Sequence record: NZ_OX291475.1
Strand: one strand, 5' to 3'
DNA: 64,000 bases
From: a plasmid
Shown: positions 1-64,000 of the stretch, in pieces
Position numbering within the stretch: the first letter of the stretch is position 1
Layout: every line of letters starts with the position of its first letter
Position numbers and translations under genes: made by a program
The notes under the pieces: model-generated
The model's database searches: none
Seen by the model: the letters and a program-made list of their open reading frames with translations, nothing else
Told to the model about the DNA's origin: nothing

Positions 1-1057
1 GTCGACCGATGAACCCCGTAACGCCAGCCGCAAAGAGAGCGAAGCCGGACTGACCGGCACCTTACTGGGGCACGGTCAAGCTCGCTATAACTTCGACGAG
101 TCGGAGAACAACAGCTACTACGTGCATTTACGCACGGCCGGGGGCGAACGGTACATTTGGGGGAAAGAACTTGCCCAAATCGTACCCGCCAGTGGTCTCA
201 AGAAGGATGACGTTGTTACGCTGAGATGGTTAGGCAATAAAGAAGTGACTGTTACGGCTAAAGTTCGGGATGAAAAGGGAAAGGTCATTGTTAATGCCGA
301 CGGTACTGAGAAAACGGAGGAAATCGCCACCCATCGCAACCAGTGGGAAATTAAACCAGCTATCGACCCACAATTACTGGTCAGCCACGAGCAACAGGCC
401 ACGCCACCGGCAACATTGGTTGCTTACGACATGACCCACTTTACCGCATTGCAGCAACAAGTGATCCAACTGGCCAAAGATGCCGGTATCACGCTGCCGC
501 CACTCCCAGAACCTTCCAACGACTTGGTGTGGCTTAAACCCAACGGGGAAGGAACCGCCGCCCCGGCAACACGCCCGGCACAACCAAACCTGCCGGTACA
601 AACCCAGGATGCCGGTACGGTATTGATGAAAGCAATGGACAGTGAAAATCAGCTCAAGCTACTGCTGGTTAAAGGCCTGGGTGAGTATGTTCAGGGCGTT
701 GTGCAATATCAGGGCGAATATCATCCGGTGCTGGGCAAACTCTGCACCAATGACAAGGGCCATCGTTATCTGGCACTCAATGCTGTGACTACCGACGGTG
801 TGACAGCGATCGGTTATGGCAATGCAGTCAATCATGAGGCTGGAGCCAATAATGCCTTTGTTTTCCGGCTGAAAGGGGAAAAGGATCGCCTCTACGCACC
901 ACTGGTTGAACCGGCAAAGTGTCCCCCGGCCCTGCATAAACAACTTGGGTTTACGCACGACTACACTCCACCGTCGCAAGCCCCGCAGCGCCGGGACATC
1001 GATATTGTGGAGAACACCTCCCGGCCTACCCCGCAGTCACCCCGTCCTGGGGTGTAA
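1..1057 (+). CDS. 3' part of a large ORF entering from upstream (at least 352 aa visible). It is a tra-region protein in the position of the pri/primase-like gene that precedes traL in IncL/M-type operons. Its function cannot be assigned from this fragment.
   Basis: The frame is open from nt 2 to the stop at 1057 with no start in the window (the listed ORF 122..1057 starts at an internal GTG). The next gene starts 10 nt downstream with its own RBS. Confidence 0.4.
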   Translation, partial: STDEPRNASRKESEAGLTGTLLGHGQARYNFDESENNSYYVHLRTAGGERYIWGKELAQIVPASGLKKDDVVTLRWLGNKEVTVTAKVRDEKGKVIVNADGTEKTEEIATHRNQWEIKPAIDPQLLVSHEQQATPPATLVAYDMTHFTALQQQVIQLAKDAGITLPPLPEPSNDLVWLKPNGEGTAAPATRPAQPNLPVQTQDAGTVLMKAMDSENQLKLLLVKGLGEYVQGVVQYQGEYHPVLGKLCTNDKGHRYLALNAVTTDGVTAIGYGNAVNHEAGANNAFVFRLKGEKDRLYAPLVEPAKCPPALHKQLGFTHDYTPPSQAPQRRDIDIVENTSRPTPQSPRPGV

Positions 1058-1066
1058 GGAGTCATT

Positions 1067-1558
1067 ATGCAATTACGCTCAATTTTACTGGCCGCGTTGC
1101 TGGCCAGTACGTTTACGTTGCCGACGCATGCCGCAACGTGTCGGGCAGCCTCAGCGGCTCAAATCGGTGCTCAAAACGGCTATGAACGGGATCGTAAGGC
1201 AGCAGAAGCCTGGTCTCAGCGCGAAAATCAGGTGTCCAGTGGATTGCAGCAGTGTTTAGGCGATATCAGCACAGCGATCACCGTGCCAACCTTTCCCGAT
1301 CTGAGCGGTATTCTCAACGGAATAAAAGACAAGATTTGCCGCGCCGCACACGACAAGATCCAAGAGTATATTCCGAGTCAAATTGACCCCTGGGGGGATT
1401 TATCCTCTCGCAGCGGTGGCCTGGTCGGCACATCTTCCCGTTCGGCCAATGTGCCAAAGAATTACGCTCCAACCTCTTACCAACAGGCCCCTGTTGCTTC
1501 CTCACCGCCATCGCAACCCTCTAACGCGACCGGCGGGGATTACCTCTTTAGCCGTTAA
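1067..1558 (+). CDS. Small secreted T4SS-associated protein (TraL-like position)
   Basis: The ATG is preceded by TAAGGAG. The N-terminal signal peptide is MQLRSILLAALLASTFTLPTHAA. The gene is collinear with the tra operon. Confidence 0.45.
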   Translation: MQLRSILLAALLASTFTLPTHAATCRAASAAQIGAQNGYERDRKAAEAWSQRENQVSSGLQQCLGDISTAITVPTFPDLSGILNGIKDKICRAAHDKIQEYIPSQIDPWGDLSSRSGGLVGTSSRSANVPKNYAPTSYQQAPVASSPPSQPSNATGGDYLFSR

Positions 1559-1581
1559 TACGTCTTCCGCCAAATCAGCGG

Positions 1582-2325
1582 ATGCTACCTGTTCCTCCTT
1601 GCAGCCTCACCGGGCATAACCTGGTGGGGCCAGTGCCCGTGGATAACGTAATGCAAAAGAAACAACCTGTGCCTCCTTCACAGGAGTTACCTGGTCCCTA
1701 CGACGCCGCCATCGCGCAGCATCAGGCCAATCAACTGAATGTTAGCTTAACCCGCAAGTCATTGACCGCCAACGTGTGGCAAAGCGCCACCATCACCCTC
1801 TGTCTGTTGATTATTGGTGTGTTGATCTACGCCGTTTTACACCCGCCGGTGAAGTATTTCGCCACACAGGATGGTCGCGTAATTCCCCTTACTCCAACAG
1901 ACCAAGCCGCGTACAGCGATGCCGATGTGACCGACTTTGGTAACCGTGTGATACGTGAAGCCTTCACGCTCGACTTCGTCAATTACCGAACGCAGATGAA
2001 TAACCTGCTTCCGCGTTTTTCCGATGAGGGATTTCGCAGTTACTACACCGCGTTGACGACGTCCAACGTCCTCGCGGCCGTTAAAGACAAGAAAATGAAC
2101 ATGTCCGTTATGACCTCTCCGGGAGTCATCGTCAGCAAAGGGACGCTGGAGAACGGTGTTTATGCCTGGAAAATCCAGTACCCCACCAAATTCAAGATGA
2201 CAGGCCAAACGTCGTCTCTGCCCGAACAAAGTTTTGTTGTGTCGCTGCTGATTCAACGTACCGATCCCCGGTTGAAAAACACCGGCATGGAAGTGTCCCA
2301 GCTCATTACCTATGAGGCTCAATAG
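1582..2325 (+). CDS. Bitopic inner-membrane T4SS protein (VirB8/TraM-like position). An alternative start is at 1651.
   Basis: There is a single TM segment (WQSATITLCLLIIGVLIYAVL) near the N-terminus followed by a periplasmic domain. Gene order matches traM. Confidence 0.4.
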   Translation: MLPVPPCSLTGHNLVGPVPVDNVMQKKQPVPPSQELPGPYDAAIAQHQANQLNVSLTRKSLTANVWQSATITLCLLIIGVLIYAVLHPPVKYFATQDGRVIPLTPTDQAAYSDADVTDFGNRVIREAFTLDFVNYRTQMNNLLPRFSDEGFRSYYTALTTSNVLAAVKDKKMNMSVMTSPGVIVSKGTLENGVYAWKIQYPTKFKMTGQTSSLPEQSFVVSLLIQRTDPRLKNTGMEVSQLITYEAQ

Positions 2326-2327
2326 TT

Positions 2328-3335
2328 ATGAAAACCCCTTTTGCCGGTCTGTTATTACTGACTGTCGCCAACAGTTTTGCCGCCACTACCGCTGATGTTA
2401 CCCCGGCACCGAACGCTTGGCAGCCTGCCCAAACGATGGGCAACGCCCCGGCAGCAAATGTGGTTCAAAACACCCCGGTACCGGTGCAGGCAACGACAAA
2501 CTCGGCCCCTAATACCCCTTTACCTCCGGCTGGGAATACACCGTTGCCCTCACCGGCACTGACTTATGCCGAAGGTCAAATGGCCCCCCTTTCCCCGGAC
2601 GATGTAACGCACCTGCGTAGCACATTCGATCAGCTGCAGCGCAGTGAGAGTCGCTCCCCGGTGACTGCCGTCCCGCGGGTCAGTTCACTGACAGTGAATC
2701 TGTCACCTGGAGCATCGTTACCCATGCTGCGAGCACTACCAAACTTCCCAAGCACCGTATCATTCACCGATGAAACCGGCGCCCCCTGGAATATCGCGGC
2801 CCCCCCGGTGAACGGTAACGAAAGCGGTTTCTATATCCAGTTCATTCCAAACAGCGCAGTGATGTCCGTACAGGCAAGGCGTGCCTATGACTCCGGCAGC
2901 GTCACGGTTTACTTGCAAGGCTTGCCAGTACCGGTGGTCATTGCGTTATCCAGTGGTGAGCCGGATAACGCGGACAAAGCTCAGATAACTGACAGCAGCC
3001 TTAACCTGCGGATCCCCATGCGCGGGCCTGCAGCCAAAGCATTGCCGATCGCAAGAGAGAAAATCAGTTTGGATAACCCCACACTGCAAGCCTTCCTTGA
3101 TGGTACCCCGCCCAAAGAAGCCAAACGGTTGAAAACCAGTGGCAATGTCCCGATGACCAACGTCTGGCAGATAGGTGATGACCTTTATATCCGGTCTCGC
3201 AGTGAGCTACGGGATGCCTTTGTTGAGACCTCCTCTGCCGCTGACGGTACCCACATCTGGAAGCTGCCGGTGACCCCGGAAGTCGTTTTCTCCGTTCAAG
3301 GGCGTAATGCCACTCTGAACATCAACCTGGAGTAA
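2328..3335 (+). CDS. Secreted T4SS core protein (VirB9/TraN-like position)
   Basis: It has a signal peptide (MKTPFAGLLLLTVANSFAATTA), a Pro/Thr-rich linker and a beta-rich C-terminus. It lies immediately upstream of the VirB10-like gene. Confidence 0.45.
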   Translation: MKTPFAGLLLLTVANSFAATTADVTPAPNAWQPAQTMGNAPAANVVQNTPVPVQATTNSAPNTPLPPAGNTPLPSPALTYAEGQMAPLSPDDVTHLRSTFDQLQRSESRSPVTAVPRVSSLTVNLSPGASLPMLRALPNFPSTVSFTDETGAPWNIAAPPVNGNESGFYIQFIPNSAVMSVQARRAYDSGSVTVYLQGLPVPVVIALSSGEPDNADKAQITDSSLNLRIPMRGPAAKALPIAREKISLDNPTLQAFLDGTPPKEAKRLKTSGNVPMTNVWQIGDDLYIRSRSELRDAFVETSSAADGTHIWKLPVTPEVVFSVQGRNATLNINLE

Positions 3336-3339
3336 AACC

Positions 3340-4572
3340 ATGGCTATTGAAAAAGATGCCGCCAGCGACGGGAAAAAGACCGCCATGGTCATAGCAGGTG
3401 CCGTCGTAATTATCGGTGCAGGTGTCTACCTTGGGTGGGGCTACCTAAACCGCCCTGAACCAACCCCATCGCAGTACAAACTCAATCGTGTCGCTAATAA
3501 TGCGCCTCGCAACAGCGCCGAAACCGTCCAGTACCAGCGACTGCAAAGCGAGGCCAACACCATCGGCTATAAAACGGCTGACAATGGTGGAACCAGTTTT
3601 GTAGCGTCATTGCGAATGAGTGACATCAATGCAGAAATGCCAGCACCGGCACCACAGCCGGTCAGCCTGAATACGACACCAGTTGATACTCAGGAAGGCA
3701 GCAATCCACAAAATGGCGGTATTGCCGAAGACCAAAAAGCGGCGTTGAAGGGTTATTTGAAAACACTCAACGATCGCTGGAAGCCCGGGAATATGCAGTT
3801 GGCCAGCGCCTTTGGTCAGGGAGCTCAGAACCAACAAGGTACAAACCAACCAGCTGACACATCCGCAGGCGGTTCATTCGGGAACTGGACTCAAAGTCTA
3901 CCTGGGAATGCACCAACGGTAACCCCCGCCAGTCTGGAGGCACAAGCCAAAACCCGGGCAGACATCGTGGTCGTACCGCCAAATACCCGTCGCCCTGGTG
4001 TAATCGACAGCGCTGTGGATTCTGACAACCTCAACTCCATCGTTCTCGCGCATATTCCTGCAGGCGTGCTGGCGGGTGCCAGTTTCACCGCTCAGGGTGT
4101 TCAGTTGGCTGGCGATGGTGTCGTGATCCACTTTACCCGCATGACGCTTAACGGCGCTGATTACCAGGTAGACGCTTACGCCCTGCAGGACGACACGTTG
4201 CAATCGGCGGTAGCAAGTGATGTTAGCAACCGCTACTTCAGCCGCATTTTTGTGCCAGCCCTTGCCTCGAGCGTCGGCGGCCTTGGAGATCTCTACAAGC
4301 AACAGAACACCCAAATACTGTCCACCAATGCAGGGACGATTTCCGGCGGTACCGGCAAGGTCAGCGGTTCAGCTGTGGCCGGCACGATTGTCGGCGGCCT
4401 GGGAGCCAATGCCGGCAAGGTGATGACCAATGATGCTTCTCGCCTCCCGGTCAAGCAGGTCAAAGTGTTCAAAAATCAAATCGTGGCCATCCAATTTATG
4501 AAAGGGGTGTATGAGAGCGACAGAGTCAATAAAAGCGCAGTAGTTACACCGCTCAACGCAGGAGAACAGTAA
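3340..4572 (+). CDS. VirB10/TraO-like T4SS protein
   Basis: The N-terminal TM (AMVIAGAVVIIGAGVYLGWGY) is followed by a Pro-rich linker and a C-terminal beta domain, the typical VirB10/TrbI architecture. RBS GGAG. Confidence 0.55.
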   Translation: MAIEKDAASDGKKTAMVIAGAVVIIGAGVYLGWGYLNRPEPTPSQYKLNRVANNAPRNSAETVQYQRLQSEANTIGYKTADNGGTSFVASLRMSDINAEMPAPAPQPVSLNTTPVDTQEGSNPQNGGIAEDQKAALKGYLKTLNDRWKPGNMQLASAFGQGAQNQQGTNQPADTSAGGSFGNWTQSLPGNAPTVTPASLEAQAKTRADIVVVPPNTRRPGVIDSAVDSDNLNSIVLAHIPAGVLAGASFTAQGVQLAGDGVVIHFTRMTLNGADYQVDAYALQDDTLQSAVASDVSNRYFSRIFVPALASSVGGLGDLYKQQNTQILSTNAGTISGGTGKVSGSAVAGTIVGGLGANAGKVMTNDASRLPVKQVKVFKNQIVAIQFMKGVYESDRVNKSAVVTPLNAGEQ

Positions 4573-5315
4573 TGTCCAAGTCCCATTTTGATCTTGATAC
4601 CCCCCCACCGGAGCCATTGGCGGAAGATACCGATATCCCTGAAACGCCCATCGTCAGTAAGCCCATAAAACAAAAGCTCATTACATTGCCGCTCGGTATC
4701 AAGGTGACACCGATTCAGGCAGGAATAATGGCGTTGAGTCTCATCGGGATCGTGATGTTCGGTGTGATGCGCAACAACCCACATGACAGCGGTGCCCCGC
4801 CACAGTTTGCGGCCCAGGAGGTGGTGAGTCCGTCAGTTCCGACACCGGTAATATCCTCTCCTGCTGCCCCCGCCACTCGGGATCAGCCAACGTCGGCAGC
4901 AATGCCAATCCCCGAACCCACCGAGCACGCCATTGTTACTGAAGCAACACAGCGCGCTATCGAGAACAACCGTGTATTTAGTGAGAACAACCGGGAAGGA
5001 ATCAAGGCACTCGACGAGAGAATACGCGCACTGGAACGCCAGGTTAATGCGCTGGCACAGCGCTCATCGTCCGCAATGGTTACCCCGCAACCTACAACCG
5101 TGGCTCGCTCAGCCAATCATGGTCTTCGGGCCAGCACAAAAAACCATTCCCTTCGTGGTGCAACGATCGCAAGCCTTTATCCGGGGCTAGCATGGGTTAA
5201 TTACCAAGGCAGCACCTGGGCGCTACGTCCCGGTGATCGCATTGGTAATGCCACCGTTCAGAGTATTGACACCACACAACGCCAAGTGATCACCACCGCC
5301 GGTGTTATCCGGTAG
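4572..5315 (+). CDS. T4SS protein with one TM segment (TraP-like position)
   Basis: The start overlaps the previous stop (TAATG) and is preceded by RBS GGAG. There is one TM segment. Confidence 0.35.
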   Translation: MSKSHFDLDTPPPEPLAEDTDIPETPIVSKPIKQKLITLPLGIKVTPIQAGIMALSLIGIVMFGVMRNNPHDSGAPPQFAAQEVVSPSVPTPVISSPAAPATRDQPTSAAMPIPEPTEHAIVTEATQRAIENNRVFSENNREGIKALDERIRALERQVNALAQRSSSAMVTPQPTTVARSANHGLRASTKNHSLRGATIASLYPGLAWVNYQGSTWALRPGDRIGNATVQSIDTTQRQVITTAGVIR

Positions 5316-5323
5316 GGAGAACT

Positions 5324-5854
5324 ATGGATTTGGTCCAAATGCTGGCCAATGCCGTCAATAACGTGACCGCTGTCGGGATCCAACTGGTTCTTGCGCTGGG
5401 TGCTGTTGGCGGTCTGGTCATGTTGGCGTTGCACTTTGGAAACATTGCCAGCAAAGCCAGGCGCGGCCAGGTACAGGATGGCGCAGGGAAAATCCTGTCC
5501 GTCGTATTGGTGTGCGGCTGCATCATCGCACTGCACCAAGTCATGAACGCGACCTCGCAGCAGATGGCTCTGGGCAATGTCACCTTTGGCGCAATTGCTT
5601 ATGTGTCAGAGGGCAAATATGGCCCGGCTGCGGTCGCCATTAACGCCGGCCTGACTTTGCTGCAGTGGGTCGGCGTTATTTATGCGTTGCAAGGTTTACT
5701 CCGGTTGCGACGTTCACAGAAGGACGGCCATACCGGACTCAGTGCCGGTGAGGATGTTTCAAGCGGCGTTAAACGAATCATTGTCGGCACAATGCTCGCA
5801 GTCAGTCCCCGGGTACTCGATGCCCTTCAAAACACACTTAACATTCATTGGTAA
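5324..5854 (+). CDS. Small polytopic membrane protein of the T4SS (TraQ-like position)
   Basis: RBS GGGAGA. Hydrophobic segments span most of the protein. Confidence 0.35.
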   Translation: MDLVQMLANAVNNVTAVGIQLVLALGAVGGLVMLALHFGNIASKARRGQVQDGAGKILSVVLVCGCIIALHQVMNATSQQMALGNVTFGAIAYVSEGKYGPAAVAINAGLTLLQWVGVIYALQGLLRLRRSQKDGHTGLSAGEDVSSGVKRIIVGTMLAVSPRVLDALQNTLNIHW

Positions 5855-5869
5855 AACATAGAGGTAATA

Positions 5870-6271
5870 ATGAAAGCTCGTCACTCCCTGAAAGATATCC
5901 CCCTGTTCGTCGCGGTTAAAGGTGCCCTCATGGCCGATGCAGTACGCCGGTATTATGCCCGTGCCATTGCCGGGGGACTCGCGTGGTTCCTGACCCCTCT
6001 GGCCCATGCTGACGATGACATCGCCGGTATGATCAAAGGGTGGCTTGATGGGATTTACTCGCTTAAAGAACCGATCGTCAATGCCTCCATGGTCATCGGA
6101 ATTGGATGCATTGCCGGAGCAATTGGTCTGATGGCCACTAAGAAAAACAACCCTCAAATTAAAGTTGGGCACATTCTGGTCCTGTTGGTTGCTGGCGCAT
6201 GCTTTATTGCACTCGATCAGATGGCCAGCCGTAGCCAGAAGCAGATGACCCTTAACCCAGTAGGCATTTAA
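5870..6271 (+). CDS. Small membrane protein (TraR/pilin-like position)
   Basis: RBS GAGGT. There are two hydrophobic segments. Confidence 0.35.
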   Translation: MKARHSLKDIPLFVAVKGALMADAVRRYYARAIAGGLAWFLTPLAHADDDIAGMIKGWLDGIYSLKEPIVNASMVIGIGCIAGAIGLMATKKNNPQIKVGHILVLLVAGACFIALDQMASRSQKQMTLNPVGI

Positions 6272-6355
6272 CACCTGATGGCCAGTCCAAAGGGCTGGCC
6301 ATTTCGTTGAGGCTCGCCCTTCGCCTCCACTGTTCCCTCCAGCCCTGGAGTTCAT

Positions 6356-6961
6356 ATGTTGGTTTTTTCTATTTCCCAGCGGGTTGCTGGGTTTTCTCGA
6401 TCGGCAAAACAACAAGAAATTCTAGATGTGACTGCACGCCAGAGTGGACACTGCTGCGAATTCTGCGGTTATGAGTCGCTTAAGAACACGGCAATTTTCC
6501 GCGACAACAATCCTTTGAATACAGCCCCTGAAAACCTCAGTGTTGTTGATCCGCTGTGCCAGGCGTGGCAGCAACTCGATACCGTTACTGCAGAAGCCGG
6601 CGTAATGATCTACCTGCCGGCGTTACAGCCCGAAGATGTCAATCACCTGCAGCGGGCCATTGCCCAAGCACTGAGTTCAGAAGACGAAGACTACCGCCGG
6701 GACGCCAAGGCCTTGCTGGATTGGCTGACGTCGCACGACAAACCGGTACAACAGGCCTGGGGAACAACACATCCACAGGCATTCGGCGATGCACTTAAAC
6801 AATTACCTACCGATCGCCGAAGTCTTCTTCTATCACGCTGCCGTCACCTGGCGTTAGCGCTGCACCCTGGCCGCATTGTCGGCCGACTAGCCACCACGGG
6901 TTTGGATGCTGGCACCACCTGGTGGTTACACCTGTACCGTGATTACAAAGCCCGGAGTTGA
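6356..6961 (+). CDS. tra-operon protein of unknown function (201 aa)
   Basis: RBS GGAG. The stop overlaps the VirB4 start region. Confidence 0.3.
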   Translation: MLVFSISQRVAGFSRSAKQQEILDVTARQSGHCCEFCGYESLKNTAIFRDNNPLNTAPENLSVVDPLCQAWQQLDTVTAEAGVMIYLPALQPEDVNHLQRAIAQALSSEDEDYRRDAKALLDWLTSHDKPVQQAWGTTHPQAFGDALKQLPTDRRSLLLSRCRHLALALHPGRIVGRLATTGLDAGTTWWLHLYRDYKARS

Positions 6962-6963
6962 CC

Positions 6964-9900
6964 ATGATTATTGATAAAATCGAAGACGCACTTGCCTTCT
7001 TCTCCCGCTATACCCTGGGCAGAGATTTCGCGCAGTATTGTGACCTGCGCACCGTCATTGGCATGACGCCCGACGATAGAATTCGTCACCCGTCTCTGGA
7101 CGCACCTTACATCCATGTCACCCACAACAATGATTACGCCAGCTGTTTTGAAGTCCTTGGCGCATTTCGAGAATTTAGCGAAAACGTGCCTAAGACACCG
7201 ACCGAACAACCCGAGGCCGACAGCTACCTGCGTTTTGTGTTGAAACTTCGGGATGCACTAACAGGCGACTTTAAGGCTCTGGGCCATAAAATCAGCATTG
7301 TTTTCGAGCGGGATCCTAGTCGCGGTAAAGAAGAAATTTCCCGATTGGTGGAACCCCAGCGGCAGGCCTATCGCAAACTCGGGTTAACACTTGATGATCT
7401 GGTCGATGAGCAAATCACCAAAATGTCCCCCTATGTTGCCCGCGAGCGTGTATGGCTGACGGTTTACACGGCTATTTCCTCCCTGCCCGCAGCGGAACGT
7501 AAAGAAGAAACACAACGCCAGGAGCAACAGTTTAAAAATGTACCGGAGGCCCGATTCGGTCAAAATCCGGTGTTTGCTGAGTTTGAGGGACTGAAACTCC
7601 GACACGATGCCTTTATCGACAAGTTGGCCAACGACCTCACTAATGGTAACGAGGGGGTGATGGTTCGCTTACTGGACGCTCACGAAGCAGGGCATATCTT
7701 GCGCGACGAAATCGAACGCCTCAGCACGGATGAAAGCTGGCAACCTCTGCTTCCTGGCGACCGGGTGATCCCACATGGAAAATTGCGCGATGACGATATC
7801 AGTGGTGCATTGGCTCCTCACCTCAATTTCCAATATTGCGATACCGAGGTAACACCCCACGGTAATTTGATCGAAGTTGACGGATTGTTCCATGGCCAGC
7901 TCGCAATGACGCTGGCACCACAGCGGCCAGAACCTTTCAGCCAATTGTTCAAAAAGGTTCCCCGGCAAATCCCCTGGCGCTTACGTCTGGATCTGATGCC
8001 CGGCGGTGGTGCTCATCTCAATAACAAACAGAACCTGCTGTCTTTTGTCGCTTTCGTACCGTCTCTGCGTGATATCTACAAATCAGTATCCTGGTTGGTG
8101 ATGCAAGATAAAAAAGAACCGGTGTGCATGATGAGCATAACAGCCAGTACCTGGGATGCTGATAAAAGCCGGTTGAAGCGCAACCTGACGCTTCTACAAA
8201 AATCGATTCAGGCCTGGGGAGTCACCTCCGTCACCCGAACCTTTGGTGATCCAATACGAGCCTGGATAAATACCTTGCCACTGGCATCCAGTTACAGCGC
8301 GCCAAATCTGATGTTTCCTCCGTTATCCGAAGGCATCAAGCTGATGCCTCTGCAGCGCCCTGCCAGTCCGTGGGGCAATGAGGGTAACTCAATACACCAA
8401 ACCGTTGATGGCAAGCCCTATCCGATCGGGTTAGCCAGTGCGCTCCAGGAAAAACATACCGAGTTACTGGCTGGCGCTCCAGGTTCAGGAAAATCGTTGT
8501 TGGCCAACAGCCTGCACCTTGATGCGATAACCAATGGCAACAGTGATTTGCCGTTTATGGCCTTTATAGATAAGGGGTTTACTGCTCAAGGCTTTTACGA
8601 TTTGGTTCATGACAGCCTTCCCGTTGACCAGAAAGACAAGATCATCAGCATCATTCTGCAGAACGTCGCAGACCATTGCCGCAACCCATTTGATATTCAA
8701 TTAGGTCTGAAATACCCCATCAGCACTGAGCGTGATTACTTGCTGAGATTATTGACCAGCCTGTGCATCGATCCACAAACAGGTCTCGCCCCGGATGCGA
8801 CGTCATGCAAACAGATCCTGTCCCGCGCCGTTGACCTGGTGTTTCGCAAAAACAGTGACACCGAACCCGTGCGGTATGGCCCGACACTGGTTCCGGAAGT
8901 GGATGCGGCGCTCAAAAACAGTGGCTGTATCTCTCAGCACGACACGCAATGGTGGGAATTGGCCACATGGTACGAAGTTCGTGACATGTTGTTTGAACAT
9001 GGCCATGTCTATGAAGCCTCTCTTGCTCAGGCGCAGGCGGTTCCCGAGCTGAATGATCTCCAGGGCGCCCTCAATAGTGAAGAGTTGCGAACGGCGTTTG
9101 GCATGGTCAACCGCCCGGGATCGGATGAAACATTACTCAGTTACGTTTCGCGTTGCCTGACTCAGGCGCTATTTGATTATCCACTGATTTCCGGTCGCAC
9201 ACGATTTACCGTCAGCCCCAACACCCGCATCAGGATAGTCGACGTCAATAACGTGGCCGGTAACGATTCGCCCGAAGGTAAAATCCGTACCGGTATCATG
9301 TACCAATTTGCTCGCCATTTAGCGGGAGGTACTGACTTCTATCTGCCACAAATACAGACAGAACTGTATGCCAAATTGGATCCGCGCTACATCCAACTGC
9401 ACCGCAAACGCATCGAGCAGTTGGATCAGGAGATCAAACTCATCTTCATTGATGAGCTGCATAACATCAAAGGCATTGATGCACTCTGGTCGGCCTTACA
9501 AACGGAGGATAGGGAGAAACGCAAGTTTGGTGTCCGTACTGTTTTCGCATCGCAGTACCTGGACGATTATCCTCAAACCATACTGGACTCGGCGAACTCG
9601 CTCTATTTACTTCGGGTACGTACTCAGGACTTCGACATTCTACAAACCACCTTCAAAGTCCCGCGGGCCACATTATTGAAACTCCTGAACACAACCAAAG
9701 GCCCGGCACCAGATGGCAGTGGTGTCACCTTCCTTGCCGTGTTCCAAACCACCAATGGCAACGTCGCACAGCTGTTGAAAAATACCGTCGGCCCTCTGCG
9801 CCTCTGGGCTTTGAACTCCACACCGGCAAACAGAGCATTACGCAATATGTTGTATGACGCGCTGGATGGCAAAACCGCACGACGGCTCCTGGCTGATGCC

Positions 9901-10038
9901 TTTCCCGGTGGCTCTGCAGAGAACCATATCAAGATGTTGAAAAAGCGTGCCGGCAACGACGATGAAGGTGGCGCCATTCGTCAGTTGGCAAATGAACTCA
10001 TCGCCAAAGCCGGCTATATCCAGGGGAATGCTGCTTAA
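6964..10038 (+). CDS. traU: VirB4-family conjugative transfer ATPase (TraU-like, ~1025 aa)
   Basis: The Walker A motif GAPGSGKS is in the C-terminal half and the Walker B motif LIFIDELHNI is also present. The size matches MPF-I VirB4 homologues. The listed ORF begins at TTG 6958; ATG 6964 with RBS GGAG is preferred. Confidence 0.85.
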   Translation: MIIDKIEDALAFFSRYTLGRDFAQYCDLRTVIGMTPDDRIRHPSLDAPYIHVTHNNDYASCFEVLGAFREFSENVPKTPTEQPEADSYLRFVLKLRDALTGDFKALGHKISIVFERDPSRGKEEISRLVEPQRQAYRKLGLTLDDLVDEQITKMSPYVARERVWLTVYTAISSLPAAERKEETQRQEQQFKNVPEARFGQNPVFAEFEGLKLRHDAFIDKLANDLTNGNEGVMVRLLDAHEAGHILRDEIERLSTDESWQPLLPGDRVIPHGKLRDDDISGALAPHLNFQYCDTEVTPHGNLIEVDGLFHGQLAMTLAPQRPEPFSQLFKKVPRQIPWRLRLDLMPGGGAHLNNKQNLLSFVAFVPSLRDIYKSVSWLVMQDKKEPVCMMSITASTWDADKSRLKRNLTLLQKSIQAWGVTSVTRTFGDPIRAWINTLPLASSYSAPNLMFPPLSEGIKLMPLQRPASPWGNEGNSIHQTVDGKPYPIGLASALQEKHTELLAGAPGSGKSLLANSLHLDAITNGNSDLPFMAFIDKGFTAQGFYDLVHDSLPVDQKDKIISIILQNVADHCRNPFDIQLGLKYPISTERDYLLRLLTSLCIDPQTGLAPDATSCKQILSRAVDLVFRKNSDTEPVRYGPTLVPEVDAALKNSGCISQHDTQWWELATWYEVRDMLFEHGHVYEASLAQAQAVPELNDLQGALNSEELRTAFGMVNRPGSDETLLSYVSRCLTQALFDYPLISGRTRFTVSPNTRIRIVDVNNVAGNDSPEGKIRTGIMYQFARHLAGGTDFYLPQIQTELYAKLDPRYIQLHRKRIEQLDQEIKLIFIDELHNIKGIDALWSALQTEDREKRKFGVRTVFASQYLDDYPQTILDSANSLYLLRVRTQDFDILQTTFKVPRATLLKLLNTTKGPAPDGSGVTFLAVFQTTNGNVAQLLKNTVGPLRLWALNSTPANRALRNMLYDALDGKTARRLLADAFPGGSAENHIKMLKKRAGNDDEGGAIRQLANELIAKAGYIQGNAA

Positions 10039-10178
10039 GGAGAAAATATGTGTGTAACAACGTTTTGGCCTCGTTTTAAACAATCATTTTTTCACTATCC
10101 CATCACCCACATCACTATTTACACCGCGCTGTTCTGGACCCTTGCCGCCTCAGTCGCACTACACATTTGGAGCTAGTC

Positions 10179-11405
10179 ATGTTTTGGAATCGTCAACATC
10201 CCTGTCAACTCAGCCTGCTGGCAGTACTGGTGCTAGCTGCATATCTGCCAGGCAAAGCGGTAGCTTATCCCGTTGAAGTCACGAGCAGCCTTCCAGTCGA
10301 AACGCAGGTGGCGCCAGCACTTGGAACCATAAACGGTACACTGTCAGAAATCGCCGGTACCCAGCACCAGGTCGGCGCCGCTATCAACCAGAACGGTGGC
10401 AAAGTTGCCGCACAGATTGAGCAGGCAGCCCAGGCACAGCGGGATCAGGACATATTTTCCCGGCAGACCGAGCGATTGGAACAAGCACGTCGTACCTACA
10501 GCGTTCCTGACAGTATTTGTACCGAATCCGGTTCAGGCATGGCCGCTCAGGTGCAAAGCGGTGCCCGAGCTCGCCAGGGAGCCTTGGCCAGCGGTAGTGG
10601 GATCAGTAACAGTACCATTCGTCAGGGTGTTACCTCACCAACCCCGCCTCCGGAGCAGACACAATTCCGAACGGCCGCAATACATGCCGACTACTGTGAT
10701 GCCACGGATTTTGCGGCATACGGTGGAACAGCCTTGTGCAAAGGCATCTCCGATTTACCTGGTGGCGACAAGAGACTGACAGCCTTGTTGGATGGTGCTG
10801 GTCAGGAAGGGAAAGCCCCGGATTTGACCTTCAACCAACAGCAAACCGATGCAGCGATGGCCTATACCCTCAACAGTGCACCGGCGACTGCAGGTAAGCA
10901 GTTGGGGAAAGGTGAAGTCAAAACGACATCAGGTCAGCAGTACGTAGGGATAATGACACAATATGAATCGGTGAATTCTGCAGCACGCGAACCCATGTTG
11001 GCCATGGTCGCGGCCAGTCAGCCTAATGAAGCTACCCGAGATGTGTTGAAAGAAACGCTGCAGACTGCGTCTGCAACTGCGTATTTTGGGCGTACTGCGT
11101 CGGAGGAAGCGCAACGTAGCGGCATGATGTCCGAACGTGAGTTTGAACAGTTCGAAGTAGGCAGACGCTATGCCAATACGGACTACCAAACTGATCTGCA
11201 GGCAATGGAGGGGGATAATTTAGCGCGTGAGTCTATACGGATCCAATCACTGCAGAACTGGTTATTACTGGGGATAAAGCAACAGCTGCAAAAGAACAAT
11301 ATTCTGCAGGGTCAACAGCTGTCTATCTCAGCAACAGAAAACTATCGTCCGCAGTTGCAAGCAAAAATGCGTGAAGTCAGTGCAGGAGCTGTCCGTCATG
11401 ACTGA
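10179..11405 (+). CDS. Secreted or lipoprotein T4SS component (TraW-like position)
   Basis: The ATG is preceded by GGAG and there is a signal-peptide-like N-terminus. The listed ORF starts at an upstream TTG. Confidence 0.4.
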   Translation: MFWNRQHPCQLSLLAVLVLAAYLPGKAVAYPVEVTSSLPVETQVAPALGTINGTLSEIAGTQHQVGAAINQNGGKVAAQIEQAAQAQRDQDIFSRQTERLEQARRTYSVPDSICTESGSGMAAQVQSGARARQGALASGSGISNSTIRQGVTSPTPPPEQTQFRTAAIHADYCDATDFAAYGGTALCKGISDLPGGDKRLTALLDGAGQEGKAPDLTFNQQQTDAAMAYTLNSAPATAGKQLGKGEVKTTSGQQYVGIMTQYESVNSAAREPMLAMVAASQPNEATRDVLKETLQTASATAYFGRTASEEAQRSGMMSEREFEQFEVGRRYANTDYQTDLQAMEGDNLARESIRIQSLQNWLLLGIKQQLQKNNILQGQQLSISATENYRPQLQAKMREVSAGAVRHD

Positions 11406-11961
11406 AAAAAACGAGAAAACATCGCCACATTGGGGCCGTCGTGTTGGTAAGGGTGCGTATTACACCGCCAACATTTTTTTGCCACTCTCAGAACTGCGAT
11501 ATACCGCCACGAAAATCGGCCCCTCGCTGATTAACCACCTGAAACGAGCACGGCACCTCTCACCGTCTTATAAACTGGAGCAAAAACTGAGAGAACCCAT
11601 GCTGGGCTTTGACGACGCCGTTGCAGCCAGCGGAGTGTCGACGACGGTATTGATAAAACGCTTTCACCGGCGCAAACAACTTTGCCTGGCACTGTCGGCA
11701 GTACCGGCATTTCTCATCATCAGTGTCATGCTGGTCGTCCTGGCCAGCAATATCTACACGCCGTTGTTACTGGCCAAAACGTTGGCCCTGGTGTTAGCCC
11801 TCTTGTCTTTAGCCGCAATCCCCTTCGTTCAGGCTCTCGTTTGCTCATGGCGTTTGTGGCAACTCCGGGAACGCCGGGCATCTCAGCAAGAACGTGGGGG
11901 ATTTAAGGACTTCTTGGCAGAAAACCACTGGCTTAAAACAACGCTTTCACTTCGGCAGTAA
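11398..11961 (+). CDS. Small membrane protein (TraX-like position)
   Basis: The ATG overlaps the upstream gene end with RBS GGAG. There are two to three TM helices. Confidence 0.35.
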   Translation: MTEKNEKTSPHWGRRVGKGAYYTANIFLPLSELRYTATKIGPSLINHLKRARHLSPSYKLEQKLREPMLGFDDAVAASGVSTTVLIKRFHRRKQLCLALSAVPAFLIISVMLVVLASNIYTPLLLAKTLALVLALLSLAAIPFVQALVCSWRLWQLRERRASQQERGGFKDFLAENHWLKTTLSLRQ

Positions 11962-12025
11962 TCTGCAGGTATCACCTTTTCTTCCTGGCGCCCGCCAGGC
12001 AATTGCCTTCAAAAACGAGCATCCT

Positions 12026-14170
12026 ATGAAAGCCATACGAAAATTGATGGCCGGCGTTTTGCTGTGCCTGTTTACGGCCAGTGCCTGGGCCGATACCGCG
12101 GTTAGTTTTGACACCATAGAACAAGCGGCCAAACGGTCGAGTGACCTGTCTCGCCAAATTCTGGTTATGATATTTGGTGACGTTGTCACCAATCCATTAT
12201 CAACTGAATCAAGCATGATCGGTCAGTTATTCTTTGTGTTTAACGGGATAGTCATGGCCATTGCTGTCGTCTGGTTCTTGTTGGTCACAGTCAAACATCT
12301 GGTACAAGCCGGACAGCACGGGAAAATATTCAACCAGGGCAGCTCAATGGTCGGCCCAGTCACAACGACCGCGGGGTTCCTAACCCTAGTACCTACGGTC
12401 TCTGGGTGGTCCTTGGCGCAGCTCATCTTCCTTTGGGCCGCCTCTATCATGGGGATAGGCAGCGCCAATGTAGTAACCGATCGAATTGTGGATTTATTGG
12501 AAGAAGGTTACTCACTGGTGGTACAACCCGTTGCACCACAGACAGTAAGTGCTGCCCGAGCGATTTACGAAATGAATTTATGCATGTATGGGGTTAATTC
12601 GGAACTCAGCAACATGTACCAACAGTATGGTCAGGGTGGTACTCCACTGATGAGTATCAAGTCACTACCTGACGGCTTTGAGATCGGCAACGGTAGCGCT
12701 TTGTGTGGTTCCGCCCGCCTACCGGAAAGCCTGGCAGACCAGACGACCAGCTGGCTATTCCCCGTTCCCGTGAACACAGACAGCATAATCAATGCTCAGC
12801 GCAGTGCCATGAATGAGATGCAAAACACATTATCACAGGACGCATCTCAGTTTGTTTCTGCTCTGGCCAACAAACAGGTGAATGGCAGTGGTTCATTACC
12901 AGATGCTGAAACTGACATCCAGAAAGCGGCACGAGCCTATGAAGACAGAATAAATCAGGCATTGAAAGCACAAGGGCAATCCGACGAACTGGCTTCCGTT
13001 CTCTCGGCACAGCTGAAAAAAAATGGCTGGCTGGCACTCGGATCCTGGTACCAAACGTTTGCCACCGCCAATAACAAGTTCAATGACGCCGTCCAGTTAA
13101 AGCCTGTAATTTCAGGTATGTCTGGCCTGGGTGATTTAGGGGCCAGTGACAACTACTCCAATATAAAAACAGCCTATAAAGCTCAACTGCAGAACTCCCC
13201 CTACACACCCCCACTGGGGACACAAGGAGCGAAAGATACTCAACAAGCCATTGATGCATCTGAACCATCAGCAGTATTCGTTGGTATAACAGGTTCATAT
13301 ATGCAAAAGCTAACAAATACCATTGCCACCTCTAACCTTGGTACTTCTGGTATTGATAGTGATCAAATGAATCCTTTGTTAAAAATGAAATTCATTGGGG
13401 ACATTACGCTGGGAACTGCCGAGGCCACCTTAGGGGTGTTTACAGTTGCCAAAGTGGCAGCGGCGGTCTCTACAAACGGATTTTGGGGGAAAGTAATTGG
13501 CGCATTCTCGATGAATGCAACTGAAGGACTTGCTGCCGTTTTGGACGCATTGTCTCCATTTGTTTATTTTATATTATTTTTGCTATTTGGGATCGGATTC
13601 AATTTATCAATTTACTTGCCATTCATTCCTTTTATCTTTTGGCTTGCTGCAGCAGCGAATTGGCTTGTTAGTGTATTAGTTGGTGCGACAGGCGGAACAC
13701 TATGGGCAGCAACTCACATTGGTTCCGAGGGAGATCGAGGACACAGGTCAGCTTATGGTTACATATTTCTAATTGATGTGATGGTTAGGCCAATGTTAAT
13801 GGTCTTTGGTTTCGTATTCGCCAGCATCATGATTGTAGGTCTAGGTTCATTATTAAACATGATGTTTGGCCCAACAATTGCCAATGTTCAAGCTAATTCA
13901 ATTACTGGGATATTTTCTCTTCTTGGAATCCTTATGCTTTACGCCCGTATTTGTACAACAACGGTGACACGTGTTTTTAGTTTGCAAGTAACCATGCCAG
14001 ATTACATCATCTCATGGCTTGGCGGACGGGAAGCAGCCAGCATTCTTGGTGGTATGGTTGAGTCAACAAAAAACATATTTGCTGGTTTTTCACATGGACT
14101 ACAGAGATCGCCTGGTGTAAAATTCAACCATAGAGGATCTAACCGCGAGAATGGAGATGGTATAAAATGA
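12026..14170 (+). CDS. traY: Large polytopic membrane protein, VirB6-like/TraY-like (714 aa)
   Basis: A signal-like N-terminus (MKAIRKLMAGVLLCLFTASAWA) is followed by many TM helices. It sits after the VirB4 block as traY does in IncI/L/M systems. The 3' third (from about 13300) is markedly AT-rich. Confidence 0.5.
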   Translation: MKAIRKLMAGVLLCLFTASAWADTAVSFDTIEQAAKRSSDLSRQILVMIFGDVVTNPLSTESSMIGQLFFVFNGIVMAIAVVWFLLVTVKHLVQAGQHGKIFNQGSSMVGPVTTTAGFLTLVPTVSGWSLAQLIFLWAASIMGIGSANVVTDRIVDLLEEGYSLVVQPVAPQTVSAARAIYEMNLCMYGVNSELSNMYQQYGQGGTPLMSIKSLPDGFEIGNGSALCGSARLPESLADQTTSWLFPVPVNTDSIINAQRSAMNEMQNTLSQDASQFVSALANKQVNGSGSLPDAETDIQKAARAYEDRINQALKAQGQSDELASVLSAQLKKNGWLALGSWYQTFATANNKFNDAVQLKPVISGMSGLGDLGASDNYSNIKTAYKAQLQNSPYTPPLGTQGAKDTQQAIDASEPSAVFVGITGSYMQKLTNTIATSNLGTSGIDSDQMNPLLKMKFIGDITLGTAEATLGVFTVAKVAAAVSTNGFWGKVIGAFSMNATEGLAAVLDALSPFVYFILFLLFGIGFNLSIYLPFIPFIFWLAAAANWLVSVLVGATGGTLWAATHIGSEGDRGHRSAYGYIFLIDVMVRPMLMVFGFVFASIMIVGLGSLLNMMFGPTIANVQANSITGIFSLLGILMLYARICTTTVTRVFSLQVTMPDYIISWLGGREAASILGGMVESTKNIFAGFSHGLQRSPGVKFNHRGSNRENGDGIK

Positions 14171-14745
14171 TACAATTGAGAGTGTTTTTAAAAACCTTAC
14201 TTTTAATTTTTTTACTCTGTGCCGGAGCATATTCAACATTTTCCTCCATTGCGCTCTTCATCGTCTCTGACTCTCGAACAAATGCTCTCTGGCCCTATGT
14301 TTTCTTGGCTCAAGGGCTTGGTTTTATTTATTTATTTTATCGTATTAATAAAAAGTTAGATGCTAAAACAGACAAGACTATAAACGGTTACTTTTGCAAA
14401 AACTTCACTCCAACAGATGGATATGAAGTTAAATCTCTTTATGATGGTAATTATTTTGGTGTGGATACAAAAAATGGAACCATGCTCTTGGTTTCAACCG
14501 CCAAGTCCATTTATAAAGGCATGAGTATTGCTGACCTGGTTGGATACGAGTGCAGAGGGAATATGCTCACATTGAAATTCAATGATGTTCTTTTCTCAAA
14601 TTTCACCGTCGGCGTCGATAATGAAAGGAAGTGTATGGAGTTAGGCCATAATCTTGATGTATTACTTTCATCTACTTATCGGCCAGAGCGAGATGCTGGA
14701 AATGATTTTAGCGAATTTGTACAAAAAAAATCACTAGCACTTTAA
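14167..14745 (+). CDS. Inner-membrane protein at the excA position (putative entry-exclusion protein)
   Basis: ATGA overlap with the traY stop. The sequence is very AT-rich and has N-terminal TM helices. Position matches traY-excA-trbA. Confidence 0.35.
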   Translation: MIQLRVFLKTLLLIFLLCAGAYSTFSSIALFIVSDSRTNALWPYVFLAQGLGFIYLFYRINKKLDAKTDKTINGYFCKNFTPTDGYEVKSLYDGNYFGVDTKNGTMLLVSTAKSIYKGMSIADLVGYECRGNMLTLKFNDVLFSNFTVGVDNERKCMELGHNLDVLLSSTYRPERDAGNDFSEFVQKKSLAL

Positions 14746-14764
14746 TAATACCACTCTCCATTTC

Positions 14765-14792
14765 AAGCGCCCTAACCGGCGCTTTTTCTTTG
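14765..14792 (+). terminator. Rho-independent terminator after the excA-like gene
   Basis: The hairpin agcgccctaaccggcgct is followed by TTTTTCTTT. Confidence 0.5.
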
Positions 14793-14873
14793 TTGAAGAA
14801 AAACTTCTCCTTGGTGTAACCCCCTTATAACCCGTATTGTTTCCTTGCGGGCATCCTTTTATCAGGAAAGTAT

Positions 14874-16184
14874 ATGGCAACAAGAACAGCCACTCCTACG
14901 CCTCAAGGCCAGGAGCGCGGACTAATGATATTTCTTATCTTTTTCATGGTCTGTTTTTTAATGTGGATATATCAGCCACCCATCATGTATGGAAGTTGTT
15001 GGATAATTTATCAACTCTGGTCTCTTTGCGACTTCCCGCGCAATCACAGTTATGTTGCTGAACGGTTGAATTTATTAGCCTGGGCGGCAAATCGCGTTAA
15101 CGACCTCAGTTGGAGCGAGTTTATTAACGTGATGAATAAAACAGCCGGCATTTTGTTAGCACCACTATCAGTGATAGTTGTAGGGAGCATGATTGCAGTA
15201 CGCAACCATGCGAGTAACCGGACACGAAGAGATATTAACGTATATTCCCTACCTAAAATTATGTCTCGGTTCTCTCCCAATATTGTACCTGCCCTATGCT
15301 ACGGCGATAAGGAAACACAACTGCTGAACTGTGACCCTCCAGAGCATAGAAGTGCGCAGTCACCGGAAGAGTTTGCCAAACAACACCAGTTGGTGATCGG
15401 TGAACGCCTTGATCATGAAAGAGCTCGCATCGTCTTCGAACAGCAACTGGGGGCCCCACTCAAAGATGCATCCAGTTTTAGCCCCCATGAGCGCGCCTTA
15501 GTCGCTGTTTTCGGGCTTCAGGCATTCTTAAAGGACCGCAAGGCAGCTGAGAAATTGCTGGATAGCTTGAATCGCTCCTGCCTCATCAAAAGCCGTCGCG
15601 ATAGAGGGAACAGGGGGTATCCAGTTTTAGGACTGGCGACCAAAGCATTCCAACGCGTGATCAGTACCCCCGAGGCAAAAGCCTGGCTAGGTCGACATAG
15701 CACTACCCGTACCGCAATGTTCGCTTTACATGACCAAGACTTGCGCCTGCCTGGTCCGCGCTTTCGCTGGCTAAAAGGTCTGGATCGCACATTGTGGTAT
15801 ACCCTAACCTCAACCGGCCGGCCGAAAGTCTTTGTTGAAGGTGCTGGCGTGATTGCCGTTTCAAAATGGGAAACCCTGGTTGGGGAAGTATCAGAACGAC
15901 TCAGAGTATCGGTACCCGTGCCAGAAAGTCGAATGGACAAGGCTATCCATGGCTTGGAAATTGATTTGCGGAACCTAGGGTTAACCATAGAAGAAAAAAC
16001 AGCTACCAAGCCTATTGAATGCACCCCAGATGCTGATATGGAAGACGAAGTGGGAGATGTGGTGATTTTGCGCAATCAAGAAATCGTTATACCCGCAGCC
16101 ACCATTGCAACAACACGTTCGCCTGAGCAACACCCCGGCAAAACTCGCACATTCACTCGCCCCAGAACACAACGCCCGTCTTAA
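14874..16184 (+). CDS. TrbA-like transfer protein (436 aa) with an N-terminal membrane anchor
   Basis: RBS AGGAAA plus ATG. There is a hydrophobic segment at the N-terminus. Position matches excA-trbA-trbB-trbC. Confidence 0.35.
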   Translation: MATRTATPTPQGQERGLMIFLIFFMVCFLMWIYQPPIMYGSCWIIYQLWSLCDFPRNHSYVAERLNLLAWAANRVNDLSWSEFINVMNKTAGILLAPLSVIVVGSMIAVRNHASNRTRRDINVYSLPKIMSRFSPNIVPALCYGDKETQLLNCDPPEHRSAQSPEEFAKQHQLVIGERLDHERARIVFEQQLGAPLKDASSFSPHERALVAVFGLQAFLKDRKAAEKLLDSLNRSCLIKSRRDRGNRGYPVLGLATKAFQRVISTPEAKAWLGRHSTTRTAMFALHDQDLRLPGPRFRWLKGLDRTLWYTLTSTGRPKVFVEGAGVIAVSKWETLVGEVSERLRVSVPVPESRMDKAIHGLEIDLRNLGLTIEEKTATKPIECTPDADMEDEVGDVVILRNQEIVIPAATIATTRSPEQHPGKTRTFTRPRTQRPS

Positions 16185-16197
16185 CAGGAAATAATCG

Positions 16198-17211
16198 ATG
16201 AATACTCATTTTACTGCATCCCTGCAGGGTAAAACCCTGTCTGTTTACTCACGAAAATCCGGCAGCGAACAGGCTATTGCCATTCTTGAGCTGGGTGCTC
16301 ATTCCCGCTTTTATATTAAAGATAACAACGTCTACCACGATTGCCGTGCTCTGAACCAAGCTATGATCCATCAGGGAACATCCTATGAGGACGCCCAGAC
16401 AATATTACATGCGATAAATGGCGCCGTTATGCGCCAGCACGACAGGAGGGCTCAGTGTCGCAAACTGACCGCAGGAGTCATTCTCGGTGCCGCCGTTACC
16501 ATGGCTATTGTCACTGCCTGGAGCCTAGGTGCATCTGGAACCAGACCCCTTTTGGTTCCGGCAAAACAAAATTCCGCATTTCAAGCACCAGTAGTATCTT
16601 TACCTAGTTCCCACGTAGCTCCGACTCAACCGACTCCTGCAGTAATAATATCAGCAGATTCGACGCCAACTATCCGCCAGGTTGAACCAGCAGGCGCCCT
16701 CCCCAAAGCCGCCGATTATCAAAAAACGGCAGAGATTTTGCGTAAGACAGCCCAAAGTGGCCAATACACGATCCCGTTGTCATCAGGCCACGCACGCACG
16801 TTGTATGTGTTTGCCGACCCGTTGTGTCACAACTGCCAGATCATTGAACCGGCATTAGAAGCCCTGTCAGAAAAATACAATGTTGAGATTTTCCCGGTGA
16901 CACTTGTTGGTAAGCAACAGACCCTGAACTTGGTGAGTCCTATCCTATGCCAAGCCCCTTCGTCACGTATGGCACTATGGAAATCACTTTTCCGCACAGA
17001 CGCTGGTTTAGCGTCAGGTGAAAACGCCCCACAACCTGCATCATGTGAAGCCGGGGAAACCGCAATCGCCAAAAATGACGTTGCCTTTGATTACTACACA
17101 CTCCCGGGCACCCCTTCTTTATTGGCAGATGATGGTCGCTACATCCCTCTGCAGTCACTGAAAAGTGACGATGCGCTGGAAGCCTTCCTGAACTCATCAA
17201 CCGTCCAGTAA
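16198..17211 (+). CDS. trbB: Thioredoxin-fold disulfide isomerase, DsbC/TrbB-like
   Basis: The CxxC motif (LCHNCQ) lies in a thioredoxin-like C-terminal domain and there is an N-terminal TM/signal segment. RBS AGGAA. Confidence 0.6.
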   Translation: MNTHFTASLQGKTLSVYSRKSGSEQAIAILELGAHSRFYIKDNNVYHDCRALNQAMIHQGTSYEDAQTILHAINGAVMRQHDRRAQCRKLTAGVILGAAVTMAIVTAWSLGASGTRPLLVPAKQNSAFQAPVVSLPSSHVAPTQPTPAVIISADSTPTIRQVEPAGALPKAADYQKTAEILRKTAQSGQYTIPLSSGHARTLYVFADPLCHNCQIIEPALEALSEKYNVEIFPVTLVGKQQTLNLVSPILCQAPSSRMALWKSLFRTDAGLASGENAPQPASCEAGETAIAKNDVAFDYYTLPGTPSLLADDGRYIPLQSLKSDDALEAFLNSSTVQ

Positions 17212-17248
17212 TACCTGCCATCCGATCTTTCTCTGATTGAGGTTACTC

Positions 17249-19426
17249 ATGTCACGTCCTGTAGAAGTCGACCCGCGCCGGGTGCGCAGGCCGCTAGGCT
17301 ATACCTTTATAAATGATGCGTTACTTTCTCCAATAGGGGTTCAACTCAGTCTACTAGCTGGCTTAATTGTGGGTTTTGTTATGCCAGCCACACTGTTACT
17401 TACCGTCCCCGGGTTACTACTTCTGGTCATGCTGTTTGCCGATCGTCCGTTTCGTATGCCATTACGCATGCCAACAGACATTGGCGGCATGGATCTCACG
17501 ACCGAACGTGAAATGCCCAAGTACCGCAAAGGCCTGGGCGGATTTTTCCGGTATGTGGTACGTACCCGAAAATACATGCCGGCAGCCGGTGTAATGTGTC
17601 TCGGGTACGCCCGTGGTAAAGGCCTGGCACGTGAACTATGGCTGACGCTGGACGACGCTTTGCGGCATATGCTGCTATTGGCCACCACGGGTTCGGGTAA
17701 AACCGAGGCTCTCTTGTCGGTCTTTCTCAATTCGATATGCTGGGGACGTGGGATCTGTTATTCGGACGGTAAGGGCCAGAACACTCTGGCCTTCGCCATG
17801 TGGTCTCTGGCTCGTCGCTTTGGCCGCGAAGATGATTTCTACGTGTTGAATTTCATGACAGGGGGGACGGACAAGCTACTGCAACTGTTGCTCAACGATA
17901 AGAAACGGCAACCATCAAACACCATCAATCTATTCGGAACCGCTAACACCACCTTTATCATCCAGCTGATGGAGTCCATGTTGCCACCTGCCGGCAGTGG
18001 AGATCAGGGCTGGCAGGACAAAGCAAAATCAATGCTGTCTGCCTTGGTTTATGCCATCTATTACAAATGCAAACGAGAAAAACGCCGGATCTCGCAAAAG
18101 GTTATCCAGGAATATTTACCCCTGCGGAAACTTGCAGACCTCTATCAAGAAGCTAAACGGGACGGATGGCACCGTGAGGCATACAACCCATTGGAGAATT
18201 ACTTCAACACATTGGCTGGTTTCCGCATTGAGTTGATTAACAAACCATCGGAGTGGGAACAAGGGGTATACGACCAACACGGGTACCTGATCCAGCAGTT
18301 TAACCGCATGCTCACCATGTTTAACGACCTCTACGGCCACATTTTCTCAACCGATGCCGGCGATATTGATATCGAAGACGTACTGCACAACGATCGCATT
18401 CTCTGCACGACCATACCCGCGCTGGAACTCTCCAAGGGGGAAGCATCCAACATCGGTAAGCTGTACATCTCAGCCATCCGCATGACCATGGCCAGAGACC
18501 TGGGCTGCGAGCTCGAAGGGATGATGAACGATGTGCTGATCGTCAAAAAATACAGTGGCAAGTTCCCCTACCCGATCGCCATGGATGAGTTGGGTGCCTA
18601 CTTTGGCCCGGGTATGGACAACCTGGCCAGCCAGATGCGAAGTCTGGGGTATATGCTCATTGTTTCTGCCCAGGATATTCAGAGGTTTATCGCCGAACAC
18701 AAAGGCGAATACATGACAGTAAACGCCAACCTGCTGACCAAGTGGTTCATGACACTGCAGGACGAGAAGGACACGTTCGATCTGGCCAGGATCACCGGGG
18801 GTAAAGGATATTATGCCGAGCTGGGTTCGGTAGAACAGGCAGGCGGGTTTATTACGCCTAACTACGAAGATGCAGCCAATAACTATATTCGCGAAAAAGA
18901 TCGACTAGACCTGGGTGACTTGAAGGATATGAGCCCCGGTGAAGGCATGATTTCCTTTAAAAGCGCGCTGGTACCGAGTAATGCCATTTATATCCCAGAT
19001 GACCAGAAAATGACGTCTTCGCTGCCAATGCGTATCAACCGTTTCATCGACGTGGAAACTCCCACCGAAGCTGAGTTATTTACGCTGAACCCGTCATTGA
19101 AGCGCAAATTACCGCCTACCGCGCAGGAGATCGATGGCATCCTTCAACGCCTTGAGCAGGCAATGGATACAACAACATCTGCCGGCATGATGGATCCCGT
19201 ACTCAAACGCGTTGCTGCAGTGGCACTCGACCTGGACAACCGCGCCGACATCAGTTACTCACCAACTCAACGTGGTGTGTTGCTATTTGAAGCTGCCAGG
19301 GAAGCACTGCATCAGAATAAACGCAATTGGCGTCAGTTGCCGTCACCACCAAAACCCATCCGCGTTTCAAAAGAAGTCGCACAGTCATTGGCGAACGCCG
19401 GCACAAACCAAATCACTTTCCGCTAG
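17249..19426 (+). CDS. trbC: Type IV coupling protein (VirD4/TrbC/TraD family ATPase)
   Basis: There are N-terminal TM helices and the Walker A motif LLATTGSGKT. Size is about 725 aa. ATG with RBS GAGG is preferred over the listed TTG at 17237. Confidence 0.8.
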   Translation: MSRPVEVDPRRVRRPLGYTFINDALLSPIGVQLSLLAGLIVGFVMPATLLLTVPGLLLLVMLFADRPFRMPLRMPTDIGGMDLTTEREMPKYRKGLGGFFRYVVRTRKYMPAAGVMCLGYARGKGLARELWLTLDDALRHMLLLATTGSGKTEALLSVFLNSICWGRGICYSDGKGQNTLAFAMWSLARRFGREDDFYVLNFMTGGTDKLLQLLLNDKKRQPSNTINLFGTANTTFIIQLMESMLPPAGSGDQGWQDKAKSMLSALVYAIYYKCKREKRRISQKVIQEYLPLRKLADLYQEAKRDGWHREAYNPLENYFNTLAGFRIELINKPSEWEQGVYDQHGYLIQQFNRMLTMFNDLYGHIFSTDAGDIDIEDVLHNDRILCTTIPALELSKGEASNIGKLYISAIRMTMARDLGCELEGMMNDVLIVKKYSGKFPYPIAMDELGAYFGPGMDNLASQMRSLGYMLIVSAQDIQRFIAEHKGEYMTVNANLLTKWFMTLQDEKDTFDLARITGGKGYYAELGSVEQAGGFITPNYEDAANNYIREKDRLDLGDLKDMSPGEGMISFKSALVPSNAIYIPDDQKMTSSLPMRINRFIDVETPTEAELFTLNPSLKRKLPPTAQEIDGILQRLEQAMDTTTSAGMMDPVLKRVAAVALDLDNRADISYSPTQRGVLLFEAAREALHQNKRNWRQLPSPPKPIRVSKEVAQSLANAGTNQITFR

Positions 19427-19436
19427 AGAGAACCAC

Positions 19437-19973
19437 ATGCAACGCTCTGTTATCCGACCGCTCACACTGGCATGGCTGCTGGCGGTGCCATTCGTCTCGC
19501 TTCCCGTACAGGCCTCACCAACATTCAGCGTAGGCTTTTCCCCTTCTTACTCAGCCAAAACCGCCGTATTGGATGTGATTAACCAGGCACAACAGACGTT
19601 GAACGTCGAAGCCTATTCGTTTACTGACAAGGGGATCGCCAGGGCACTACTTGCCGCAAAAAAAAGAGGTGTCACCGTTAGAATTATCGCGGACCGCAAA
19701 GCCAACAGCGATAACTATACCGCGGTAACGTTTATGTCCAACAGTGGCCTCAACGTCCGCCTCAACGACAAATATGCTATATTTCACAATAAGATAATTC
19801 TGGCTGACGGTCATACCTTGCAAACCGGCAGTTACAACTACTCCTCAAGTGCAGATAAACGCAATGCGGAGAATGTATTGGTAGTACGCAACCAACCCCA
19901 GTTGGTGACAGTCTATCAACAAGAATTCGAACGGCTATGGCTGGAAAGCCAGCCCCTTCCTCCTAACTACTGA
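19437..19973 (+). CDS. nuc: Phospholipase-D-family endonuclease (Nuc-like)
   Basis: A signal peptide is followed by the HxK(x)4D motif (FHNKIILAD). Size is about 178 aa, as in plasmid Nuc proteins. Confidence 0.75.
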   Translation: MQRSVIRPLTLAWLLAVPFVSLPVQASPTFSVGFSPSYSAKTAVLDVINQAQQTLNVEAYSFTDKGIARALLAAKKRGVTVRIIADRKANSDNYTAVTFMSNSGLNVRLNDKYAIFHNKIILADGHTLQTGSYNYSSSADKRNAENVLVVRNQPQLVTVYQQEFERLWLESQPLPPNY

Positions 19974-19982
19974 GGCACCGGT

Positions 19983-20306
19983 ATGAGTGACAAAAACCTG
20001 GACTATCGGCGCGGCTATACTGAACTGGTAAGGCTGTGTGCAATGATGTTGATGGCTCTGACGGAAACAGAGTCCAGGGAAGATGACACCAGACCGGTGT
20101 TGACAACCGAGCGGGCGGAGAACCTGCGTGATGAGTGCGCCAGATTGCTTAATCTCTTTGTCGCCCAAGAACAATTCGATGTCGATAAGCATGATGCGAT
20201 TATGCATCGTATGATGGCCATATTCACTGAGATAAACGGTAACGACAGTAACGCTTGGCTAACGTATCAGCCAGCGCTGCAACAGTTGCACAAACACCTC
20301 AACTGA
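19983..20306 (+). CDS. Hypothetical protein (107 aa)
   Basis: RBS GAGG plus ATG. It is coding-like but has no recognisable motif. Confidence 0.4.
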   Translation: MSDKNLDYRRGYTELVRLCAMMLMALTETESREDDTRPVLTTERAENLRDECARLLNLFVAQEQFDVDKHDAIMHRMMAIFTEINGNDSNAWLTYQPALQQLHKHLN

Positions 20307-20315
20307 ACACCCAAT

Positions 20316-20353
20316 AAAAAGCCGGCGCAGTGAAAACTGCAGCCGGCTTTTTT
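20316..20353. terminator. Bidirectional rho-independent terminator between convergent genes
   Basis: AAAAA-GCCGGC-loop-GCCGGC-TTTTTT. Confidence 0.5.
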
Positions 20354-20364
20354 CGTTGTAACGA

Positions 20365-22320
20365 TCACTGTTGAGGACGATATCCCGAGCGGGGTTTGCT
20401 CTGCTCGACATCGGGTTGTTCAGCGGCAGAAAGTTTATGTTGCCCCTCGCCCGTTGAAATAGCCTGAGAAGACGCGTCATAGCCTGCCATAATCCGTTGT
20501 TGCGGATCACTCAATGGCAGAGGTGTATCCCCACCTTCATTGAACCAGCGAACCAGGGAACAGGCCTGCTGAACAAATGCCGACTCGCCCTCAAACTTAA
20601 GATGTTCCCCGCTTTTATTCTCCGCTAACGCCATCCCACCGGCGATATGCTCTCCCTCATTCACGCGATGATTACCCACTTCGATCCGCTCACCTTTATC
20701 CTGAAGCTCGACACACCCATCACGCACATACTGCACCGTCCCATCACGCGTAACCTGAGTGGCATAACCTTCTAATGCAAAGGCCGGTGTATCGTCAGCC
20801 ACGGCGCACACAATGCTGTTGGTTGATATCGGTGCGGTACGTTGTGTCCGTTTCATGCGATACGCAAATGCACGCAGCTGAGCGATGGCGGCTTGATCAT
20901 GACTCAAAGCTTGCTGCTCAACCCATTCACGATAAGACAGTCGACGGTTAGCGGGATCGGCTTTGAAGGCCGCACGTTCGTCCTTAACCGCGAGACGCAA
21001 TGCTGCCATGGCTTTCATGCGTTCGACTTCAATAATGTGGTACGTCAATTTCCGCAACAACGGATCGCCAACGGCGACTCTGGCACGCGCCTTCTGCCAG
21101 GCAAAGCGTTTTGACTCATTCTGGTAGCGTCGTTTGACGACACTTGCATCTAACCTTGGTCGTTTCCAGCTGTGTTTATACGCCTGGTACCGCGCCTTTA
21201 AATCTGCACGTGCATCTGCTCTCGCCAGGCGGCGCTCGAGCCGGGCAGTCAAATCACGCGCATGCAATGTTGGCTCATAGCGGAACTCATGCACAATGGC
21301 ATCAGTCGCTGTCGTAGTGTGATCTTTAGTATAGGTACCCACATTTTCCAGGGGCTGGAACAGACCCAGATCTTTCTCCAGACAGCCCAGCGTAAGGTCA
21401 GGATGAACGCTACTTGCCTTCACCGGAGGAAGCTCGTGATTGTCGATAGAATAGATGGCCAGCCCTTTCCCTTTCGGTTTCAACGCTAACCCGGCATTAA
21501 CTAGAATGCGGTGAACATCCTTCCACGTCAGGTTAGGATCGGCCATAGCCTCATCAATTTTAAACCCACACTCGGTGACGGCGTAGGTATGGAGGCTTTC
21601 AACATCGGCGTAATATTCCAGTGCCTTTGCACCAGAGGGAGTCAGGCTTTTCTCGCGTTTGGAGCGAACAATTTCGCCCTGCTCGTTAACTGAAAAGAAC
21701 CCGTTCGTCGGTGTCCAGTTGTACTTGAGTTCTAGTTCACGTGCCGCTTGCTGCAGACGTATGCGAGTGAAAGAATCATCGGCAGCTTTATAGGTTTCTG
21801 GATGAATACGGTTGGCTGCAACGTGGCAATGGATGTTGTTCGTGTCGGTATGGATCGCCGCGACGTACTGATGTTCCGACATACCCAGTGCCGATAAACT
21901 GTGACGAACGCTATCAAAGATGTGCTCCGTTGACGGGTTATCTGTTTCTGGCCATGACAGGAAATAATGCAGCACGGGATCTTTGCAACGCGTGTTCTGC
22001 AGTGCGACTGCATTCATCTCGACAGATGCAGTCGTGATGTTGAAGCAGTTTGTCTCACACATGACGCCATCAAACATCACCTGGGTATGACCATGAGGAT
22101 CAGCATGCATGATTTGCTGCAAGTCCGCATCGCCATTACGACTGATGTAATCAACAAGGTGGTTGAAGATATCATCTTTCGAACGCGGGCGTCGCCAGCC
22201 TGGGTGCTCGGGTTCCAGTGGGGTATCGGGTTTATCTTCGTCGCGGACAACGGTATAGGCGACCAGCTGTAAGAAGCTGCTCTTGCCATCACGCCGTTTT
22301 TCCGGGATTCGAATAATCAT
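20365..22320 (-). CDS. nikB: Conjugative relaxase (MobA/VirD2 superfamily, NikB-like, 651 aa)
   Basis: The N-terminal relaxase domain carries the His-rich motif HTDTNNIHCHV and LVAYTV. RBS GGAG. The gene immediately follows nikA. Confidence 0.8.
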   Translation of the reverse strand: MIIRIPEKRRDGKSSFLQLVAYTVVRDEDKPDTPLEPEHPGWRRPRSKDDIFNHLVDYISRNGDADLQQIMHADPHGHTQVMFDGVMCETNCFNITTASVEMNAVALQNTRCKDPVLHYFLSWPETDNPSTEHIFDSVRHSLSALGMSEHQYVAAIHTDTNNIHCHVAANRIHPETYKAADDSFTRIRLQQAARELELKYNWTPTNGFFSVNEQGEIVRSKREKSLTPSGAKALEYYADVESLHTYAVTECGFKIDEAMADPNLTWKDVHRILVNAGLALKPKGKGLAIYSIDNHELPPVKASSVHPDLTLGCLEKDLGLFQPLENVGTYTKDHTTTATDAIVHEFRYEPTLHARDLTARLERRLARADARADLKARYQAYKHSWKRPRLDASVVKRRYQNESKRFAWQKARARVAVGDPLLRKLTYHIIEVERMKAMAALRLAVKDERAAFKADPANRRLSYREWVEQQALSHDQAAIAQLRAFAYRMKRTQRTAPISTNSIVCAVADDTPAFALEGYATQVTRDGTVQYVRDGCVELQDKGERIEVGNHRVNEGEHIAGGMALAENKSGEHLKFEGESAFVQQACSLVRWFNEGGDTPLPLSDPQQRIMAGYDASSQAISTGEGQHKLSAAEQPDVEQSKPRSGYRPQQ

Positions 22321-22330
22321 GCTGTCAAAC

Positions 22331-22636
22331 TCACTCCATACCCACTTTTAATATTGCCTTCTGGATCGCCATCAACACATCAGAATACTCTTTACTCATC
22401 ACCCCACCGCCCTCTTTAAACAAGTGCTTTTGCAAGCCACCAAGGCGCCGGAGTTCCATAATCAGCTCTGTATCACACTTAGCTTCTATACGACGACCGA
22501 GCGCGCTACGAAGCATGAAGGCACCTATGCTGAGACCTGCTGCGTCAGCCTTCTTCATGACGGCATCTTTGTCTTCGGGAAAACAACGAATGCTGGGAAG
22601 CAGGGCTGTTCTGTTCCGGCTTTCGCTTTTACTCAT
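22331..22636 (-). CDS. nikA: Relaxosome accessory RHH protein (NikA/MobC-like)
   Basis: The 101-aa protein has a layout close to R64 NikA (GLQKHLF, KEYSDVLMAI). It is directly upstream of the relaxase. Confidence 0.7.
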   Translation of the reverse strand: MSKSESRNRTALLPSIRCFPEDKDAVMKKADAAGLSIGAFMLRSALGRRIEAKCDTELIMELRRLGGLQKHLFKEGGGVMSKEYSDVLMAIQKAILKVGME

Positions 22637-22904
22637 GGTGAGTTTTCCCTTCTAGTCTCGTCAGAAAACAGTCTCGTGGGGTGTCGGGGCTCTGCCCTGA
22701 CCCAGCGTTTTGTTGAACCGACTGCGTGCAGGCGGTGCTACAAAACACATCTGGTCCCGTCTTTGAAACCGGATATCTGTATTATGGCTGATATCGCCTG
22801 TTTTGTCATTACACCATGGGAGAACTTTTTCGGGAGTTGTGCTCGTTGAAGGCATTCGTATACTATTGTCGTTATTGAGATTAATGAGAATGGAGACGTT
22901 GAAC
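22637..22904. promoter_or_regulatory. Predicted oriT and nikAB promoter region
   Basis: This is the noncoding stretch immediately upstream of nikA. IncI-type oriT lies upstream of nikA. The leading-region genes to the right are all transcribed toward this point. Confidence 0.4.
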
Positions 22905-23246
22905 ATGGCAGCAAAAAATCAGTACAGCTCAGAGCAATTAGAATTGGCTAAAGTTCAGCTTGATGAGCTTCCAGATTTGAGCAAAGAAAGACTCACTGGA
23001 AAAGAAGTTCTGGAAGGATTGAAAGACAAAATCATTGTATTGGCTACGCAAAAAGGGTACACCGCCAAGGACATTAAATCCGCCCTGGAAGCATGCGAAA
23101 TCACGGTCAGTGAACGTTCCATTCAGGACATTATAAAAAGCACAGCTTCCTCGAAGAGGAAAACAGCAACGCCACGTAAGTTGAAAACGATAAATAATGT
23201 AAAACCTGATTCAGTTCAGAGTGGTAATTCGGCTACACAGAACTAA
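22905..23246 (+). CDS. Hypothetical protein (113 aa)
   Basis: RBS GGAG plus ATG. The listed ORF begins further upstream. Confidence 0.4.
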   Translation: MAAKNQYSSEQLELAKVQLDELPDLSKERLTGKEVLEGLKDKIIVLATQKGYTAKDIKSALEACEITVSERSIQDIIKSTASSKRKTATPRKLKTINNVKPDSVQSGNSATQN

Positions 23247-23377
23247 AAATCGTCTGGTTACGGTTCAATACCGTGACCAGATGAAAGGTAAAATGTACGC
23301 ACAAAGATGGATATAGCTGAGATGTGTACAGCATTCTCCTTTAGCACTCGATGTGCTTAAGGAGAATAAGAGGATTT

Positions 23378-23680
23378 TCACCAGTAATACGTGGGCATCT
23401 CGTCTATTGTATCCCCATCAGCATCAAACTGAATCATGTTCAAATCGTGCTTAAGTATCATTGAATAGACAAACTTTCTAAATGCCTTTGACAATCCTAA
23501 CGCCTTCAATCGCAAAACGATGTATCGGTATCCCCACAGGTCAATAACAAACCCATACTCATATTCCATGATCCAGTTGTACTTCTCTTTAGCAATCAGC
23601 CCAAGAACCTCATTGTCTGCAAATGTCATGTGTGCCGTGCTGCACACCAGACACCGCTTTATCTCGACGGTTTTTCTCAT
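23378..23680 (-). CDS. Small hypothetical protein (100 aa), downstream partner of the DUF932 gene
   Basis: RBS AAGGA. It follows the DUF932 gene as in CP4-like islands. Confidence 0.45.
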   Translation of the reverse strand: MRKTVEIKRCLVCSTAHMTFADNEVLGLIAKEKYNWIMEYEYGFVIDLWGYRYIVLRLKALGLSKAFRKFVYSMILKHDLNMIQFDADGDTIDEMPTYYW

Positions 23681-23727
23681 CTACAAATCCTTATGGGCGG
23701 CACGTGACCACCGCCCATATACAATAA

Positions 23728-24546
23728 TTATTTCAATGCTTTCATCGCTTCGGCCATTTTCCACAATGCATTATTGAGTTTGATATCACCCGTAATGCCA
23801 TTCACTGCCCGCGTTCGACTACGTTTCCCTTTCGCGTTTCGACCATCAATCCCCCCCTTGATCATGTTCTCCTGGACACGTTGATAGGTTGTCCATAAGT
23901 CCGGGTTATTGTCCTCTCTGCGCCTTGCCTGCAACACTTGTTCTGCGGAAATGGGTTGATGCGTGTCGAAGTATTTGTAACCCAATGCAGCATCTGCGTA
24001 GAGCATTTGCTCATCACGATTTAACGTTATGGATTTCATCTCTTCACGTGATTCTGTCACTTTATCGAACAAGCCCAACACCTCATAAGCCCCATCGATA
24101 ACTTGCCCAACCACGTCTCCCTTGTGAGGTACACGAACTTCACCGAACGTATCACCGCACACCAAACCGTTATTGCACACGAAACGGAAAACGCCGGGGA
24201 TCATTTGGTAACTGCTGCTGCCGTCATGACTGTTTAGCAAAATAATTTCCGGAACTTCATCATGTTGACCGAAGCCATTACGGCGCAGACGTAGCATATG
24301 GCGTGTATGCCCGCGCTTGCCTTCATCGCGAACTTTTGTCTGACAGGCGTAAAACGGTTGGAACCCTTCTTCCCGGAGTTTATCCAACAGGCTGATCGTT
24401 GGAATGTAGGTATAACGCTCACTACGGGAGGCATGTTTCTCCTCAGAAAAAACGCTGGGGACAAATGTTGCCAACTCGTCGTTGGTCAATGGGCGATCTT
24501 TACGAATGACATTTGCGCTACGGAAACCTGAATATAATCTTTGCAT
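23728..24546 (-). CDS. DUF932-family protein (YfjQ/YafZ-like, 272 aa)
   Basis: Sequence character and length match DUF932 proteins of leading regions and CP4-like islands. The true start is the ATG at 24546 (RBS GGGAGA). The listed ORF extends a further 47 codons through the upstream repeat. Confidence 0.6.
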   Translation of the reverse strand: MQRLYSGFRSANVIRKDRPLTNDELATFVPSVFSEEKHASRSERYTYIPTISLLDKLREEGFQPFYACQTKVRDEGKRGHTRHMLRLRRNGFGQHDEVPEIILLNSHDGSSSYQMIPGVFRFVCNNGLVCGDTFGEVRVPHKGDVVGQVIDGAYEVLGLFDKVTESREEMKSITLNRDEQMLYADAALGYKYFDTHQPISAEQVLQARRREDNNPDLWTTYQRVQENMIKGGIDGRNAKGKRSRTRAVNGITGDIKLNNALWKMAEAMKALK

Positions 24547-24990
24547 TTTAATTCTCCCAAACCCTGTTTCTGGTGTTACTCCCCTTTCCGGCGTCGCCGG
24601 GCGCGGAGCGTCTTGTGCTGTGACATTGAGACCGGTCCGGGGTACAAGACGAAACCACAAGGGCACCACCGCAAGCCGCATGCGCAAGCGAATGACTGAA
24701 AGGAATGAGTGCGAACGGGTGAGGATGGAGGCGCAAGCGAACCCTTGTGGGGTCGACGCCCCGGCTTAGCGTCTGTCACGGCAAAAGACACTCTGAGCCC
24801 TGCCTGTTGGCAAGGAGTGACATCGAAATAATTCACCTGGCAAAGCCAGGTCGCCTTAGTGTTGCCGCAATCTGTGGCAACAGTGAAAGCGGCGCCGGCG
24901 AATAGCCGGCTGCAAGCGTGGGGGTGATTCGGGAGGTGCCGGCTCAATGCCGGCGGCGCCCGATTGCCGCCCTAAGGGGCGGCACAATAA
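24547..24990. repeat. Structured GC-rich repeat element R1 (member of the R1-R7 family)
   Basis: It shares the blocks ttctggtgt..cccctt, ccgcaagccgca.gcgcaagcga, gagtgcgaacgggtgagga and cagtgaaagcggcgccggcga.tagccggctgcaagcg with the other copies. Internal hairpins are present. Confidence 0.7.
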
Positions 24991-24992
24991 AG

Positions 24993-25142
24993 CTAACAGG
25001 TATAACCACGCTGAATTTCCAGATAGCGCAGTAACTGCGCCCACTCAAACACTTTTAAGGCGGGGACACGCGCAGGTTTACGCGCATTACGTTGTTGCAA
25101 GATGTAGCGCCCGATCGTTTCGATATATTCATCAATAATCAT
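24993..25142 (-). CDS. Small ORF (49 aa), not in the ORF track
   Basis: RBS GGAGAG 6 nt before the ATG. It is the only coding-like frame between the upstream 150-aa gene and R1. Product is MIIDEYIETIGRYILQQRNARKPARVPALKVFEWAQLLRYLEIQRGYTC. Confidence 0.35.
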   Translation of the reverse strand: MIIDEYIETIGRYILQQRNARKPARVPALKVFEWAQLLRYLEIQRGYTC

Positions 25143-25202
25143 TTTTTGCTCTCCGTGAGAAATGATGTCCCGCTGCGTTATAGCAGCGGGAAACGAGGGG
25201 TT

Positions 25203-25655
25203 TTAGGCAGCAACTTGCGCCGATTCTGTTTCACGAAATGCACTCACACACGTCATGATCTGGCTGTGTGGCAGCGTGACATGATCGCGGAGTTTGAAAT
25301 GTTCGTCCCCGAGTTTGACGTAAATGTCGGTTATGTTACCGCTGTACATTTCCATCATTTTGAAGGACGAATAACCCGCGCTAAATTGCCAATCCAGCGG
25401 CGGCAACATTTCCAGCTTTTCCATGTATTCGTCTTTGCTGATGCGCTGAACCGGCAATTTTGCCGCATCATTCATCGCACGCAGGGCCGCGTCGAACGTC
25501 ACCAGTTCGCAAGCTGGCTTGACCTGTTGTAACTGCGCCAAGGTCTGGCCGCAGGATGTGACATACTCCCCATCCAGCCAGATAGCCACACCAACCGGCC
25601 ACATTGTCCCCGGCACATAAAAAACCATCTGCTGTTGTTGCTCGATCGTTGACAT
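25203..25655 (-). CDS. Hypothetical leading-region protein (150 aa)
   Basis: ATG at 25655 with RBS GGGAG. The listed ORF starts at a GTG 2 codons upstream. No recognisable motif. Confidence 0.5.
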   Translation of the reverse strand: MSTIEQQQQMVFYVPGTMWPVGVAIWLDGEYVTSCGQTLAQLQQVKPACELVTFDAALRAMNDAAKLPVQRISKDEYMEKLEMLPPLDWQFSAGYSSFKMMEMYSGNITDIYVKLGDEHFKLRDHVTLPHSQIMTCVSAFRETESAQVAA

Positions 25656-25682
25656 AACCACTCCCGTTAGTCAGTGAATCAG

Positions 25683-26130
25683 AAGCCGCGGCGACTTCTT
25701 TCTGGTGTATACCCCTTTTGGCTTTTTGCCGGCGCGGGGTGACTGGCGCCGTGACAACTTGACCGGGACGGGGTATCAGCTGACGATGCAAGGGCGGGAC
25801 CGCAAGCCGCACGCGCAAGCGAACGACCAACGGGAGAGAGTGCGAACGGGTGAGGATGCCGGCGAAGCGAACCCTTGTAACGGCAGCGCCCCGGCCCAGG
25901 GTCAGTCACGGGGACGGACGCCTTGCGCGTAGCCAGGGCTAAGGGGATACACCAGAAAGGGCCAGGCTTTTGCCTGGCGGCATCAGCGAACGACCGCACA
26001 AGCGGTCGGGCAGTGAAAGCGGCGCCGGCGATTAGCCGGCTGCAAGCGTTGGGTGCATTGGTCCCTGCCGGCTCAACGCCGGTTGGAACCAACAGGGCAG
26101 CAAAAACAGACAGAAAAGGGGCCATAGCCC
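25683..26130. repeat. Structured repeat element R2 (near-identical copy of R6)
   Basis: About 435 bp (25690-26124) match 36272-36706 with 1 mismatch. It contains the long imperfect palindrome ttctggtgtatacccctt ... aaggggatacaccagaa and several smaller hairpins. Confidence 0.8.
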
Positions 26131-26233
26131 GGGTTCTTGTTTGTCTTAACACAGACAGTCAGAAACGATTGCCCGGCAACATGCCAGGTAAGAAATAAGG
26201 GCAGCGAAAAAAGAAAACGCACGGCAGGACGAC

Positions 26234-26264
26234 GGATAAAAGAAACGGCGCCACAGGCGCCGTC
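26234..26264 (-). terminator. Rho-independent terminator downstream of higA
   Basis: On the - strand the hairpin acggcgcc/ggcgccgt is followed by TTTCTTTTAT. Confidence 0.45.
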
Positions 26265-26322
26265 TCACGATGTCAGTCGTTAGGGGTTGGTCAGACAGGT
26301 CACCAGAAACCCGTCCTTCCCT

Positions 26323-26766
26323 TTAGATAAACAAATCAGCAGGGACATCAAAACGCGTCGCCAGCGCCTTAATGTGCTGCACAGTCAACGCACGGCGACC
26401 ACTGAGAATGTTGCTGACATTGCTTTTAGACCCCAATTCATCTTCCAGATCAGCCGCTTTCAAACCATGCTGATCCATCAGGGTACGCAACGCGGCGACC
26501 CCGGTAGGGATCTCCGCCAAGCGGCGGTTAAACGCCTCAAATTCCGGGGCGCTGTTTTCATACTCTGTAATTTTGGCCGCAAGCGGTTCAAAAAGCGGGT
26601 TGCTCAGCTCGTCGCGATCGACAAGATACTCAATCAGCTCGAGGGCTTTTTTATATTCAGCCTCGCTTTTATCACCGGTCATCAGAGGAATGCATTTCAC
26701 CGCGTTGGCAAATGTCGCGATCATGCCTTCGGCACTGGCGGCGTCGATATGAGTGGCAACAGTCAT
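26323..26766 (-). CDS. higA: HigA-family antitoxin (XRE HTH)
   Basis: C-terminal HTH (SNVSNILSGRRALTVQHIKALATRF). ATGA overlap with higB. Confidence 0.75.
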   Translation of the reverse strand: MTVATHIDAASAEGMIATFANAVKCIPLMTGDKSEAEYKKALELIEYLVDRDELSNPLFEPLAAKITEYENSAPEFEAFNRRLAEIPTGVAALRTLMDQHGLKAADLEDELGSKSNVSNILSGRRALTVQHIKALATRFDVPADLFI

Positions 26767-27074
26767 TCTTTATGCTCCCTATAGTACTTGGTTAACTTGT
26801 CGTATTCGGCGTGAGTCGCAATGTGCTTTACAAAAAACTTTTGCTTTTCAAAATCAATGAAAGCCATCAACCGCAACGTGTTACCGGACACATCAATCAC
26901 CCACCATTTCTTACGGTATTTGAAGTTATCCAGTGACGGGATCGCTCTTTTCATCTCATCCGGGCTGTTAAAGGTCTTTTTTTCCAGAACCCTCATCAGA
27001 TCCAGAAGCGCCAACGCGCTATTAGGGTATTTCCCGGCAGCCTCATTAAACGGCTGTCTACTGATCACATGCAC
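26763..27074 (-). CDS. higB: HigB-family toxin (RelE/ParE fold mRNA interferase)
   Basis: The sequence MHVISRQPFNEA...SLDNFKYRKKWWVIDVSGNTLRLMAF...ATHAEYD is close to E. coli HigB. Confidence 0.8.
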   Translation of the reverse strand: MHVISRQPFNEAAGKYPNSALALLDLMRVLEKKTFNSPDEMKRAIPSLDNFKYRKKWWVIDVSGNTLRLMAFIDFEKQKFFVKHIATHAEYDKLTKYYREHKE

Positions 27075-27188
27075 CGCAAATCCCTTAGCCCTGTTTTCAT
27101 CTTGAAAACATTGTACCCTTTGGCGGATTTGTTTTCAAGTTGAAAACTATTATTTTCTTCATTGAGCGCGTATTTCAAGCCGCTCCCC

Positions 27189-27917
27189 TCATACCTTACG
27201 TGGCAGTTTATTCGGAATAAGCAACGCGTTGAATGCCCGTTCGTCATCAGTCAAATCAGCTTCAACCTGCTGCAATCTTTCCATCACCGCCCACAGCGCA
27301 TCAGATTTGTAATGCTGCAGGTTACAGCCAGCCATGCGCGGAAACCGCTCGAACCACGCGAAAAATCCCTCGGTCAGGTCGTCCTCGTAAATGTCACGCT
27401 TACTCCAGTACGCATACCATGCGCCGACCGTGCTTGGCGTTACAAACGCCAGTTCGACTTCGGCCTGCGCCAGCTGATTCTGATAGCGACGGCGCTGTTG
27501 CTGTTTTTCCCTCGACTGCCAACGGTCTTTCCGTTCGGCCTGCATATCCCACTTTCCTTCCCGCCGTTCCCGGCAAAGTTCGCCATAGGCGGGGAACAGG
27601 GTTGCAGCAACATCGCCGGACAGCGGAAGTGGACTATATTGGCCACCGCTCTCAATAAGCCTGTCCAGCGCCTCAATGTATTGCTGGATGGATGATCCAC
27701 CCCGCTCATCCGGGAAATAGTTTGACGATATTTGGCGAATATCGCTCGCTAAAATCTGCCCTCGACCGTTGTTCAGAACCTTGAAAAAGGCTTTGGCATA
27801 CGGAAACGCGGCGAGCCGCTTGCCCTGCTCTTTCTTACGCTCGACCAACACCACGGCATGGACGGCGGCTTGCTGATATTCGTTGACTGGCACCAGTGCG
27901 CGATTATTCGGGATCAT
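27189..27917 (-). CDS. psiA: PsiA-like plasmid SOS-inhibition protein A
   Basis: About 242 aa immediately after psiB with ATGA overlap. The N-terminus (ALVP..EYQQAAVHAV...AFPYAKAFFKVLN) is PsiA-like. ATG 27917 is preferred over the listed TTG. Confidence 0.7.
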   Translation of the reverse strand: MIPNNRALVPVNEYQQAAVHAVVLVERKKEQGKRLAAFPYAKAFFKVLNNGRGQILASDIRQISSNYFPDERGGSSIQQYIEALDRLIESGGQYSPLPLSGDVAATLFPAYGELCRERREGKWDMQAERKDRWQSREKQQQRRRYQNQLAQAEVELAFVTPSTVGAWYAYWSKRDIYEDDLTEGFFAWFERFPRMAGCNLQHYKSDALWAVMERLQQVEADLTDDERAFNALLIPNKLPRKV

Positions 27918-28378
27918 ACGCAAAATCCCCCCATTCTCAGCGCAACCGCCAGTTTCTCCGGGCGGGTGAATCCATGACGGTAGTACTCACCGACCACGTT
28001 CAATACCCGATTAATCGTCTCCGGCTCAAAATTGTCAGCGGTATGCACCCAGGCAATGCAGTCGCCCTGGTTAGCGGTTAACGATGTTCCCTGGTACGGA
28101 AGAACAGCAGACCAGCCCGGCACATCCGCCCCCGCGCTGCACAGATAAATCGCGGTAACATCATCCCCCTTCGGGCTAATCCGACACACCACGGGTACCT
28201 GCCCACAAAATTCGCACACCTCTTCTGCGTTCGCTACCCACCCCTTCGGCAGCGCCAGCGCACCCAGCACGGCATTGTTCAGCATTCTCCGCCACGCCCT
28301 GCCCCGATCGCGATACTCTTCCAGTTCGGTAGCACTCATCCCGGTTAACTGCTCAAGGCTCAATCTTTGATTTTTCAT
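27914..28378 (-). CDS. psiB: PsiB, plasmid SOS inhibition (anti-RecA) protein
   Basis: The 154-aa protein is collinear with F PsiB (MSATELEEYRDRG...NAV; CSAG...VPGW). Confidence 0.75.
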   Translation of the reverse strand: MKNQRLSLEQLTGMSATELEEYRDRGRAWRRMLNNAVLGALALPKGWVANAEEVCEFCGQVPVVCRISPKGDDVTAIYLCSAGADVPGWSAVLPYQGTSLTANQGDCIAWVHTADNFEPETINRVLNVVGEYYRHGFTRPEKLAVALRMGGFCV

Positions 28379-28418
28379 GGTTTTGCTCTGCCGCCTTCCG
28401 GCGGCAGCTCCCTGTCAG

Positions 28419-30455
28419 TTAGGCGGCAGCGCGGACGTCAGCAGCAGAATCAGTGTTAAGGGGAGTCCCCGTATCAGTGGAACTCTCCAGCACGGGCTGC
28501 GGCTGCGCTGCGGGTGACATGCAGGCGGGCAACCAAGAGGTCTCTTTCAGCACGGCCTCGGCGAACTCCGCCGCTTCTTTGCGTTTCATGCCCTCGGCGT
28601 CGCTGGCATTACCGGCGCGACCGGCACTGTTGAGTGCGTCAACAATCTGGTCTTTGGCGATGCGTGAAAAATAGTTGGCAGAGGTCGGTCTCCACCAGTC
28701 GCCGATCTGGAAGTTCAGCGCCTTCTCAACACGCGCCAGCTTGGTACCCACGCGGTTGTCATGCAATTGGCACTCTCTGCCATCGAGACCGTGGGAAACA
28801 CAGTAGGCCAGCAGCGCCAGCACGTCTTCCTGTGGCCATTCCAGTAACCAGTCGAACCCGTCGACCCACGCCTGCGGAAAGCGACTCAGCCAGCTCTCAT
28901 GCAGCGCGTTCAGCGTCTGGTTAGCGAGGCCGTTTTCACTGCCTGCGTCCGCGGATTGGTTCAGGCAGTTGCTGCGTTGGCTGTCCACGGAGGTATGCAG
29001 TTCGCTGAGATACCTCTTTCCAAAGATCCGGCGTGTCAATGTGAAGGTGTGCAGGACAAGAGCAACCATCGAATTTTGTGCCAGCGAGGCGGCAACGGCC
29101 AGAGTGCGTTCGGCAGACAGACTGTTGACCAACACCTGCGATAACCCTTTCTCTGACGGTGGGGTTTCTTTATTGGCTTTTTCACGCTCGGTTTTCTCAA
29201 CCAGCTTGATGTCTTCCATCTTCATCAAACCGCGTTGGATATTAATTTTTCCGTCTTGCAGATAGGCAACCACACCCGCCGTGTCGCGTACATCCAGCGA
29301 CCATTTGTTGATTTCAGCGTGTTCGTTGATCTCGGCAAGACGTGCGTTAATTTGCCCGATACGCGGGGTATGCTCCCACTCGTCGTCGGCATCAGCGCCC
29401 TCAAGCTGGCTTTCGAGCAATTTTTTCTCAGACTCCAGTTGATCAACTTCTGCATTCTGCTCGTCGCTCAACGTGGCATGGGCATAGAGCACGTCGAAAA
29501 CCTTTGCATCCTCACCCCAGCTCCTCACTTCCTTGCACCGGCCTTGTGCCCAAGCCCAACCTTCATCTTTAGCGACAACGTCCGCCGCGTCCTGCAGCTT
29601 GGCAAGCGCCATCGTTTCCAACTGCAACCGATTTGTCAGGATGATACTGTCAGCAAACAAATCTTCACGGGTTTCACCACCTGCCGCTTGGTAGGCTTCC
29701 AGCCCAACAAAATCGACCAAATCACTCTCTACCGCTGACACTTCATCGTTCAGCACGCTTTCACGCAACGCCTTGGGTGTACGGTATTGCTCGTAATAAT
29801 GACCCTTTTCCCATGCCTGAATCTGACGCGGGTGATCATCGGTTGCGCCCAGTGCGGCTAACTGGTCAAAATTGATGTCGTTGGTTTTCAGCAGTTCCAG
29901 CAGGGCTGGCGCGACGGTCGTCAACTTGAGGCATTTTTTGACATGAGCCGTGCTGTAACCAAGAATGGCCCCGATCCGTTCAACAGACGTTCCCTTTTCC
30001 GCCATGACGCGGAAGCTTTCCAGTTGGTCAGCAGGCTCCAGATTAGAGCGCTGTACGTTTTCCGCGATGGAGATGGCATGAGCGTCGTCTTCACACACCA
30101 CCAAGACGGCGACCCTGAACTCTGGCGTCACAGGAACGCCTGCCGCAGACCGTCCCTGCTCCATCAGCACGTTGAGGCCCAAACGGCGGGTTTCACCGGC
30201 AGCAACCCCGTACAACCCATCAGCCATGAGATACACGACGAGATTCTGCAGCAGCCCAGCGCCCTCAATACTGGCCGCTCGCCCTTCAATATCTGCGGTC
30301 GTACGGGGCGTTATGCGCGCATTGAGATCCGTCGCAGCCAGCTCTTTGAGCATGACATATTTCAACTCGGCCTGAGCCAAGGTCGCTTCGACAAACTGAG
30401 CAGCCTCAGTCTTCACGATTTTTTTTGCACTTGGTTTGGTCGTGGTCTTGGACAT
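28419..30455 (-). CDS. ParB-like nuclease domain protein of the leading region (679 aa)
   Basis: It has an N-terminal ParB/Srx-like domain and an HTH. The true start is at 30455 (RBS GGAGG). The listed 752-aa ORF includes 75 spurious codons from repeat R3. Confidence 0.7.
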   Translation of the reverse strand: MSKTTTKPSAKKIVKTEAAQFVEATLAQAELKYVMLKELAATDLNARITPRTTADIEGRAASIEGAGLLQNLVVYLMADGLYGVAAGETRRLGLNVLMEQGRSAAGVPVTPEFRVAVLVVCEDDAHAISIAENVQRSNLEPADQLESFRVMAEKGTSVERIGAILGYSTAHVKKCLKLTTVAPALLELLKTNDINFDQLAALGATDDHPRQIQAWEKGHYYEQYRTPKALRESVLNDEVSAVESDLVDFVGLEAYQAAGGETREDLFADSIILTNRLQLETMALAKLQDAADVVAKDEGWAWAQGRCKEVRSWGEDAKVFDVLYAHATLSDEQNAEVDQLESEKKLLESQLEGADADDEWEHTPRIGQINARLAEINEHAEINKWSLDVRDTAGVVAYLQDGKINIQRGLMKMEDIKLVEKTEREKANKETPPSEKGLSQVLVNSLSAERTLAVAASLAQNSMVALVLHTFTLTRRIFGKRYLSELHTSVDSQRSNCLNQSADAGSENGLANQTLNALHESWLSRFPQAWVDGFDWLLEWPQEDVLALLAYCVSHGLDGRECQLHDNRVGTKLARVEKALNFQIGDWWRPTSANYFSRIAKDQIVDALNSAGRAGNASDAEGMKRKEAAEFAEAVLKETSWLPACMSPAAQPQPVLESSTDTGTPLNTDSAADVRAAA

Positions 30456-30479
30456 GGGTAATTCCTCCATCAGTGATAA

Positions 30480-31035
30480 AACGTGCCCAGAATCCGCCCT
30501 ATCCGGCTTCTTTCTGGTGTATTCCCCTTCGGCTTTTTGCCGGCGCGGGGAGTCTGGCGCCGTGACACAAAGACCGGGACGGGGTATCAGCTGACAGAAC
30601 AAGGGCGGTGCCGCAGGCCGCAGCGCAAGCGAGTGAACGACCGGAGGGAAGGAAAGAGTGCGAACGGGTGAGGACACCGGCGAAGCGACCCCTTGTGCTG
30701 TCGGCGCCCCGGCCCAGCGTCTGTCACGGAGACAGTCTCCATGCGCTGCAGCCGCAGACTGGGGGAGACAGCGGAAAGAGCCAGGCCTTTAGCCTGGCAG
30801 CCTTAGCGACCGGCCGCATAGGCGGTCGGGCAGTGAAAGCGGCGCCGGCAATAAGCCGGCTGCAAGCGCCTTGCCTTGACCTTTAGCCATCAGACCCTAG
30901 CGATAGCCCGAAACCCGCAGGGGTTCGGCGGAGTCTGAGACGCCGGTAAACCGGCGGAACTGACGGAGTGGGGCTGACGACCCGGCACCGCCGGGGAGCC
31001 GAACGGGGGCCATAGCCCTTGATCTTCGAACATAA
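30480..31035. repeat. Structured repeat element R3
   Basis: It carries the family blocks accgggacggggtatcagctgac, gagtgcgaacgggtgagga, cagtgaaagcggcgccggcaataagccggctgcaagcg and the ggggccatagccc end block. Confidence 0.7.
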
Positions 31036-31136
31036 AGAGGATGTGAGCTAAAACAAAATCGACGCCAAACGCATCGCCCATGGCTCAGAAAATAAACGTC
31101 AGGGAGAAGATCCGGGCAGAACGCCCGGACAATAAT

Positions 31137-31643
31137 TCAATCAATTGCGCGAAAAATCAGCGCTCTCTCAGGGTGACTTATGATACTGACATAATCTTTT
31201 AGCGCATCCTGACGGTCGATAAGTCCCTGACAGGTCAACGCATATTCGCTTCCCATCTCGGAAACCTTCCAGGCAAGCTGATTCAATACAAACAGGGTCG
31301 CTATAATTCCAGCGGCATCGGCCGAGACCTCTGCATCGAAGTAGTTCCCCGGAATACTCAACCTGTACGAGCCCTCAGTCGGGGCAATGTAGCCCGTTGG
31401 CCGGGTTGTTATGATATCCGTCCACGGAGCAACATGGCCGCTGAGTCCGCGCGGAACCTCATAAAAAGCCCACATGCCCCCCTCGTAATTACTGTGTTTA
31501 TGCAGAAAGCTGATCGCCATACTCTCACCCAGCGGTGTCGCAAACAGCCTCGGAACAAAGGCCAAACGGCGTCGTGCATCGGTAACTTCGATTTTGGTCA
31601 CGGATCCCGCATCGGATTGGACGGTATTTACTGAGGTATTCAT
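31137..31643 (-). CDS. klcA: KlcA/ArdB-family antirestriction protein
   Basis: The 168-aa protein has the KlcA blocks FVPRLF..GE, GGMWAFYEV, NYFDAEVSADAAGIIATL and IFRAID. Confidence 0.75.
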   Translation of the reverse strand: MNTSVNTVQSDAGSVTKIEVTDARRRLAFVPRLFATPLGESMAISFLHKHSNYEGGMWAFYEVPRGLSGHVAPWTDIITTRPTGYIAPTEGSYRLSIPGNYFDAEVSADAAGIIATLFVLNQLAWKVSEMGSEYALTCQGLIDRQDALKDYVSIISHPERALIFRAID

Positions 31644-31654
31644 TGTTTCTCTCC

Positions 31655-31985
31655 GGCTTCTTTATGGTGCCCCTTTCCGCTATTTATGAGTGCGGGGAGC
31701 ACGTTGCTGTGACACCAGACAGCCCCGTTCCATCAGGGGCAGAAACAAGGGCGATACCGAGGCCGCAGCGCAAACCCCCGCCCCTCGGGAGGGGGTGCGA
31801 ACGGGGGAGGAAGCGGGCGTTAGCCTGTACCCTTGTTGATGAACCGGAACAGGGCAATGTCTGTCACAGCAAAAGTGATCACCGCCGACAGCACGTATAA
31901 CGAGGCTCAGAGTGAAGCCGTTGGCAACGGCTTTCCTTAGCGGCCGCCAATGGCGGCCAGTGAAAGCGATCTATCCTTCCGCCCG
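31655..31985. repeat. Structured repeat element R4 (shorter, degenerate copy)
   Basis: It has the blocks ttctttatggtg..cccctttcc, ccgcagcgcaaac, gtgcgaacggggg and cagtgaaagcg. It overlaps the 3' end of ORF 31879..32211. Confidence 0.55.
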
Positions 31986-32211
31986 CTTTGACGATATCAA
32001 TCGCGTGCTGGATAGCATCCCAGTTGATCCCAACATTGGCATCATGGTTGTCATGAACGATTTCCATCGCCGCCTCAATTTCGCAGGCAGTCAGCGCACC
32101 GTCTAACTCAAGAAAATCATCATCCAGCCAAAAACTGCCCACACACAAAGCGTCTTCGGGATAGCGTTTTAAACGGGTAATCAGCCCTGCAATCGTCATT
32201 CGTTCAAACAT
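31879..32211 (-). CDS. Hypothetical acidic protein (up to 110 aa). The 3' end is uncertain because it reads into R4.
   Basis: RBS AAGGAAA plus ATG. The first ~75 codons are coding-like. Confidence 0.35.
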   Translation of the reverse strand: MFERMTIAGLITRLKRYPEDALCVGSFWLDDDFLELDGALTACEIEAAMEIVHDNHDANVGINWDAIQHAIDIVKAGGRIDRFHWPPLAAAKESRCQRLHSEPRYTCCRR

Positions 32212-32264
32212 TGTGGTATTTCCTTTTGTGCCTAAAAGCGCCCCAAAGGGGCGAAACCGCCGTA

Positions 32265-32672
32265 TTACCCGCCGTAATTCGGGACGTTACCTAATACATA
32301 TTCCGGGCCAACAACCTCGGCGTAACCGTATTCATCACGCTCTTCTGACCATTCCAGATCGTCACTGGCACTGTCGATATATTCACCACACGCATAGACG
32401 TGATAACCGCAGAACCCCTCGCCTGCCTCACTGAACGTATGAATGACGTGACAGGAAAACTGTTTACTCAGCGCCCGGATATCGGCACATTCCGGAGGCG
32501 CCCAACGAGTATCAAAATCAATCTGCACAGTCCCTTCAAAGGCTGTCACATCAACATCGGCCTCGTTGAAAAAACTCACTTCTCCTTCGTCCCGGGCAAA
32601 ATCGGTCACGGCGGTCAGTTGATCTGGGTTTCCAGTCACGATAATTCGGTTTGCACACCAGTTAGGCATCAT
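32265..32672 (-). CDS. DUF1281-like leading-region protein (~136 aa)
   Basis: It resembles the small acidic Cys/His-containing proteins common in F/I-type leading regions. The ATG has RBS GGAGAA. The listed ORF extends into R5. Confidence 0.4.
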   Translation of the reverse strand: MMPNWCANRIIVTGNPDQLTAVTDFARDEGEVSFFNEADVDVTAFEGTVQIDFDTRWAPPECADIRALSKQFSCHVIHTFSEAGEGFCGYHVYACGEYIDSASDDLEWSEERDEYGYAEVVGPEYVLGNVPNYGG

Positions 32673-32689
32673 TCTTCTCCAGTCAGGTT

Positions 32690-33090
32690 GTCGGATATCG
32701 GCTTGCGCCGTAGCCAAAACACAGACGTGCGCAAAGCGGAGAATGCAGGGGCCGTACCGCAGGCCGCAGCGCAAATGACTGACCGCAGGGAGGGAGTGCG
32801 AACGGGAGAGGATACGGGCAACGCGAACCCTTGCAGGCGTAGCGGCACGGCTACGTTCGGGCTACGGCGTAAGCCCAGGCGACGCCATACCCTTTTGATC
32901 CCCGCCTGCAGGGCGGAAAAAGGGGAGAAAGCACGAAGGTTAATATCAGGGGATCGGTCGCGGCCGGTTCGAGGCCGGCAGTGACCGTTTGGGAGGAAAA
33001 AGGAAAATGACAATGCAGACGGGAGTGCGATGTTTCGGGGCCCCGGCTCTGCCGGGGATCCTTTTCGTGGCCAGCCCTGGCCACCATAAA
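32690..33090. repeat. Structured repeat element R5
   Basis: Blocks ccgcaggccgcagcgcaaatgactgaccgcagggagggagtgcgaacgggagagga plus downstream hairpins. Confidence 0.6.
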
Positions 33091-33097
33091 CCCTGTG

Positions 33098-33655
33098 CTA
33101 GTTCACGTCGATATTGACCAGTTGTTCCAGCACCTGCAGCAGCCTGGCACACGGATAACTTGACCAGACCGGCAACAACGTGGCCAGCGTAACAGCCTGG
33201 GCGGCCAGCATCAGCCGACGTGGCAAAAGCCCCTGCTCATAGTGCTTGACGGTCCGCAGCGAAACCCCCAGATAATCCGCGGTCTGTTTTTGCGTCCAAC
33301 CCAGCGAGCCCCGCCAGGCCTTCATACCTGCAGAAGGCATAACAAGCGATATCACGCCCCTGGACTGGGGTGTTGTCTGGTCATGGCGCGTTAGTGCCTG
33401 CAGTTGCAAAACAATTTGCGGTTGGTCCATCCGGAGCAAATCGGGGAGCAGGCGGATCAACATCAGTGTCTGGATCCCCAGACGAGCCGATCGGGACACG
33501 CCGCTATTTTCATAGGTTCGGTAAGTCCGTTCTGACACCCCCAGAGCCTGGGCAGCATCCTCTTGCCGCCAATGGCTACCAGGACGTAGCGAACGCGCCT
33601 CAGACAGCGTAAAGTATTGACCGGCACGCCATAATCTCAATTCAAAAACATCCAT
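33098..33655 (-). CDS. Transcriptional regulator with two XRE-type HTH domains
   Basis: There are two HTH segments (AQALGVSERTYRTYE and TADYLGVSLRTVKHYE). Confidence 0.55.
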   Translation of the reverse strand: MDVFELRLWRAGQYFTLSEARSLRPGSHWRQEDAAQALGVSERTYRTYENSGVSRSARLGIQTLMLIRLLPDLLRMDQPQIVLQLQALTRHDQTTPQSRGVISLVMPSAGMKAWRGSLGWTQKQTADYLGVSLRTVKHYEQGLLPRRLMLAAQAVTLATLLPVWSSYPCARLLQVLEQLVNIDVN

Positions 33656-33738
33656 GCATTGCCATCCCTTCTAAAAAACAGGCAATTTATGCACCCTGAA
33701 ACGCAATAACAAACACAGTAACCGGCAATAATTGCCCC

Positions 33739-34143
33739 TTAGAGCAATTTACCCAGTTTCTTACGCGCTTCACCAAGGGGAGCCAATTCGCTCGGCTGCT
33801 GAACAGGTTCGACCGGAACCACCGATCGACAATCATCACCGGACAACGCCGTAATCACGTCGCGGATCGCCGCCATTTCGGGTTTCCAGCCGGTTGTCTG
33901 GCCGACCAGGTTGACCAGCTGCTCGCTGGTCAACTGCCCGTTATACATCGTGGCCAACAACACCGGTAACCGTGGATCGAGCTGATGTAATGCCGCCGTT
34001 GTGATGATGGCATTACGCAGGAAATCCCCGCGTACTCGCTGCGAAATAGATTCAACCACATCCAGGGCATGGCGGTCAGCTTCGCAGTCCAGCTGCAAAT
34101 AGCTGGTAAATTTACGGCGGGTCTCACTGCTGTTATCGCTCAC
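33739..34143 (-). CDS. parR: ParR/StbB-like centromere-binding protein
   Basis: This small gene lies immediately downstream of parM. The GTG start has RBS AAGAGGG and overlaps the parM stop. Confidence 0.55.
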   Translation of the reverse strand: MSDNSSETRRKFTSYLQLDCEADRHALDVVESISQRVRGDFLRNAIITTAALHQLDPRLPVLLATMYNGQLTSEQLVNLVGQTTGWKPEMAAIRDVITALSGDDCRSVVPVEPVQQPSELAPLGEARKKLGKLL

Positions 34144-34145
34144 GG

Positions 34146-35120
34146 TTATCCCTCTTGTTTATACAATGCCATTTCACTCGCCAGCGCCATTTGTGGGCTT
34201 TCGACCAACGTTATACGCTCTGCCGGCAGTTTCCAGGCTTTTCTTACCGCAGATTCTATCAGCGGAGCGCCCCCACCGACCAGCCAAACCCGGTTAACGT
34301 GGCGGAATCGCGCCAGTTCGTTCACCACACGATCGCCAAGTCGGGTGATGCCGTGCTCTATCGCTGCGATAACGTCATCAACCCGGGACGCATCATTAAC
34401 CAGCTGCGACAAAAAGGCGCGATCATGGCGGCGCTGGATCACCGTATCAGCAACATAGGCGCTCGTATCGCTGTCCGCCATACGCAGCGCCGTCAACGTG
34501 GCCTGCGTCACCATCGAAACACCAATCGTTGGATTGCCGTGGATTGCCGTCACATCGTCGAACTGCCCGACAATGACTCCGGCATCGAGCGTCGTGCCGC
34601 CCAAATCGATAACCAGGGACGTTTCCAGCGGCCCGACATTCTCCCGCACCAGGGGAGAAAACACTGCAGGCAGGGATTCAGGCATCACTTCAACAGCCTC
34701 CACGGTAAAGGCCTCCCCCTTGTTCAACGTCACAGGTCGAAGCAGGTTGTCGATTTTTCGCTGAATATTAACCGTGTTTTTCTGACAGTCTTCGGTATAA
34801 AACTCACTGATCGGCAATGTGACGGTCAGCTTAACCGCTTGCGGCTCCACACCACTGTTTAGCAAGGCATGATGCACAGCCAGGAGGTTGGTATCACCGT
34901 ACTGATACTCAATGTTGGTCGTGCTGATCGCCTGTTGGCTGACATCGTCAAAGGTGTACTTCACGCCATCAACGAGATAGTTGAACGTGCGACGGCTGCC
35001 GATACCATCGATTTTCCATCCCTGACGGAAAGAATTGGGTGACAAGGTCGTGCGTAAATCCCCCTCCACATACCAGGCCAGTTTCACATTGGTAGAACCA
35101 TCATCACAGCAAATATGCAT
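34146..35120 (-). CDS. parM: ParM/StbA actin-like plasmid segregation ATPase
   Basis: It is collinear with R1 ParM over the full length (DDGSTNVKL, NLLAVHHALLNSG, VIDLGGTTLD, VWLVGGGA). Confidence 0.85.
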   Translation of the reverse strand: MHICCDDGSTNVKLAWYVEGDLRTTLSPNSFRQGWKIDGIGSRRTFNYLVDGVKYTFDDVSQQAISTTNIEYQYGDTNLLAVHHALLNSGVEPQAVKLTVTLPISEFYTEDCQKNTVNIQRKIDNLLRPVTLNKGEAFTVEAVEVMPESLPAVFSPLVRENVGPLETSLVIDLGGTTLDAGVIVGQFDDVTAIHGNPTIGVSMVTQATLTALRMADSDTSAYVADTVIQRRHDRAFLSQLVNDASRVDDVIAAIEHGITRLGDRVVNELARFRHVNRVWLVGGGAPLIESAVRKAWKLPAERITLVESPQMALASEMALYKQEG

Positions 35121-35124
35121 TTCA

Positions 35125-35330
35125 CACCCCTTTAGTTACTCAATTTGAGTATCATTATAAGAAAAACATAACCCACATCAAGATAAAGTTACTCATATTG
35201 AGTAAATAAAAGAACTCAATATGAGTTTTTATGTATTCACCCGCATCGTTACGCATCAAACTGAGTTACTTTATGATTGAAGAGCCCCCTACTGGCTCCA
35301 TTGATACTCAGCATGAGTATCAATGGAGCT
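35125..35330. repeat. parC: parC-like centromere/operator iterons upstream of parM
   Basis: There are at least five copies of a 12-14 bp motif related to ACTCAATATGAGT (tactcaatttgagta, ttactcatattgagtaa, aactcaatatgagtt, tgatactcagcatgagtatca). Confidence 0.55.
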
Positions 35331-35375
35331 TTGTCGCGCCGCGGTACTTTCATGAACGCGAACCAGGCGACACTT

Positions 35376-35747
35376 TTAACCCACCGACGTCATACAGAAC
35401 TCGGTTTGTGTAATGAGAAATTCGAGATGACCTTGTTTCTCGAGCAGGTGGTCAAAGGTCGGATCGTCCGACGGGAGGCGCTCCATAAAGTCGTCCCCAC
35501 CACATAACCGGCAGGCGTCCTCAAACACGTCACCACTGTCACGGATCGTCGGATCCAACCCTTCCGCATAGGCCAGTAACCGCTTTCCTTTGGTACGCGC
35601 TGCCGCCATCAAATACACCCCTTCATCTTTGACCAGCAGCACATCACACCCCTGTTGGCGTGCATGTGTGATCACCTCAAATGTCTTTTTACCTTTGAAA
35701 CAAATCTTGTTATTCATAGTGATATCCAATTTTTTAGCAGACGACAT
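35376..35747 (-). CDS. Hypothetical protein (123 aa)
   Basis: RBS AGGG plus ATG. Coding-like. Confidence 0.4.
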   Translation of the reverse strand: MSSAKKLDITMNNKICFKGKKTFEVITHARQQGCDVLLVKDEGVYLMAAARTKGKRLLAYAEGLDPTIRDSGDVFEDACRLCGGDDFMERLPSDDPTFDHLLEKQGHLEFLITQTEFCMTSVG

Positions 35748-35762
35748 TCATCGCCCTGATGA

Positions 35763-36257
35763 TTATTTGTAGACTTCGGCGATGACGGTCGTCAGTGCAT
35801 TCGGGTTCGACAACGGCTCCAGACGGGCACTCAGCAGGACCAGTTCTGTCGCCAGTAATCGGGCCGAAACGCTGAAATGTTGATCATGCTGCTTGCGACT
35901 ATTGATGTAGGTCAGAAGTGCGAATGCAGCATCCGGGTGACTTGCCTCCATCGCGGTAAACCCGGTGGTTTCCGCGTCAAAGTGCCCCATCGCTGTCAGT
36001 AATACTGCCTGTCGCCATAACGGAAAATCGTCATAGACACCGGCGGTGTGCAGGTGTTGCCCAAGGTGGTAGAGATCGGCCATCAAATCGGTGAAAACCG
36101 TGGTGACATCGCGATCATCGCCCGGGCATCGTTCCAGAAACGCCAATACGGCTTCCGCCGCCCCGGAGACGCGGACCAAAGCGGCCTCATCCTGCAGCGC
36201 ACTGTTCGTCTGGTTGCTGGCCAGTTCAGCCAGAACCTCTTTCAATGATTTCGTCAT
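35763..36257 (-). CDS. Hypothetical leading-region protein (164 aa)
   Basis: The true ATG is at 36257 with RBS GGGAGGG. The listed ORF adds 51 codons from repeat R6. Confidence 0.5.
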   Translation of the reverse strand: MTKSLKEVLAELASNQTNSALQDEAALVRVSGAAEAVLAFLERCPGDDRDVTTVFTDLMADLYHLGQHLHTAGVYDDFPLWRQAVLLTAMGHFDAETTGFTAMEASHPDAAFALLTYINSRKQHDQHFSVSARLLATELVLLSARLEPLSNPNALTTVIAEVYK

Positions 36258-36262
36258 AAACC

Positions 36263-36716
36263 CTCCCGTTTCGACTTCTTTCTGGTGTATACCCCTTTTG
36301 GCTTTTTGCCGGCGCGGGGTGACTGGCGCCGTGACAACTTGACCGGGACGGGGTATCAGCTGACGATGCAAGGGCGGGACCGCAAGCCGCACGCGCAAGC
36401 GAACGACCAACGGGAGAGAGTGCGAACGGGTGAGGATGCCGGCGAAGCGAACCCTTGTAACGGCAGCGCCCCGGCCCAGGGTCAGTCACGGGGACGGACG
36501 CCTTGCGCGTAGCCAGGGCTAAGGGGATACACCAGAAAGGGCCAGGCTTTTGCCTGGCGGCATCAGCGAACGACCGCACAAGCGGTCGGGCAGTGAAAGC
36601 GGCGCCGGCGATTAGCCGGCTGCAAGCGTTGGGTGCATTGGTTCCTGCCGGCTCAACGCCGGTTGGAACCAACAGGGCAGCAAAAACAGACAGAAAAGGG
36701 GCCATGCCCCCTTCCC
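36263..36716. repeat. Structured repeat element R6 (near-identical copy of R2)
   Basis: 36272-36706 match 25690-26124 with a single mismatch. Confidence 0.8.
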
Positions 36717-36717
36717 C

Positions 36718-37488
36718 TTAAACAGCGTGGAATAACGTCTTGAATTTCGTGACCATATCAACCATACGAAGTCTTTCGCTCCAGTCGTTGGCGTAATAAA
36801 TCGGGGTATGCCTGACCCGGGACATTTTCATCGTCAATGTATTTCCGGTATAGACCGAGGCCGGTAATCCCAATAGCGCAAGCTGGATAAAACACATATC
36901 CGCAGCCAAGGGATCGATATCTGTACAACGGATGTAGAGCACTTGTTGCGGGTTATACCCTTTAGAGAGCAGGTGTTCAGCAACGGCGATCACCATGCCG
37001 CCCGAACCACTGGCAGGTTCATCCAACGTGATAAACGGGCGATGCTCCAGCTCTTTAACATGGTCGCCAAGTGTCAGGGCGGCAATGAGTCGTGATACTT
37101 CACATGGCGTGAAAAATTGCCCCATCGATGACGAGCCAAATTCAAGCTCCATAAATATCCCGCCCAACAGGTCATCCATTCCCCCTTCCATCGCGCCGAT
37201 TAAGAAACAAAAAAGTTGCTGCATCCTCTGCAGATCAACAGCCTCGTATCGCTTACAAATCTGAACAGCTTCTTCCCTGCCCTCCTCTGACCGTACTCGC
37301 GCCAAATCGAGTTCGTTAGCCGCCAGGCGAATGAAGTCGCGGAAAACATCGAGACGACGGTGATAGGTCGCGATAACAGAGAACGTTTTGATGAATTGCT
37401 TCCTGGCTTCGCGTGGCGTCATATGCGGCGCACATTGAGCCGGGGTTTCAGGGGCTAACAGTGCATCGAAGGAAAGTTGGTTGCTCAT
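36718..37488 (-). CDS. HsdM-like (gamma-class) DNA methyltransferase-like protein; possibly an orphan or degenerate MTase
   Basis: It has motif X FFTPCEV and motif I LDEPASGSGGM. No clear (D/N)PP(Y/F) motif IV was found. RBS GGGAGA. Confidence 0.55.
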   Translation of the reverse strand: MSNQLSFDALLAPETPAQCAPHMTPREARKQFIKTFSVIATYHRRLDVFRDFIRLAANELDLARVRSEEGREEAVQICKRYEAVDLQRMQQLFCFLIGAMEGGMDDLLGGIFMELEFGSSSMGQFFTPCEVSRLIAALTLGDHVKELEHRPFITLDEPASGSGGMVIAVAEHLLSKGYNPQQVLYIRCTDIDPLAADMCFIQLALLGLPASVYTGNTLTMKMSRVRHTPIYYANDWSERLRMVDMVTKFKTLFHAV

Positions 37489-37499
37489 GGTGTGTCTCC

Positions 37500-37730
37500 C
37501 TTGGGAGGCAAGAACTCATTTTCTCGCCATGGCGCAAAAAAAAGACTCGCCAGTCAGGGATGTGGCAGGTACGACGGCCGAAGCCGCATGCGCAAACGAG
37601 TGGAACAACGTGAAAGGAGTGCGAACGGGTGACGCCGACGGCGCCAGCGAATACTTGCCACAGACCAGCGCGAGGCTAGGTTAAGCGCGGCGAAACATGA
37701 GATCTCGCGCACCATCAGACAACAATCAAA
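37500..37730. repeat. Structured repeat element R7 (short copy)
   Basis: Blocks gccgcatgcgcaaacga and gagtgcgaacgggtgacgcc. Confidence 0.5.
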
Positions 37731-37848
37731 GTAATATCATTTTAATATCATTACAGTCTCATAAAACAGGCTTGACACACAAACCCAAAAGACTATTATT
37801 TAAACCTCATTTCACTATCAAAGTAATATTAAAAAAAGGTAGAAACGA
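37715..37848. repeat. Partition-site/operator repeats upstream of parA
   Basis: The motifs tatcaaagtaatat and atcattttaatat occur here. They recur at 38505-38540, 38822-38860 and 39395-39440. Confidence 0.45.
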
Positions 37849-37849
37849 T

Positions 37850-38494
37850 ATGATTATAACAGTAGGTAACACCAAGGGCGGGGTAGGCAAAACCACTTTG
37901 GCAGTAAACATCGCTGCAGCACGAGCACAACAGGGTCGAGATGTATTATTGATAGATGGGGATCGACAAGGCACGGCTCAAATCGCTGTTGGTATAAGGG
38001 CAAATGATGATTCTCTGCCAGGCATCGCCTGTGTGTCTTATCCCGAAGGACCGATCCTTCGTACTCAAGTGCTCCAGCAAAAGATGAAATATGATGACAT
38101 CATCATTGACGCAGGCGGCAGAGACTCCACAGCGTTACGTGCTGCTTTAGTGCTATCCGATGCACTGTTGGTTCCATACCGCCCTGGAAGCTTCGATGTT
38201 TGGGCTCTTGAAGACATATCTGCACTTATCAAGGAAGCGCGGAGTGTGAGAGATGGGTTGAACGTTTTCGCTATTATCAACGCTGCTGACTCCAATCCAC
38301 ACTCGATTGATAATCGAGAGGCTGCAGAAGTGATTGCAGACTTCCCAGAACTGACACTAATCCCCAAACATATTGTGGCGCGTAAAGCGTGGTCGAATGG
38401 GGCAGCATCAGGGAAATGTACGCTTGAAATGAAACCAAGAGATCCCAAAGCTGACGCTGATCTGGAAAGATTAATTTCAATCTTATTTTCATAG
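37850..38494 (+). CDS. parA: ParA/ParF-type partition ATPase (small type Ib)
   Basis: Deviant Walker A motif [11 protein letters not shown]. Length is 214 aa. Confidence 0.8.
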
Positions 38495-38552
38495 TCATTT
38501 AACACTATTTGAATATCAAAGTAATATTAATAAACGATTAAAGAGGTAATAA

Positions 38553-38825
38553 ATGGCTATTGTAAGACCCACGAAAAAACACACTACCCCTGCTGAAGAC
38601 AGCGCAGCAGAAGCCTTTATAAATTCGGCTCCAGATGGCGCGGCAACGCGAAGAAAGGGCGTAGTAAAGGGCAAACGCCAACAGATCACGTTAACGATAG
38701 ATCCTGAGATTTTGGACCGGCTCGATGTAAAAGCCGCTGAAGATGGCGTGTCTCGGGCTGCGCTCATCAACATCGCAATTCGCCAGCTATTGAACCGAGG
38801 AGCCACAGTTGGAGGCGGGAGTTAA
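38553..38825 (+). CDS. ParG-like RHH centromere-binding protein
   Basis: This 90-aa protein lies downstream of parA and has a C-terminal RHH-like segment (ITLTIDPEILDRLDVKAAEDGVSRAALINIAIRQLL). Confidence 0.55.
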   Translation: MAIVRPTKKHTTPAEDSAAEAFINSAPDGAATRRKGVVKGKRQQITLTIDPEILDRLDVKAAEDGVSRAALINIAIRQLLNRGATVGGGS

Positions 38826-38905
38826 TTAACTATCATTTTAATATTAAAACACTATGAAAACAGGGTTGTTTGAATTGCATTTTGGATGGTAATTGAGAGG
38901 AATAA
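38822..38905. repeat. Second array of the par-type repeats
   Basis: The motif atcattttaatattaaa lies between parG and the 142-aa gene. Confidence 0.4.
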
Positions 38906-38908
38906 CCA

Positions 38909-39337
38909 ATGATACAAGAAGTTATGGAAAAAATCATTGCCCTGGCCGATTACCAAAATATGATTAGCCCTGGGAGCCACCCAGCAAAGGGGCAATTCGT
39001 TGTCACCGGCACAACCCGCGGCGATAACGCAATACGTTTGGGTTATTGCATTCAGGTTCGAAAAGGCCGCGGTCAATTCGGCTCTGACATGGTTTTTCTG
39101 CGCCATCCGGACGGGACAATAAACACACATGAGAATCAGTTCTATCTCAGCATGACAGACGTACAAATTCAGCTTGCTCGTTCGGTCTTCAGCATCATGC
39201 CAGAAGACGAAGATGACTCACGGGGCTATTGCTGCTGCGGAAAAATCCGCGAATTCGGGTTCGTTGTCGAAAACTCAGGGACAGTTCCAACACCAGACCA
39301 CCCGTTTATGATAACGGTCTCTAGTGAAAAAGCTTAA
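38909..39337 (+). CDS. Hypothetical protein (142 aa) bracketed by par-type repeats
   Basis: RBS GAGAGG plus ATG. Confidence 0.45.
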   Translation: MIQEVMEKIIALADYQNMISPGSHPAKGQFVVTGTTRGDNAIRLGYCIQVRKGRGQFGSDMVFLRHPDGTINTHENQFYLSMTDVQIQLARSVFSIMPEDEDDSRGYCCCGKIREFGFVVENSGTVPTPDHPFMITVSSEKA

Positions 39338-39452
39338 CAGAATAGTTGAGCATATCAATACACTCATCGCCAATCAAAACAGGATTACTACAACATTAAT
39401 AAGATACATTTTTGATATCATTTTAATATTAAAGTGATATCAAAAACACAAT

Positions 39453-39701
39453 TCAGCTTTGAACGTGAAGCAATAAAACTTTCTCCGCAAATCCCTCGTC
39501 CAGTACATAGAAATAACATTCCGGCACGTTGAGTACACGTGCCAGCGCGCACATCGTCGTAAAGGAAGGGGTGTAGGTACCACTCTCGTACTGGGAGATC
39601 CGCGAACGGGCGGTGGCTTCATCAATACCCGCCAGGACACCCAGTTTTTCCTGCGTATAACCAGCCCGGAGGCGGGCGCTTTTCAGTCGTTGGGGAACCA
39701 T
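39453..39701 (-). CDS. XRE-family HTH regulator (82 aa)
   Basis: HTH segment YTQEKLGVLAGIDEATARSRISQYESG. Confidence 0.6.
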   Translation of the reverse strand: MVPQRLKSARLRAGYTQEKLGVLAGIDEATARSRISQYESGTYTPSFTTMCALARVLNVPECYFYVLDEGFAEKVLLLHVQS

Positions 39702-39879
39702 GGTCTGCCGTCATAGAAAGGATTGACGACATGTTTAGCATCACTTAACATCAGACTTGTTTAGAGTTACTAAACATCAGAGACACCAACCATGCAGTAC
39801 GCCAGGAAACACCAGGGAAACAAAAGGCCGGTCACTTGACCGGCCTGCCTTTTATTGGCATTCCACACACCAGTCATTC

Positions 39880-40065
39880 TCTGAGGATCTTTCAGTATCT
39901 CTACCGCGTCCACTCCAGGCATCGAGAACTGGTCGGGGATATAGTGGAGCAGGACGATCTCTTCCACGAACAGCAGTCCGGGTGACCCCATTTTCGAGTG
40001 CAATCCGGCGCAGCGCCAAGGCTACTGGGTAATCGATATTCACCAGAATCGACGACGGCGCGTTA
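39880..40065 (-). pseudogene. Internally deleted remnant of a tyrosine recombinase gene
   Basis: The DNA and translation match the first ~25 codons (IDYPVALALRRIAL) and the last ~25 codons (MPGVDAVEILK) of the intact recombinase at 42246..43022, joined without the catalytic core. Confidence 0.5.
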
Positions 40066-40450
40066 TAGTAGGCCACCGCATGCAGGAACTTGCCAGGAAT
40101 GATAGGAAAGATCACTGATGCTCCTTGAGAAGTACCACGCGAAACTGGTGCCGTAACGCCCCACGGTACGACACCAGTTTTACGCAGCACAAACTTTTAT
40201 GAATTGTACCAATCCCACAGGAAGATTGCCCCAACGGCCGCATACGTCAGCGCTAACCTCCGACGTGCATGGGTTTGGAAAAATCAGTCGGAAGTGAAAA
40301 GTGTCGTAAAAATGAATAAAAACCACTGTTCATGAACTAATTTTCATTTTCAAAATACCATTTTTTAACAACTCAATATATTGAATAATAATGATATTTT
40401 ATGTAAATTTTATCATTTATAAAGTCACCTGTATCTAGATAAGACGGTTT

Positions 40451-40633
40451 TTGCTAAGTACAATTCAAAAACGTTATCGAACAGGAGGATTTATGAACAC
40501 TCTCTACTTAGTAATTTATCTTTTCATCGAACTTTCAAAAGTTGCGGACAAGCTTATTCCTCTATTTACCAGCGCATCTTTGTTAGTTGCGTTAGTGACT
40601 GTGCTGACCCTTTTGTTCAAAGGAAAAGCGTAA
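40451..40633 (+). CDS. Small membrane peptide (60 aa)
   Basis: RBS AGGAGG plus ATG. Two hydrophobic helices. AT-rich. Confidence 0.3.
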   Translation: MLSTIQKRYRTGGFMNTLYLVIYLFIELSKVADKLIPLFTSASLLVALVTVLTLLFKGKA

Positions 40634-41334
40634 TGGCGAAAAAACTCTGGATAAAAATGCCCACAAACTGGATTCATAAGGATGGCTTGCGAGAATTTAG
40701 TTGGTCAGTCCGTTCTGTAAAAGTGAGCAATGCACATAAAATCGCGGCGCTGCAATTGTATGTAGCGATAGCTATGACATGTGAGGATATGGAGATAACT
40801 AACCAAGAGGGGACGTCGCTAACCTGTTTCGCGTCATCACTAACTTACAACAGGCTGCAAGTTATGACAGGACTGAGTAGAGCGTCAGTTGCTGGCGGTC
40901 TGTCACTTCTTGAAAACAACGAAATCATTAAGGTTTTCAGAGAGGGGAGGAAAAATTACTACAGCCCGGCTGACTATAACGGCGTCAGTGGGTGGTGTAA
41001 GGTTCCGTATCGCAGACTACTGAATGACCAGGGTAATGTGACAGCTTTTCACGCATTTAAGTTACGAAGGAAAGCCGAACTGCATGCCCTGAAACTGTAT
41101 CTGTACCTATGCTATGCACGTCCTAACACGTCTCACTTTACGATGGCCTCCTATGAAGCCATCAATAAGGCGACAGGTATTCCTGAAAAATGTATCCCAT
41201 CGGCATATACCGTTCTGGTTGGTACGGGACTACTTTCACACATAGATAAAAGTGCCGAGGAAGGTGCCACAAACAAAAGAATGGCAAACTCCTACTACAT
41301 TACCGGCTATAGGGATCTGCTCCAAAATTTTTAA
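40633..41334 (+). CDS. Hypothetical protein with two winged-HTH-like segments (233 aa)
   Basis: It lies in AT-rich DNA. The architecture resembles small iteron-type Rep initiators but this is unverified. Confidence 0.4.
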   Translation: MAKKLWIKMPTNWIHKDGLREFSWSVRSVKVSNAHKIAALQLYVAIAMTCEDMEITNQEGTSLTCFASSLTYNRLQVMTGLSRASVAGGLSLLENNEIIKVFREGRKNYYSPADYNGVSGWCKVPYRRLLNDQGNVTAFHAFKLRRKAELHALKLYLYLCYARPNTSHFTMASYEAINKATGIPEKCIPSAYTVLVGTGLLSHIDKSAEEGATNKRMANSYYITGYRDLLQNF

Positions 41335-41480
41335 CGTGTGCAATAGAAAGGCCCAGCGTAACTCACTAAGCATCATGATGAGATTACTGTCATGCCGAAT
41401 ACCGTTGGCTAACATCAAGTTTAAAAACCCAAAGTTAGGCACGGTTTTGACAGAAAAACACAGAGCAGATACATAGAGGA

Positions 41481-42206
41481 TCAGAGGCTGTCACGCCAGA
41501 AATCGGCGCTAAAATTATTCAGCCTACCTGTCGTTGTCTGATACGAGTCAGGGATCAATGCACCGTCTCTCCCTTCTCTAAAATATTGCTGCACTGATTG
41601 GAGCCCTAGCGATTTTAGATGCTCCCACTCATGAGATAACTCACTTTGCCTATTTTGCTCTTGTTTAGCCGCACTGAGTTTGCGGGCCGGATGTGGGGAT
41701 GAATAGTCCGGCCGCAAGTCAGCATTGTGTAGAAAAGTGATGCAGCTGTATGACCAGTCATCCTCTACAGACTGGCGCCAGTGGTAGCAAACCCTAACCG
41801 TCAAACGTTCACTAAAATGAAGTGGCCATAGAATTTGCTCGTCGATGCCAAAGAGCAGTGCGTCGACTTCTTCCACATCTACCCTCGATTTCATCTGACT
41901 TACTGCAAAGGATAAATTATCGCCAGCTTTACGGGCTGAGTACCCCGTTTCTTCGCGCTTTTTCGCGGATTTAGCCCTGCCATGTGCAGAGACAGCATTT
42001 TCAAAGTTTGATAATTCTCGGGCCACATACGAACCGCACCTGTAAAGCTGGAGGGTTTGAAGAGGGTAAGTCCTTTCCTCTCTCAGGCTTTGCCTTATTA
42101 GCTGATCCAGCAGTTCAATATCTATCGCTTTAAGGGCATTTTTCACGTCTCGTGGAGTATTTATCTCACTCATCAAATTAATTCCCTTCTTGCTAAGAAG
42201 AACCAT
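41481..42206 (-). CDS. Hypothetical protein (230-241 aa; start at 42206 or 42173)
   Basis: Coding-like with no recognisable motif. Confidence 0.4.
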   Translation of the reverse strand: MVLLSKKGINLMSEINTPRDVKNALKAIDIELLDQLIRQSLREERTYPLQTLQLYRCGSYVARELSNFENAVSAHGRAKSAKKREETGYSARKAGDNLSFAVSQMKSRVDVEEVDALLFGIDEQILWPLHFSERLTVRVCYHWRQSVEDDWSYSCITFLHNADLRPDYSSPHPARKLSAAKQEQNRQSELSHEWEHLKSLGLQSVQQYFREGRDGALIPDSYQTTTGRLNNFSADFWRDSL

Positions 42207-42245
42207 TGGAGAACCTACTCCGCTGGTTTTTAGTTAGTGATGCAA

Positions 42246-43022
42246 TCATGTTCCTTTCAGCATGGCAATGGCGTCAAGTTCCGGCATCGAGAACTGCACC
42301 CGATGCCGCGCCGCCACATCCAGCGCAAACACCTTCGTATAGACCTCCGTGGAGCTGATCGACTTGTGTCCCATCAGCGACTGCAGCACCTTGAGTGGAA
42401 TTCCGGCATACAGCATGTGCATCGCGTAGCTGTGGCGGAAGGTGTGCGGGGTGATAGGCACCGAGAACGTCACACCATCCTGCGCTGCCGCGTCCACGGC
42501 CTCGGCCAGCCAGCTGCGCACCGTTCTGTCAGTGATTGTCCACAGGCGTACTTTCTCCATGCGACCGGTTTTGGGGTCCCGGCGTTCCAGCGGAATTTTC
42601 AGCGTGGCCACCATGGTCTGCAGCTGTGCAACGTATAACGGATCAGACAGCGGCACCAGGCGGTGTGCCGAGCTGCCGGCCGGGAGCCGGCCTGCGGTTC
42701 GCGCGGTTTTCTCTGCCCGCTGCTTGAGCGTGGCCAACTGCGCGAACGGGTAGGGCGATGCCAGCGAAAAATCCCCCCTTGTCAGCGCCAGCGCTTCGTT
42801 AATCCGGGCGCCGGTATTCCATAGCGTAGCCAGCAACATCTTGCGGTGCAGATCCGGCACATAGTGGAACAGGGCGCTCACCTCCGGAGCCAGCAGGTAT
42901 TTCGGCAGTTCGTCCTGTACCAGTGCCATCTGGCGCAGCGCCAGCGCAGCCGGGTAGTCGATGGACACCGGCAGCTGAGCTGCAGTTCCTGGCTGCTGCC
43001 CCAGGGTAACGAGCCCAGCCAT
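42246..43022 (-). CDS. Tyrosine site-specific recombinase (phage-integrase family, 258 aa)
   Basis: The C-terminal catalytic region HTFRHSYAMHML...LMGHKSISSTEVYTKV carries R, H-x-x-R and Y. The start overlaps the upstream gene stop (TGATG). Confidence 0.8.
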   Translation of the reverse strand: MAGLVTLGQQPGTAAQLPVSIDYPAALALRQMALVQDELPKYLLAPEVSALFHYVPDLHRKMLLATLWNTGARINEALALTRGDFSLASPYPFAQLATLKQRAEKTARTAGRLPAGSSAHRLVPLSDPLYVAQLQTMVATLKIPLERRDPKTGRMEKVRLWTITDRTVRSWLAEAVDAAAQDGVTFSVPITPHTFRHSYAMHMLYAGIPLKVLQSLMGHKSISSTEVYTKVFALDVAARHRVQFSMPELDAIAMLKGT

Positions 43023-43840
43023 CAGGATGCCTCTCCGGCTGGAGGTATGTTCAGTGCTGACGCTATAATTTCCCGGTTTTCCTCATTACGCAAGTTACCG
43101 AAATAGCCCACTTCCAGGCGCAGGGACTGGTGTGCCGCCTCTATAAGGTCAGAGACGCTCTGCAGGGCATTCTGTAGCTGCTGCGCGGATATCGCTCTTG
43201 GCACATCATGTTCATCCACGCCGTTACGGTGTACCAGGTCGTTTCGCCAGTCTGCGATCATGCTCAGCGGCTCAACCGGCCAGATGGGGGGGATGTGCAG
43301 CACGGCGCCGAAATAGCGCTCAATGGTTTCAACGTTATGAAACGTCATTCGGGAAACAAAATTCTGCGCCGCAGGCCGGAACAGGGACAGATCCATGTCA
43401 CGGGCAGCATGTTTTTCCGGATTTTTGATTCGTTTGGACTTCATGTAATACGCATCCCTGAAGCGTTTAAGGGGCCAGTCATGTTCTAGCAGGGCCCTGG
43501 CGCAGTACATCAGGTACGCCTCCATGACAGTCACGGCATGGACGAAAGACATCCTGTACACCAGTTCAGGCTGCTCTTTATCGAGCAGGGCATATAACTT
43601 CTTCAGCTCCTGATTTGCGTGCAGGTAACGCTGATGAACATTGTTCAGGGAAGCCACAAACAGCCCGTGTTCATGATCCCACTGAGCCTGATCGGCAAGC
43701 GCCTCCTGCTCCCAGTAGTACAAGTTCGCGGCATGCTCCCATTCTTCAGAGTCGGGGACAACATCCGGGTAATTTTCCGCAAGCCATTCATCAAATCGTT
43801 CAGCTTCAATATCCAACATCAGGTCTTTCATGCTTCCCAT
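43022..43840 (-). CDS. Hypothetical protein (272 aa) translationally coupled to the recombinase; possible HEPN-like protein
   Basis: RN-x3-H motif WRNDLVHRNG near the C-terminus. ATG at 43840 with RBS GAGAGG. Confidence 0.45.
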   Translation of the reverse strand: MGSMKDLMLDIEAERFDEWLAENYPDVVPDSEEWEHAANLYYWEQEALADQAQWDHEHGLFVASLNNVHQRYLHANQELKKLYALLDKEQPELVYRMSFVHAVTVMEAYLMYCARALLEHDWPLKRFRDAYYMKSKRIKNPEKHAARDMDLSLFRPAAQNFVSRMTFHNVETIERYFGAVLHIPPIWPVEPLSMIADWRNDLVHRNGVDEHDVPRAISAQQLQNALQSVSDLIEAAHQSLRLEVGYFGNLRNEENREIIASALNIPPAGEAS

Positions 43841-43937
43841 AACACCTGTACCTCTCTGTGTGGTTTTATAAATGAGAAATCCCGACGCTGGCGACGGCGC
43901 AGGCATCTCGGGGTGAACGCCGGCACCACTAAACCGC

Positions 43938-44135
43938 TCATGCGTTATTCCTCTCGGCCAGTCGTTGCTCGTTCCGCGACTTTCGCTCTTTGCGCCAGCA
44001 TTGCCACAGCGTTTTCTGCGGAGACCAGCGGTATTTGTCGAGGCGGGAAGAGGGTATGCCGGTGATCTGCGGCCACAGGCCGGCGCTGTCTTTGACGATC
44101 TTCACGCCCTCAGTGGCAATAAACCAGTCACCCAT
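43938..44135 (-). CDS. Small hypothetical protein (65 aa)
   Basis: ORF-track frame only; weak support. Confidence 0.25.
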   Translation of the reverse strand: MGDWFIATEGVKIVKDSAGLWPQITGIPSSRLDKYRWSPQKTLWQCWRKERKSRNEQRLAERNNA

Positions 44136-44174
44136 GTGTGTTCCTTATTATTAAGTGCAAAATCACGCCCACCG

Positions 44175-44534
44175 TCAGGGTTGTTCAGCCGCAGCGCTGG
44201 CGATCGCATCCACTGCTTGTTTAACCGAAAAGGACAATCCATCCTTATCTTTCGGTGAAAAATGTACCCAGTAGCACAGATACGTACCGTAGTTCTGGTC
44301 GGTATGACGAGTTTCATAATTTACGCTGAATGCGTAAACCCCCCGGTTGCCCAGGCGATGGTCTGTGATTTCGCAGTAACGCAGATAAAGGTCGCGCAAT
44401 TCATCAAACAACCCTCCCTCTTTCAGCGGACCCACTGCTTTGACTGCTTCACGCTGATCCATGAAATAGTCCACGGCGGCTTTTTTGGATTTAAATTCCT
44501 TCTGCCCAATCTTCACAGGTTTTGAACGTCCCAT
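44175..44534 (-). CDS. Hypothetical protein (119 aa)
   Basis: Coding-like, basic N-terminus. Confidence 0.4.
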   Translation of the reverse strand: MGRSKPVKIGQKEFKSKKAAVDYFMDQREAVKAVGPLKEGGLFDELRDLYLRYCEITDHRLGNRGVYAFSVNYETRHTDQNYGTYLCYWVHFSPKDKDGLSFSVKQAVDAIASAAAEQP

Positions 44535-45216
44535 CCTGAACCCCTTTTGTTAACAGTGAAATAATCACACCCCGTAATCACCCCATCATCACGCCAGTGA
44601 TGATGATCGCCCTCGCAGTTACCCGCCAAAAACATAACCAATATGATAATAAGCAGGAATATAATCACTCAAGTAAATTACAGGATACCCGTCCCGGCAT
44701 GATCCGATTTTTCTTCATATAACAACTTTCCGGAAGTCTACCACGCACAGGAAATAAGCAAAGCGGCGTTTTTCGGTGCCGCGCACCGGGTCACAGGGCA
44801 GGGCGACAACACAACATATAGATGAAAAAGCAGCTGACGATGTGGCACATATTGTGTTTTTCTGCCACTACACGCCGGGCCGGGTGAAGAAGATCCGGGA
44901 CCACCAGAAATCGGATCTGCGTATGAAGAGAATGGAACTACTGCCTCTATGGCAATAAACAACATTTATTATTGCCTTAGTAGCACTGTTGTCATAAATG
45001 CAATAATTGAAATAATCTATTGCATCATGAGTAACTTCTGAAGCTGTTTGCCGCTCGCTCTCATCCTTAACCTGATTAATGCCGGTCGGGTTCAGATCAA
45101 ATATTTATTAACCGGTGATGGAAATAAAATGAAGCCGGAACGGGATCGCCCTACTATGAATAAAATTATACGGCGCCTCCGGGCATTCATCAGCGACTGA
45201 ATAAAGGTATCAAGGA

Positions 45217-47838
45217 ATGTATCCCGTATTTGAGAATGGATCCTGCTGGGTCAAGGTGGATTTTCATCTTCATACCCGTGCAGATAAAGAATTTCGCTAT
45301 GTCGGGGAACCCGACAGCTATATTCGTGACTACGTCAGTGCCCTGAAAGCGGCTGATGTGGGAGTAGGCGTGATCACCAATCATAATAAATTCGATCCCG
45401 GAGAGTTTAAGGCATTACGCAAAGCCGCGCGCCGTGAAGGCACTGAGCTGCTTCCCGGCGTGGAACTCTCTGTCAATGATGGTCAGGCCGGCGTGCACAC
45501 GCTTGTGGTGTTTGCCGATGACTGGTTCATCAACCCGCAGCAGACGAATCATATTGAAAGTTTCCTGACGGCCACGTTTGCGGGCGTTGATAATTTTGAG
45601 AACGAAAATGCCCGTTCAATAGAAAATATCACTCAGACCATCCAGCGCCTTGACCGGTATGAACGGGATTACTTCATTGTGTTTGCCCACGTTGAAGCCC
45701 CTAACGGGTTATGGCGCGGGTTCAGCCCTGGCCGGATCGGGGAGCTTTTTGATAATGAGCTTGTCCGCCGGCGCGTGATGGGGTTTCAGAAGGTGATGAC
45801 CCACGACCTGCGGGTTAAAATTCACGGCGTTCTTGGTAGGCGCTATCCTGCAGAAGTCCAGGGATGCGATGCCAAAACGCTGGATGACATCGGTGCCAGA
45901 AAAGTCGCCAGCTATCTGAAGCTGGGTGATTACAGTTTTGACGCTGTCCGATTTGCGCTGCAGGATTTCCCGCACCGCGTCAGCGGGGAAAAACCGGCCC
46001 TTATCCACAGCCATATCCGTCAGATAGCATTCGAGGGAGCCGGTTCGCTCGGCGGAACCGTGGTGAAATTATCTCCGGAGCTGAACACCCTGATTGGGAT
46101 CCGCGGCAGCGGAAAATCCTCCATACTTGAAGGGATCCGCTATGCCCTGGACATTCCGTTTGGCGAGAAGGCATCTGACCGCGACTACAAAGAAAATCTG
46201 ATCAGTAATTTACTCAAAAGCGGGGGGAAAATTACCGTCGACGCCGTGTGCCGTCTCGGGCGGGCATATCAGATAACCCGAATTTTCGGCCAGGAACCGC
46301 AGGTCATTTTTGACGGCCAGGCCAGGCACGGGGTCGCGCTCCGGGAAACGGTTCTGCACAAGCCAGTGTATTTTGGCCAGAAAGATCTGTCCAATACCGG
46401 CGCAGGGTTTGAACACGATCTGATTGAAAAGCTGGTCGGTGAGCGACTGGTTCCCGTGCGAGAAAAAATCCGGCAGCAGAATACAGTCGTGCTCGACAGG
46501 TTACGCCTGCTTCGTCGCCTGAAAAAATCGGGAGAAGCACTCTCAGAATGGCAGGCAAAAAAGGCGGATGCGCAGTTCCGCCTGCGCTTTTATGCCCAGC
46601 ATGGCATGGAAGAAAAACTGGAGCGGCAGACCACCTTCGGACGGGACGAGCGCTATCTCAGCAATACCTCTGCCCAGGCAACCCAAGCGCTGGACAGTCT
46701 GCAGGACGGTATCAGGGAGACACTCGACGAGTTGAAGCAGGAGCAGAAACATGAATCAGCGCATAACCAGGCCGAGATCGATGACTATTGTGAGGGATAT
46801 GATCGCTTCACGACCCATCTCAACTCCCTGAACACCATCGTCGACGGCGCCCGCCAGCTCCTCACAGAACTCGATACTAAGCAGCAGGCCTTCCAGCAGA
46901 AAAAGCAGGCGCTGACGGAGGAATTTGCCGAAATAGAGCGAGGCCTTGCAGAAGAGTTGCGGCGGGCCGGGGTGGAAAAAGCCGATCCGGCCGACTTTCT
47001 GAAACTAAAGGCTGGGCTGGAAACTGCGGAAGAGAAAATAGATGAGTTAACCCGGGCTGAAACCAGTCAAGCGTTACAGGAGAAGAGCCTCACAGAAGCG
47101 CTGAGCCGGTTGGCTGAACTCTGGGGGGAAGAGTATCACGAAATTGAAGCCGTGCTGGCCACCATCAACCAGGCAGATTCGCCCTTGAAGATCGTGCCGG
47201 CCTTTGCAAGCGACAAAAAAGCCATGCAATCTTTTCTGAAAGAAACGTTTATTGGCAGCCGGTTGCGGGAAAGTACCTACCAGACCGTAGCTGACGGCTT
47301 CAGCGATTTTGGCGAACTCTGGCTGAACAGGGATAAACTCCAGGGGATTATCAACGGCTCTGCTGAGACGTTCGGTGTGTATCTGGAACAGCAGATAGAA
47401 TCGCTAATCGTCTGGCAGATCCCGAATACCTACACCATTGAATTCCGCGGAAAACCACTGGAACAACACTCGCTGGGTCAGCGCGCCTCCGCATTAATGC
47501 TGTTTGTCCTGAATCAGCAGGATAATGATGTGGTGATCATCGATCAGCCCGAAGACGACCTGGACAATCAGACGATTTATGACGACGTGATTAAAATCAT
47601 CAGGACGATGAAACCCCGCACCCAATTTATCTTTGCCACTCACAATGCCAACATTCCGGTTCTGGGTGACGCAGAGAATGTCTGTGCCTGTGAATATTCA
47701 GACGGAAAGATCCAGGCTGCCGGTGGAGGCGTGGATGCACCTCATGTACAACAGCACATTATTTCGGTGATGGAGGGCGGGCGAGAAGCCTTTGAGCGGC
47801 GCAGGGAAGTTTACGGCTCATGGCTCAGTAAAACCTGA
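45217..47838 (+). CDS. Ppl-like single-protein defence candidate: N-terminal PHP phosphoesterase domain fused to an OLD/ABC-type ATPase (873 aa)
   Basis: PHP His motif DFHLHT plus further His/Asp residues at the N-terminus. Walker A LIGIRGSGKSS. Walker B/D-loop IIDQPEDDLD and H-loop FATHN at the C-terminus. Confidence 0.65.
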   Translation: MYPVFENGSCWVKVDFHLHTRADKEFRYVGEPDSYIRDYVSALKAADVGVGVITNHNKFDPGEFKALRKAARREGTELLPGVELSVNDGQAGVHTLVVFADDWFINPQQTNHIESFLTATFAGVDNFENENARSIENITQTIQRLDRYERDYFIVFAHVEAPNGLWRGFSPGRIGELFDNELVRRRVMGFQKVMTHDLRVKIHGVLGRRYPAEVQGCDAKTLDDIGARKVASYLKLGDYSFDAVRFALQDFPHRVSGEKPALIHSHIRQIAFEGAGSLGGTVVKLSPELNTLIGIRGSGKSSILEGIRYALDIPFGEKASDRDYKENLISNLLKSGGKITVDAVCRLGRAYQITRIFGQEPQVIFDGQARHGVALRETVLHKPVYFGQKDLSNTGAGFEHDLIEKLVGERLVPVREKIRQQNTVVLDRLRLLRRLKKSGEALSEWQAKKADAQFRLRFYAQHGMEEKLERQTTFGRDERYLSNTSAQATQALDSLQDGIRETLDELKQEQKHESAHNQAEIDDYCEGYDRFTTHLNSLNTIVDGARQLLTELDTKQQAFQQKKQALTEEFAEIERGLAEELRRAGVEKADPADFLKLKAGLETAEEKIDELTRAETSQALQEKSLTEALSRLAELWGEEYHEIEAVLATINQADSPLKIVPAFASDKKAMQSFLKETFIGSRLRESTYQTVADGFSDFGELWLNRDKLQGIINGSAETFGVYLEQQIESLIVWQIPNTYTIEFRGKPLEQHSLGQRASALMLFVLNQQDNDVVIIDQPEDDLDNQTIYDDVIKIIRTMKPRTQFIFATHNANIPVLGDAENVCACEYSDGKIQAAGGGVDAPHVQQHIISVMEGGREAFERRREVYGSWLSKT

Positions 47839-48013
47839 TGCCATCAGGTTCACTGAGCATCCAGAAAAAGCCGCAAATGCGGCTTTTTCTGTTTCCGATT
47901 ATTGGGGTTTTACCGAATCTCATGGTGGTATGTGTGATCCACCGTGGACGCACTCTACAGATATCATTATATTAGTCAGTAAAAATAGACAAACCGCAAG
48001 GGATGGGATTTAC

Positions 48014-48328
48014 ATGACACAGCTTGAATATAATGAGTTACTCGCCTTATACCGCGCCCGTCTGGATATTGCCTCACAAAGAGGTACCTACGCCTCGATG
48101 CTGCAAAGTATCCTTCGAGACATCAGTAATAAGGTCAAACGTGGCGAACTGACAAAAGAGCAAGGTCTCTCGCTGGCGAAAATACTGTTCAATATTTCCG
48201 TAGAACAGTACCACATTGATGGTGTTGAGTCTCTCAATGAGGAAATCAGAAAGGGGTCTCTTGATATTTCTTACGATGCCGCTGACGCTATGGCTGAAAA
48301 AATAGCCGCCATGAAGGCAAATAGATAA
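48014..48328 (+). CDS. Hypothetical small protein (104 aa) downstream of the ppl-like gene
   Basis: RBS AAGGGA plus ATG. AT-rich. Confidence 0.4.
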   Translation: MTQLEYNELLALYRARLDIASQRGTYASMLQSILRDISNKVKRGELTKEQGLSLAKILFNISVEQYHIDGVESLNEEIRKGSLDISYDAADAMAEKIAAMKANR

Positions 48329-48855
48329 TGGCCGATCTCACAACTATCGAATCAGCAGCATCCGCAGTCTGGTCAACACGTGATTATCTTTATACTGCAG
48401 GCGTTTTTGTGGCCGTCATTTCAGCGTGGATTGCAGGTTATAGCGCATATAAAACTGGGAGGCGTGACCTGAATTCATTAGGGGATTCGGAAATCAAGAC
48501 GTTTGAAATGATTGCAAAAGCTGAAAAGGATTTTGCTGAGTTCAATGCACGTCTTACAGATAAAATTGATTTATTTGATGCTGATCCTGCGAACAAAGGT
48601 AAAGAGTATCCCCTCACTGGTGCGGAAACAGGACTGAGTGATTTCTACACACAAAGCGTGTTGAATGCCTATGAAATTGCCTGCCAACGTTACTTGGACA
48701 AAAAACTCGATGGCGAGAGATTTAAAAAAACATATCGAACGAGGCTTAATAAGATTTGTTCCTCACGAGCATATAACCCCATAATTGATGATGGGAGCCA
48801 TAACTACGCAGCATTGAAAAAAGTAAACGACATCTTTAACAATCCTGAAAAGTAA
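48328..48855 (+). CDS. N-terminally membrane-anchored hypothetical protein (175 aa)
   Basis: TAATG overlap with the preceding gene. TM helix LYTAGVFVAVISAWIAGYSAY. Confidence 0.45.
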   Translation: MADLTTIESAASAVWSTRDYLYTAGVFVAVISAWIAGYSAYKTGRRDLNSLGDSEIKTFEMIAKAEKDFAEFNARLTDKIDLFDADPANKGKEYPLTGAETGLSDFYTQSVLNAYEIACQRYLDKKLDGERFKKTYRTRLNKICSSRAYNPIIDDGSHNYAALKKVNDIFNNPEK

Positions 48856-49156
48856 ATTTAAAGAGCCTGCCAAACACGCAGGCTCTTTAAAAAAAGACAT
48901 CAATACTTTTTTGCCACATTCCGTAAGGAGTGACAACGTCGTTAAATAGCCTTTCATGAATAAAATCGGTGATAAGTAAGAGAATATCGGACAGAACGCT
49001 AAAGAATCAACAGGAAAGGGAAAGTGTAAGGCGGTCAGTAACGCCCATTTACAGCTGTTAGCCCCATATACAGGCGTGGACGGTTGATAACCAAGAGATA
49101 AAATCGGTACAAAGTGGTCTACATGGAGTAAACCACTTCAAGAGGGGTTCCTAAGG

Positions 49157-49831
49157 CTAAAGAAAGATAAATCCCTTCGTAGTAAGCAATGGCCGGGTTC
49201 CTAAAGGTACCGTGAGGTTATATTTTCCAATATTATTTTCCTCATCGTAAGTATCGCCTAATCCTAAAATAACTTCCCTGTTACATAACTCAGGAATATC
49301 ACGACAAAGACTGGCGATAATATTGGTTAAATTATAAATAGATGTATATAAATCAAATCCTCCTGAATATAATTCACCCTTATGCAGGATTTGAGGATCA
49401 TTCGCGAACCCGTCTAAATTATCAAAAACAAAACTCAAGTCTTGGCAATATGTAATCAGTGAATTTTTTTCTTCTAACTTCCAGGGTTGTGATTTTCCAG
49501 ACATAAAAGCACGCAAAGCCTTCGCAACTATATGGATAGGGATAATTATCATTTCATTATGACTAAGTAACATATTTTCATGATTAAAGACAACACGGAT
49601 CTCATCAATATCACCTTGGTGATGATAATAGTTTCTTAAATGCTTGAGGATTTTGAACTCAGGATAACTCATTAAGTCAGTATCAAAATCTTGCTTCAAC
49701 CTGTCATTTAAAGAATGCAAACTATTTAAAAACGTATAAAGTGTTCTACCATTTCTTTTATGGGCACAAGTCACATCCATTAGCTCGAAGCTGCTTTCAA
49801 AAAATCTGTCAATGTACTTTAAATTATCCAT
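49157..49831 (-). CDS. Putative HEPN-domain protein (224 aa)
   Basis: Motif LRNYYHH (RN-x3-H). RBS GAGAG. Very AT-rich. Confidence 0.45.
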   Translation of the reverse strand: MDNLKYIDRFFESSFELMDVTCAHKRNGRTLYTFLNSLHSLNDRLKQDFDTDLMSYPEFKILKHLRNYYHHQGDIDEIRVVFNHENMLLSHNEMIIIPIHIVAKALRAFMSGKSQPWKLEEKNSLITYCQDLSFVFDNLDGFANDPQILHKGELYSGGFDLYTSIYNLTNIIASLCRDIPELCNREVILGLGDTYDEENNIGKYNLTVPLGTRPLLTTKGFIFL

Positions 49832-50178
49832 CTTCTCTCTCTGCTCTGGTTCGGACAGTTAACCGTCTACGTATCGCTTTCAGGCCATTGATGTTGCATC
49901 GGGTCACCTCACATTATCAGGGGCTGATAATATCTACTTATTGATATTTTGCAGCCATAGCAAGAGGATTACCAGGCTAATCGGTAAAAGAGGTGATTAC
50001 CTAATCAAGATACGAAACTTCTAACAAAATTCACAGAACCGCTCGGCGAGGTATGGAACACGCCGGGCGTCCAGGTTCATACGCGATTCGAAACATGCGC
50101 TGTGAAGGGAAACTGGCCGCTCCCCGAGAGGGATATAGCTGACCGATGCTTCCGATGAAAAGGTAGGTCACCGAGGGT

Positions 50179-50916
50179 TCATTGTAAGGGGCGGTGTTTA
50201 TTCTTATGATATTCCTGCACGGTGGAATTTATCGCTTCCACATATCGCGAGATTTCATCCACAGCGAAATTCAGGAAATTATTCTTGAGCAGGACTGTAT
50301 TGAAGCAAGTGACCGAAATTGCCTCGCTTGCCTTGCTAATAGCGCGCAACTGTCTTTTCTCGCTGTCTTTTTTTGCACGTGTCATTTTCAGCAGCTGATG
50401 ATACTCGTGAGCAACACCGTCGGCATGTGCCATTATATTCCTGATGATAGTCAGGTGATCAACATCGGCAATATCCTTCTTTCCGTAGATGGTGGTCAGC
50501 ATGTCGTGGGTTTTTTCAATCATTCCCCCCTTGAGTATTTCCGTATGCCCAGAAAGGCGAATCATCAATTCCAGGCAATTACTCATACGTTGCTCGAACA
50601 GGCCAAATATTGTCAAAAATGCAGAGCGCCGTGTCAGTTGGGTAATTAAATTAACGTACTGTAATTTGACTTCCTCGACATCGTTACCTACACACGACCC
50701 GCAGGAGTAATAGGTATACCATACCTGTCTGTAAGATCCATCCTCATTCTCCAGGTAGTCCTCAATTATATCTTCCGTGATAAAATCAGGCTCATCCACT
50801 GCTTTAACTTCGCGAATGATATTAGCTTCAGCCTGTTGAGCAAGCATCTTCATGACAGAAATTGACGAAGACGCTTCCCATAAAGGAACACTAAACAGAC
50901 ACTCTAGTTTTGCCAC
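50179..50916 (-). CDS. Putative HEPN-domain protein (245 aa)
   Basis: Motif IIRNIMAHADG (RN-x3-H). GTG start with RBS AGGAT. AT-rich. Confidence 0.45.
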   Translation of the reverse strand: MAKLECLFSVPLWEASSSISVMKMLAQQAEANIIREVKAVDEPDFITEDIIEDYLENEDGSYRQVWYTYYSCGSCVGNDVEEVKLQYVNLITQLTRRSAFLTIFGLFEQRMSNCLELMIRLSGHTEILKGGMIEKTHDMLTTIYGKKDIADVDHLTIIRNIMAHADGVAHEYHQLLKMTRAKKDSEKRQLRAISKASEAISVTCFNTVLLKNNFLNFAVDEISRYVEAINSTVQEYHKNKHRPLQ

Positions 50917-51039
50917 GACATCATCCTAATTTTCAAAAATTAAACTGCTCAACAGTATGACGGCTTGTGCTTGTTTCATCCTGCTCTGGATGGGCGTCTT
51001 TACCCTCACTGCCCATTCAGAGCAAAAGCTGATTTACTA

Positions 51040-52110
51040 TCAGGCCTTTTTAACAGCAGTGGCTATTGGCTGACCACCTTGTTGCGTACTCTGCTCCGGC
51101 TCAAATGTAACCCTGTCATGCACCGCATAAGCGTTCATGCCCCCCACAAAGGCACCGGCAAAGGCAGTAAAGGTCTTTTTGTCCTTTTCGCTTTGAATCA
51201 TCACTATCTGGCTTGCCACGTTAATATTAACAACAACGCCAGTATGACGGGTTTCCAGCAGTGTATTTCCCAGCCACTGTTCACCACTAATAATGTCAAG
51301 TTCGGAAAGGCCGGCTGGCAGTCTCTTGTTTTTCCACAACGAGTGCGGACTGCATAGCTCGTTTACATTTTGGGTGTTTTCAATAATGCTCAACAATTTT
51401 AGATTAGACGGGTTGATCCATCGAATCACCTCGATACAGCGATGATATTCACGGGCAACTTTATTAATGGCCTGTTCGACAGAGTAGGTTTTATCAGAAC
51501 GCCATAATGGCTCGTGATGGGATATTCTGTTACGTAACGTATTTATATCCCGGAGATCTGCACCAATTCTGTTTATTGATAATGCTTTGCCATTTTTATT
51601 GGCATGGGGAAAAACGCGTGAAGTCAAGTCCGGCCATAAAGAAAGATAGTTGCAATAATTGGCATGAGTACGATCATATTTCTTGTCGACCAATGACACC
51701 CAAAATCCGAGTGTTAACTTTGAGATGAGATTTTCTGTTGTGTGCGGCTTTCCATCTTTATTAAGTTGACCTTTTGCCGCCGCGATAGCTTTAAACGATG
51801 TATTGTTGTTTGCCTGCGTCATTACAGTTACAAACCACTTATCATCGATATTCCCTTTCTTCTGCGCCCAGGTTGGTTGAGGATGGAGCCGTTTTATTTC
51901 ATCTTCTTCGAAAGCCTGTTTGGCCCCGCAAATGGCATTCCTTAATGAGACCTCGATCACCTGCAGTGCGGGAAGGAATGCGCCGGCGAGCTGTTTATTC
52001 CATAGATAAATGCCCAGGCACTCTTCTGGTGTGGCGCCGTTGAAAACGGAAGATTGGTAGGTTGCAAATCGGTGCTGTGATATAGAGCTTAAAATAGCCG
52101 CAATCGTCAT
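51040..52110 (-). CDS. Abi_2-family (AbiD/AbiF-like) abortive-infection protein with a C-terminal extension
   Basis: Conserved blocks LTLGFWVSL and LRNRISHHEPLW. Length 356 aa. RBS AAGGAG. Confidence 0.65.
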   Translation of the reverse strand: MTIAAILSSISQHRFATYQSSVFNGATPEECLGIYLWNKQLAGAFLPALQVIEVSLRNAICGAKQAFEEDEIKRLHPQPTWAQKKGNIDDKWFVTVMTQANNNTSFKAIAAAKGQLNKDGKPHTTENLISKLTLGFWVSLVDKKYDRTHANYCNYLSLWPDLTSRVFPHANKNGKALSINRIGADLRDINTLRNRISHHEPLWRSDKTYSVEQAINKVAREYHRCIEVIRWINPSNLKLLSIIENTQNVNELCSPHSLWKNKRLPAGLSELDIISGEQWLGNTLLETRHTGVVVNINVASQIVMIQSEKDKKTFTAFAGAFVGGMNAYAVHDRVTFEPEQSTQQGGQPIATAVKKA

Positions 52111-52493
52111 AATATCTCCTTGATGTCCGATGAGTATATCAAAGCGCTTGACGTGAGCAAAAATTTGAAGGATGATGTGCCCCAGAGACAGGATCTCTAA
52201 CTGTGTGAGCGACTATGCCGGTGATAAATCACCCGCTAGGTTGCGAAATTTTCAAAGAAGGCTTCCTCCGGGGAGCCTTTTTTGATTGTGTCGATCAATG
52301 CACTAGCCAGCATTCTCCACTCACCTTCACCATATTCATCCGTATTTCAATCAAGCCCGTCACTCAGCCTACAAGTTCCGAAGAATTAGTTTGCCTAGAC
52401 ACGCCTGTGAATAACGCTTTGTTCGAAATCCCGCACCACCACTGAAGCTATAGCTATACTTTGGCCATGTCGACACAAAAGGATCACCTGCCT

Positions 52494-53180
52494 ATGTGTG
52501 GCCGTTTTGCCCAGTTCCATAGCCGAGAGGAATTTATCACCGCCCTGCGATCCGAAACGCCAATGATCACCACCGGTGACTGGCATGCACGGTATAACGT
52601 TGCCCCTGGCACGCCGGTACCGCTGTTCCATCATCATGATGATCAGCTGCAGCTAACACCGGTTGACTGGGGCTATGCGCCGATATGGTGGCGAGAGCAG
52701 GGAAAACCGCCACTCATCAACGCCCGCGTCGAAACCGCCGCAAGCAGCCGGATGTTCACGCCGCTCTGGAAACATGGCCGTGCGTTGGTACCGGCATCAG
52801 GTTGGTACGAATGGAAAAAGTCCCCGGACAATCCGAAACTGAAGCAACCGTATTTCATCTATCCCGCCGATCGCAGCCCGCTGTTCTTCGCCGCGTTGTG
52901 CTCCACTGATCCGGAAGAAGCTGGCAGCTTCGTCATCATCACGGCCGCCAGTCATGACGGTCTGGCGGATATTCATGATCGGCGCCCACTGGCGCTGCCG
53001 GCAGCCGCCGCACGCGACTGGCTCGATAGCCGGTTGACCCCGCCGCCAGGCGACATGTTGGCCGACGTTTATAGCCTGCAGGCGGATGATTTCAACTGGC
53101 AACCGGTCTCGCCGGCGGTAGGTGCCGTTCGCAATGACAATCCCTCACTCATCCTTGCCATCGATACACCAACGGTCTGA
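52494..53180 (+). CDS. yedK: SOS-response-associated peptidase (SRAP/YedK family, abasic-site processing)
   Basis: The N-terminal MCGRFAQ catalytic Cys2 motif and the WYEW motif are present. Confidence 0.75.
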   Translation: MCGRFAQFHSREEFITALRSETPMITTGDWHARYNVAPGTPVPLFHHHDDQLQLTPVDWGYAPIWWREQGKPPLINARVETAASSRMFTPLWKHGRALVPASGWYEWKKSPDNPKLKQPYFIYPADRSPLFFAALCSTDPEEAGSFVIITAASHDGLADIHDRRPLALPAAAARDWLDSRLTPPPGDMLADVYSLQADDFNWQPVSPAVGAVRNDNPSLILAIDTPTV

Positions 53181-53344
53181 GCAGCGCGTTATCCACAGTT
53201 TTGGTGGATATCATGTGTGCAAACACACATGAAAGACGCCAAAAGCTGCAGAGAAAATCACTCGGAAAATTATTATATTACGTCGGATCGCGCTACGCGA
53301 CCCGGTTTCAGGCTTGCGTGTATGCACGTTTCGTTTATGATTTA

Positions 53345-53360
53345 CTGTATATATATACAG
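53345..53360. promoter_or_regulatory. LexA box (SOS operator) of umuDC
   Basis: CTGTATATATATACAG matches CTGT-N8-ACAG exactly and lies 17 nt upstream of the umuD start. Confidence 0.8.
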
Positions 53361-53376
53361 ATAAATTATACTTATT

Positions 53377-53793
53377 ATGAACACTAGAGAATTGTACTTT
53401 TTTTCACCAGGTCAGCCGGTAAAACTCCCACTCTACGGGACACCATGTCCGGCAGGCTTCCCCAGCCCTGCCGACGATTACATTGAACAATCCATTGATT
53501 TAAATGATTTTATCCGACATCCGGCCGCCACGTATTTTATCCGCGCATCGGGAGAGTCAATGAGTGAGGGCGGCATACTGTCAGGAGATTTGCTGATTGT
53601 CGATCGGGCTGAAAAACCCGTGCATGGTAGCATCGTGATCGCCGCGGTCGACGGCGAGTTTACTGTCAAGCGGCTGCTGCTGACACCCAGGGTTTGTCTG
53701 GCGCCGATGAATCCTGCCTACAGTCCTATTTATCCCGAAACGCTGGAAATTTTCGGGGTGGTGATCCACGCCCTGCACTCATTTGGAAGGTGA
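53377..53793 (+). CDS. umuD: UmuD, error-prone polymerase V subunit (LexA-like S24 peptidase)
   Basis: The protein has the catalytic Ser ([11 protein letters not shown]24 signature GxSM) and Lys (VKRL). Confidence 0.85.
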
Positions 53794-53795
53794 TC

Positions 53796-54767
53796 ATGTT
53801 TATGCTGGCTGACGTCAATTCGATGTACTGTGCCTGCGAACAGGTCTTCCGGCCGGATCTGAAAGGCCGTCCGGTGGCCGTGCTTTCGAATAACGACGGT
53901 GCCCTGGTGGCGATCAACCGGGAGGGAAAACAACTCGGTCTTAAACGCGGCATGCCATTTTTTCAGGCCAAAGAAATCATTAAAAATCAAAATGTCACTG
54001 TTTTCTCTAGCAATTATTCTTTGTACGGCGACATGTCGGCGCGCTGCATGACGATTTTAGAATCTCTCGCGCCGGCGATTACGATCTACAGCATCGACGA
54101 GGCATTCCTTCACGTTGCCGGCATCGATGCCACAGAGTCATTCGAAGACTATGGCCGGCGCGTTCGCGATACCGTTTTACAGCAGACGGGACTCACCTGC
54201 GGGATCGGTGTCGCCCAGACGATGACGCTTGCCAAACTCGCGAATCACGCTGCGAAAACCTGGCCGGCCACCGGTGGGGTTGTCGATCTGACGAACCGCG
54301 ATCGACAACGCAAATTGATGGGGCTGCTGCCAGTCAACGAAGTTTGGGGATGTGGGCGCCAGTTGACTAAAAAGCTGGCTGCGATGGGGATCACCACAGC
54401 ACTGCAGCTGGCCGACAGCAACCAGGCGTTGATCCGCAGGACGTTCGGGGTTGTGCTCGAGCGCACCGTGCGTGAACTGAACGGTGTGCCATGTATCTCA
54501 ATCGATGCGCTGCCGGCAAAGCAGCAGATCATCGTCAGCCGGTCATTTGGCCAGCGCGTTACGCAGCTGCAGGACATGCGCCAGGCGGTGTGCCAGTACG
54601 CCGAGCGGGCCGCCGAAAAACTTCGCCGAGAGAAGCAATATTGCCGGCACATTTCGGTGTTCGCGCGAACCAGCCCATTTTCGCCTCATGATCCCTATTA
54701 CGCGAACAGCAACAGCGTGCGGCTCATGCTGGGGTCAGTTTGGATATCGAAAATTATTGTACTATAA
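53796..54767 (+). pseudogene. umuC: umuC truncated after about codon 314 by a transposon insertion
   Basis: It is collinear with E. coli UmuC (MFxLxDVN, SIDEAF, LAKLANHAAK) up to ...PYYANSNSVRL. It then reads into the Tn3-family IR ggggtcag and stops. About 100 codons are missing. Confidence 0.8.
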
Positions 54768-56117
54768 GGGCTTCCCCGGCATGTCAACGCCGGTGTTTAC
54801 GGTTTCTGTCTGCACTATAGTAAAAAAATAAAGGGGAGAGACTGCGGTACTATAAACGGTCATGATGAATCGTCATCGATTCGGACCCTGATGAAAGACG
54901 CTCGTGAGGCTCTAGTTCGTTAGTCGGGTACACTTGCCCTGTACAATAAGCAGATATACCTCACGGGGTCTAACCCTTTATCATCAACGAGTTGCAGAAC
55001 AGATGGTCATACAGCTTTGTACTTTAGCTGGCTGAGTACAACCTGAAATCATCACCGTAATGCAATGATGCCCAGCACAGTCTTGCATTTTTGGCAGCGA
55101 TGGCAACAACAGCGCGCCAGTATCCTCTGCGTTCGACCAGTGAGCAGACCCAACGACTGAATAAATCAGTCCTTTTCTCCGCCCCGATCAGTACCGAGCG
55201 GGCACCCTGAACCAGAAGTGTTCTCAGATACGAATCGCCAGCTTTCGTTATCCTGCCAAGCTTCGACTTTCCGCCGCTGCTGTACTGCGATGGTGTCAGT
55301 CCCAGCCAGGCTGCCAGCTGGCGCCCATTCTTAAAATCATGTGCATTACCGATACTGGCGACCAGCGCACAGGCCGTTGTGGGGCCAACGCCCTTCAATT
55401 CCATCAGCCGCTGACTGCGATGATCTGTTTTGGCCATGCGGGACAAAATTCGGTCATATTCAGCGATGTTATCTTCAATGCGAGCAACGTGCTCCAGCAA
55501 ATCATCAACACATTGCTGAACCTGAAGTGGTAAAGAATTCTTCTGCTCAAAAACTATGTGGCGCAGGGCATCTGTACTTTGTGGGGCGATAACGCCGAAT
55601 TCAGATATCAACCCCCGGAGACGATTATATGTTGCTGTTTTCTCTTCGATAAAACCCTGTCGGGTACGATGCAGACACTGCATTGCCTGCTGGCTCTCAT
55701 CCTTAACCGGCACAAACCGCATATGTGGGCGACGAACCGCCTCGCAGATAGCCTGAGCATCAGCTGCATCATTTTTCCCTGATTTACCAGCCATGCGGTA
55801 AGGCGATACAAATTTAGCGGCCATCAGACGCGGCTCATGACCATACTGCCGAAACAGTCTTGCCCAGTAATGAGCCCCGGAGCACGCCTCCATCCCGATA
55901 ACACAGGGCGGCAAACCAGCAATCAGCCCGGGAAGAGCTGCGCGGGTTACTCTGGATTTAACCAGAACGGTTTTGCCATTCTGGTCAACGCAATGAACAG
56001 CGAACACATTTTTAGCAAGATCGATACCGACAGTAGTAATGGTCATAACGAATCCCTCCGGGGTTGTGTTTACCCCATGATTGCACAAGAGTTAATCAGG
56101 CACATAATCAGGGGAAG
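54760..56117 (-). mobile_element. IS110-family (IS1111/IS4321-like) insertion sequence IS-A; boundaries approximate
   Basis: The ~1.35-kb segment carries a DEDD-type transposase between the two halves of the Tn-1 IR. Its transposase is related to that of IS-B. Confidence 0.5.
55024..56046 (-). CDS. IS110-family transposase (340 aa)
   Basis: Blocks VGIDLAK, MEACSGAHYWAR, ESQQAMQCLHR, GVGPTTA and the C-terminal LTPSQYSSGGK..LLVQGAR. Confidence 0.8.
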   Translation of the reverse strand: MTITTVGIDLAKNVFAVHCVDQNGKTVLVKSRVTRAALPGLIAGLPPCVIGMEACSGAHYWARLFRQYGHEPRLMAAKFVSPYRMAGKSGKNDAADAQAICEAVRRPHMRFVPVKDESQQAMQCLHRTRQGFIEEKTATYNRLRGLISEFGVIAPQSTDALRHIVFEQKNSLPLQVQQCVDDLLEHVARIEDNIAEYDRILSRMAKTDHRSQRLMELKGVGPTTACALVASIGNAHDFKNGRQLAAWLGLTPSQYSSGGKSKLGRITKAGDSYLRTLLVQGARSVLIGAEKRTDLFSRWVCSLVERRGYWRAVVAIAAKNARLCWASLHYGDDFRLYSAS

Positions 56118-58646
56118 TCCCTTCCATTCGTTAAGGTTATTTTTTGACCTGCCTAATTTAGCTGGCCTCAGCCGACGAAACTTACCGGCTGACGGTATCC
56201 GGTTGCTTTTCCATATATAATCGCCTGTCAGATTGATGTGTTCCCAGCCTAGCGGGGACAAATGCGACAGCAGTTGCTCGTTGATCTTCACTCCCTTACG
56301 CTTCAGAGCATCGACAGCTCTTTCCATATAGACGGTATTCCACAGGGATATGGCAGCTGTCAGGAGCGTCAGTCCACTGGCGCGATAGCTCTGATTTTCC
56401 GGTTTTCGGTCCCTGATTTCTCCCAGCCGGTGCATAAATACCGCTCGCGCCAGCGCGTTACGGGCTTCACCTTTATTCAGCCCCGCCTGTACCCGCCGAC
56501 GCAGTGCAGGATCGCGGAACCAGTCGAGCATAAACAGAGTTCGTTCAATACGGCCAATTTCTCTCAGTGCTTTGGCCAGCCCGTTTTGCTTGGGGTAGCT
56601 GGCAAGCTTTTTCAGCATCAGGGATGCCGTCACGGTTCCCTGCTTTATCGAGGTTGCCAGACGCAGCACTTCACGCCAGTGAATTTCGATCTCTTTCAGA
56701 TTCAGGCTGGTTGTTGATATCAGTGACTGAAGCGCCGGGTACTGGCCTGCTTTCCCTTTGATAAATAGCTTCTTGTCGTGGAGATCCCTGATTCGCGGAC
56801 AGAACGCAAATCCCAGCAGATGCATCAGGGCAAAGACATGATCGGTGAAACCCGCTGTATCGGTGTAATGCTCCCTGATTTCCAGGTCGCTTTCGTGGTA
56901 CAGCAAGCCATCGAGCACATGGGTTGAATCTCTGACCCGACTGATTATGCAGGTGTAAAACGGGCTGTATTGATCCGAAATATGGGTATAAAACTGACGT
57001 CCGGGCTCCTGCCCGTATTTCGGGTTAACCTGCCCTGCGTAGCGGCCTGATCTGCCTGTTCTGAAATTCTGTCCATCTGATGATGATGTTGTCCCGTCTC
57101 CCCAGAATGCCGCCAGCGGCCTTTTCCCCTGCGCGTTTACCAGCTCTGCAAGGGCTGCTGAATAGGTTTCGTCGCGGATGTACCATGCCTGAATATCTTC
57201 GAGTGATGATTTGGTGCTACCGGGGCAGGCTTCCGCCATTTTGGTCAGGCCAAGATTGATGCCATCCGCAAGAATGGTGGTGAGAAGCAGGCGGATATCG
57301 GGACGGGTAATGTCAGTTTTTATATGCGAAAAATGTCGGGTAAACGTCGTCCAGCTGTTTACCTCATCGAGAATTTCCGTGATTTTAGGGCGCGGTAGCA
57401 TGCTGTAAACCAGCTCTGCCAGCGGTGAAACCTGCACCGGAACGCTGTTATCCAGCGGAGAGACTTTTACGCCCCTGTAAGATATTTCCACATCGGGCAG
57501 TTCACCAAGGGCAGCCATGGCATTGACCTCTTCAAGCCTGGACTGAAGCAGGGTCATACGGCTGGTAATGTACTCATGATAATCAGCAGATACGGGAAGT
57601 GGCAGCGCCGGTGTGAGTTTGTCAAAGTCCTTTTCGGGAATGAGGTAATCATCAAAATTTTTGTAGCGGCGTGAGCCTTTAACCCAGATGTCCCCGGAAC
57701 GCAACGCCCCCTTAAGCTCGCTGAGCGCACAAAATTCATAGTACTGCCGGTCAATACCCGCAGGTGTAATTACCACCTTGCGCCAACTTTCTGGGACAAA
57801 CTCAAGCGGCGCGGTGGCCGGAACTTTACGTGACTGCTTCCGGTACATATCCTTGATCACAACCAGCGCATCAGCCAGAGGTTGCGCTGCCGGAGTTGCG
57901 ATTAACTGTAAAGCTGACAACATGCGCGGGGCATATTTCCGTAATGTGCTGTATTTCTCGGTAATAATATGCAGCGGGTCAAAATTATTTTTTCTGGCGA
58001 GATGGCGTGTTTCCTCCAGACTGGCGACAAATTCAGGCCATGGGAGTATGTTTTCTATTGCGAGCCATGGATCTCCCCCGGAATCACGGGCATCAGACAG
58101 CGCCTGACCGACATTGATGTACTGCCTCAGTTTTGACTGGATCAGCTTTCCGGTCTGCTGAAGGCGCTCAGCCTGTGTTCTTTTGGCTTTGCTGAAAAGG
58201 CTGTTCAGCATTCGCTCATGCAACTCAATCACTTCGTCTGTCAGTGTGGCTCTGGCTTCTTCCAGCACGCACACCAGGATCGCATGACGCCGGGCTGCTG
58301 AAAATCGGGTCAAATCCCGGCTGCTCATCTTTCGGCCTTCCCGCGCCAGTTTCAGCAACCGGTTCTGGTGAATGGTACGATCTATACCTTCCGGTAATGC
58401 CAGCGATTCAATGCTACTGAGCCGATCAAGGTGTTGCAGCACGTTCTTACCATTGATTTTACCCGGAGGTTGCAGAAGCCATGTCAGCCTGGAAGACTGA
58501 TTATCCGATGACTCAAGTAAACAATCCAGAGCATCCCTGTGAGCCGGAGTTAACGGGGCATTCAGGGTCTGAAACACGATTTTATCGCCGCCTGCCATGG
58601 CCTCAGCACAGGAACGCTCCACGACATCAATCGAGGGGATTATCAC
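56070..58646 (-). pseudogene. tnpA: Tn3-family TnpA, 5'-truncated (858 aa, starting near residue ~130 of a Tn21-like TnpA)
   Basis: It is collinear with Tn21-type TnpA over the whole length. The upstream boundary abuts the IR of the next transposon. The 3' end reads into IS-A. Confidence 0.7.
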
Positions 58647-58678
58647 GTTGTTCTGCCGGAGCCAGACCAGTAGGGGTC

Positions 58679-58700
58679 GTCTCAGAAAACGGAATCTATG
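58679..58700. repeat. Outer 22 bp of a Tn21-type 38-bp terminal IR
   Basis: GGGGTCGTCTCAGAAAACGGAA. Confidence 0.75.
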
Positions 58701-60019
58701 GTCACTCCCGTTTTTGCAACACCGATTTTGACGACAAGTTGGCTTGCTTGAATCTATCCGGCGTCTGAATGGGATTTTATTCCCGCGCCTTGATGAGTTC
58801 CGCGCCTGATGAACCTCCAGAAAATATACGGCTTCAATGAGCCTTTCCGTTTTACAGGTTCCTCAACAGGCCGGTGGGCCGTTAGTATCATCAATATCAG
58901 TATTCGCAAAACCAGATCAGTAATTCTTTAAACCGGTGTATTTCTGCCGTTATGCTACATAAGTTTGCTGTCGTGCCGTTAGGGCCCAGGCTATTCTGGC
59001 CAGCTTGTTTGCCAGAGCACAAGTGACGACAAAGTTGCTTTTCCGGCACAGTAAATCCCTGACCCAATCGGCCAATTTGCCAGACTGGTGTTCCAGTTTT
59101 TGTATGAATACCCTGGCACATTGAACCAACAAAGTTCGGATCTTTTTATTACCTCGCTTACTAATTCCCAGCAATGTCGTCCTACCTCCCGTGCTGTACT
59201 GCCGAGGTACAAGCCCTGTTGCCGCCGCAAAGTCACGGCTGCTGGCGTACTGCTTCCCGTCGCCAATCTCAGTTGAAATAGTACTCGCTGTCAGTGTTCC
59301 GACGCAGGGAATGCTCAGCAAGCGCTGTCCAACCTCATCTTCGTCCAACTTTCGTTTCAACTGGGATTCCAAATCTTTAATCTGCTCAACAAGATAGTGA
59401 TAATGCTGTTGTAATTTCAGCAATAACTGGCTGAGGTAAAGAGGCAAACTATTATCCTCAAGAATGGTACTCAGTCGGCTAATAACGGCAGCTCCTCGGG
59501 GAACGCTAATGCCAAATTCCAGCAGAAAAGCATGCATTTGATTGGTTGTTTTTACCTTATCCTGAACCAGGGATTCACGGACACGATGCAGAGCCCGCAT
59601 TGCCTGCTGAGATTCCGTTCTGGGCTGCACAAAACGCATAGACGGACGCGATGCAGCTTCACAAATAGCTTCGGCGTCGACAAAGTCGTTTTTATTGCTT
59701 TTAACGAACGGGCGGACAAATTGTGGTGATATCAGCTTTGGGGAATGCCCCAACTCTTCCAACTTGCGTGCCATAAAGTGAGAACCGCCACAGGCTTCCA
59801 TTGCGATGGTTGTAGCGGGGCATGTCGCCAAAAATTCGATCAACTTTGGCCGGGTAAATTTTTTACGGTAAACAGCCTTCCCGCGACGATCCTGGCAATG
59901 AATATGGAAAGAGTTTTTACCCAGATCGATACCAATGAGCGCAATGTTTTCCATGATAGTTCTCCGAATGAAAGCCTGTCCTCAGCATAGTACCGGGAAG
60001 GAGGGAGTGACCATCTCAT
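58701..60019 (-). mobile_element. IS4321/IS5075-like (IS1111 group) element IS-B inserted in the 38-bp IR
   Basis: The ~1.32-kb segment separates the IR halves GGGGTCGTCTCAGAAAACGGAA and AATAAAGCACGCTAAG. It encodes a 334-aa IS110-family transposase. There is no target duplication. Confidence 0.7.
58950..59954 (-). CDS. IS110/IS1111-family transposase (334 aa)
   Basis: Blocks IGIDLGK, MEACGGSHFMAR, ESQQAMRALHR and the C-terminal LVPRQYSTGGR..LLVQCAR. Confidence 0.85.
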   Translation of the reverse strand: MENIALIGIDLGKNSFHIHCQDRRGKAVYRKKFTRPKLIEFLATCPATTIAMEACGGSHFMARKLEELGHSPKLISPQFVRPFVKSNKNDFVDAEAICEAASRPSMRFVQPRTESQQAMRALHRVRESLVQDKVKTTNQMHAFLLEFGISVPRGAAVISRLSTILEDNSLPLYLSQLLLKLQQHYHYLVEQIKDLESQLKRKLDEDEVGQRLLSIPCVGTLTASTISTEIGDGKQYASSRDFAAATGLVPRQYSTGGRTTLLGISKRGNKKIRTLLVQCARVFIQKLEHQSGKLADWVRDLLCRKSNFVVTCALANKLARIAWALTARQQTYVA

Positions 60020-60036
60020 TAAATAAAGCACGCTAA
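60020..60036. repeat. Inner 17 bp of the same Tn21-type IR
   Basis: AAATAAAGCACGCTAAG. The tnpR stop codon lies inside it. Confidence 0.75.
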
Positions 60037-60590
60037 GCGTGCGTGGAGGCTGGCACCCAGCGGTACAGCGTCGGAATGGACACGCCGAGGTTCTTGGCCA
60101 CGTCCTTGGGCGGCACCCCGCTGGCCAGCAGCTTCTTGGCCGACTCGATCTTGCTGTCGGTCATCTTCGGCTTGCGGCCGCCTTTGCGGCCGAGCTGCTT
60201 GGCGACTTCCAGCCCGGCGCGGGTGCGCTCGACGGTCAGCTCGCGCTCCATTTCGGCAAGGCTCGCCATGACGTGGAAGAAGAACCGCCCGGATGGTGTG
60301 CCGGTGTCGATGGAGTCGGTGAGGCTCCTGAACTGGACACCGTGCTTGTGCAGATCGCCGACCAGATCGACCAGTTGCTTGACCGACCGGCCCAGCCGGT
60401 CGAGCTTCCAGACGACCAAAGTATCGCCTTCGCGCAGCATTTCGAGCGTCTTGGCCAAGCCAGGCCGGTCTGCCCGCGTGCCACTCACCTTGTCCTCGAA
60501 GACCTTTTTACATCCGGCCTTGCTCAAGGCTTCGCGTTGCAGCTCCAGGTTCTGATCCTGCGTCGAGACGCGCGCATAGCCAATCAACAT
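60033..60590 (-). CDS. tnpR: Serine recombinase/resolvase TnpR
   Basis: The N-terminal catalytic motif IGYARVSTQDQ is followed by a C-terminal HTH. The stop codon lies within the IR. Confidence 0.8.
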   Translation of the reverse strand: MLIGYARVSTQDQNLELQREALSKAGCKKVFEDKVSGTRADRPGLAKTLEMLREGDTLVVWKLDRLGRSVKQLVDLVGDLHKHGVQFRSLTDSIDTGTPSGRFFFHVMASLAEMERELTVERTRAGLEVAKQLGRKGGRKPKMTDSKIESAKKLLASGVPPKDVAKNLGVSIPTLYRWVPASTHA

Positions 60591-60955
60591 GGCTTGTCTC
60601 GCGCCCGGTCGATGCGTTCCTGCATCGCCTGCATCACTTCTTCGTGGGTGTACGATCTGGCGTTGGCGTCGGTGGCTTGCCGCAGGGCTTCCTCAACCTC
60701 GCGCGTCATCCGCTCGTAATCCTCCGGCCACAGCGCTTGCTCCATGCGCAGCGACGCCTGACCCAGCAGGTGCAGCAGGCTGAACAGCCGCATGTCGTTG
60801 GTGGCGACGATGCGCTCCCGAATCTGCTCCTGAATAGCTTCGCTAGCCCGATGCGCTTGTGGTGTGGCAGTCCCCTCGTAGTCAGCGGGGAATTCCGCTT
60901 CCTCGGCAATCCTTGCCCAGGCGCTGGCCAGCGCCTCGATGGTTGACGTGCTCAT
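60584..60955 (-). CDS. Hypothetical protein (123 aa) in the operon with tnpR
   Basis: ATG at 60955 with RBS AGGAG. ATGA overlap with the upstream gene. Confidence 0.4.
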   Translation of the reverse strand: MSTSTIEALASAWARIAEEAEFPADYEGTATPQAHRASEAIQEQIRERIVATNDMRLFSLLHLLGQASLRMEQALWPEDYERMTREVEEALRQATDANARSYTHEEVMQAMQERIDRARDKPC

Positions 60956-61452
60956 TTCCGCCGCTCCTGTGCTCTTTGGCGAATCAACCGGCCAAGGGGC
61001 CTCGACGCGAAAACCAGCAGCATCACGCCTATCGGATACCAGGTCGAGAAGACCACCAAGGCATCGAAGGCTGGCCGTCCGGTGTTGGTAGGCAGTACGG
61101 CGGTCACAGCCATCAACCCGCCGACCGTCCAGATGATGCGCCACACGTAGGGCATCACGCGGGGCACGTAGCCGTCATCGAAAGCGGTCTGGTAGTAGCG
61201 GCGCAGGCCGCGCTCGGCAAGCGCCTGGCGCTGCCGCTCCGACAGCGCATCCGTCCGGCCATACCAGCGCCGGAATGGTGGACAGCGCAGCAGCAAAGGG
61301 GTGAAGAGGATCATCACCGCCACGATCGCGACACCCCACGCCATGACGGCGCCGGCATCGGGCCGCTTGGCGTTCTCGATCACGGGCGCGAAGACGCCCG
61401 GAGCACCGATCATCCAGAACAGCGCAATGTGCTGATGGAAGGAGAGCTTCAT
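60952..61452 (-). CDS. Membrane protein (166 aa, four predicted TM helices)
   Basis: ATGA overlap with the upstream gene. Hydrophobic helices. Confidence 0.4.
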   Translation of the reverse strand: MKLSFHQHIALFWMIGAPGVFAPVIENAKRPDAGAVMAWGVAIVAVMILFTPLLLRCPPFRRWYGRTDALSERQRQALAERGLRRYYQTAFDDGYVPRVMPYVWRIIWTVGGLMAVTAVLPTNTGRPAFDALVVFSTWYPIGVMLLVFASRPLGRLIRQRAQERRK

Positions 61453-61775
61453 TTGCTCATCCACTTGCGCAGCAGGCGCTTTTTCAGGGAGGCGCGTTCT
61501 TGCGGGTTGCGTCCCTTGTGATTGGCGATGCGATCCGCCGTGGCGGCCTGGCGCTTGACGGGCCAGTAGGAGCGGCCATCCTTGCCCATCGACCAGACGC
61601 TGCTGGCCTGGTTTTCCAGCAGGGGCAGATGGGCGCTCAGGGCTTCGGGCGACGCGCTGGTCAGCGCCGTGCGCTCACGGGTGCGCCAGCGCTGATGCCA
61701 GAGCTTCTTGTCCTCGCGCTCGCTGCCGCAGGTCGTGTGCCCGACGATGGGTGTTTTGCGGCGGCTGCGGCTCAT
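61449..61775 (-). CDS. Hypothetical basic protein (108 aa)
   Basis: It is the first gene of a four-gene leftward operon ending in tnpR. Confidence 0.35.
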   Translation of the reverse strand: MSRSRRKTPIVGHTTCGSEREDKKLWHQRWRTRERTALTSASPEALSAHLPLLENQASSVWSMGKDGRSYWPVKRQAATADRIANHKGRNPQERASLKKRLLRKWMSK

Positions 61776-62029
61776 AACGTAGTGGTCTCCAAGAACATTC
61801 AGGACTGATCCCAGGCGTCGATGGTCAAGACCTGATCGGCAGGACAGGCGGCTACGCGGTCGGGAACTGGATGGTGTTCAGTCTCATGCCGACCCCATTC
61901 GATTGATCGCGTCGCTTGCGGCACGCTGCGACGCAAGGAGGTTTGCGACCTGGTTTAGCAGCCGTGTCCGCTGCATGTCTGTTACCTATCTCCCCGACCG
62001 CTCATTGGACCAACTCCAGAGATTGGGCT

Positions 62030-62386
62030 CTATCGCTCAGCCAATACGAAACCGGCATTGGCTGATGCCACAACCGAGACTAACACAAATGGCTCGGTAC
62101 CTGTATTTCGCGCCCCGTGCACTTGGCCCGGTCTTGCCACGGCTATCTCACCTTCCCTGAGGGCACGAACAATCCCATTGCCCTGAAAGTAATCAGCCAT
62201 TCCCGACAAAACAGTCCACGTGTCTTGGCCGTGAGGATGAATGTGAGCCGCAATTTCCTGCCCGGGATGGACATGCCAAACCACGATAATTGAGTCTCGG
62301 GTTTCAAGCACAACGGAACGAATAGGCTCGCCTTCGGACGGCTGAACATACTCGGCTACAGAAAATATTCTCGATTCAACAGTCAT
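62030..62386 (-). CDS. Cupin-domain protein (~118 aa)
   Basis: The two cupin motifs are H-x-H...E and G...H (HVHPGQEIAAHIHPHGQDTW, GQVHGARN). The preferred start has RBS GAGGGA. Confidence 0.5.
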   Translation of the reverse strand: MTVESRIFSVAEYVQPSEGEPIRSVVLETRDSIIVVWHVHPGQEIAAHIHPHGQDTWTVLSGMADYFQGNGIVRALREGEIAVARPGQVHGARNTGTEPFVLVSVVASANAGFVLAER

Positions 62387-62777
62387 CGGAGATCCCTCTT
62401 TCACAGTTGTCGTTACGGTCTTCATCGTCGGCATCCTGACGCACGGCGGGCAATTGCTGGAGCAACGCCGGCAGCCATTCCTGTACCGTCTCCCACACCA
62501 CATCGAGGTTGATGTCGAAATAGCCGTGAGCCATGCGATTACGCATATTGCGCATGCTGCGCCACGGCACGTCGGCATGCGCCTGGGTGAACTCGACGTA
62601 GCCATCCATCACCTTTGTGGCCGCCTCGCCGATGACGATCAGGCTCATGATGACGGCCTGCTGGGTGCGCTTGTCGGCCAAGAAGTCGTCCTTGGCCATC
62701 CCTTCCACGAAGCTGCGCGCATCGGTTGCGGCCTGCTGAATGTGGTCGAGGTAATCGGGCAGGCGGTTCTCGCTCAT
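62376..62777 (-). CDS. hepT: HepT-like HEPN toxin (DUF86)
   Basis: R-x4-H-x-Y motif MRNRMAHGYF. 133 aa. ATGA overlap with mntA. Confidence 0.75.
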   Translation of the reverse strand: MSENRLPDYLDHIQQAATDARSFVEGMAKDDFLADKRTQQAVIMSLIVIGEAATKVMDGYVEFTQAHADVPWRSMRNMRNRMAHGYFDINLDVVWETVQEWLPALLQQLPAVRQDADDEDRNDNCERGISDDC

Positions 62778-63064
62778 ATCGGTTGCGCCTCCGCGAGCAC
62801 CTTGGCCCGGAACTTCGGCGGCAGGTCGCCGGGAGTCAGCAGATCGACGTCAACGCCGAGCAGCGATTTCAGTTCTTCTTCCAAATCGCCCAAGTCCAAC
62901 AACGTGGCACCGGGCAGCGCATCGACCAACAGGTCGAGGTCGCTGCCATCCCGGTCGGTGCCATGCAGCACCGAGCCGAAGACGCGCGGGTTCGCGGCGC
63001 GAAAGCGGCCTACCGCTTCACGCACTGCGCTTCGCTTCATGTCAAGCACAACAGACGGTCGCAT
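62774..63064 (-). CDS. mntA: MntA-like minimal nucleotidyltransferase antitoxin
   Basis: Motif GSVLHGTDRDGSDLDLLV (GS...D-x-D). Confidence 0.75.
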   Translation of the reverse strand: MRPSVVLDMKRSAVREAVGRFRAANPRVFGSVLHGTDRDGSDLDLLVDALPGATLLDLGDLEEELKSLLGVDVDLLTPGDLPPKFRAKVLAEAQPI

Positions 63065-63222
63065 GCGCATCCTTTCTTATCGAAACTCGTTGAGATGATA
63101 TGCAATCAAGAATAGAATTTCAAGAACTATTTTCGAGAATCGCAATGCCTTGATTCCCGTGCCGCGCCGGTTGCCTTGGCGGGCTTGTCACAAACCTACG
63201 TTTTCAAGAAGAAGGAAACCGC
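63065..63222. promoter_or_regulatory. Divergent promoter region (possible res site) between mntA-hepT and tnpA
   Basis: A 158-bp intergenic stretch separates divergent genes. In Tn3-family transposons TA modules sit next to res. Confidence 0.3.
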
Positions 63223-64000
63223 ATGCCCCGCCGTTCGATCCTCTCCGCCGCCGAGCGCGAAAGCCTGCTGGCGTTGCCGGACACCAAGGATGAGTTGATC
63301 CGTCACTACACGTTCAGCGAAAGCGACCTCTCCATCATCCGGCAGCGGCGCGGCCCGGCCAATCGGCTGGGCTTCGCGGTGCAGCTCTGCTACCTGCGCT
63401 TTCCCGGCGTCATCCTTGGCGCTGATGAGCCACCGTTCCCGCCATTGCTGAGACTGGTCGCCAACCAGCTCAAGGTCGGCATCGAAAGCTGGGACGAGTA
63501 CGGGCAGCGTGAGCAGACCCGACGCGAGCACCTGGTCGAGCTGCAAACGGTGTTCGGCTTCCAGCCGTTCACGATTGGCCACTACCGGCAGGCTGTCCAG
63601 TTGCTGACCGAGCTGGCCATGCAAACCGACAAGGGCATCGTGCTGGCCAGAGCCTTGATCGAGCACCTGCGGCGGCAGTCGGTCATTGTGCCCGCCCTCA
63701 ACGCCGTCGAGCGGGCGAGCGCCGAAGCGATTACCCGCGCCAACCGGCGTCTCTACGACGCCTTGGCTGAGCCGCTGACGGACGTGCATCGCCGTCGCCT
63801 CGACGATCTGCTCAAGCGCCGCGACAACGGCAAGACGACGTGGCTGGCCTGGCTGCGGCAATCCCCGGTCAAACCGAACTCGCGGCACATGCTGGAACAC
63901 ATCGAACGCCTCAAGGCGTGGCAGGCGCTCGACCTGCCCTCCGGCATCGAGCGGCTGGTTCACCAGAACCGGCTGCTCAAGATCGCCCGCGAGGGCGGCC
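63223..64000 (+). CDS. tnpA: Tn21-type Tn3-family transposase TnpA, N-terminal 259 codons (continues beyond the window)
   Basis: RBS AAGGAA plus ATG. MPRRSILSAAERESLLALPDTKDELIRHYTFSESDLSIIRQRRGPANRLGFAVQLCYLRF... is open to the window end. It is not in the ORF track because no stop lies in the window. Confidence 0.85.
   Translation, partial: MPRRSILSAAERESLLALPDTKDELIRHYTFSESDLSIIRQRRGPANRLGFAVQLCYLRFPGVILGADEPPFPPLLRLVANQLKVGIESWDEYGQREQTRREHLVELQTVFGFQPFTIGHYRQAVQLLTELAMQTDKGIVLARALIEHLRRQSVIVPALNAVERASAEAITRANRRLYDALAEPLTDVHRRRLDDLLKRRDNGKTTWLAWLRQSPVKPNSRHMLEHIERLKAWQALDLPSGIERLVHQNRLLKIAREGG

Follow-up and report, generated by a model that had tools for sequence, protein, structure and literature searches.

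The transcription starts of the class 2 and class 3 single-stranded DNA (ssDNA) promoters of plasmid pESBL have been mapped by 5' RACE, its ssDNA promoters act within the first 15 min after transfer, and genes behind them are induced up to ~500-fold at 15 min, a figure that applies to pESBL only (PMC12672017). Frpo was first described both as a promoter and as a source of primer RNA (PMC12672017). The leading-region families compiled by Samuel et al. (2024) include DUF932, a large family in their Supplementary Table 1. In the leading region of F, the ParB-like protein YfjB/HerB does not counter defence but reprograms transcription of the host, and it lowers the acquisition cost (recent preprint). 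Here, we describe how an island of a Serratia plasmid compares with these systems.

A leading-region island next to the putative oriT

The window, the whole 64-kb stretch of DNA analysed, corresponds to Serratia marcescens plasmid pQC08_2 (AP028558.1, 100% identity; MOBP/MPF_I), in whose annotation the seven ORFs considered here (A to G) are all hypothetical proteins. The putative oriT region is flanked by two genes:

22331-22636, minus strand, nikA/mobA-like gene
22637-22904, plus strand, putative oriT region (annotation of AP028558.1 and NZ_MT039196.1, plus sequence)
22683-22701, inverted repeat GTCGGGGC-TCT-GCCCTGAC within the putative oriT region
22905-23246, plus strand, mobC

We take the inverted repeat to resemble that of the R64 oriT; the RP4-type motif YATCCTGY is absent from the putative oriT region of pQC08_2. 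The island adjoins a nikA/nikB-like relaxase module and this R64-like repeat, and its genes all read towards oriT, off the strand predicted to be transferred (plus; strand and direction were deduced from gene order and the R64/pESBL layout). As the first-pass annotation had it, the interval belongs to a leading region; the plasmid is an IncI-like conjugative plasmid of Serratia (MOBP/MPF_I), and the island is well formed and ordinary. It comprises seven co-oriented transcription units (TU1 to TU7), each headed by one copy of a hairpin element, scored here with CM R1, a covariance model made from the element:

24598-24790, plus strand, element copy 1, putative ssDNA promoter (CM R1 179.9 bits; nhmmer), heading TU1 (DUF932 gene, then ORF A)
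25729-25920, plus strand, element copy 2 (CM R1 176.9 bits), heading TU2 (ORF C, then ORF B)
30540-30738, plus strand, element copy 3 (CM R1 165.1 bits), heading TU3 (ParB-like gene, psiB, then psiA)
31687-31878, plus strand, element copy 4 (CM R1 140.3 bits), heading TU4 (ardB/klcA)
32688-32876, plus strand, element copy 5 (CM R1 176.5 bits), heading TU5 (ORF E, then ORF D)
36309-36500, plus strand, element copy 6 (CM R1 176.9 bits), heading TU6 (ORF G, then ORF F)
37507-37699, plus strand, element copy 7 (CM R1 142.7 bits), heading TU7 (orphan N6 DNA methylase)

The genes of the interval are:

23378-23680, minus strand, ORF A, 100 aa, DUF5983 (YeeW/Aec77-like), second gene of TU1
23728-24546, minus strand, DUF932 (YafZ/YubP family), first gene of TU1 (Pfam PF06067, E 1.4e-50)
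24993-25142, minus strand, ORF B, 49 aa, YdaB/YdfB/YgdA family, second gene of TU2
25203-25655, minus strand, ORF C, 150 aa from ATG, first gene of TU2
26323-27074, minus strand, higB-higA toxin-antitoxin pair (Pfam HigB_toxin 8e-24 and HTH_3)
27189-27917, minus strand, psiA, TU3 (annotated homologues)
27914-28378, minus strand, psiB, TU3 (annotated homologues)
28419-30455, minus strand, ParB-like gene, 678 aa, first gene of TU3 (annotated homologues)
31137-31643, minus strand, ArdB/KlcA-type antirestriction gene, TU4 (Pfam PF03230 Antirestrict, E 1.7e-17)
31879-32211, minus strand, ORF D, 110 aa, second gene of TU5
32265-32672, minus strand, ORF E, 135 aa plus stop, "mini" DUF1281/YubB, first gene of TU5
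33098-33655, minus strand, double-HTH gene, 185 aa (Pfam HTH_3)
33739-34143, minus strand, parR/StbB-like gene (annotation; Pfam Plasmid_stab_B 6.5e-29)
34146-35120, minus strand, parM (annotation)
35376-35747, minus strand, ORF F, 123 aa, DUF3085, second gene of TU6
35763-36257, minus strand, ORF G, 164 aa, predicted all-helical, first gene of TU6
36718-37488, minus strand, orphan N-6 DNA methylase, TU7 (Pfam N6_Mtase 9.5e-10; PGAP name in L002)

All seven short ORFs of the first-pass annotation are present on the minus strand with the coordinates it gave; the 136 aa given for ORF E count the stop codon. The klcA/ardB, psiB-psiA, ParB-like, higBA, methylase-like, and DUF932 genes that it named were confirmed by Pfam, annotation, or identity, and the parM/parR operon and double-HTH gene in the middle of the interval (33098-35120) were absent from its gene list. 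The seven ORFs fall in four of the seven hairpin-headed units (TU1, TU2, TU5, and TU6). Each had been credited with either a strong RBS or a repeat element of its own, which agrees with the layout: C, E, and G lie directly 3' of a repeat copy, and the second genes A, B, D, and F are preceded by Shine-Dalgarno-like sequences, that of F being weak.

Among the companion genes, psiB and psiA are 93-95% identical to PGAP-named genes, and both, like the ParB-like gene, match L002 at 90-95% (tblastn). The ParB-like protein has weak Pfam matches only and is 32-33% identical to the proteins that IncI and IncF plasmids encode at the corresponding place upstream of psiB. Neither higBA nor the maintenance module at 33098-35120 carries a hairpin element; sigma-70-like sites lie at 27178-27110 (promoter scan) and 35181-35154, respectively. 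These dsDNA promoter sites belong to the hairpin-free maintenance genes (higBA, parMR), in promoter and terminator scans that overall did not rise above chance.

The seven ORFs are conserved genes

All seven ORFs are genuine genes that have been conserved, more than chance reading frames. Their dN/dS values against Serratia and Yersinia homologues (0.04-0.27) indicate purifying selection and span the same range as those of psiB, ParB, parM, and the methylase, and their gene order is kept in related Serratia and Yersinia plasmids. For E, G, and the ParB-like gene, the mechanical ORFs are longer (169, 215, and 752 aa, respectively), but the extra length was rejected as read-through into the repeat and does not mark true N-termini. 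The earlier description of the seven as having no recognisable function needs amending: six already belong to described families (DUF5983, YgdA/YdfB, DUF1419-like, DUF1281/YubB, DUF3085, and the widespread unassigned family of D), and the families of A, B, C, and E were listed as uncharacterised and leading-region-enriched, the enrichment being statistical (Samuel et al. 2024).

ORF A (dN/dS 0.07) matches Pfam PF19419 above the cut-off (E 5e-16) and phrog_5003; its family is #72 in Supplementary Table 1 of Samuel et al. (2024) and elsewhere adjoins cbtA/cbeA. ORF B (dN/dS 0.04) is homologous to IncI YgdA over the C-terminal half of the latter (40% identity, E 6e-10, BLASTP against pN333 YgdA), with tblastn matches in 2325 plasmids, and its family is #1 in the same table (4739 members). 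In IncF plasmids of Klebsiella and Enterobacter, the C-like gene is followed by similar short ORFs. ORF C (dN/dS 0.09-0.11), with an alternative GTG start at 25661, is a distant DUF1419 relative and a two-domain alpha/beta protein. Five of seven members of its family match PF07215 below threshold, several of its 257 homologues carry the DUF1419 label, and tblastn finds matches in 1624 plasmids. The structure comparison proposed in the first-pass annotation gave no significant PDB fold match for the AF2 model of C (pLDDT 91.3); the full-length structural matches are five phage proteins, all uncharacterised, and there were no other structural relatives.

The N-terminal domain of ORF D, ~75 aa, is conserved in 869 plasmids (tblastn), and the C-terminal ~30 aa (residues ~80-110) lack conservation and extend into element copy 4. 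ORF D (dN/dS 0.21-0.27) matches phrog_10258; it shares 56% identity with a Salmonella IncFII protein of 156 aa encoded beside umuDC, over the C-terminal half of that protein, and 35% with a 78-aa E. coli protein. No Pfam family was matched; ORF D belongs to a widespread unassigned family. Aligned with a 309-aa Y. ruckeri protein, ORF E (dN/dS 0.11-0.17) has kept the first 29 aa and, at the C-terminus, the ferredoxin-like domain, and has no counterpart of the ~170 aa at the centre; it matches Pfam PF18406 (E 4e-13) and PDB 2IJR Api92 (E 2e-5). It is acidic (pI 4.05, net charge -20), as is the whole DUF1281 family (pI 4.05-4.35, net -20 to -30).

ORF F (dN/dS 0.09-0.13) matches Pfam PF11284 (E 2.9e-15); among Pfams, DUF3085 is reported to show the highest enrichment in broad-host-range plasmids, where it often lies beside RadC (2026 NAR paper). 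ORF G (dN/dS 0.17-0.22) is a lineage-restricted Serratia/Yersinia orphan: relatives occur in 69 plasmids, all Serratia or Yersinia, with 10 clusters among 5.8 billion proteins and three strong representatives among 1.84 billion. It has no Pfam, PDB, or PADLOC match, and its AF2 model (pLDDT 49) is unusable.

A hairpin element heads each unit

The repeat element is a ~190-nt imperfect hairpin on the predicted transferred (plus) strand. Exactly seven copies occur in the 64 kb, all on the plus strand and within 24598-37699, each 16-85 nt 5' of a start codon and oriented to read into the gene. All seven fold into the same hairpin as ssDNA; for copy 2, the fold z is -5.25 on the plus strand versus -2.66 on the minus strand. 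Across 22 copies from five plasmids, 40 pairs are predicted and 21 of them show compensatory changes. Paired cells amount to 95.1%. Shuffles give 82.6%, none of the 500 attaining the observed value, and sliding the partners gives 32-39%. Because the alignment holds 38 G.T cells versus 9 A.C cells, the folding strand is the plus (template/T) strand, not the mRNA.

The -35 TTG sits on the 3' arm of the hairpin and is invariant in the 22 copies. The -10, (T/C)AnnnT, lies in an internal loop 15-16 nt downstream, the spacers being below the 17-nt optimum. Copy 1 has TTGTGG, a 16-nt spacer, and TAGCGT, and copy 5 has TTGCAG, a 15-nt spacer, and TACGTT; in four copies the -10 starts with C (CAGGGT, CAGCGT, CAATGT). 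These C-initial hexamers and the short spacers count against the promoter reading. In Aeromonas, a copy of the hairpin lies at the head of a gene for a CbeA-like orphan antitoxin.

Expression at plasmid entry and possible functions

We consider it likely that ssDNA-hairpin promoters drive the seven units of this leading-region island, and that the seven proteins are made transiently at entry for establishment. When the single strand enters the recipient, hairpins would form on the transferred (plus) strand, host RNA polymerase would use them as promoters, and transcription would run towards oriT until the complementary strand is made. A to G would most likely be produced transiently at this stage and may act in establishment, against defence or by host manipulation. 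Since they are conserved genes behind hairpins related to proven ssDNA promoters, they are probably switched on at entry. Early expression is also supported by the placement of all seven in hairpin-headed units with ArdB/KlcA, PsiB/PsiA, the ParB-like gene, and the methylase. Early ("zygotic") expression of A to G is well supported by homology; their anti-defence function would be guilt by association.

The first-pass annotation had proposed these genes as anti-defence/establishment candidates, which stands as far as the pESBL-type element shared with ArdB/KlcA, PsiB/PsiA, and the orphan methylase is concerned, but not for a link to anti-defence proteins. That A to G serve specifically against defence (through anti-restriction, anti-CRISPR, or anti-SOS activity, or as DNA mimics) is possible, yet falls short of probable. 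Anti-defence genes are enriched in leading regions, the acidity of E and its family is like that of DNA mimics, the structural relatives of C come from phages only, and the slot beside D/E exchanges ArdA for ArdB/KlcA between close relatives. However, A to G have no Pfam, NCBIfam, PADLOC, or PDB sequence match to the ArdA, Ocr, or Acr families and no similarity to any characterised anti-defence or establishment factor, and the Foldseek comparison of Samuel et al. (2024) with anti-CRISPR and anti-restriction structures gives NA for the DUF1281, DUF1419, DUF5983, and YgdA families.

HerB is a leading-region gene with another role; for each gene taken singly, an establishment role is therefore no less likely than an anti-defence one. 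A to G may be establishment or host-manipulation factors not aimed at immunity, a reading we hold tentatively, with possible roles in transcription or metabolic reprogramming, cell division control, recombination/repair, or strand conversion. The consistent linkage of DUF5983 to the CbtA/CbeA cytoskeleton toxin-antitoxin pair, the linkage of DUF3085 to RadC and broad host range, and the CbeA-like antitoxin behind the Aeromonas hairpin favour such roles, but these links are associations; none of the domains of A to G is one of known biochemical activity, and neither DNA-binding nor enzymatic motifs were detected in them.

It is unlikely that the hairpins are mainly priming sites (ssi) for complementary-strand synthesis, or recombination hot spots for cassette shuffling, with expression secondary. 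The dual description of Frpo would fit this, as would the 100% identity of 36272-36571 to 25692-25991 (300 nt; copies 6 and 2) and a breakpoint of the ArdA to ArdB/KlcA replacement inside copy 3, at about 30591. Yet every copy is placed and oriented to read into a gene, the -35 TTG is invariant, and the pESBL homologues have mapped mRNA 5' ends and strong gene induction; the priming or recombination and promoter roles are not mutually exclusive. Finally, it is very improbable, and already largely refuted, that some ORFs are spurious or decaying reading frames (B with its 49 aa, the D tail, and G above all) and the repeats REP-like or terminator junk. In favour of this notion, several long mechanical ORFs crossing the repeats are artefacts, the tail of D overlaps copy 4, and for G the relatives are very few and the model is of low confidence. 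Against it, all seven ORFs are under purifying selection, B matches YgdA-family genes in 2325 plasmids, G is full-length at 42-97% identity among Serratia and Yersinia plasmids, and the repeats, strictly oriented, covary at 21 pairs and are homologous to validated promoters.

Comparison with known ssDNA promoters

CM R1 matches three pESBL hairpins, at 76.7 bits for the one lying upstream of the DUF1281-M.EcoGIX operon, 62.5 bits for that of ardA, and 58.2 bits for that of klcA; these are the class 3 and class 2 ssDNA promoters of that plasmid. ORF E is 41% identical to its full-length homologue, the pESBL DUF1281 protein, encoded by the first gene behind the validated class 3 promoter, and the ArdB/KlcA of the island is 32% identical to pESBL KlcA. 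An alignment was likewise obtained between the Serratia element and the "Frpo*" candidates that Samuel et al. (2024) listed. The Serratia element is homologous to the pESBL ssDNA promoters, and we infer that the Serratia copies would fire as those promoters do.

Organisation of the leading region of pQC08_2

The plasmid pQC08_2 (AP028558.1) of Serratia marcescens QC08 is 93.9 kb long, carries a MOBP relaxase and MPF_I, and is 100% identical to the interval studied here. Its close relatives are plasmids of S. proteamaculans, S. entomophila (including pADAP), and S. liquefaciens. The 268-nt gap before mobC holds an inverted repeat, GTCGGGGC-TCT-GCCCTGAC (22683-22701), which we take to resemble the R64 oriT repeat; an RP4-type nick motif was not found at this putative oriT. 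All 18 genes across 23378-37488 lie on the − strand and are read towards oriT. The same gene arrangement is seen in the leading regions of pESBL (pESBL-EA11) and IncI plasmids, and the transfer direction of pESBL is known. From this pESBL-like gene order we infer the transferred strand and polarity of the pQC08_2 leading region, with the island genes encoded with the T-strand as template, as in the islands of Samuel et al. 2024. The island consists mainly of seven units (TU1-TU7), each headed by the hairpin copy of the same number. The units (genes in order of reading) and flanking genes are listed below.

Layout of the island and its flanks
20365-22320, − strand: relaxase, just left of the island
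22331-22636, − strand: nikA/mobA-like gene, just left of the island
TU1, − strand: DUF932 gene, then ORF A (23378-23680)
TU2, − strand: ORF C (25203-25655), then ORF B (24993-25142)
TU3, − strand: ParB-like gene (28419-30455), then psiB, then psiA
TU4, − strand: ardB/klcA
TU5, − strand: ORF E (32265-32672), then ORF D (31879-32211)
TU6, − strand: ORF G (35763-36257), then ORF F (35376-35747)
TU7, − strand: orphan methylase
37697-38494, + strand: ParA, the next gene past the methylase, at the far end of the island

The protective genes of the island are ArdB/KlcA (PF03230), psiB/psiA, N6_Mtase, and HigBA. The PGAP label 'ArdA' applies to genes of the S. proteamaculans plasmid NZ_MT039196.1 (L002) and of a further comparison record (L004), and the gene in the window is a PF03230 ArdB/KlcA. 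The modules lacking a hairpin are higBA and parMR with an HTH gene, and the sigma-70-like duplex promoter sites fall there, while several units have terminator-like hairpins behind them; neither the promoter scan nor the terminator scan rose above chance overall, and both were taken as weak evidence. The hairpin-free segment 33098-35120 places a parM/parR (StbA/StbB-like) partition operon inside the leading region. It also encodes a 185-aa protein with two HTH_3 domains and sub-threshold matches to HipB/MqsA-type antitoxins, which might be an orphan antitoxin-like regulator. Searches of the whole window found no ssb, ArdA, or DUF905 gene (tblastn with pESBL proteins) and no class-1 Frpo/ssi element (blastn). 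These absences are atypical of IncI/IncF-like leading regions, in which ssb normally lies next to psiB.

A conserved single-strand hairpin heads each unit

The hairpin element has a core of about 190 nt, present in exactly seven copies in the window, all on the + strand and within 24598-37699. Each copy begins 16-85 nt ahead of a start codon, and all seven adopt one and the same long imperfect hairpin when folded as ssDNA. The + strand of one copy had a fold z-score of −5.25, compared with −2.66 for its − strand. The consensus hairpin, derived from 22 copies of five plasmids, comprises 40 pairs, and compensatory changes occur at 21 of these. Paired cells made up 95.1% of the alignment versus 82.6% in column shuffles, with none of 500 shuffles reaching the observed value, and fell to 32-39% when the partners were slid by 1-3 columns. 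On the + strand, G.T cells outnumber A.C cells (38 versus 9), which assigns the hairpin to that strand, the template of the genes, rather than to the mRNA.

The 3' arm of the hairpin contains an invariant TTG and, 15-16 nt downstream in an internal loop, a hexamer of the form (T/C)AnnnT. A regular expression for TTGnnn, a 15-16-nt spacer, and (T/C)AnnnT recovered these boxes in six of the seven copies, and those of TU7 were assigned by eye (TTGCCA/16/TAGGTT). The predicted −10 boxes of copies 1-6 begin on the + strand near 24767, 25897, 30715, 31855, 32852, and 36477. The copies heading TU2 and TU6, 10.6 kb apart, are 100% identical over 300 nt (25692-25991 versus 36272-36571), whereas the remaining copies differ by 15-40%, which suggests recent gene conversion or recombination between the two.

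A second repeat of about 145 nt, unrelated to the first and marked by the motif ...CGCCATCAGACCCTAGC...GGCCCGAAACCCG..., occupies 30876-31020, within the spacer found upstream of copy 3 of the hairpin. It recurs in leading-region intergenic gaps of an Enterobacter IncF-like plasmid (L006, three copies) and an E. coli IncI plasmid (L007, 5806-5927), and folding of its + strand gave a z-score of no more than −2.5. Some of the 'Frpo*' sequences in Supplementary Table 2 of Samuel et al. 2024 (PMC11541004) terminate in this motif.

The hairpin is related to mapped single-strand promoters

We searched pESBL with CM R1, a covariance model built from the 22 hairpin copies, which come from Serratia, Yersinia, and Enterobacter only. 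It matched just upstream of the DUF1281-M.EcoGIX operon (76.7 bits, 3271-3456 of the pESBL record L011), ardA (62.5 bits, 14044-14292), and klcA (58.2 bits, 7097-7345), with E-values from 2e-16 to 5e-12. The matched sites are the class 2 (ardA, klcA) and class 3 (M.EcoGIX) ssDNA promoters of pESBL, whose starts were mapped by 5' RACE and whose operons are induced up to about 500-fold 15 min after transfer (PMC12672017, NAR 2025). The two classes are regarded as unrelated in that study, yet a single covariance model matches both.

The likeness extends to architecture. In pESBL (IncI1) as in the Serratia plasmid, each early operon is preceded by a large T-strand hairpin that reconstitutes −35 and −10 boxes in its 3' arm, and both the class-3 element and Serratia copy 5 precede a DUF1281 gene. 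The two systems differ in that pESBL combines three class 2/3-type with three class-1 elements, compared with seven copies and no class-1 element in pQC08_2, and in that the class 2 elements carry an apical insertion of about 57 nt absent from the Serratia copies. The pESBL promoters have mapped transcription starts, whereas the Serratia copies are predicted promoters.

The proposed mechanism is that of the class 1 Frpo/ssi1-3 elements of F and ColIb-P9 (Masai & Arai 1997; Bates et al. 1999), in which a hairpin on the entering strand would mimic a duplex promoter and give zygotic induction of the leading-region genes. Sequence similarity to these canonical elements was rejected: blastn (word size 7) with ColIb Frpo1, F ssiD, and Frpo-like candidate 1 of S. 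marcescens CP047692.1 gave only 13-30-nt chance matches, located outside the elements. The Serratia hairpin is also shorter. The Serratia element does align with low-certainty 'Frpo*' candidates of Samuel et al. 2024 (PMC11541004).

A motif scan combined with the model revealed full hairpins (37-112 bits, records L012-L091) in Aeromonas, a Pseudomonas MAG, Xanthomonas, Pseudoxanthomonas, Methylomonas, Methylobacter, Hydrogenophaga, Thiobacillus, and Nitrosomonas. The element of A. salmonicida heads genes for a CbeA-like antitoxin, an unknown 120-aa protein, and ArdB/KlcA, in that order. The hairpin family extends well beyond its reported range, to Aeromonas, Xanthomonas, Methylomonas, and Betaproteobacteria, and could be used as a sequence marker to locate early-gene cassettes in elements that lack annotation.

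The seven ORFs are real genes

All seven reading frames reported by the first-pass annotation were found at their positions, with the one correction that ORF E encodes 135 aa rather than 136. The long mechanical frames of E, G, and the ParB-like gene are read-through into the repeats. Pairwise Nei-Gojobori comparison with loci of S. proteamaculans, a second S. marcescens plasmid, and Yersinia ruckeri gave dN/dS values of 0.04-0.27 for the seven ORFs and 0.03-0.25 for psiA, psiB, ParB, parM, the methylase, and DUF932. Gene order and orientation are kept across the same three plasmids. The seven ORFs are real genes.

The GC-rich hairpins also yield long spurious ORFs on both strands (25679-26152, 36226-36705, 28419-30677, 24576-24947, and others), for example frames of 157-159 aa and a 752-aa 'extended' ParB. 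These could mislead gene callers, and in one relative a 'hypothetical protein' is annotated across a hairpin element.

Family assignment of ORFs A to G

ORF A is a full-length match to Pfam DUF5983 (59.2 bits versus a 27-bit gathering cut-off), a YeeW/Aec77-like family that neighbours cbtA/cbeA in CP4-44-type islands and is number 72 among the leading-region-enriched families of Samuel et al. 2024 (PMC11541004). ORF B matches the C-terminal half of IncI YgdA (BLASTP, 40% over 43 aa, pairwise E 6e-10), with the common motif RVPA(L/M)KV.EW..LLR.LEI.R, and has relatives in 2325 plasmids (tblastn). The YdaB/YdfB/YgdA family has no curated model against which B could be scored; with 4739 members it is the largest leading-region family in the table of Samuel et al. 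2024 (PMC11541004).

ORF C scored 14.3 bits (E 0.049) against Pfam DUF1419, below the 23-bit gathering cut-off. Five of seven C relatives match DUF1419 (best E 4e-4), and PF07215 appears in the precomputed annotation of several C homologues. By these profile scores, C is a remote DUF1419 relative, not a formal member. The idea of C and B as a universally conserved pair was weakened, as the gene ahead of ygdA in IncI plasmids is ygcA, a gene without homology to C. C and B are separated by 60 nt, and a 9-bp GC-rich hairpin in this gap (TCCCGCTGC...GCAGCGGGA, 25168-25191) could be an attenuator or processing site within TU2.

ORF D has an N-terminal domain of about 75 residues, conserved in 869 plasmids, which forms the C-terminal half of one 156-aa protein beside umuDC in Salmonella IncFII plasmids; the final 30 or so residues show no conservation and extend into the following repeat. 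No Pfam match was obtained for D. The DUF1380 label that PGAP gives to a 78-aa relative was rejected, since that relative scores 15.2 bits against a 26-bit cut-off, and BLASTP detected no similarity between D and the two DUF1380 proteins of pESBL. In E. coli IncFIB plasmid CP057716.1 (L008, 4992-5545), a 78-aa relative of D is directly followed by a DUF5983 protein related to A, with stop and start overlapping, so that the D and A families, in separate units in the window, are adjacent there.

ORF E is a short DUF1281/YubB protein (Pfam DUF1281_C, 49.5 bits versus a 22.8-bit gathering cut-off) that matches Api92 (PDB 2IJR) with E 2e-5. It shares with Api92/DUF1281 and YubB/YfdA/YccB an N-terminal MPNWCxNR strand (MPNWCANR in E), a C-terminal ferredoxin-like domain, and strong negative charge, and lacks the central region of about 170 residues found in 300-aa DUF1281 proteins. 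Membership of this family points to no mechanism for E. The short form is kept in three Serratia lineages, and the first gene behind the pESBL class-3 promoter is a full-length homologue of E. ORF F belongs to Pfam DUF3085 (56.6 bits versus a 25-bit gathering cut-off). According to a 2026 NAR paper, no other Pfam is as strongly enriched in enterobacterial plasmids of broad host range, and DUF3085 frequently neighbours RadC.

ORF G occurs in 69 plasmids, of Serratia or Yersinia only, and in 10 clusters among 5.8 billion proteins. A HMMER scan of 1.84 billion representatives returned three true clusters and a few weak Pfam-less matches; the TPR and BfiI matches in that scan were spurious, and the sub-threshold Pfam hints (PhyR sigma-like, E 0.015; Rsd/AlgQ, E 0.18) were not credible. 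No family or PDB match was found for G, and its AF2 model from a 10-sequence alignment, all-helical with a pLDDT of 49, was unusable. On these database searches, G is a true orphan.

Candidate roles of the seven genes

Homology with the pESBL promoters gives good support to early expression of the seven genes, which would be driven from the single strand, and we regard them as probable early establishment genes. If the hairpins act like their pESBL homologues, they delimit a compact, clearly bounded set of seven early-expressed candidates for establishment roles.

The first-pass annotation had proposed these ORFs as anti-defence or establishment candidates. Their regulation in common with anti-defence genes lends this partial support, but none resembles a known anti-defence protein. 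PADLOC matched none of the seven, NCBIfam gave nothing meaningful, and a Pfam match to ArdA was absent from all seven; PDB sequence searches with A, C, D, E, F, and G returned no match except Api92 for E, and an Rfam scan of 20-40 kb returned none. Similarity to known anti-CRISPR proteins was not found by sequence, or by fold for C. The comparison with DNA-mimic folds suggested earlier was made for C only, whose model matched no ArdA or Ocr fold. A literature search on ygdA, ydfB, yubP, DUF932, and DUF1380 found no functional information.

We give roughly equal weight to two readings of the seven proteins, as anti-defence factors and as agents of host manipulation. The shared hairpin regulation, the statistical enrichment of leading regions, and the phage relatives of C favour an anti-defence role, as does the charge of E: DUF1281 proteins are strongly acidic (pI 4.05-4.35), and E (pI 4.05) is the only one of the seven as acidic as DNA mimics such as Ocr and ArdA. 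The lack of similarity to known anti-defence proteins weighs against it, as does the product of the 678-aa gene's counterpart in F. The 678-aa protein of TU3 had been called a ParB-like nuclease; its ParB Pfam matches are only weak, and it is 32-33% identical to IncI (YfhA) and IncF proteins at the same position upstream of psiB. The YfjB gene of F sits at this position too. A 2026 preprint describes YfjB, or HerB, as a CTP-binding ParB-like protein that reprograms host transcription, for which reason the 'nuclease' label may be wrong. As a ParB-like leading-region protein at the same position as the 678-aa gene, HerB is also the precedent in favour of host manipulation.

A more far-reaching and rather doubtful proposal is that the seven include one or more effectors of a novel type, for anti-defence or host takeover, without relatives among known effectors, and that the seven hairpin-plus-gene units are cassettes shuffled by recombination within the hairpins. 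The best candidates for such an effector would be E, a strongly acidic mini-DUF1281 protein; G, the orphan of Serratia and Yersinia; and C, which is DUF1419-like and shared with phages, together with its YgdA-like partner B.

As for shuffling, where L002 has a hairpin, ArdA, and a 66-aa gene (11409-13096), the window has a block with D, a hairpin, and ardB/klcA (30591-32219), and one breakpoint of this replacement falls within copy 3 of the hairpin. ArdA likewise occupies this slot in the Y. ruckeri relative. Hairpin-headed units seem to be exchanged as cassettes, and the ArdA to ArdB/KlcA swap, together with the 300-nt identical copies, suggests that the exchange may occur within the hairpins.

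Comparison with known leading-region islands

The pQC08_2 island resembles those of Samuel, Mittelman, Croitoru, Ben Haim & Burstein (Nature 2024, PMC11541004) in adjoining a putative oriT and in mixing KlcA/ArdB, psiB/psiA, an orphan methylase, and higBA with many small unknown genes, and their leading-region-enriched table includes the families of A, B, C, and E. With four of the seven in listed families, a function for any one would annotate hundreds to thousands of plasmid genes. Unlike those islands, pQC08_2 lacks ssb, a canonical class 1 Frpo/ssi, and a recognised anti-CRISPR, and contains a parMR partition operon. The published islands are often bounded by umuDC at the far side; in the window ParA takes this place, and the Y. 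ruckeri relative has umuDC at the same boundary.

Earlier publications already cover the concept, the element class, and five of the seven families. Specific to pQC08_2 are a leading region that relies solely on seven class 2/3-type hairpins and lacks both ssb and a class-1 Frpo, a stable short DUF1281 isoform (E), and one true orphan (G). The current picture of leading regions is extended rather than changed by this island, which provides a useful list of candidates.

Follow-up and report, generated by a model that had tools for sequence, protein, structure and literature searches.

The seven repeats in the leading region of plasmid pQC08_2 are probable single-strand DNA promoters of class 2/3

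Why would a long noncoding repeat occur seven times in one plasmid region, each time in front of a gene or operon? This question is raised by the window analysed here, i.e. the whole 64 kb stretch of DNA, which is the conjugative Serratia marcescens plasmid pQC08_2 (AP028558.1). According to the original prediction, the repeats, R1 to R7, are hairpin promoters that act on the transferred single strand, and this view is supported by a conserved structure, by strand specificity and by a covariance-model family. All seven elements are very probably single-strand DNA promoters that belong to the class 2/3 (ssp2/ssp3) family.

The oriT predicted at ~22.7 kb was recovered by alignment as an R64-type oriT at about 22.75 kb. 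Its core (22679-22760, + strand) aligned with the oriTs of pESBL, Y. ruckeri and pGDT4, and it contains a NikA-type inverted repeat, GGGGTGTCGGGGC..GCCCTGACC, and the nick region CACATCTGG|TCCCG. The nick is predicted near 22754/22755, based on the known RP4/R64 nick-region consensus. The relaxase gene and mobA lie to the left of oriT, and a mobC/yggA-like gene is the first leading gene to the right; the predicted leading region, which is set by the oriT, is the part from 22.9 kb upward. The co-linear alignment with the R64/pESBL oriT also points to the + strand as the transferred strand, as had been proposed.

Repeat families connect all seven regions, and a covariance-model search found exactly seven copies in the 64 kb window, all of them on the + strand. 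The common core has a length of 185-195 nt. The block GAGTGCGAACGGG[T/A/G]GAGGA is present in seven in-register copies, AGCCGCA.GCGCAA is found in 7/7 copies, and in all seven CCCTTG follows 30-34 nt downstream of the GCGAACGGG anchor. Other blocks that had been listed as shared are restricted to subsets, i.e. TTCTGGTG..CCCCTT to R1-R4 and R6, CAGTGAAAGCGGCGCCGGC..GCCGGCTGCAAGCG to R1, R2, R3 and R6, and GGGGCCATAGCCC to R2 and R3, with a variant form in R6. Two of the proposed ends overrun into neighbouring genes and need correcting: R4 with an end at 31985 overlaps the annotated ORF 31879-32211 by about 100 nt, and R7 with an end at 37730 overlaps parA, which starts at 37697. For the ORFs within the repeats, no Pfam match was obtained, and the record leaves them unannotated. 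Two additional GCGAACGGG matches, at 39602 and 42742, were rejected as chance occurrences, because they lie within coding regions and the other blocks are missing.

Each copy is located immediately 5' of a - strand gene or operon pointing to oriT, as predicted, and the distances between the start of the model match and the next - strand start codon are 27-93 nt. The R1 hairpin (24567-24828, core 24606-24794, 174 bits; all hairpins are on the + strand, and bits refer to the model match) adjoins the DUF932 gene (23728-24546, - strand) and has a predicted -35 TTGTGG (24745-24750) and a -10-like TAGCGT (24767-24772); the folding energy is -57 kcal/mol for the hairpin and down to -82.4 for 300 nt. 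R2 (25697-25960, core 25737-25924, 178 bits) precedes a 150-aa ORF (25203-25655, - strand) and a 49-aa ORF, with TTGTAA (25875-25880) and CAGGGT (25897-25902), the A and G of which are unpaired. R3 (30509-30783, core 30548-30742, 170 bits) precedes the ParB-like nuclease-psiB-psiA(-higBA) operon (start codon 30455, - strand), with TTGTGC (30693-30698) and CAGCGT (30715-30720); it folds with -79 kcal/mol, and with -85.0 over 300 nt. R4 (31695-31882, 138 bits) is shorter and devoid of the outer stem; it precedes an Antirestrict/KlcA gene (31137-31643, - strand; Pfam Antirestrict), with TTGTTG (31833-31838), CAATGT (31855-31860) and a 300-nt fold of -75.9. R5 (32696-32880, 172 bits), an inverted repeat, precedes a DUF1281_C gene (32265-32669, - strand) and a 110-aa ORF; TTGCAG (32831-32836) and TACGTT (32852-32857) are separated by a spacer of 15, and the 300-nt fold is -68.9. 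R6 (36277-36540, core 36317-36504, 178 bits) precedes a 164-aa ORF (35763-36257, - strand), with TTGTAA (36455-36460), CAGGGT (36477-36482) and a 300-nt fold of -85.7. R7 (37515-37703, 126 bits), which is located 5' of an N6_Mtase gene (36718-37488, - strand), is the most divergent and least stable copy (-37 kcal/mol, never below -62 in a sliding scan); its predicted -35 is TTGCCA (37655-37660), and its -10-like TAGGTT (37677-37682) lies inside a 7-nt loop.

The core fold is a long imperfect hairpin. The predicted outer stem of R2 could be localized to 25699-25716 paired with 25941-25957, at a spacing of 225 nt. The alignment of homologues revealed that the structure is conserved with abundant compensatory change. 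Among 49 distinct homologues, 90.6% of the cells are paired, versus 34-42% when the partners are slid, and compensatory changes occur at 39 of 46 pairs, which was matched by none of 500 shuffles; these pair counts were taken from an alignment fitted to the covariance model. The wobbles (113 G.T versus 29 A.C, p = 6.5e-13) indicate that the fold is specific for the + strand, and the apical helix holds a conserved G.T. R2 folds with -76.5 kcal/mol (z -6.6) on the + strand versus -58.1 kcal/mol (z -3.7) on the - strand. The deepest + strand folding minima between 20 and 42 kb coincide with six of the seven elements, and R5 and R7 fold modestly (z about -1.9). The highest conservation is found in the apical core, not in the promoter hexamers; the proposed promoter mechanism leaves this conservation unaccounted for.

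On the 3' arm, CTTG (-35) is conserved in 40-42 of 42 sequences, and the -10 is weak and partly unpaired. The unpaired -10 columns contain A in 76% and T in 74%. With 2-3 of 6 matches, the -10-like hexamers are poor, and the promoter assignment therefore depends on homology, on position and on the two conserved bases, A and T.

The homology was established by a covariance-model search of leading regions. The model was seeded with eight sequences, six window copies plus "Frpo* 1" and "Frpo* 3", and no F or pESBL sequence. In F it matched 12477-12722 (L005), 5' of the ArdB/KlcA gene (ssp2), and 8652-8833 (ssp3), and in pESBL it matched 5' of klcA, of ardA and of the DUF1281/M.EcoGIX operon, every time on the transferred strand and with E-values, which are rough for this model, of about 1e-15 to 1e-16. 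No other matches were found across 112 kb of F and pESBL sequence. The core identity of the window copies to ssp2/ssp3 is 48-60%. These class 2/3 promoters have been validated by RNA-seq and 5' RACE (Wen et al. 2025, NAR, PMC12672017): they show zygotic induction and prolonged activity in uvrD mutants, and their start sites are described within the hairpin, in agreement with the -35/-10 predictions. Spread as a REP/ERIC-like chromosomal repeat was not seen, as E. coli homologues occupy 8421 plasmid versus 88 chromosomal places. In 12 plasmids, 48 copies are co-oriented within each plasmid, and their genes are on the opposite strand and point to oriT; this excludes the three core copies of one Agrobacterium plasmid, in which both strands are represented.

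Class 2 (F ssp2 5' of yfgB/ardB and the pESBL klcA and ardA elements) forms one covariance family with the window copies (E about 1e-15). Both have the same ordered blocks, GCCGTG.C, AAGCCGCAGC, GA(A/C)CGGGTGA, GGCGAAGCG, CCCTTG, CCCGG and CACGGC, a GC content of about 60-68%, and a position on the same strand directly 5' of leading genes, some of which are anti-restriction genes of the klcA type. In contrast, the core identity is just 49-60%, and the class 2 apical loop has an insert of roughly 60 nt that the window copies lack; no E. coli-type plasmid is among the BLAST matches listed for R2. Class 3 (F ssp3 and the pESBL DUF1281/M.EcoGIX element) matches the model equally strongly (79-81 bits, 48-58% core identity), shares the short apical loop, and is located 5' of a methylase-containing operon (compare R7 and R5). 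It was set apart from all other hairpins by its authors (Wen et al., PMC12672017), whereas here ssp2 and ssp3 are 54% alike, and both classes form one family with the window copies.

An alternative would be that the elements are ordinary double-strand promoter/operator cassettes, by which one plasmid repressor governs all leading operons, and a HTH gene (33098-33655) does lie within the region. The example would be the CUP repeats of the IncN plasmids pKM101/R46, reportedly described by Delver and Belogurov in 1997, which have 300-450 nt and precede several genes of the leading region (ardA, ardB, ccg), all in a single orientation. Such repeated upstream regions typify a regulon of this kind, and the description of the CUP repeats is that of duplex promoters carrying operator sites for ArdK (PMC6289460). 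However, the covariance model has no match in R46 (best E 0.1-1.4), and compensatory changes and strand-specific G.T pairs are unnecessary for a duplex operator. A promoter scan predicted no sigma-70-like site on the - strand, i.e. the gene strand, within any element, and no rightward promoter on the opposite strand; the same scan did predict sigma-70-like sites for parM and higBA. The F/pESBL homologues are shut off upon duplex conversion (PMC12672017). Duplex cassettes are thus quite unlikely, and a repressor layer could accompany single-strand activity.

A primary role in DNA processing, in which the elements would block complementary-strand synthesis as structural roadblocks or prime it as ssi sites, seems similarly improbable. 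The extreme stability of R1-R4 and R6 would fit, as would the apical core that promoter function leaves unexplained. F ssp2 is a UvrD-resolved roadblock, at the stem of which complementary synthesis stalls, and DNA synthesis can be primed by class 1 transcripts, but ssp3, which matches the model equally well, is devoid of roadblock activity, which is established for ssp2 only (Fraikin et al., bioRxiv 10.64898/2026.01.09.698686). The conserved -35 and the placement close to a start codon, in the sole orientation permitting transcription of that gene, also argue against it. DNA processing would more probably come in addition to promoter function than replace it; speculatively, the very stable R1-R4 and R6 may also slow complementary-strand synthesis, like F ssp2.

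It is very unlikely that the elements act as structured RNA, either a - strand mRNA leader or a + strand antisense or small RNA. A long conserved covarying hairpin would suit RNA too, and the mRNA leader is predicted to include part of the 5' arm. However, no Rfam family matched, and a - strand mRNA would have A.C mismatches, because the G.T wobbles favour the + strand. A + strand RNA would require the rightward promoter that was not predicted and would overlap the end of the upstream operon in antisense, and the homologues' mapped starts are described inside the hairpin. The chance is equally slight that the repeats are recombination modules that shuffle gene cassettes among leading regions with incidental promoter activity: R2 and R6 are 100% identical across 300 nt, a variant with a roughly 60-nt apical insert accompanies ardA in three plasmids, and a 9.7 kb block has been gained or lost through Frpo repeats (PMC3817090), but homologous recombination requires neither a conserved hairpin, nor a fixed strand, nor a set start-codon distance, and shuffling is more aptly regarded as something that results from the repeats.

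For single-strand promoters of class 2/3, the following mechanism is proposed. The + strand would enter the recipient with its 5' end leading, starting from the nick (~22.75 kb), as suggested by oriT homology, and before complementary-strand synthesis each element would fold into an imperfect hairpin of 185-265 nt, as indicated by folding and covariation. The 3' arm would serve as the non-template strand, with C-TTG (-35) and, 15-16 nt on, a weak [T/C]AnnGT (-10) in an internal loop, the A of which would usually be unpaired and thus pre-melted. The host sigma-70 RNA polymerase would bind the pseudo-duplex, with the 5' arm as template, and transcription would exit the hairpin base into the adjacent - strand gene, with predicted leaders of about 70-100 nt; for both steps we rely on homology to elements with mapped start sites. 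Duplex formation would remove the hairpin and the -10 bubble, and expression is proposed to stop because the elements then have no conventional promoter. The outcome would be a burst of early proteins, which would include anti-restriction and SOS-inhibition proteins, nuclease, methylase and uncharacterized ones, while the partition (parMR) and toxin-antitoxin (higBA) genes of the same region would retain ordinary promoters.

The designation "Frpo/ssi-like" would hold for the proposed function, i.e. single-strand hairpin promoters, and not for descent. The class 1 Frpo/ssi elements (F Frpo1/2, ColIb-P9 ssi1-3), reportedly described by Masai and Arai in 1997, follow the same logic, i.e. leading genes are preceded by a transferred-strand hairpin that imitates a duplex promoter, and a plasmid has several such copies. 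They have no sequence relation to the window elements: a class 1 profile found no copy in the window, compared with seven across F, pESBL and an IncF plasmid; the class 1 hairpin is A/T-rich, AAAAAGTTTT, whereas its counterpart here is a GC-rich conserved core. An insect-gut metagenome had already supplied near relatives of the window copies, which were listed as candidates of low certainty (Samuel et al. 2024, Nature, Supplementary Table 2). These, "Frpo* 1" and "Frpo* 3", align with R5 and the other copies one block after another; they were proposed solely from inspection of hexamers and fold, were rated as having limited similarity to Frpo, and came with no family model, covariation or tie to validated promoters. 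The pQC08_2 elements are thus members of an already known promoter family and not new in kind, and the idea of a single-strand promoter is no longer new, because the family had been flagged by 2024 and its validation followed in 2025. There is modest novelty in the array of seven copies, in the union of classes 2 and 3, and in an accessory hairpin.

This accessory hairpin, "module B" (CAGTGAAAGCGGCG[stem-loop]CTGCAAGCG), lies at 24881-24918 (+ strand), about 90 nt 3' of the R1 hairpin, with further copies at 26011-26048, 30831-30868 and 36591-36628. In related plasmids, its flanks are invariant and the stem changes are compensatory. A terminator scan identified an intrinsic-terminator-like hairpin at 26242-26266 (- strand), which would end the upstream (higA) transcription unit just before R2, and similar sites at 36692-36716, 31060-31076 and 25168-25191. 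The order within each unit is therefore terminator, accessory module, hairpin promoter and gene.

Seven GC-rich elements (R1–R7), located between 24547 and 37730 of the window, had been predicted to be related, and a repeat finder linked all seven regions. The regions assigned to them were confirmed, except that R4 and R7 run slightly into neighbouring ORFs. All seven copies of the block GAGTGCGAACGGG.GAGGA are in register, and when the intergenic regions were aligned with MAFFT, a core of ~190 nt proved common to all of them (module A). Sharing of blocks by all copies thus holds for module A, whereas module B (CAGTGAAAGCGG...), an accessory small hairpin, is confined to R1, R2, R3 and R6. A covariance model seeded with six window copies plus the published candidates ‘Frpo* 1’ and ‘Frpo* 3’ finds seven copies in the window, all on the + strand, i.e. 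in a single orientation as predicted, and each match is 27–93 nt away from the start codon of the adjacent − strand gene. Two further matches to GCGAACGGG, at 39602 and 42742, are intragenic and not accompanied by the other blocks, and were attributed to chance. ORFs inside the repeats had no match in a Pfam search, in agreement with the view that they are not coding. The seven copies represent six distinct sequences, i.e. R2 (25692–25991) and R6 (36272–36571) are 100% identical across 300 nt despite different downstream genes, suggesting that the two recently recombined or underwent gene conversion.

DNA folding yielded the same long imperfect hairpin from every + strand core, as expected. 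For R2, the + strand fold has a free energy of −76.5 kcal/mol (z −6.6), compared with −58.1 kcal/mol (z −3.7) for the complement; these z-scores are exact, while the other shuffle z-scores stem from a simpler swap shuffle and should not be taken as exact. We also scanned the + strand from 20 to 42 kb in 300-nt windows without using homology (mean −43 ± 12 kcal/mol). The deepest minima coincide with R1 (−82.4), R2 (−84.7), R3 (−85.0), R4 (−75.9), R6 (−85.7) and R5 (−68.9 kcal/mol). R7 is inconspicuous and never falls below −62 kcal/mol, and one run outside the elements, inside psiB and the nuclease gene, goes down to −66.5 kcal/mol. The published mining threshold for the stem-loops of class 2 and class 3 single-strand promoters, which include ssp2 and ssp3 of F, is <−75 kcal/mol per 300 nt. 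It is passed by R1, R2, R3, R4 and R6 (−75.9 to −85.7), while R5 and R7 fall short. A large stable stem-loop of the class 2/3 type is present, and covariation backs one stem in all copies.

Compensatory changes were already found at 23 pairs in eight sequences (six distinct window copies and the two published candidates). When 49 distinct homologues from 13 plasmids were compared, 39 of 46 pairs showed such changes, as the proposal of a conserved hairpin had required. In this alignment, 90.6% of cells pair, versus 34–42% with the 3′ partners slid, and none of 500 shuffles came up to these values; the alignment was fitted to the model, which favours structure, and the margin is large. The consensus pairs contain 113 G.T wobbles versus 29 A.C (the wobbles of the other strand; p = 6.5e-13), and one apical pair is G.T in 32 of 45 sequences. 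The G.T excess together with the apical G.T pair shows that the hairpin is under selection on the + strand.

Bases 24000–38000 of the window are 100% identical to the S. marcescens QC08 plasmid pQC08_2 (AP028558.1), which has a size of 93.9 kb, a MOBP relaxase and an MPF_I system. The MOBP relaxase gene (20365–22320, −) is followed by a mobA/nikA-like gene (22331–22636, −) and a mobC/yggA-like gene (22905–23246, +), and all annotated genes from 23.7 to 37.5 kb are on the − strand. Their order is DUF932, two small ORFs, higBA, psiA and psiB, a gene for a 678-aa ParB-like nuclease, an Antirestrict (KlcA/ArdB-type) gene, a 110-aa ORF, a DUF1281_C gene, an HTH gene, parR/parM, DUF3085, a 164-aa ORF and an N6_Mtase gene, similar to the gene order in the leading regions of F and the IncI1 plasmid pESBL. 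The 268-nt mobA–mobC gap aligns with the reverse complement of the pESBL oriT (R64 type), and the alignment spans the inverted repeat GGGGTGTCGGGGC..GCCCTGACC and the nick region (CACATCTGGTCCCG in the window, CACATCCTGTCCCG in pESBL). Based on this alignment and the RP4/R64 nick consensus, we take the nick to be at about 22754/22755. Conjugative transfer proceeds 5′ to 3′. The first leading-region gene of R64 is a yggA/mobC-like gene, which, together with the oriT alignment, would place the leading region from ~22.9 kb upward. Given the direction of transfer, the + strand is the predicted transferred strand and the putative template of all leading-region genes.

The candidates ‘Frpo* 1’ and ‘Frpo* 3’, described with low certainty from an insect metagenome (Samuel et al. 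2024), align block for block with the window copies. A covariance-model search of leading regions had been suggested as a check, and it recovered ssp2, ssp3 and three class 2/3 elements of pESBL (E values of 1e-15 to 1e-16), all on the transferred strand, even though sequences of F and pESBL were absent from the seed. There was no match beyond these two F and three pESBL sites in the 112 kb of both plasmids. The F matches are in the spacer 5′ of the ArdB/KlcA gene (ssp2) and upstream of the methylase operon (ssp3), and those of pESBL are 5′ of klcA and ardA (class 2) and 5′ of the DUF1281/M.EcoGIX operon (class 3). In Wen et al. 2025 (PMC12672017), class 2 (klcA, ardA; ssp2) and class 3 (M.EcoGIX; ssp3) are defined by transconjugant RNA-seq and 5′ RACE. 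ssp2 was found independently in one further paper, and a 2026 preprint (bioRxiv 10.64898/2026.01.09.698686) reports that it stalls complementary-strand synthesis until UvrD opens it. The family is diverse, with core identities of 48–82% for the window copies together with their relatives and 54% for ssp2 versus ssp3. Class 3, which Wen et al. present as unlike the other classes, is joined with class 2 by the structure-aware model, and at that level the published contrast breaks down.

Like class 2/3 promoters, the window elements appear to be on the transferred strand of a leading region and 5′ of genes templated by that strand, with the strand polarity deduced by homology. Their similarity in sequence plus structure indicates that they belong with the class 2/3 (ssp2/ssp3-type) ssDNA promoters. 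The overall reading as hairpin promoters on the transferred strand is thus supported by the fold, the covariation, the strand bias and the model matches.

The original prediction had called the elements Frpo/ssi-like, which is upheld for an ssDNA hairpin promoter family, but not for homology to class 1 (Frpo/ssi). A blastn search of the window with F Frpo and ColIb-P9 ssi1–3 gave only one short chance match, and an nhmmer profile of class 1 reached E = 5 in the window, compared with 1e-64 to 1e-94 in F, pESBL and an IncF plasmid. All seven copies found with this profile are in these three plasmids; the window and its close relatives yielded no copy. The CUP repeats of the IncN plasmid R46 have a layout similar to that of the window elements, but lack a model match: in a filters-off search of R46 from 21.5 to 28.5 kb, the best E value was 0.1, and matches were never at CUP copies. 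A generic REP/ERIC-like repeat is contradicted by the distribution of the F homologue, which across 5426 complete E. coli genomes has 8421 locations on plasmids versus 88 on chromosomes. R2 matches in PLSDB are in leading regions beside relaxase and oriT in every inspected plasmid with that region in view, and Rfam 15 gave no match at the gathering threshold across the whole window. R46 also contains a second, three-copy repeat (GCCGCAGGCCGGAGG..CGAAGGGGCGAGAC..; 22066–22164, 23777–23880, 26282–26387) that faintly resembles the apical core of the hairpin, with a non-significant best model E value of 0.2–1.4.

Family members were found in many plasmid backbones. Among related MOBP/MPF_I plasmids of Serratia and Yersinia, the three with full coverage (L002, L126, L127) have 5–9 copies each, the MOBP Serratia plasmid L129 has nine, and an Edwardsiella locus, the sequence of which ends just past DUF932, has one. 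Further copies are present in Aeromonas F-type, IncF Citrobacter and Agrobacterium plasmids, and in pSN0729-62, an unclassified MOBP plasmid with korA/incC/korB-type backbone genes. Only the apical part was matched in IncW R7K (9000–9087) and in an IncP plasmid (1744–1844, outside the klc/kle region). The Agrobacterium plasmid pAtCFBP6625c has one copy at 14946–15124 (+) and apical-part-only matches at 9065–9151 (−) and 29424–29512 (−); because the apical core is on both strands, these copies cannot all share one transferred strand. A scan of genome contigs with GCGAACGGGNGAGGA (14 bases in 596 Gb) gave mostly chance matches and, this sequence being too unspecific, is uninformative on the chromosomal distribution. 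Only a contig of Candidatus Arsenophonus triatominarum, an insect symbiont, looked real. Its three weak core-only matches (4601–4659, 5943–5995, 7250–7302) are on one strand with ~1.3 kb spacing, and the stretch may be a degenerate leading region.

The 3′ arm of all copies contains CCCTTG. CTTG is kept in 40–42 of 42 distinct full-length homologues, and the TTG of the putative −35 box is invariant. A weak hexamer follows 15–16 nt downstream of CTTG (TAGCGT, CAGGGT, CAGCGT, CAATGT, TACGTT or TAGGTT), and the F and pESBL copies have the −10-like hexamers TAAGAT and TAACGT. The putative −10 hexamer agrees with the consensus at 2–3 of 6 positions, the boxes having been assigned by our own alignment columns. 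The A at its second position (76%) and the last T (74%) are conserved; the hexamer is in an internal loop of the consensus structure, and the A is unpaired in most window copies. In the proposed mechanism, the hairpin would form on the template strand, with the 3′ arm playing the non-template strand. A −10 that is already open and exposes an A at −11, which we infer to be what sigma-70 needs, could then be captured, and the polymerase would transcribe the 5′ arm and exit at the stem base into the gene, the start of which is 27–93 nt from the model match. Inside the elements, the gene strand has no duplex sigma-70-type site according to a promoter scan, which lends indirect support to activity on single-stranded rather than double-stranded DNA; such sites are present in front of parM (35181–35154, −) and higBA (27178–27110, −), and terminator-like hairpins end the preceding transcription units. 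This distribution fits a split between transient early and constantly needed maintenance genes, and suggests that the two groups may be wired differently.

Module B (CAGTGAAAGCGGCG[stem-loop]CTGCAAGCG; 24881–24918, 26011–26048, 30831–30868, 36591–36628) follows module A at a distance of ~75–90 nt on the 3′ side in four of the seven elements, never on the opposite strand, and is also present in L002, L126, L127 and L129. Its flanks are invariant, and its stems vary in a compensatory manner (CCGGC/GCCGG, CAGGC/GCCTG, CGAGC/GCTCG, CGGTC/GACCG, CTGCCG/CGGCAG). The class-1-like ‘Frpo* 5–7’ of Salmonella are followed by a similar motif.

The GC-rich apical core of module A (AAGCCGCA-GCGCAA ... GCGAACGGGTGAGGA ... 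GGCGAAGCGAA) has an invariant CCG/CGG helix and the conserved G.T pair, and its conservation exceeds that of the promoter hexamers. The core is found again in IncF, IncI, IncW, IncP, Aeromonas and Agrobacterium plasmids and in pSN0729-62. A joint reading, which we consider rather unlikely, is that the apical core is a separate recognition module for a host factor on ssDNA (e.g. RNA polymerase alpha/sigma contacts, SSB, or UvrD), that classes 2 and 3 form one ancient superfamily that fully replaced Frpo in this Yersiniaceae plasmid lineage, and that module B is a second, undescribed single-strand element. A variant with a ~60-nt insert in the apical loop immediately precedes ardA in three different plasmids and is also 5′ of klcA/ardB in pESBL and F (L126, 14365–14607; L127, 17046–17288; pESBL, 14040–14284 and 7093–7337; F, 12477–12722). 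Because this variant is constantly beside ardA or klcA/ardB, promoter and gene seem to travel together as a cassette.

This type of element was flagged in 2024 and validated in 2025–2026, so the kind is already known and the window copies add members. The new points are modest, i.e. a seven-copy array that replaces Frpo entirely, the accessory hairpin, and one model that, over a wide range of plasmid backbones, unites the ‘Frpo*’ candidates with classes 2 and 3. In this clinical Serratia plasmid, seven copies of one single-strand promoter family, without Frpo, appear to control the entire early-entry programme (KlcA-type anti-restriction, PsiB/PsiA, ParB-like nuclease, methylase, DUF932 and several unknown proteins). 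Within a single plasmid, the copies provide a natural series of variants whose hairpins range from very stable (−85 kcal/mol per 300 nt) down to weak, and this series could help to separate promoter strength from roadblock activity. The family model spans 50% sequence identity, where BLAST fails, and could help to assign leading regions and the polarity of the transferred strand in plasmids without a recognised oriT. Four − strand ORFs in the units predicted to be driven by the elements have no Pfam match (25203–25655, 150 aa; 24993–25142, 49 aa; 31879–32211, 110 aa; 35763–36257, 164 aa), and two of them are directly behind an element. Their location makes all four candidates for new functions in anti-defence or establishment.

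Two further repeat types were observed. The distal part of R3 (30872–31020; ..GCCATCAGACCCTAGC..CCCGAAACCC..) is a separate repeated module that also flanks class 1 Frpo copies in pESBL (8666–8781, 15009–15130) and in an IncF plasmid (3696–3839, 15267–15416, 18678–18825), which indicates that the upstream regions have a mosaic make-up, with several modules combined. Around parA (37697–38494) and the small genes after it, there are AT-rich iterated repeats in direct and inverted orientation (TATCATTTTAATAT.. and relatives; 37724–39447), which are probably partition or operator sites.
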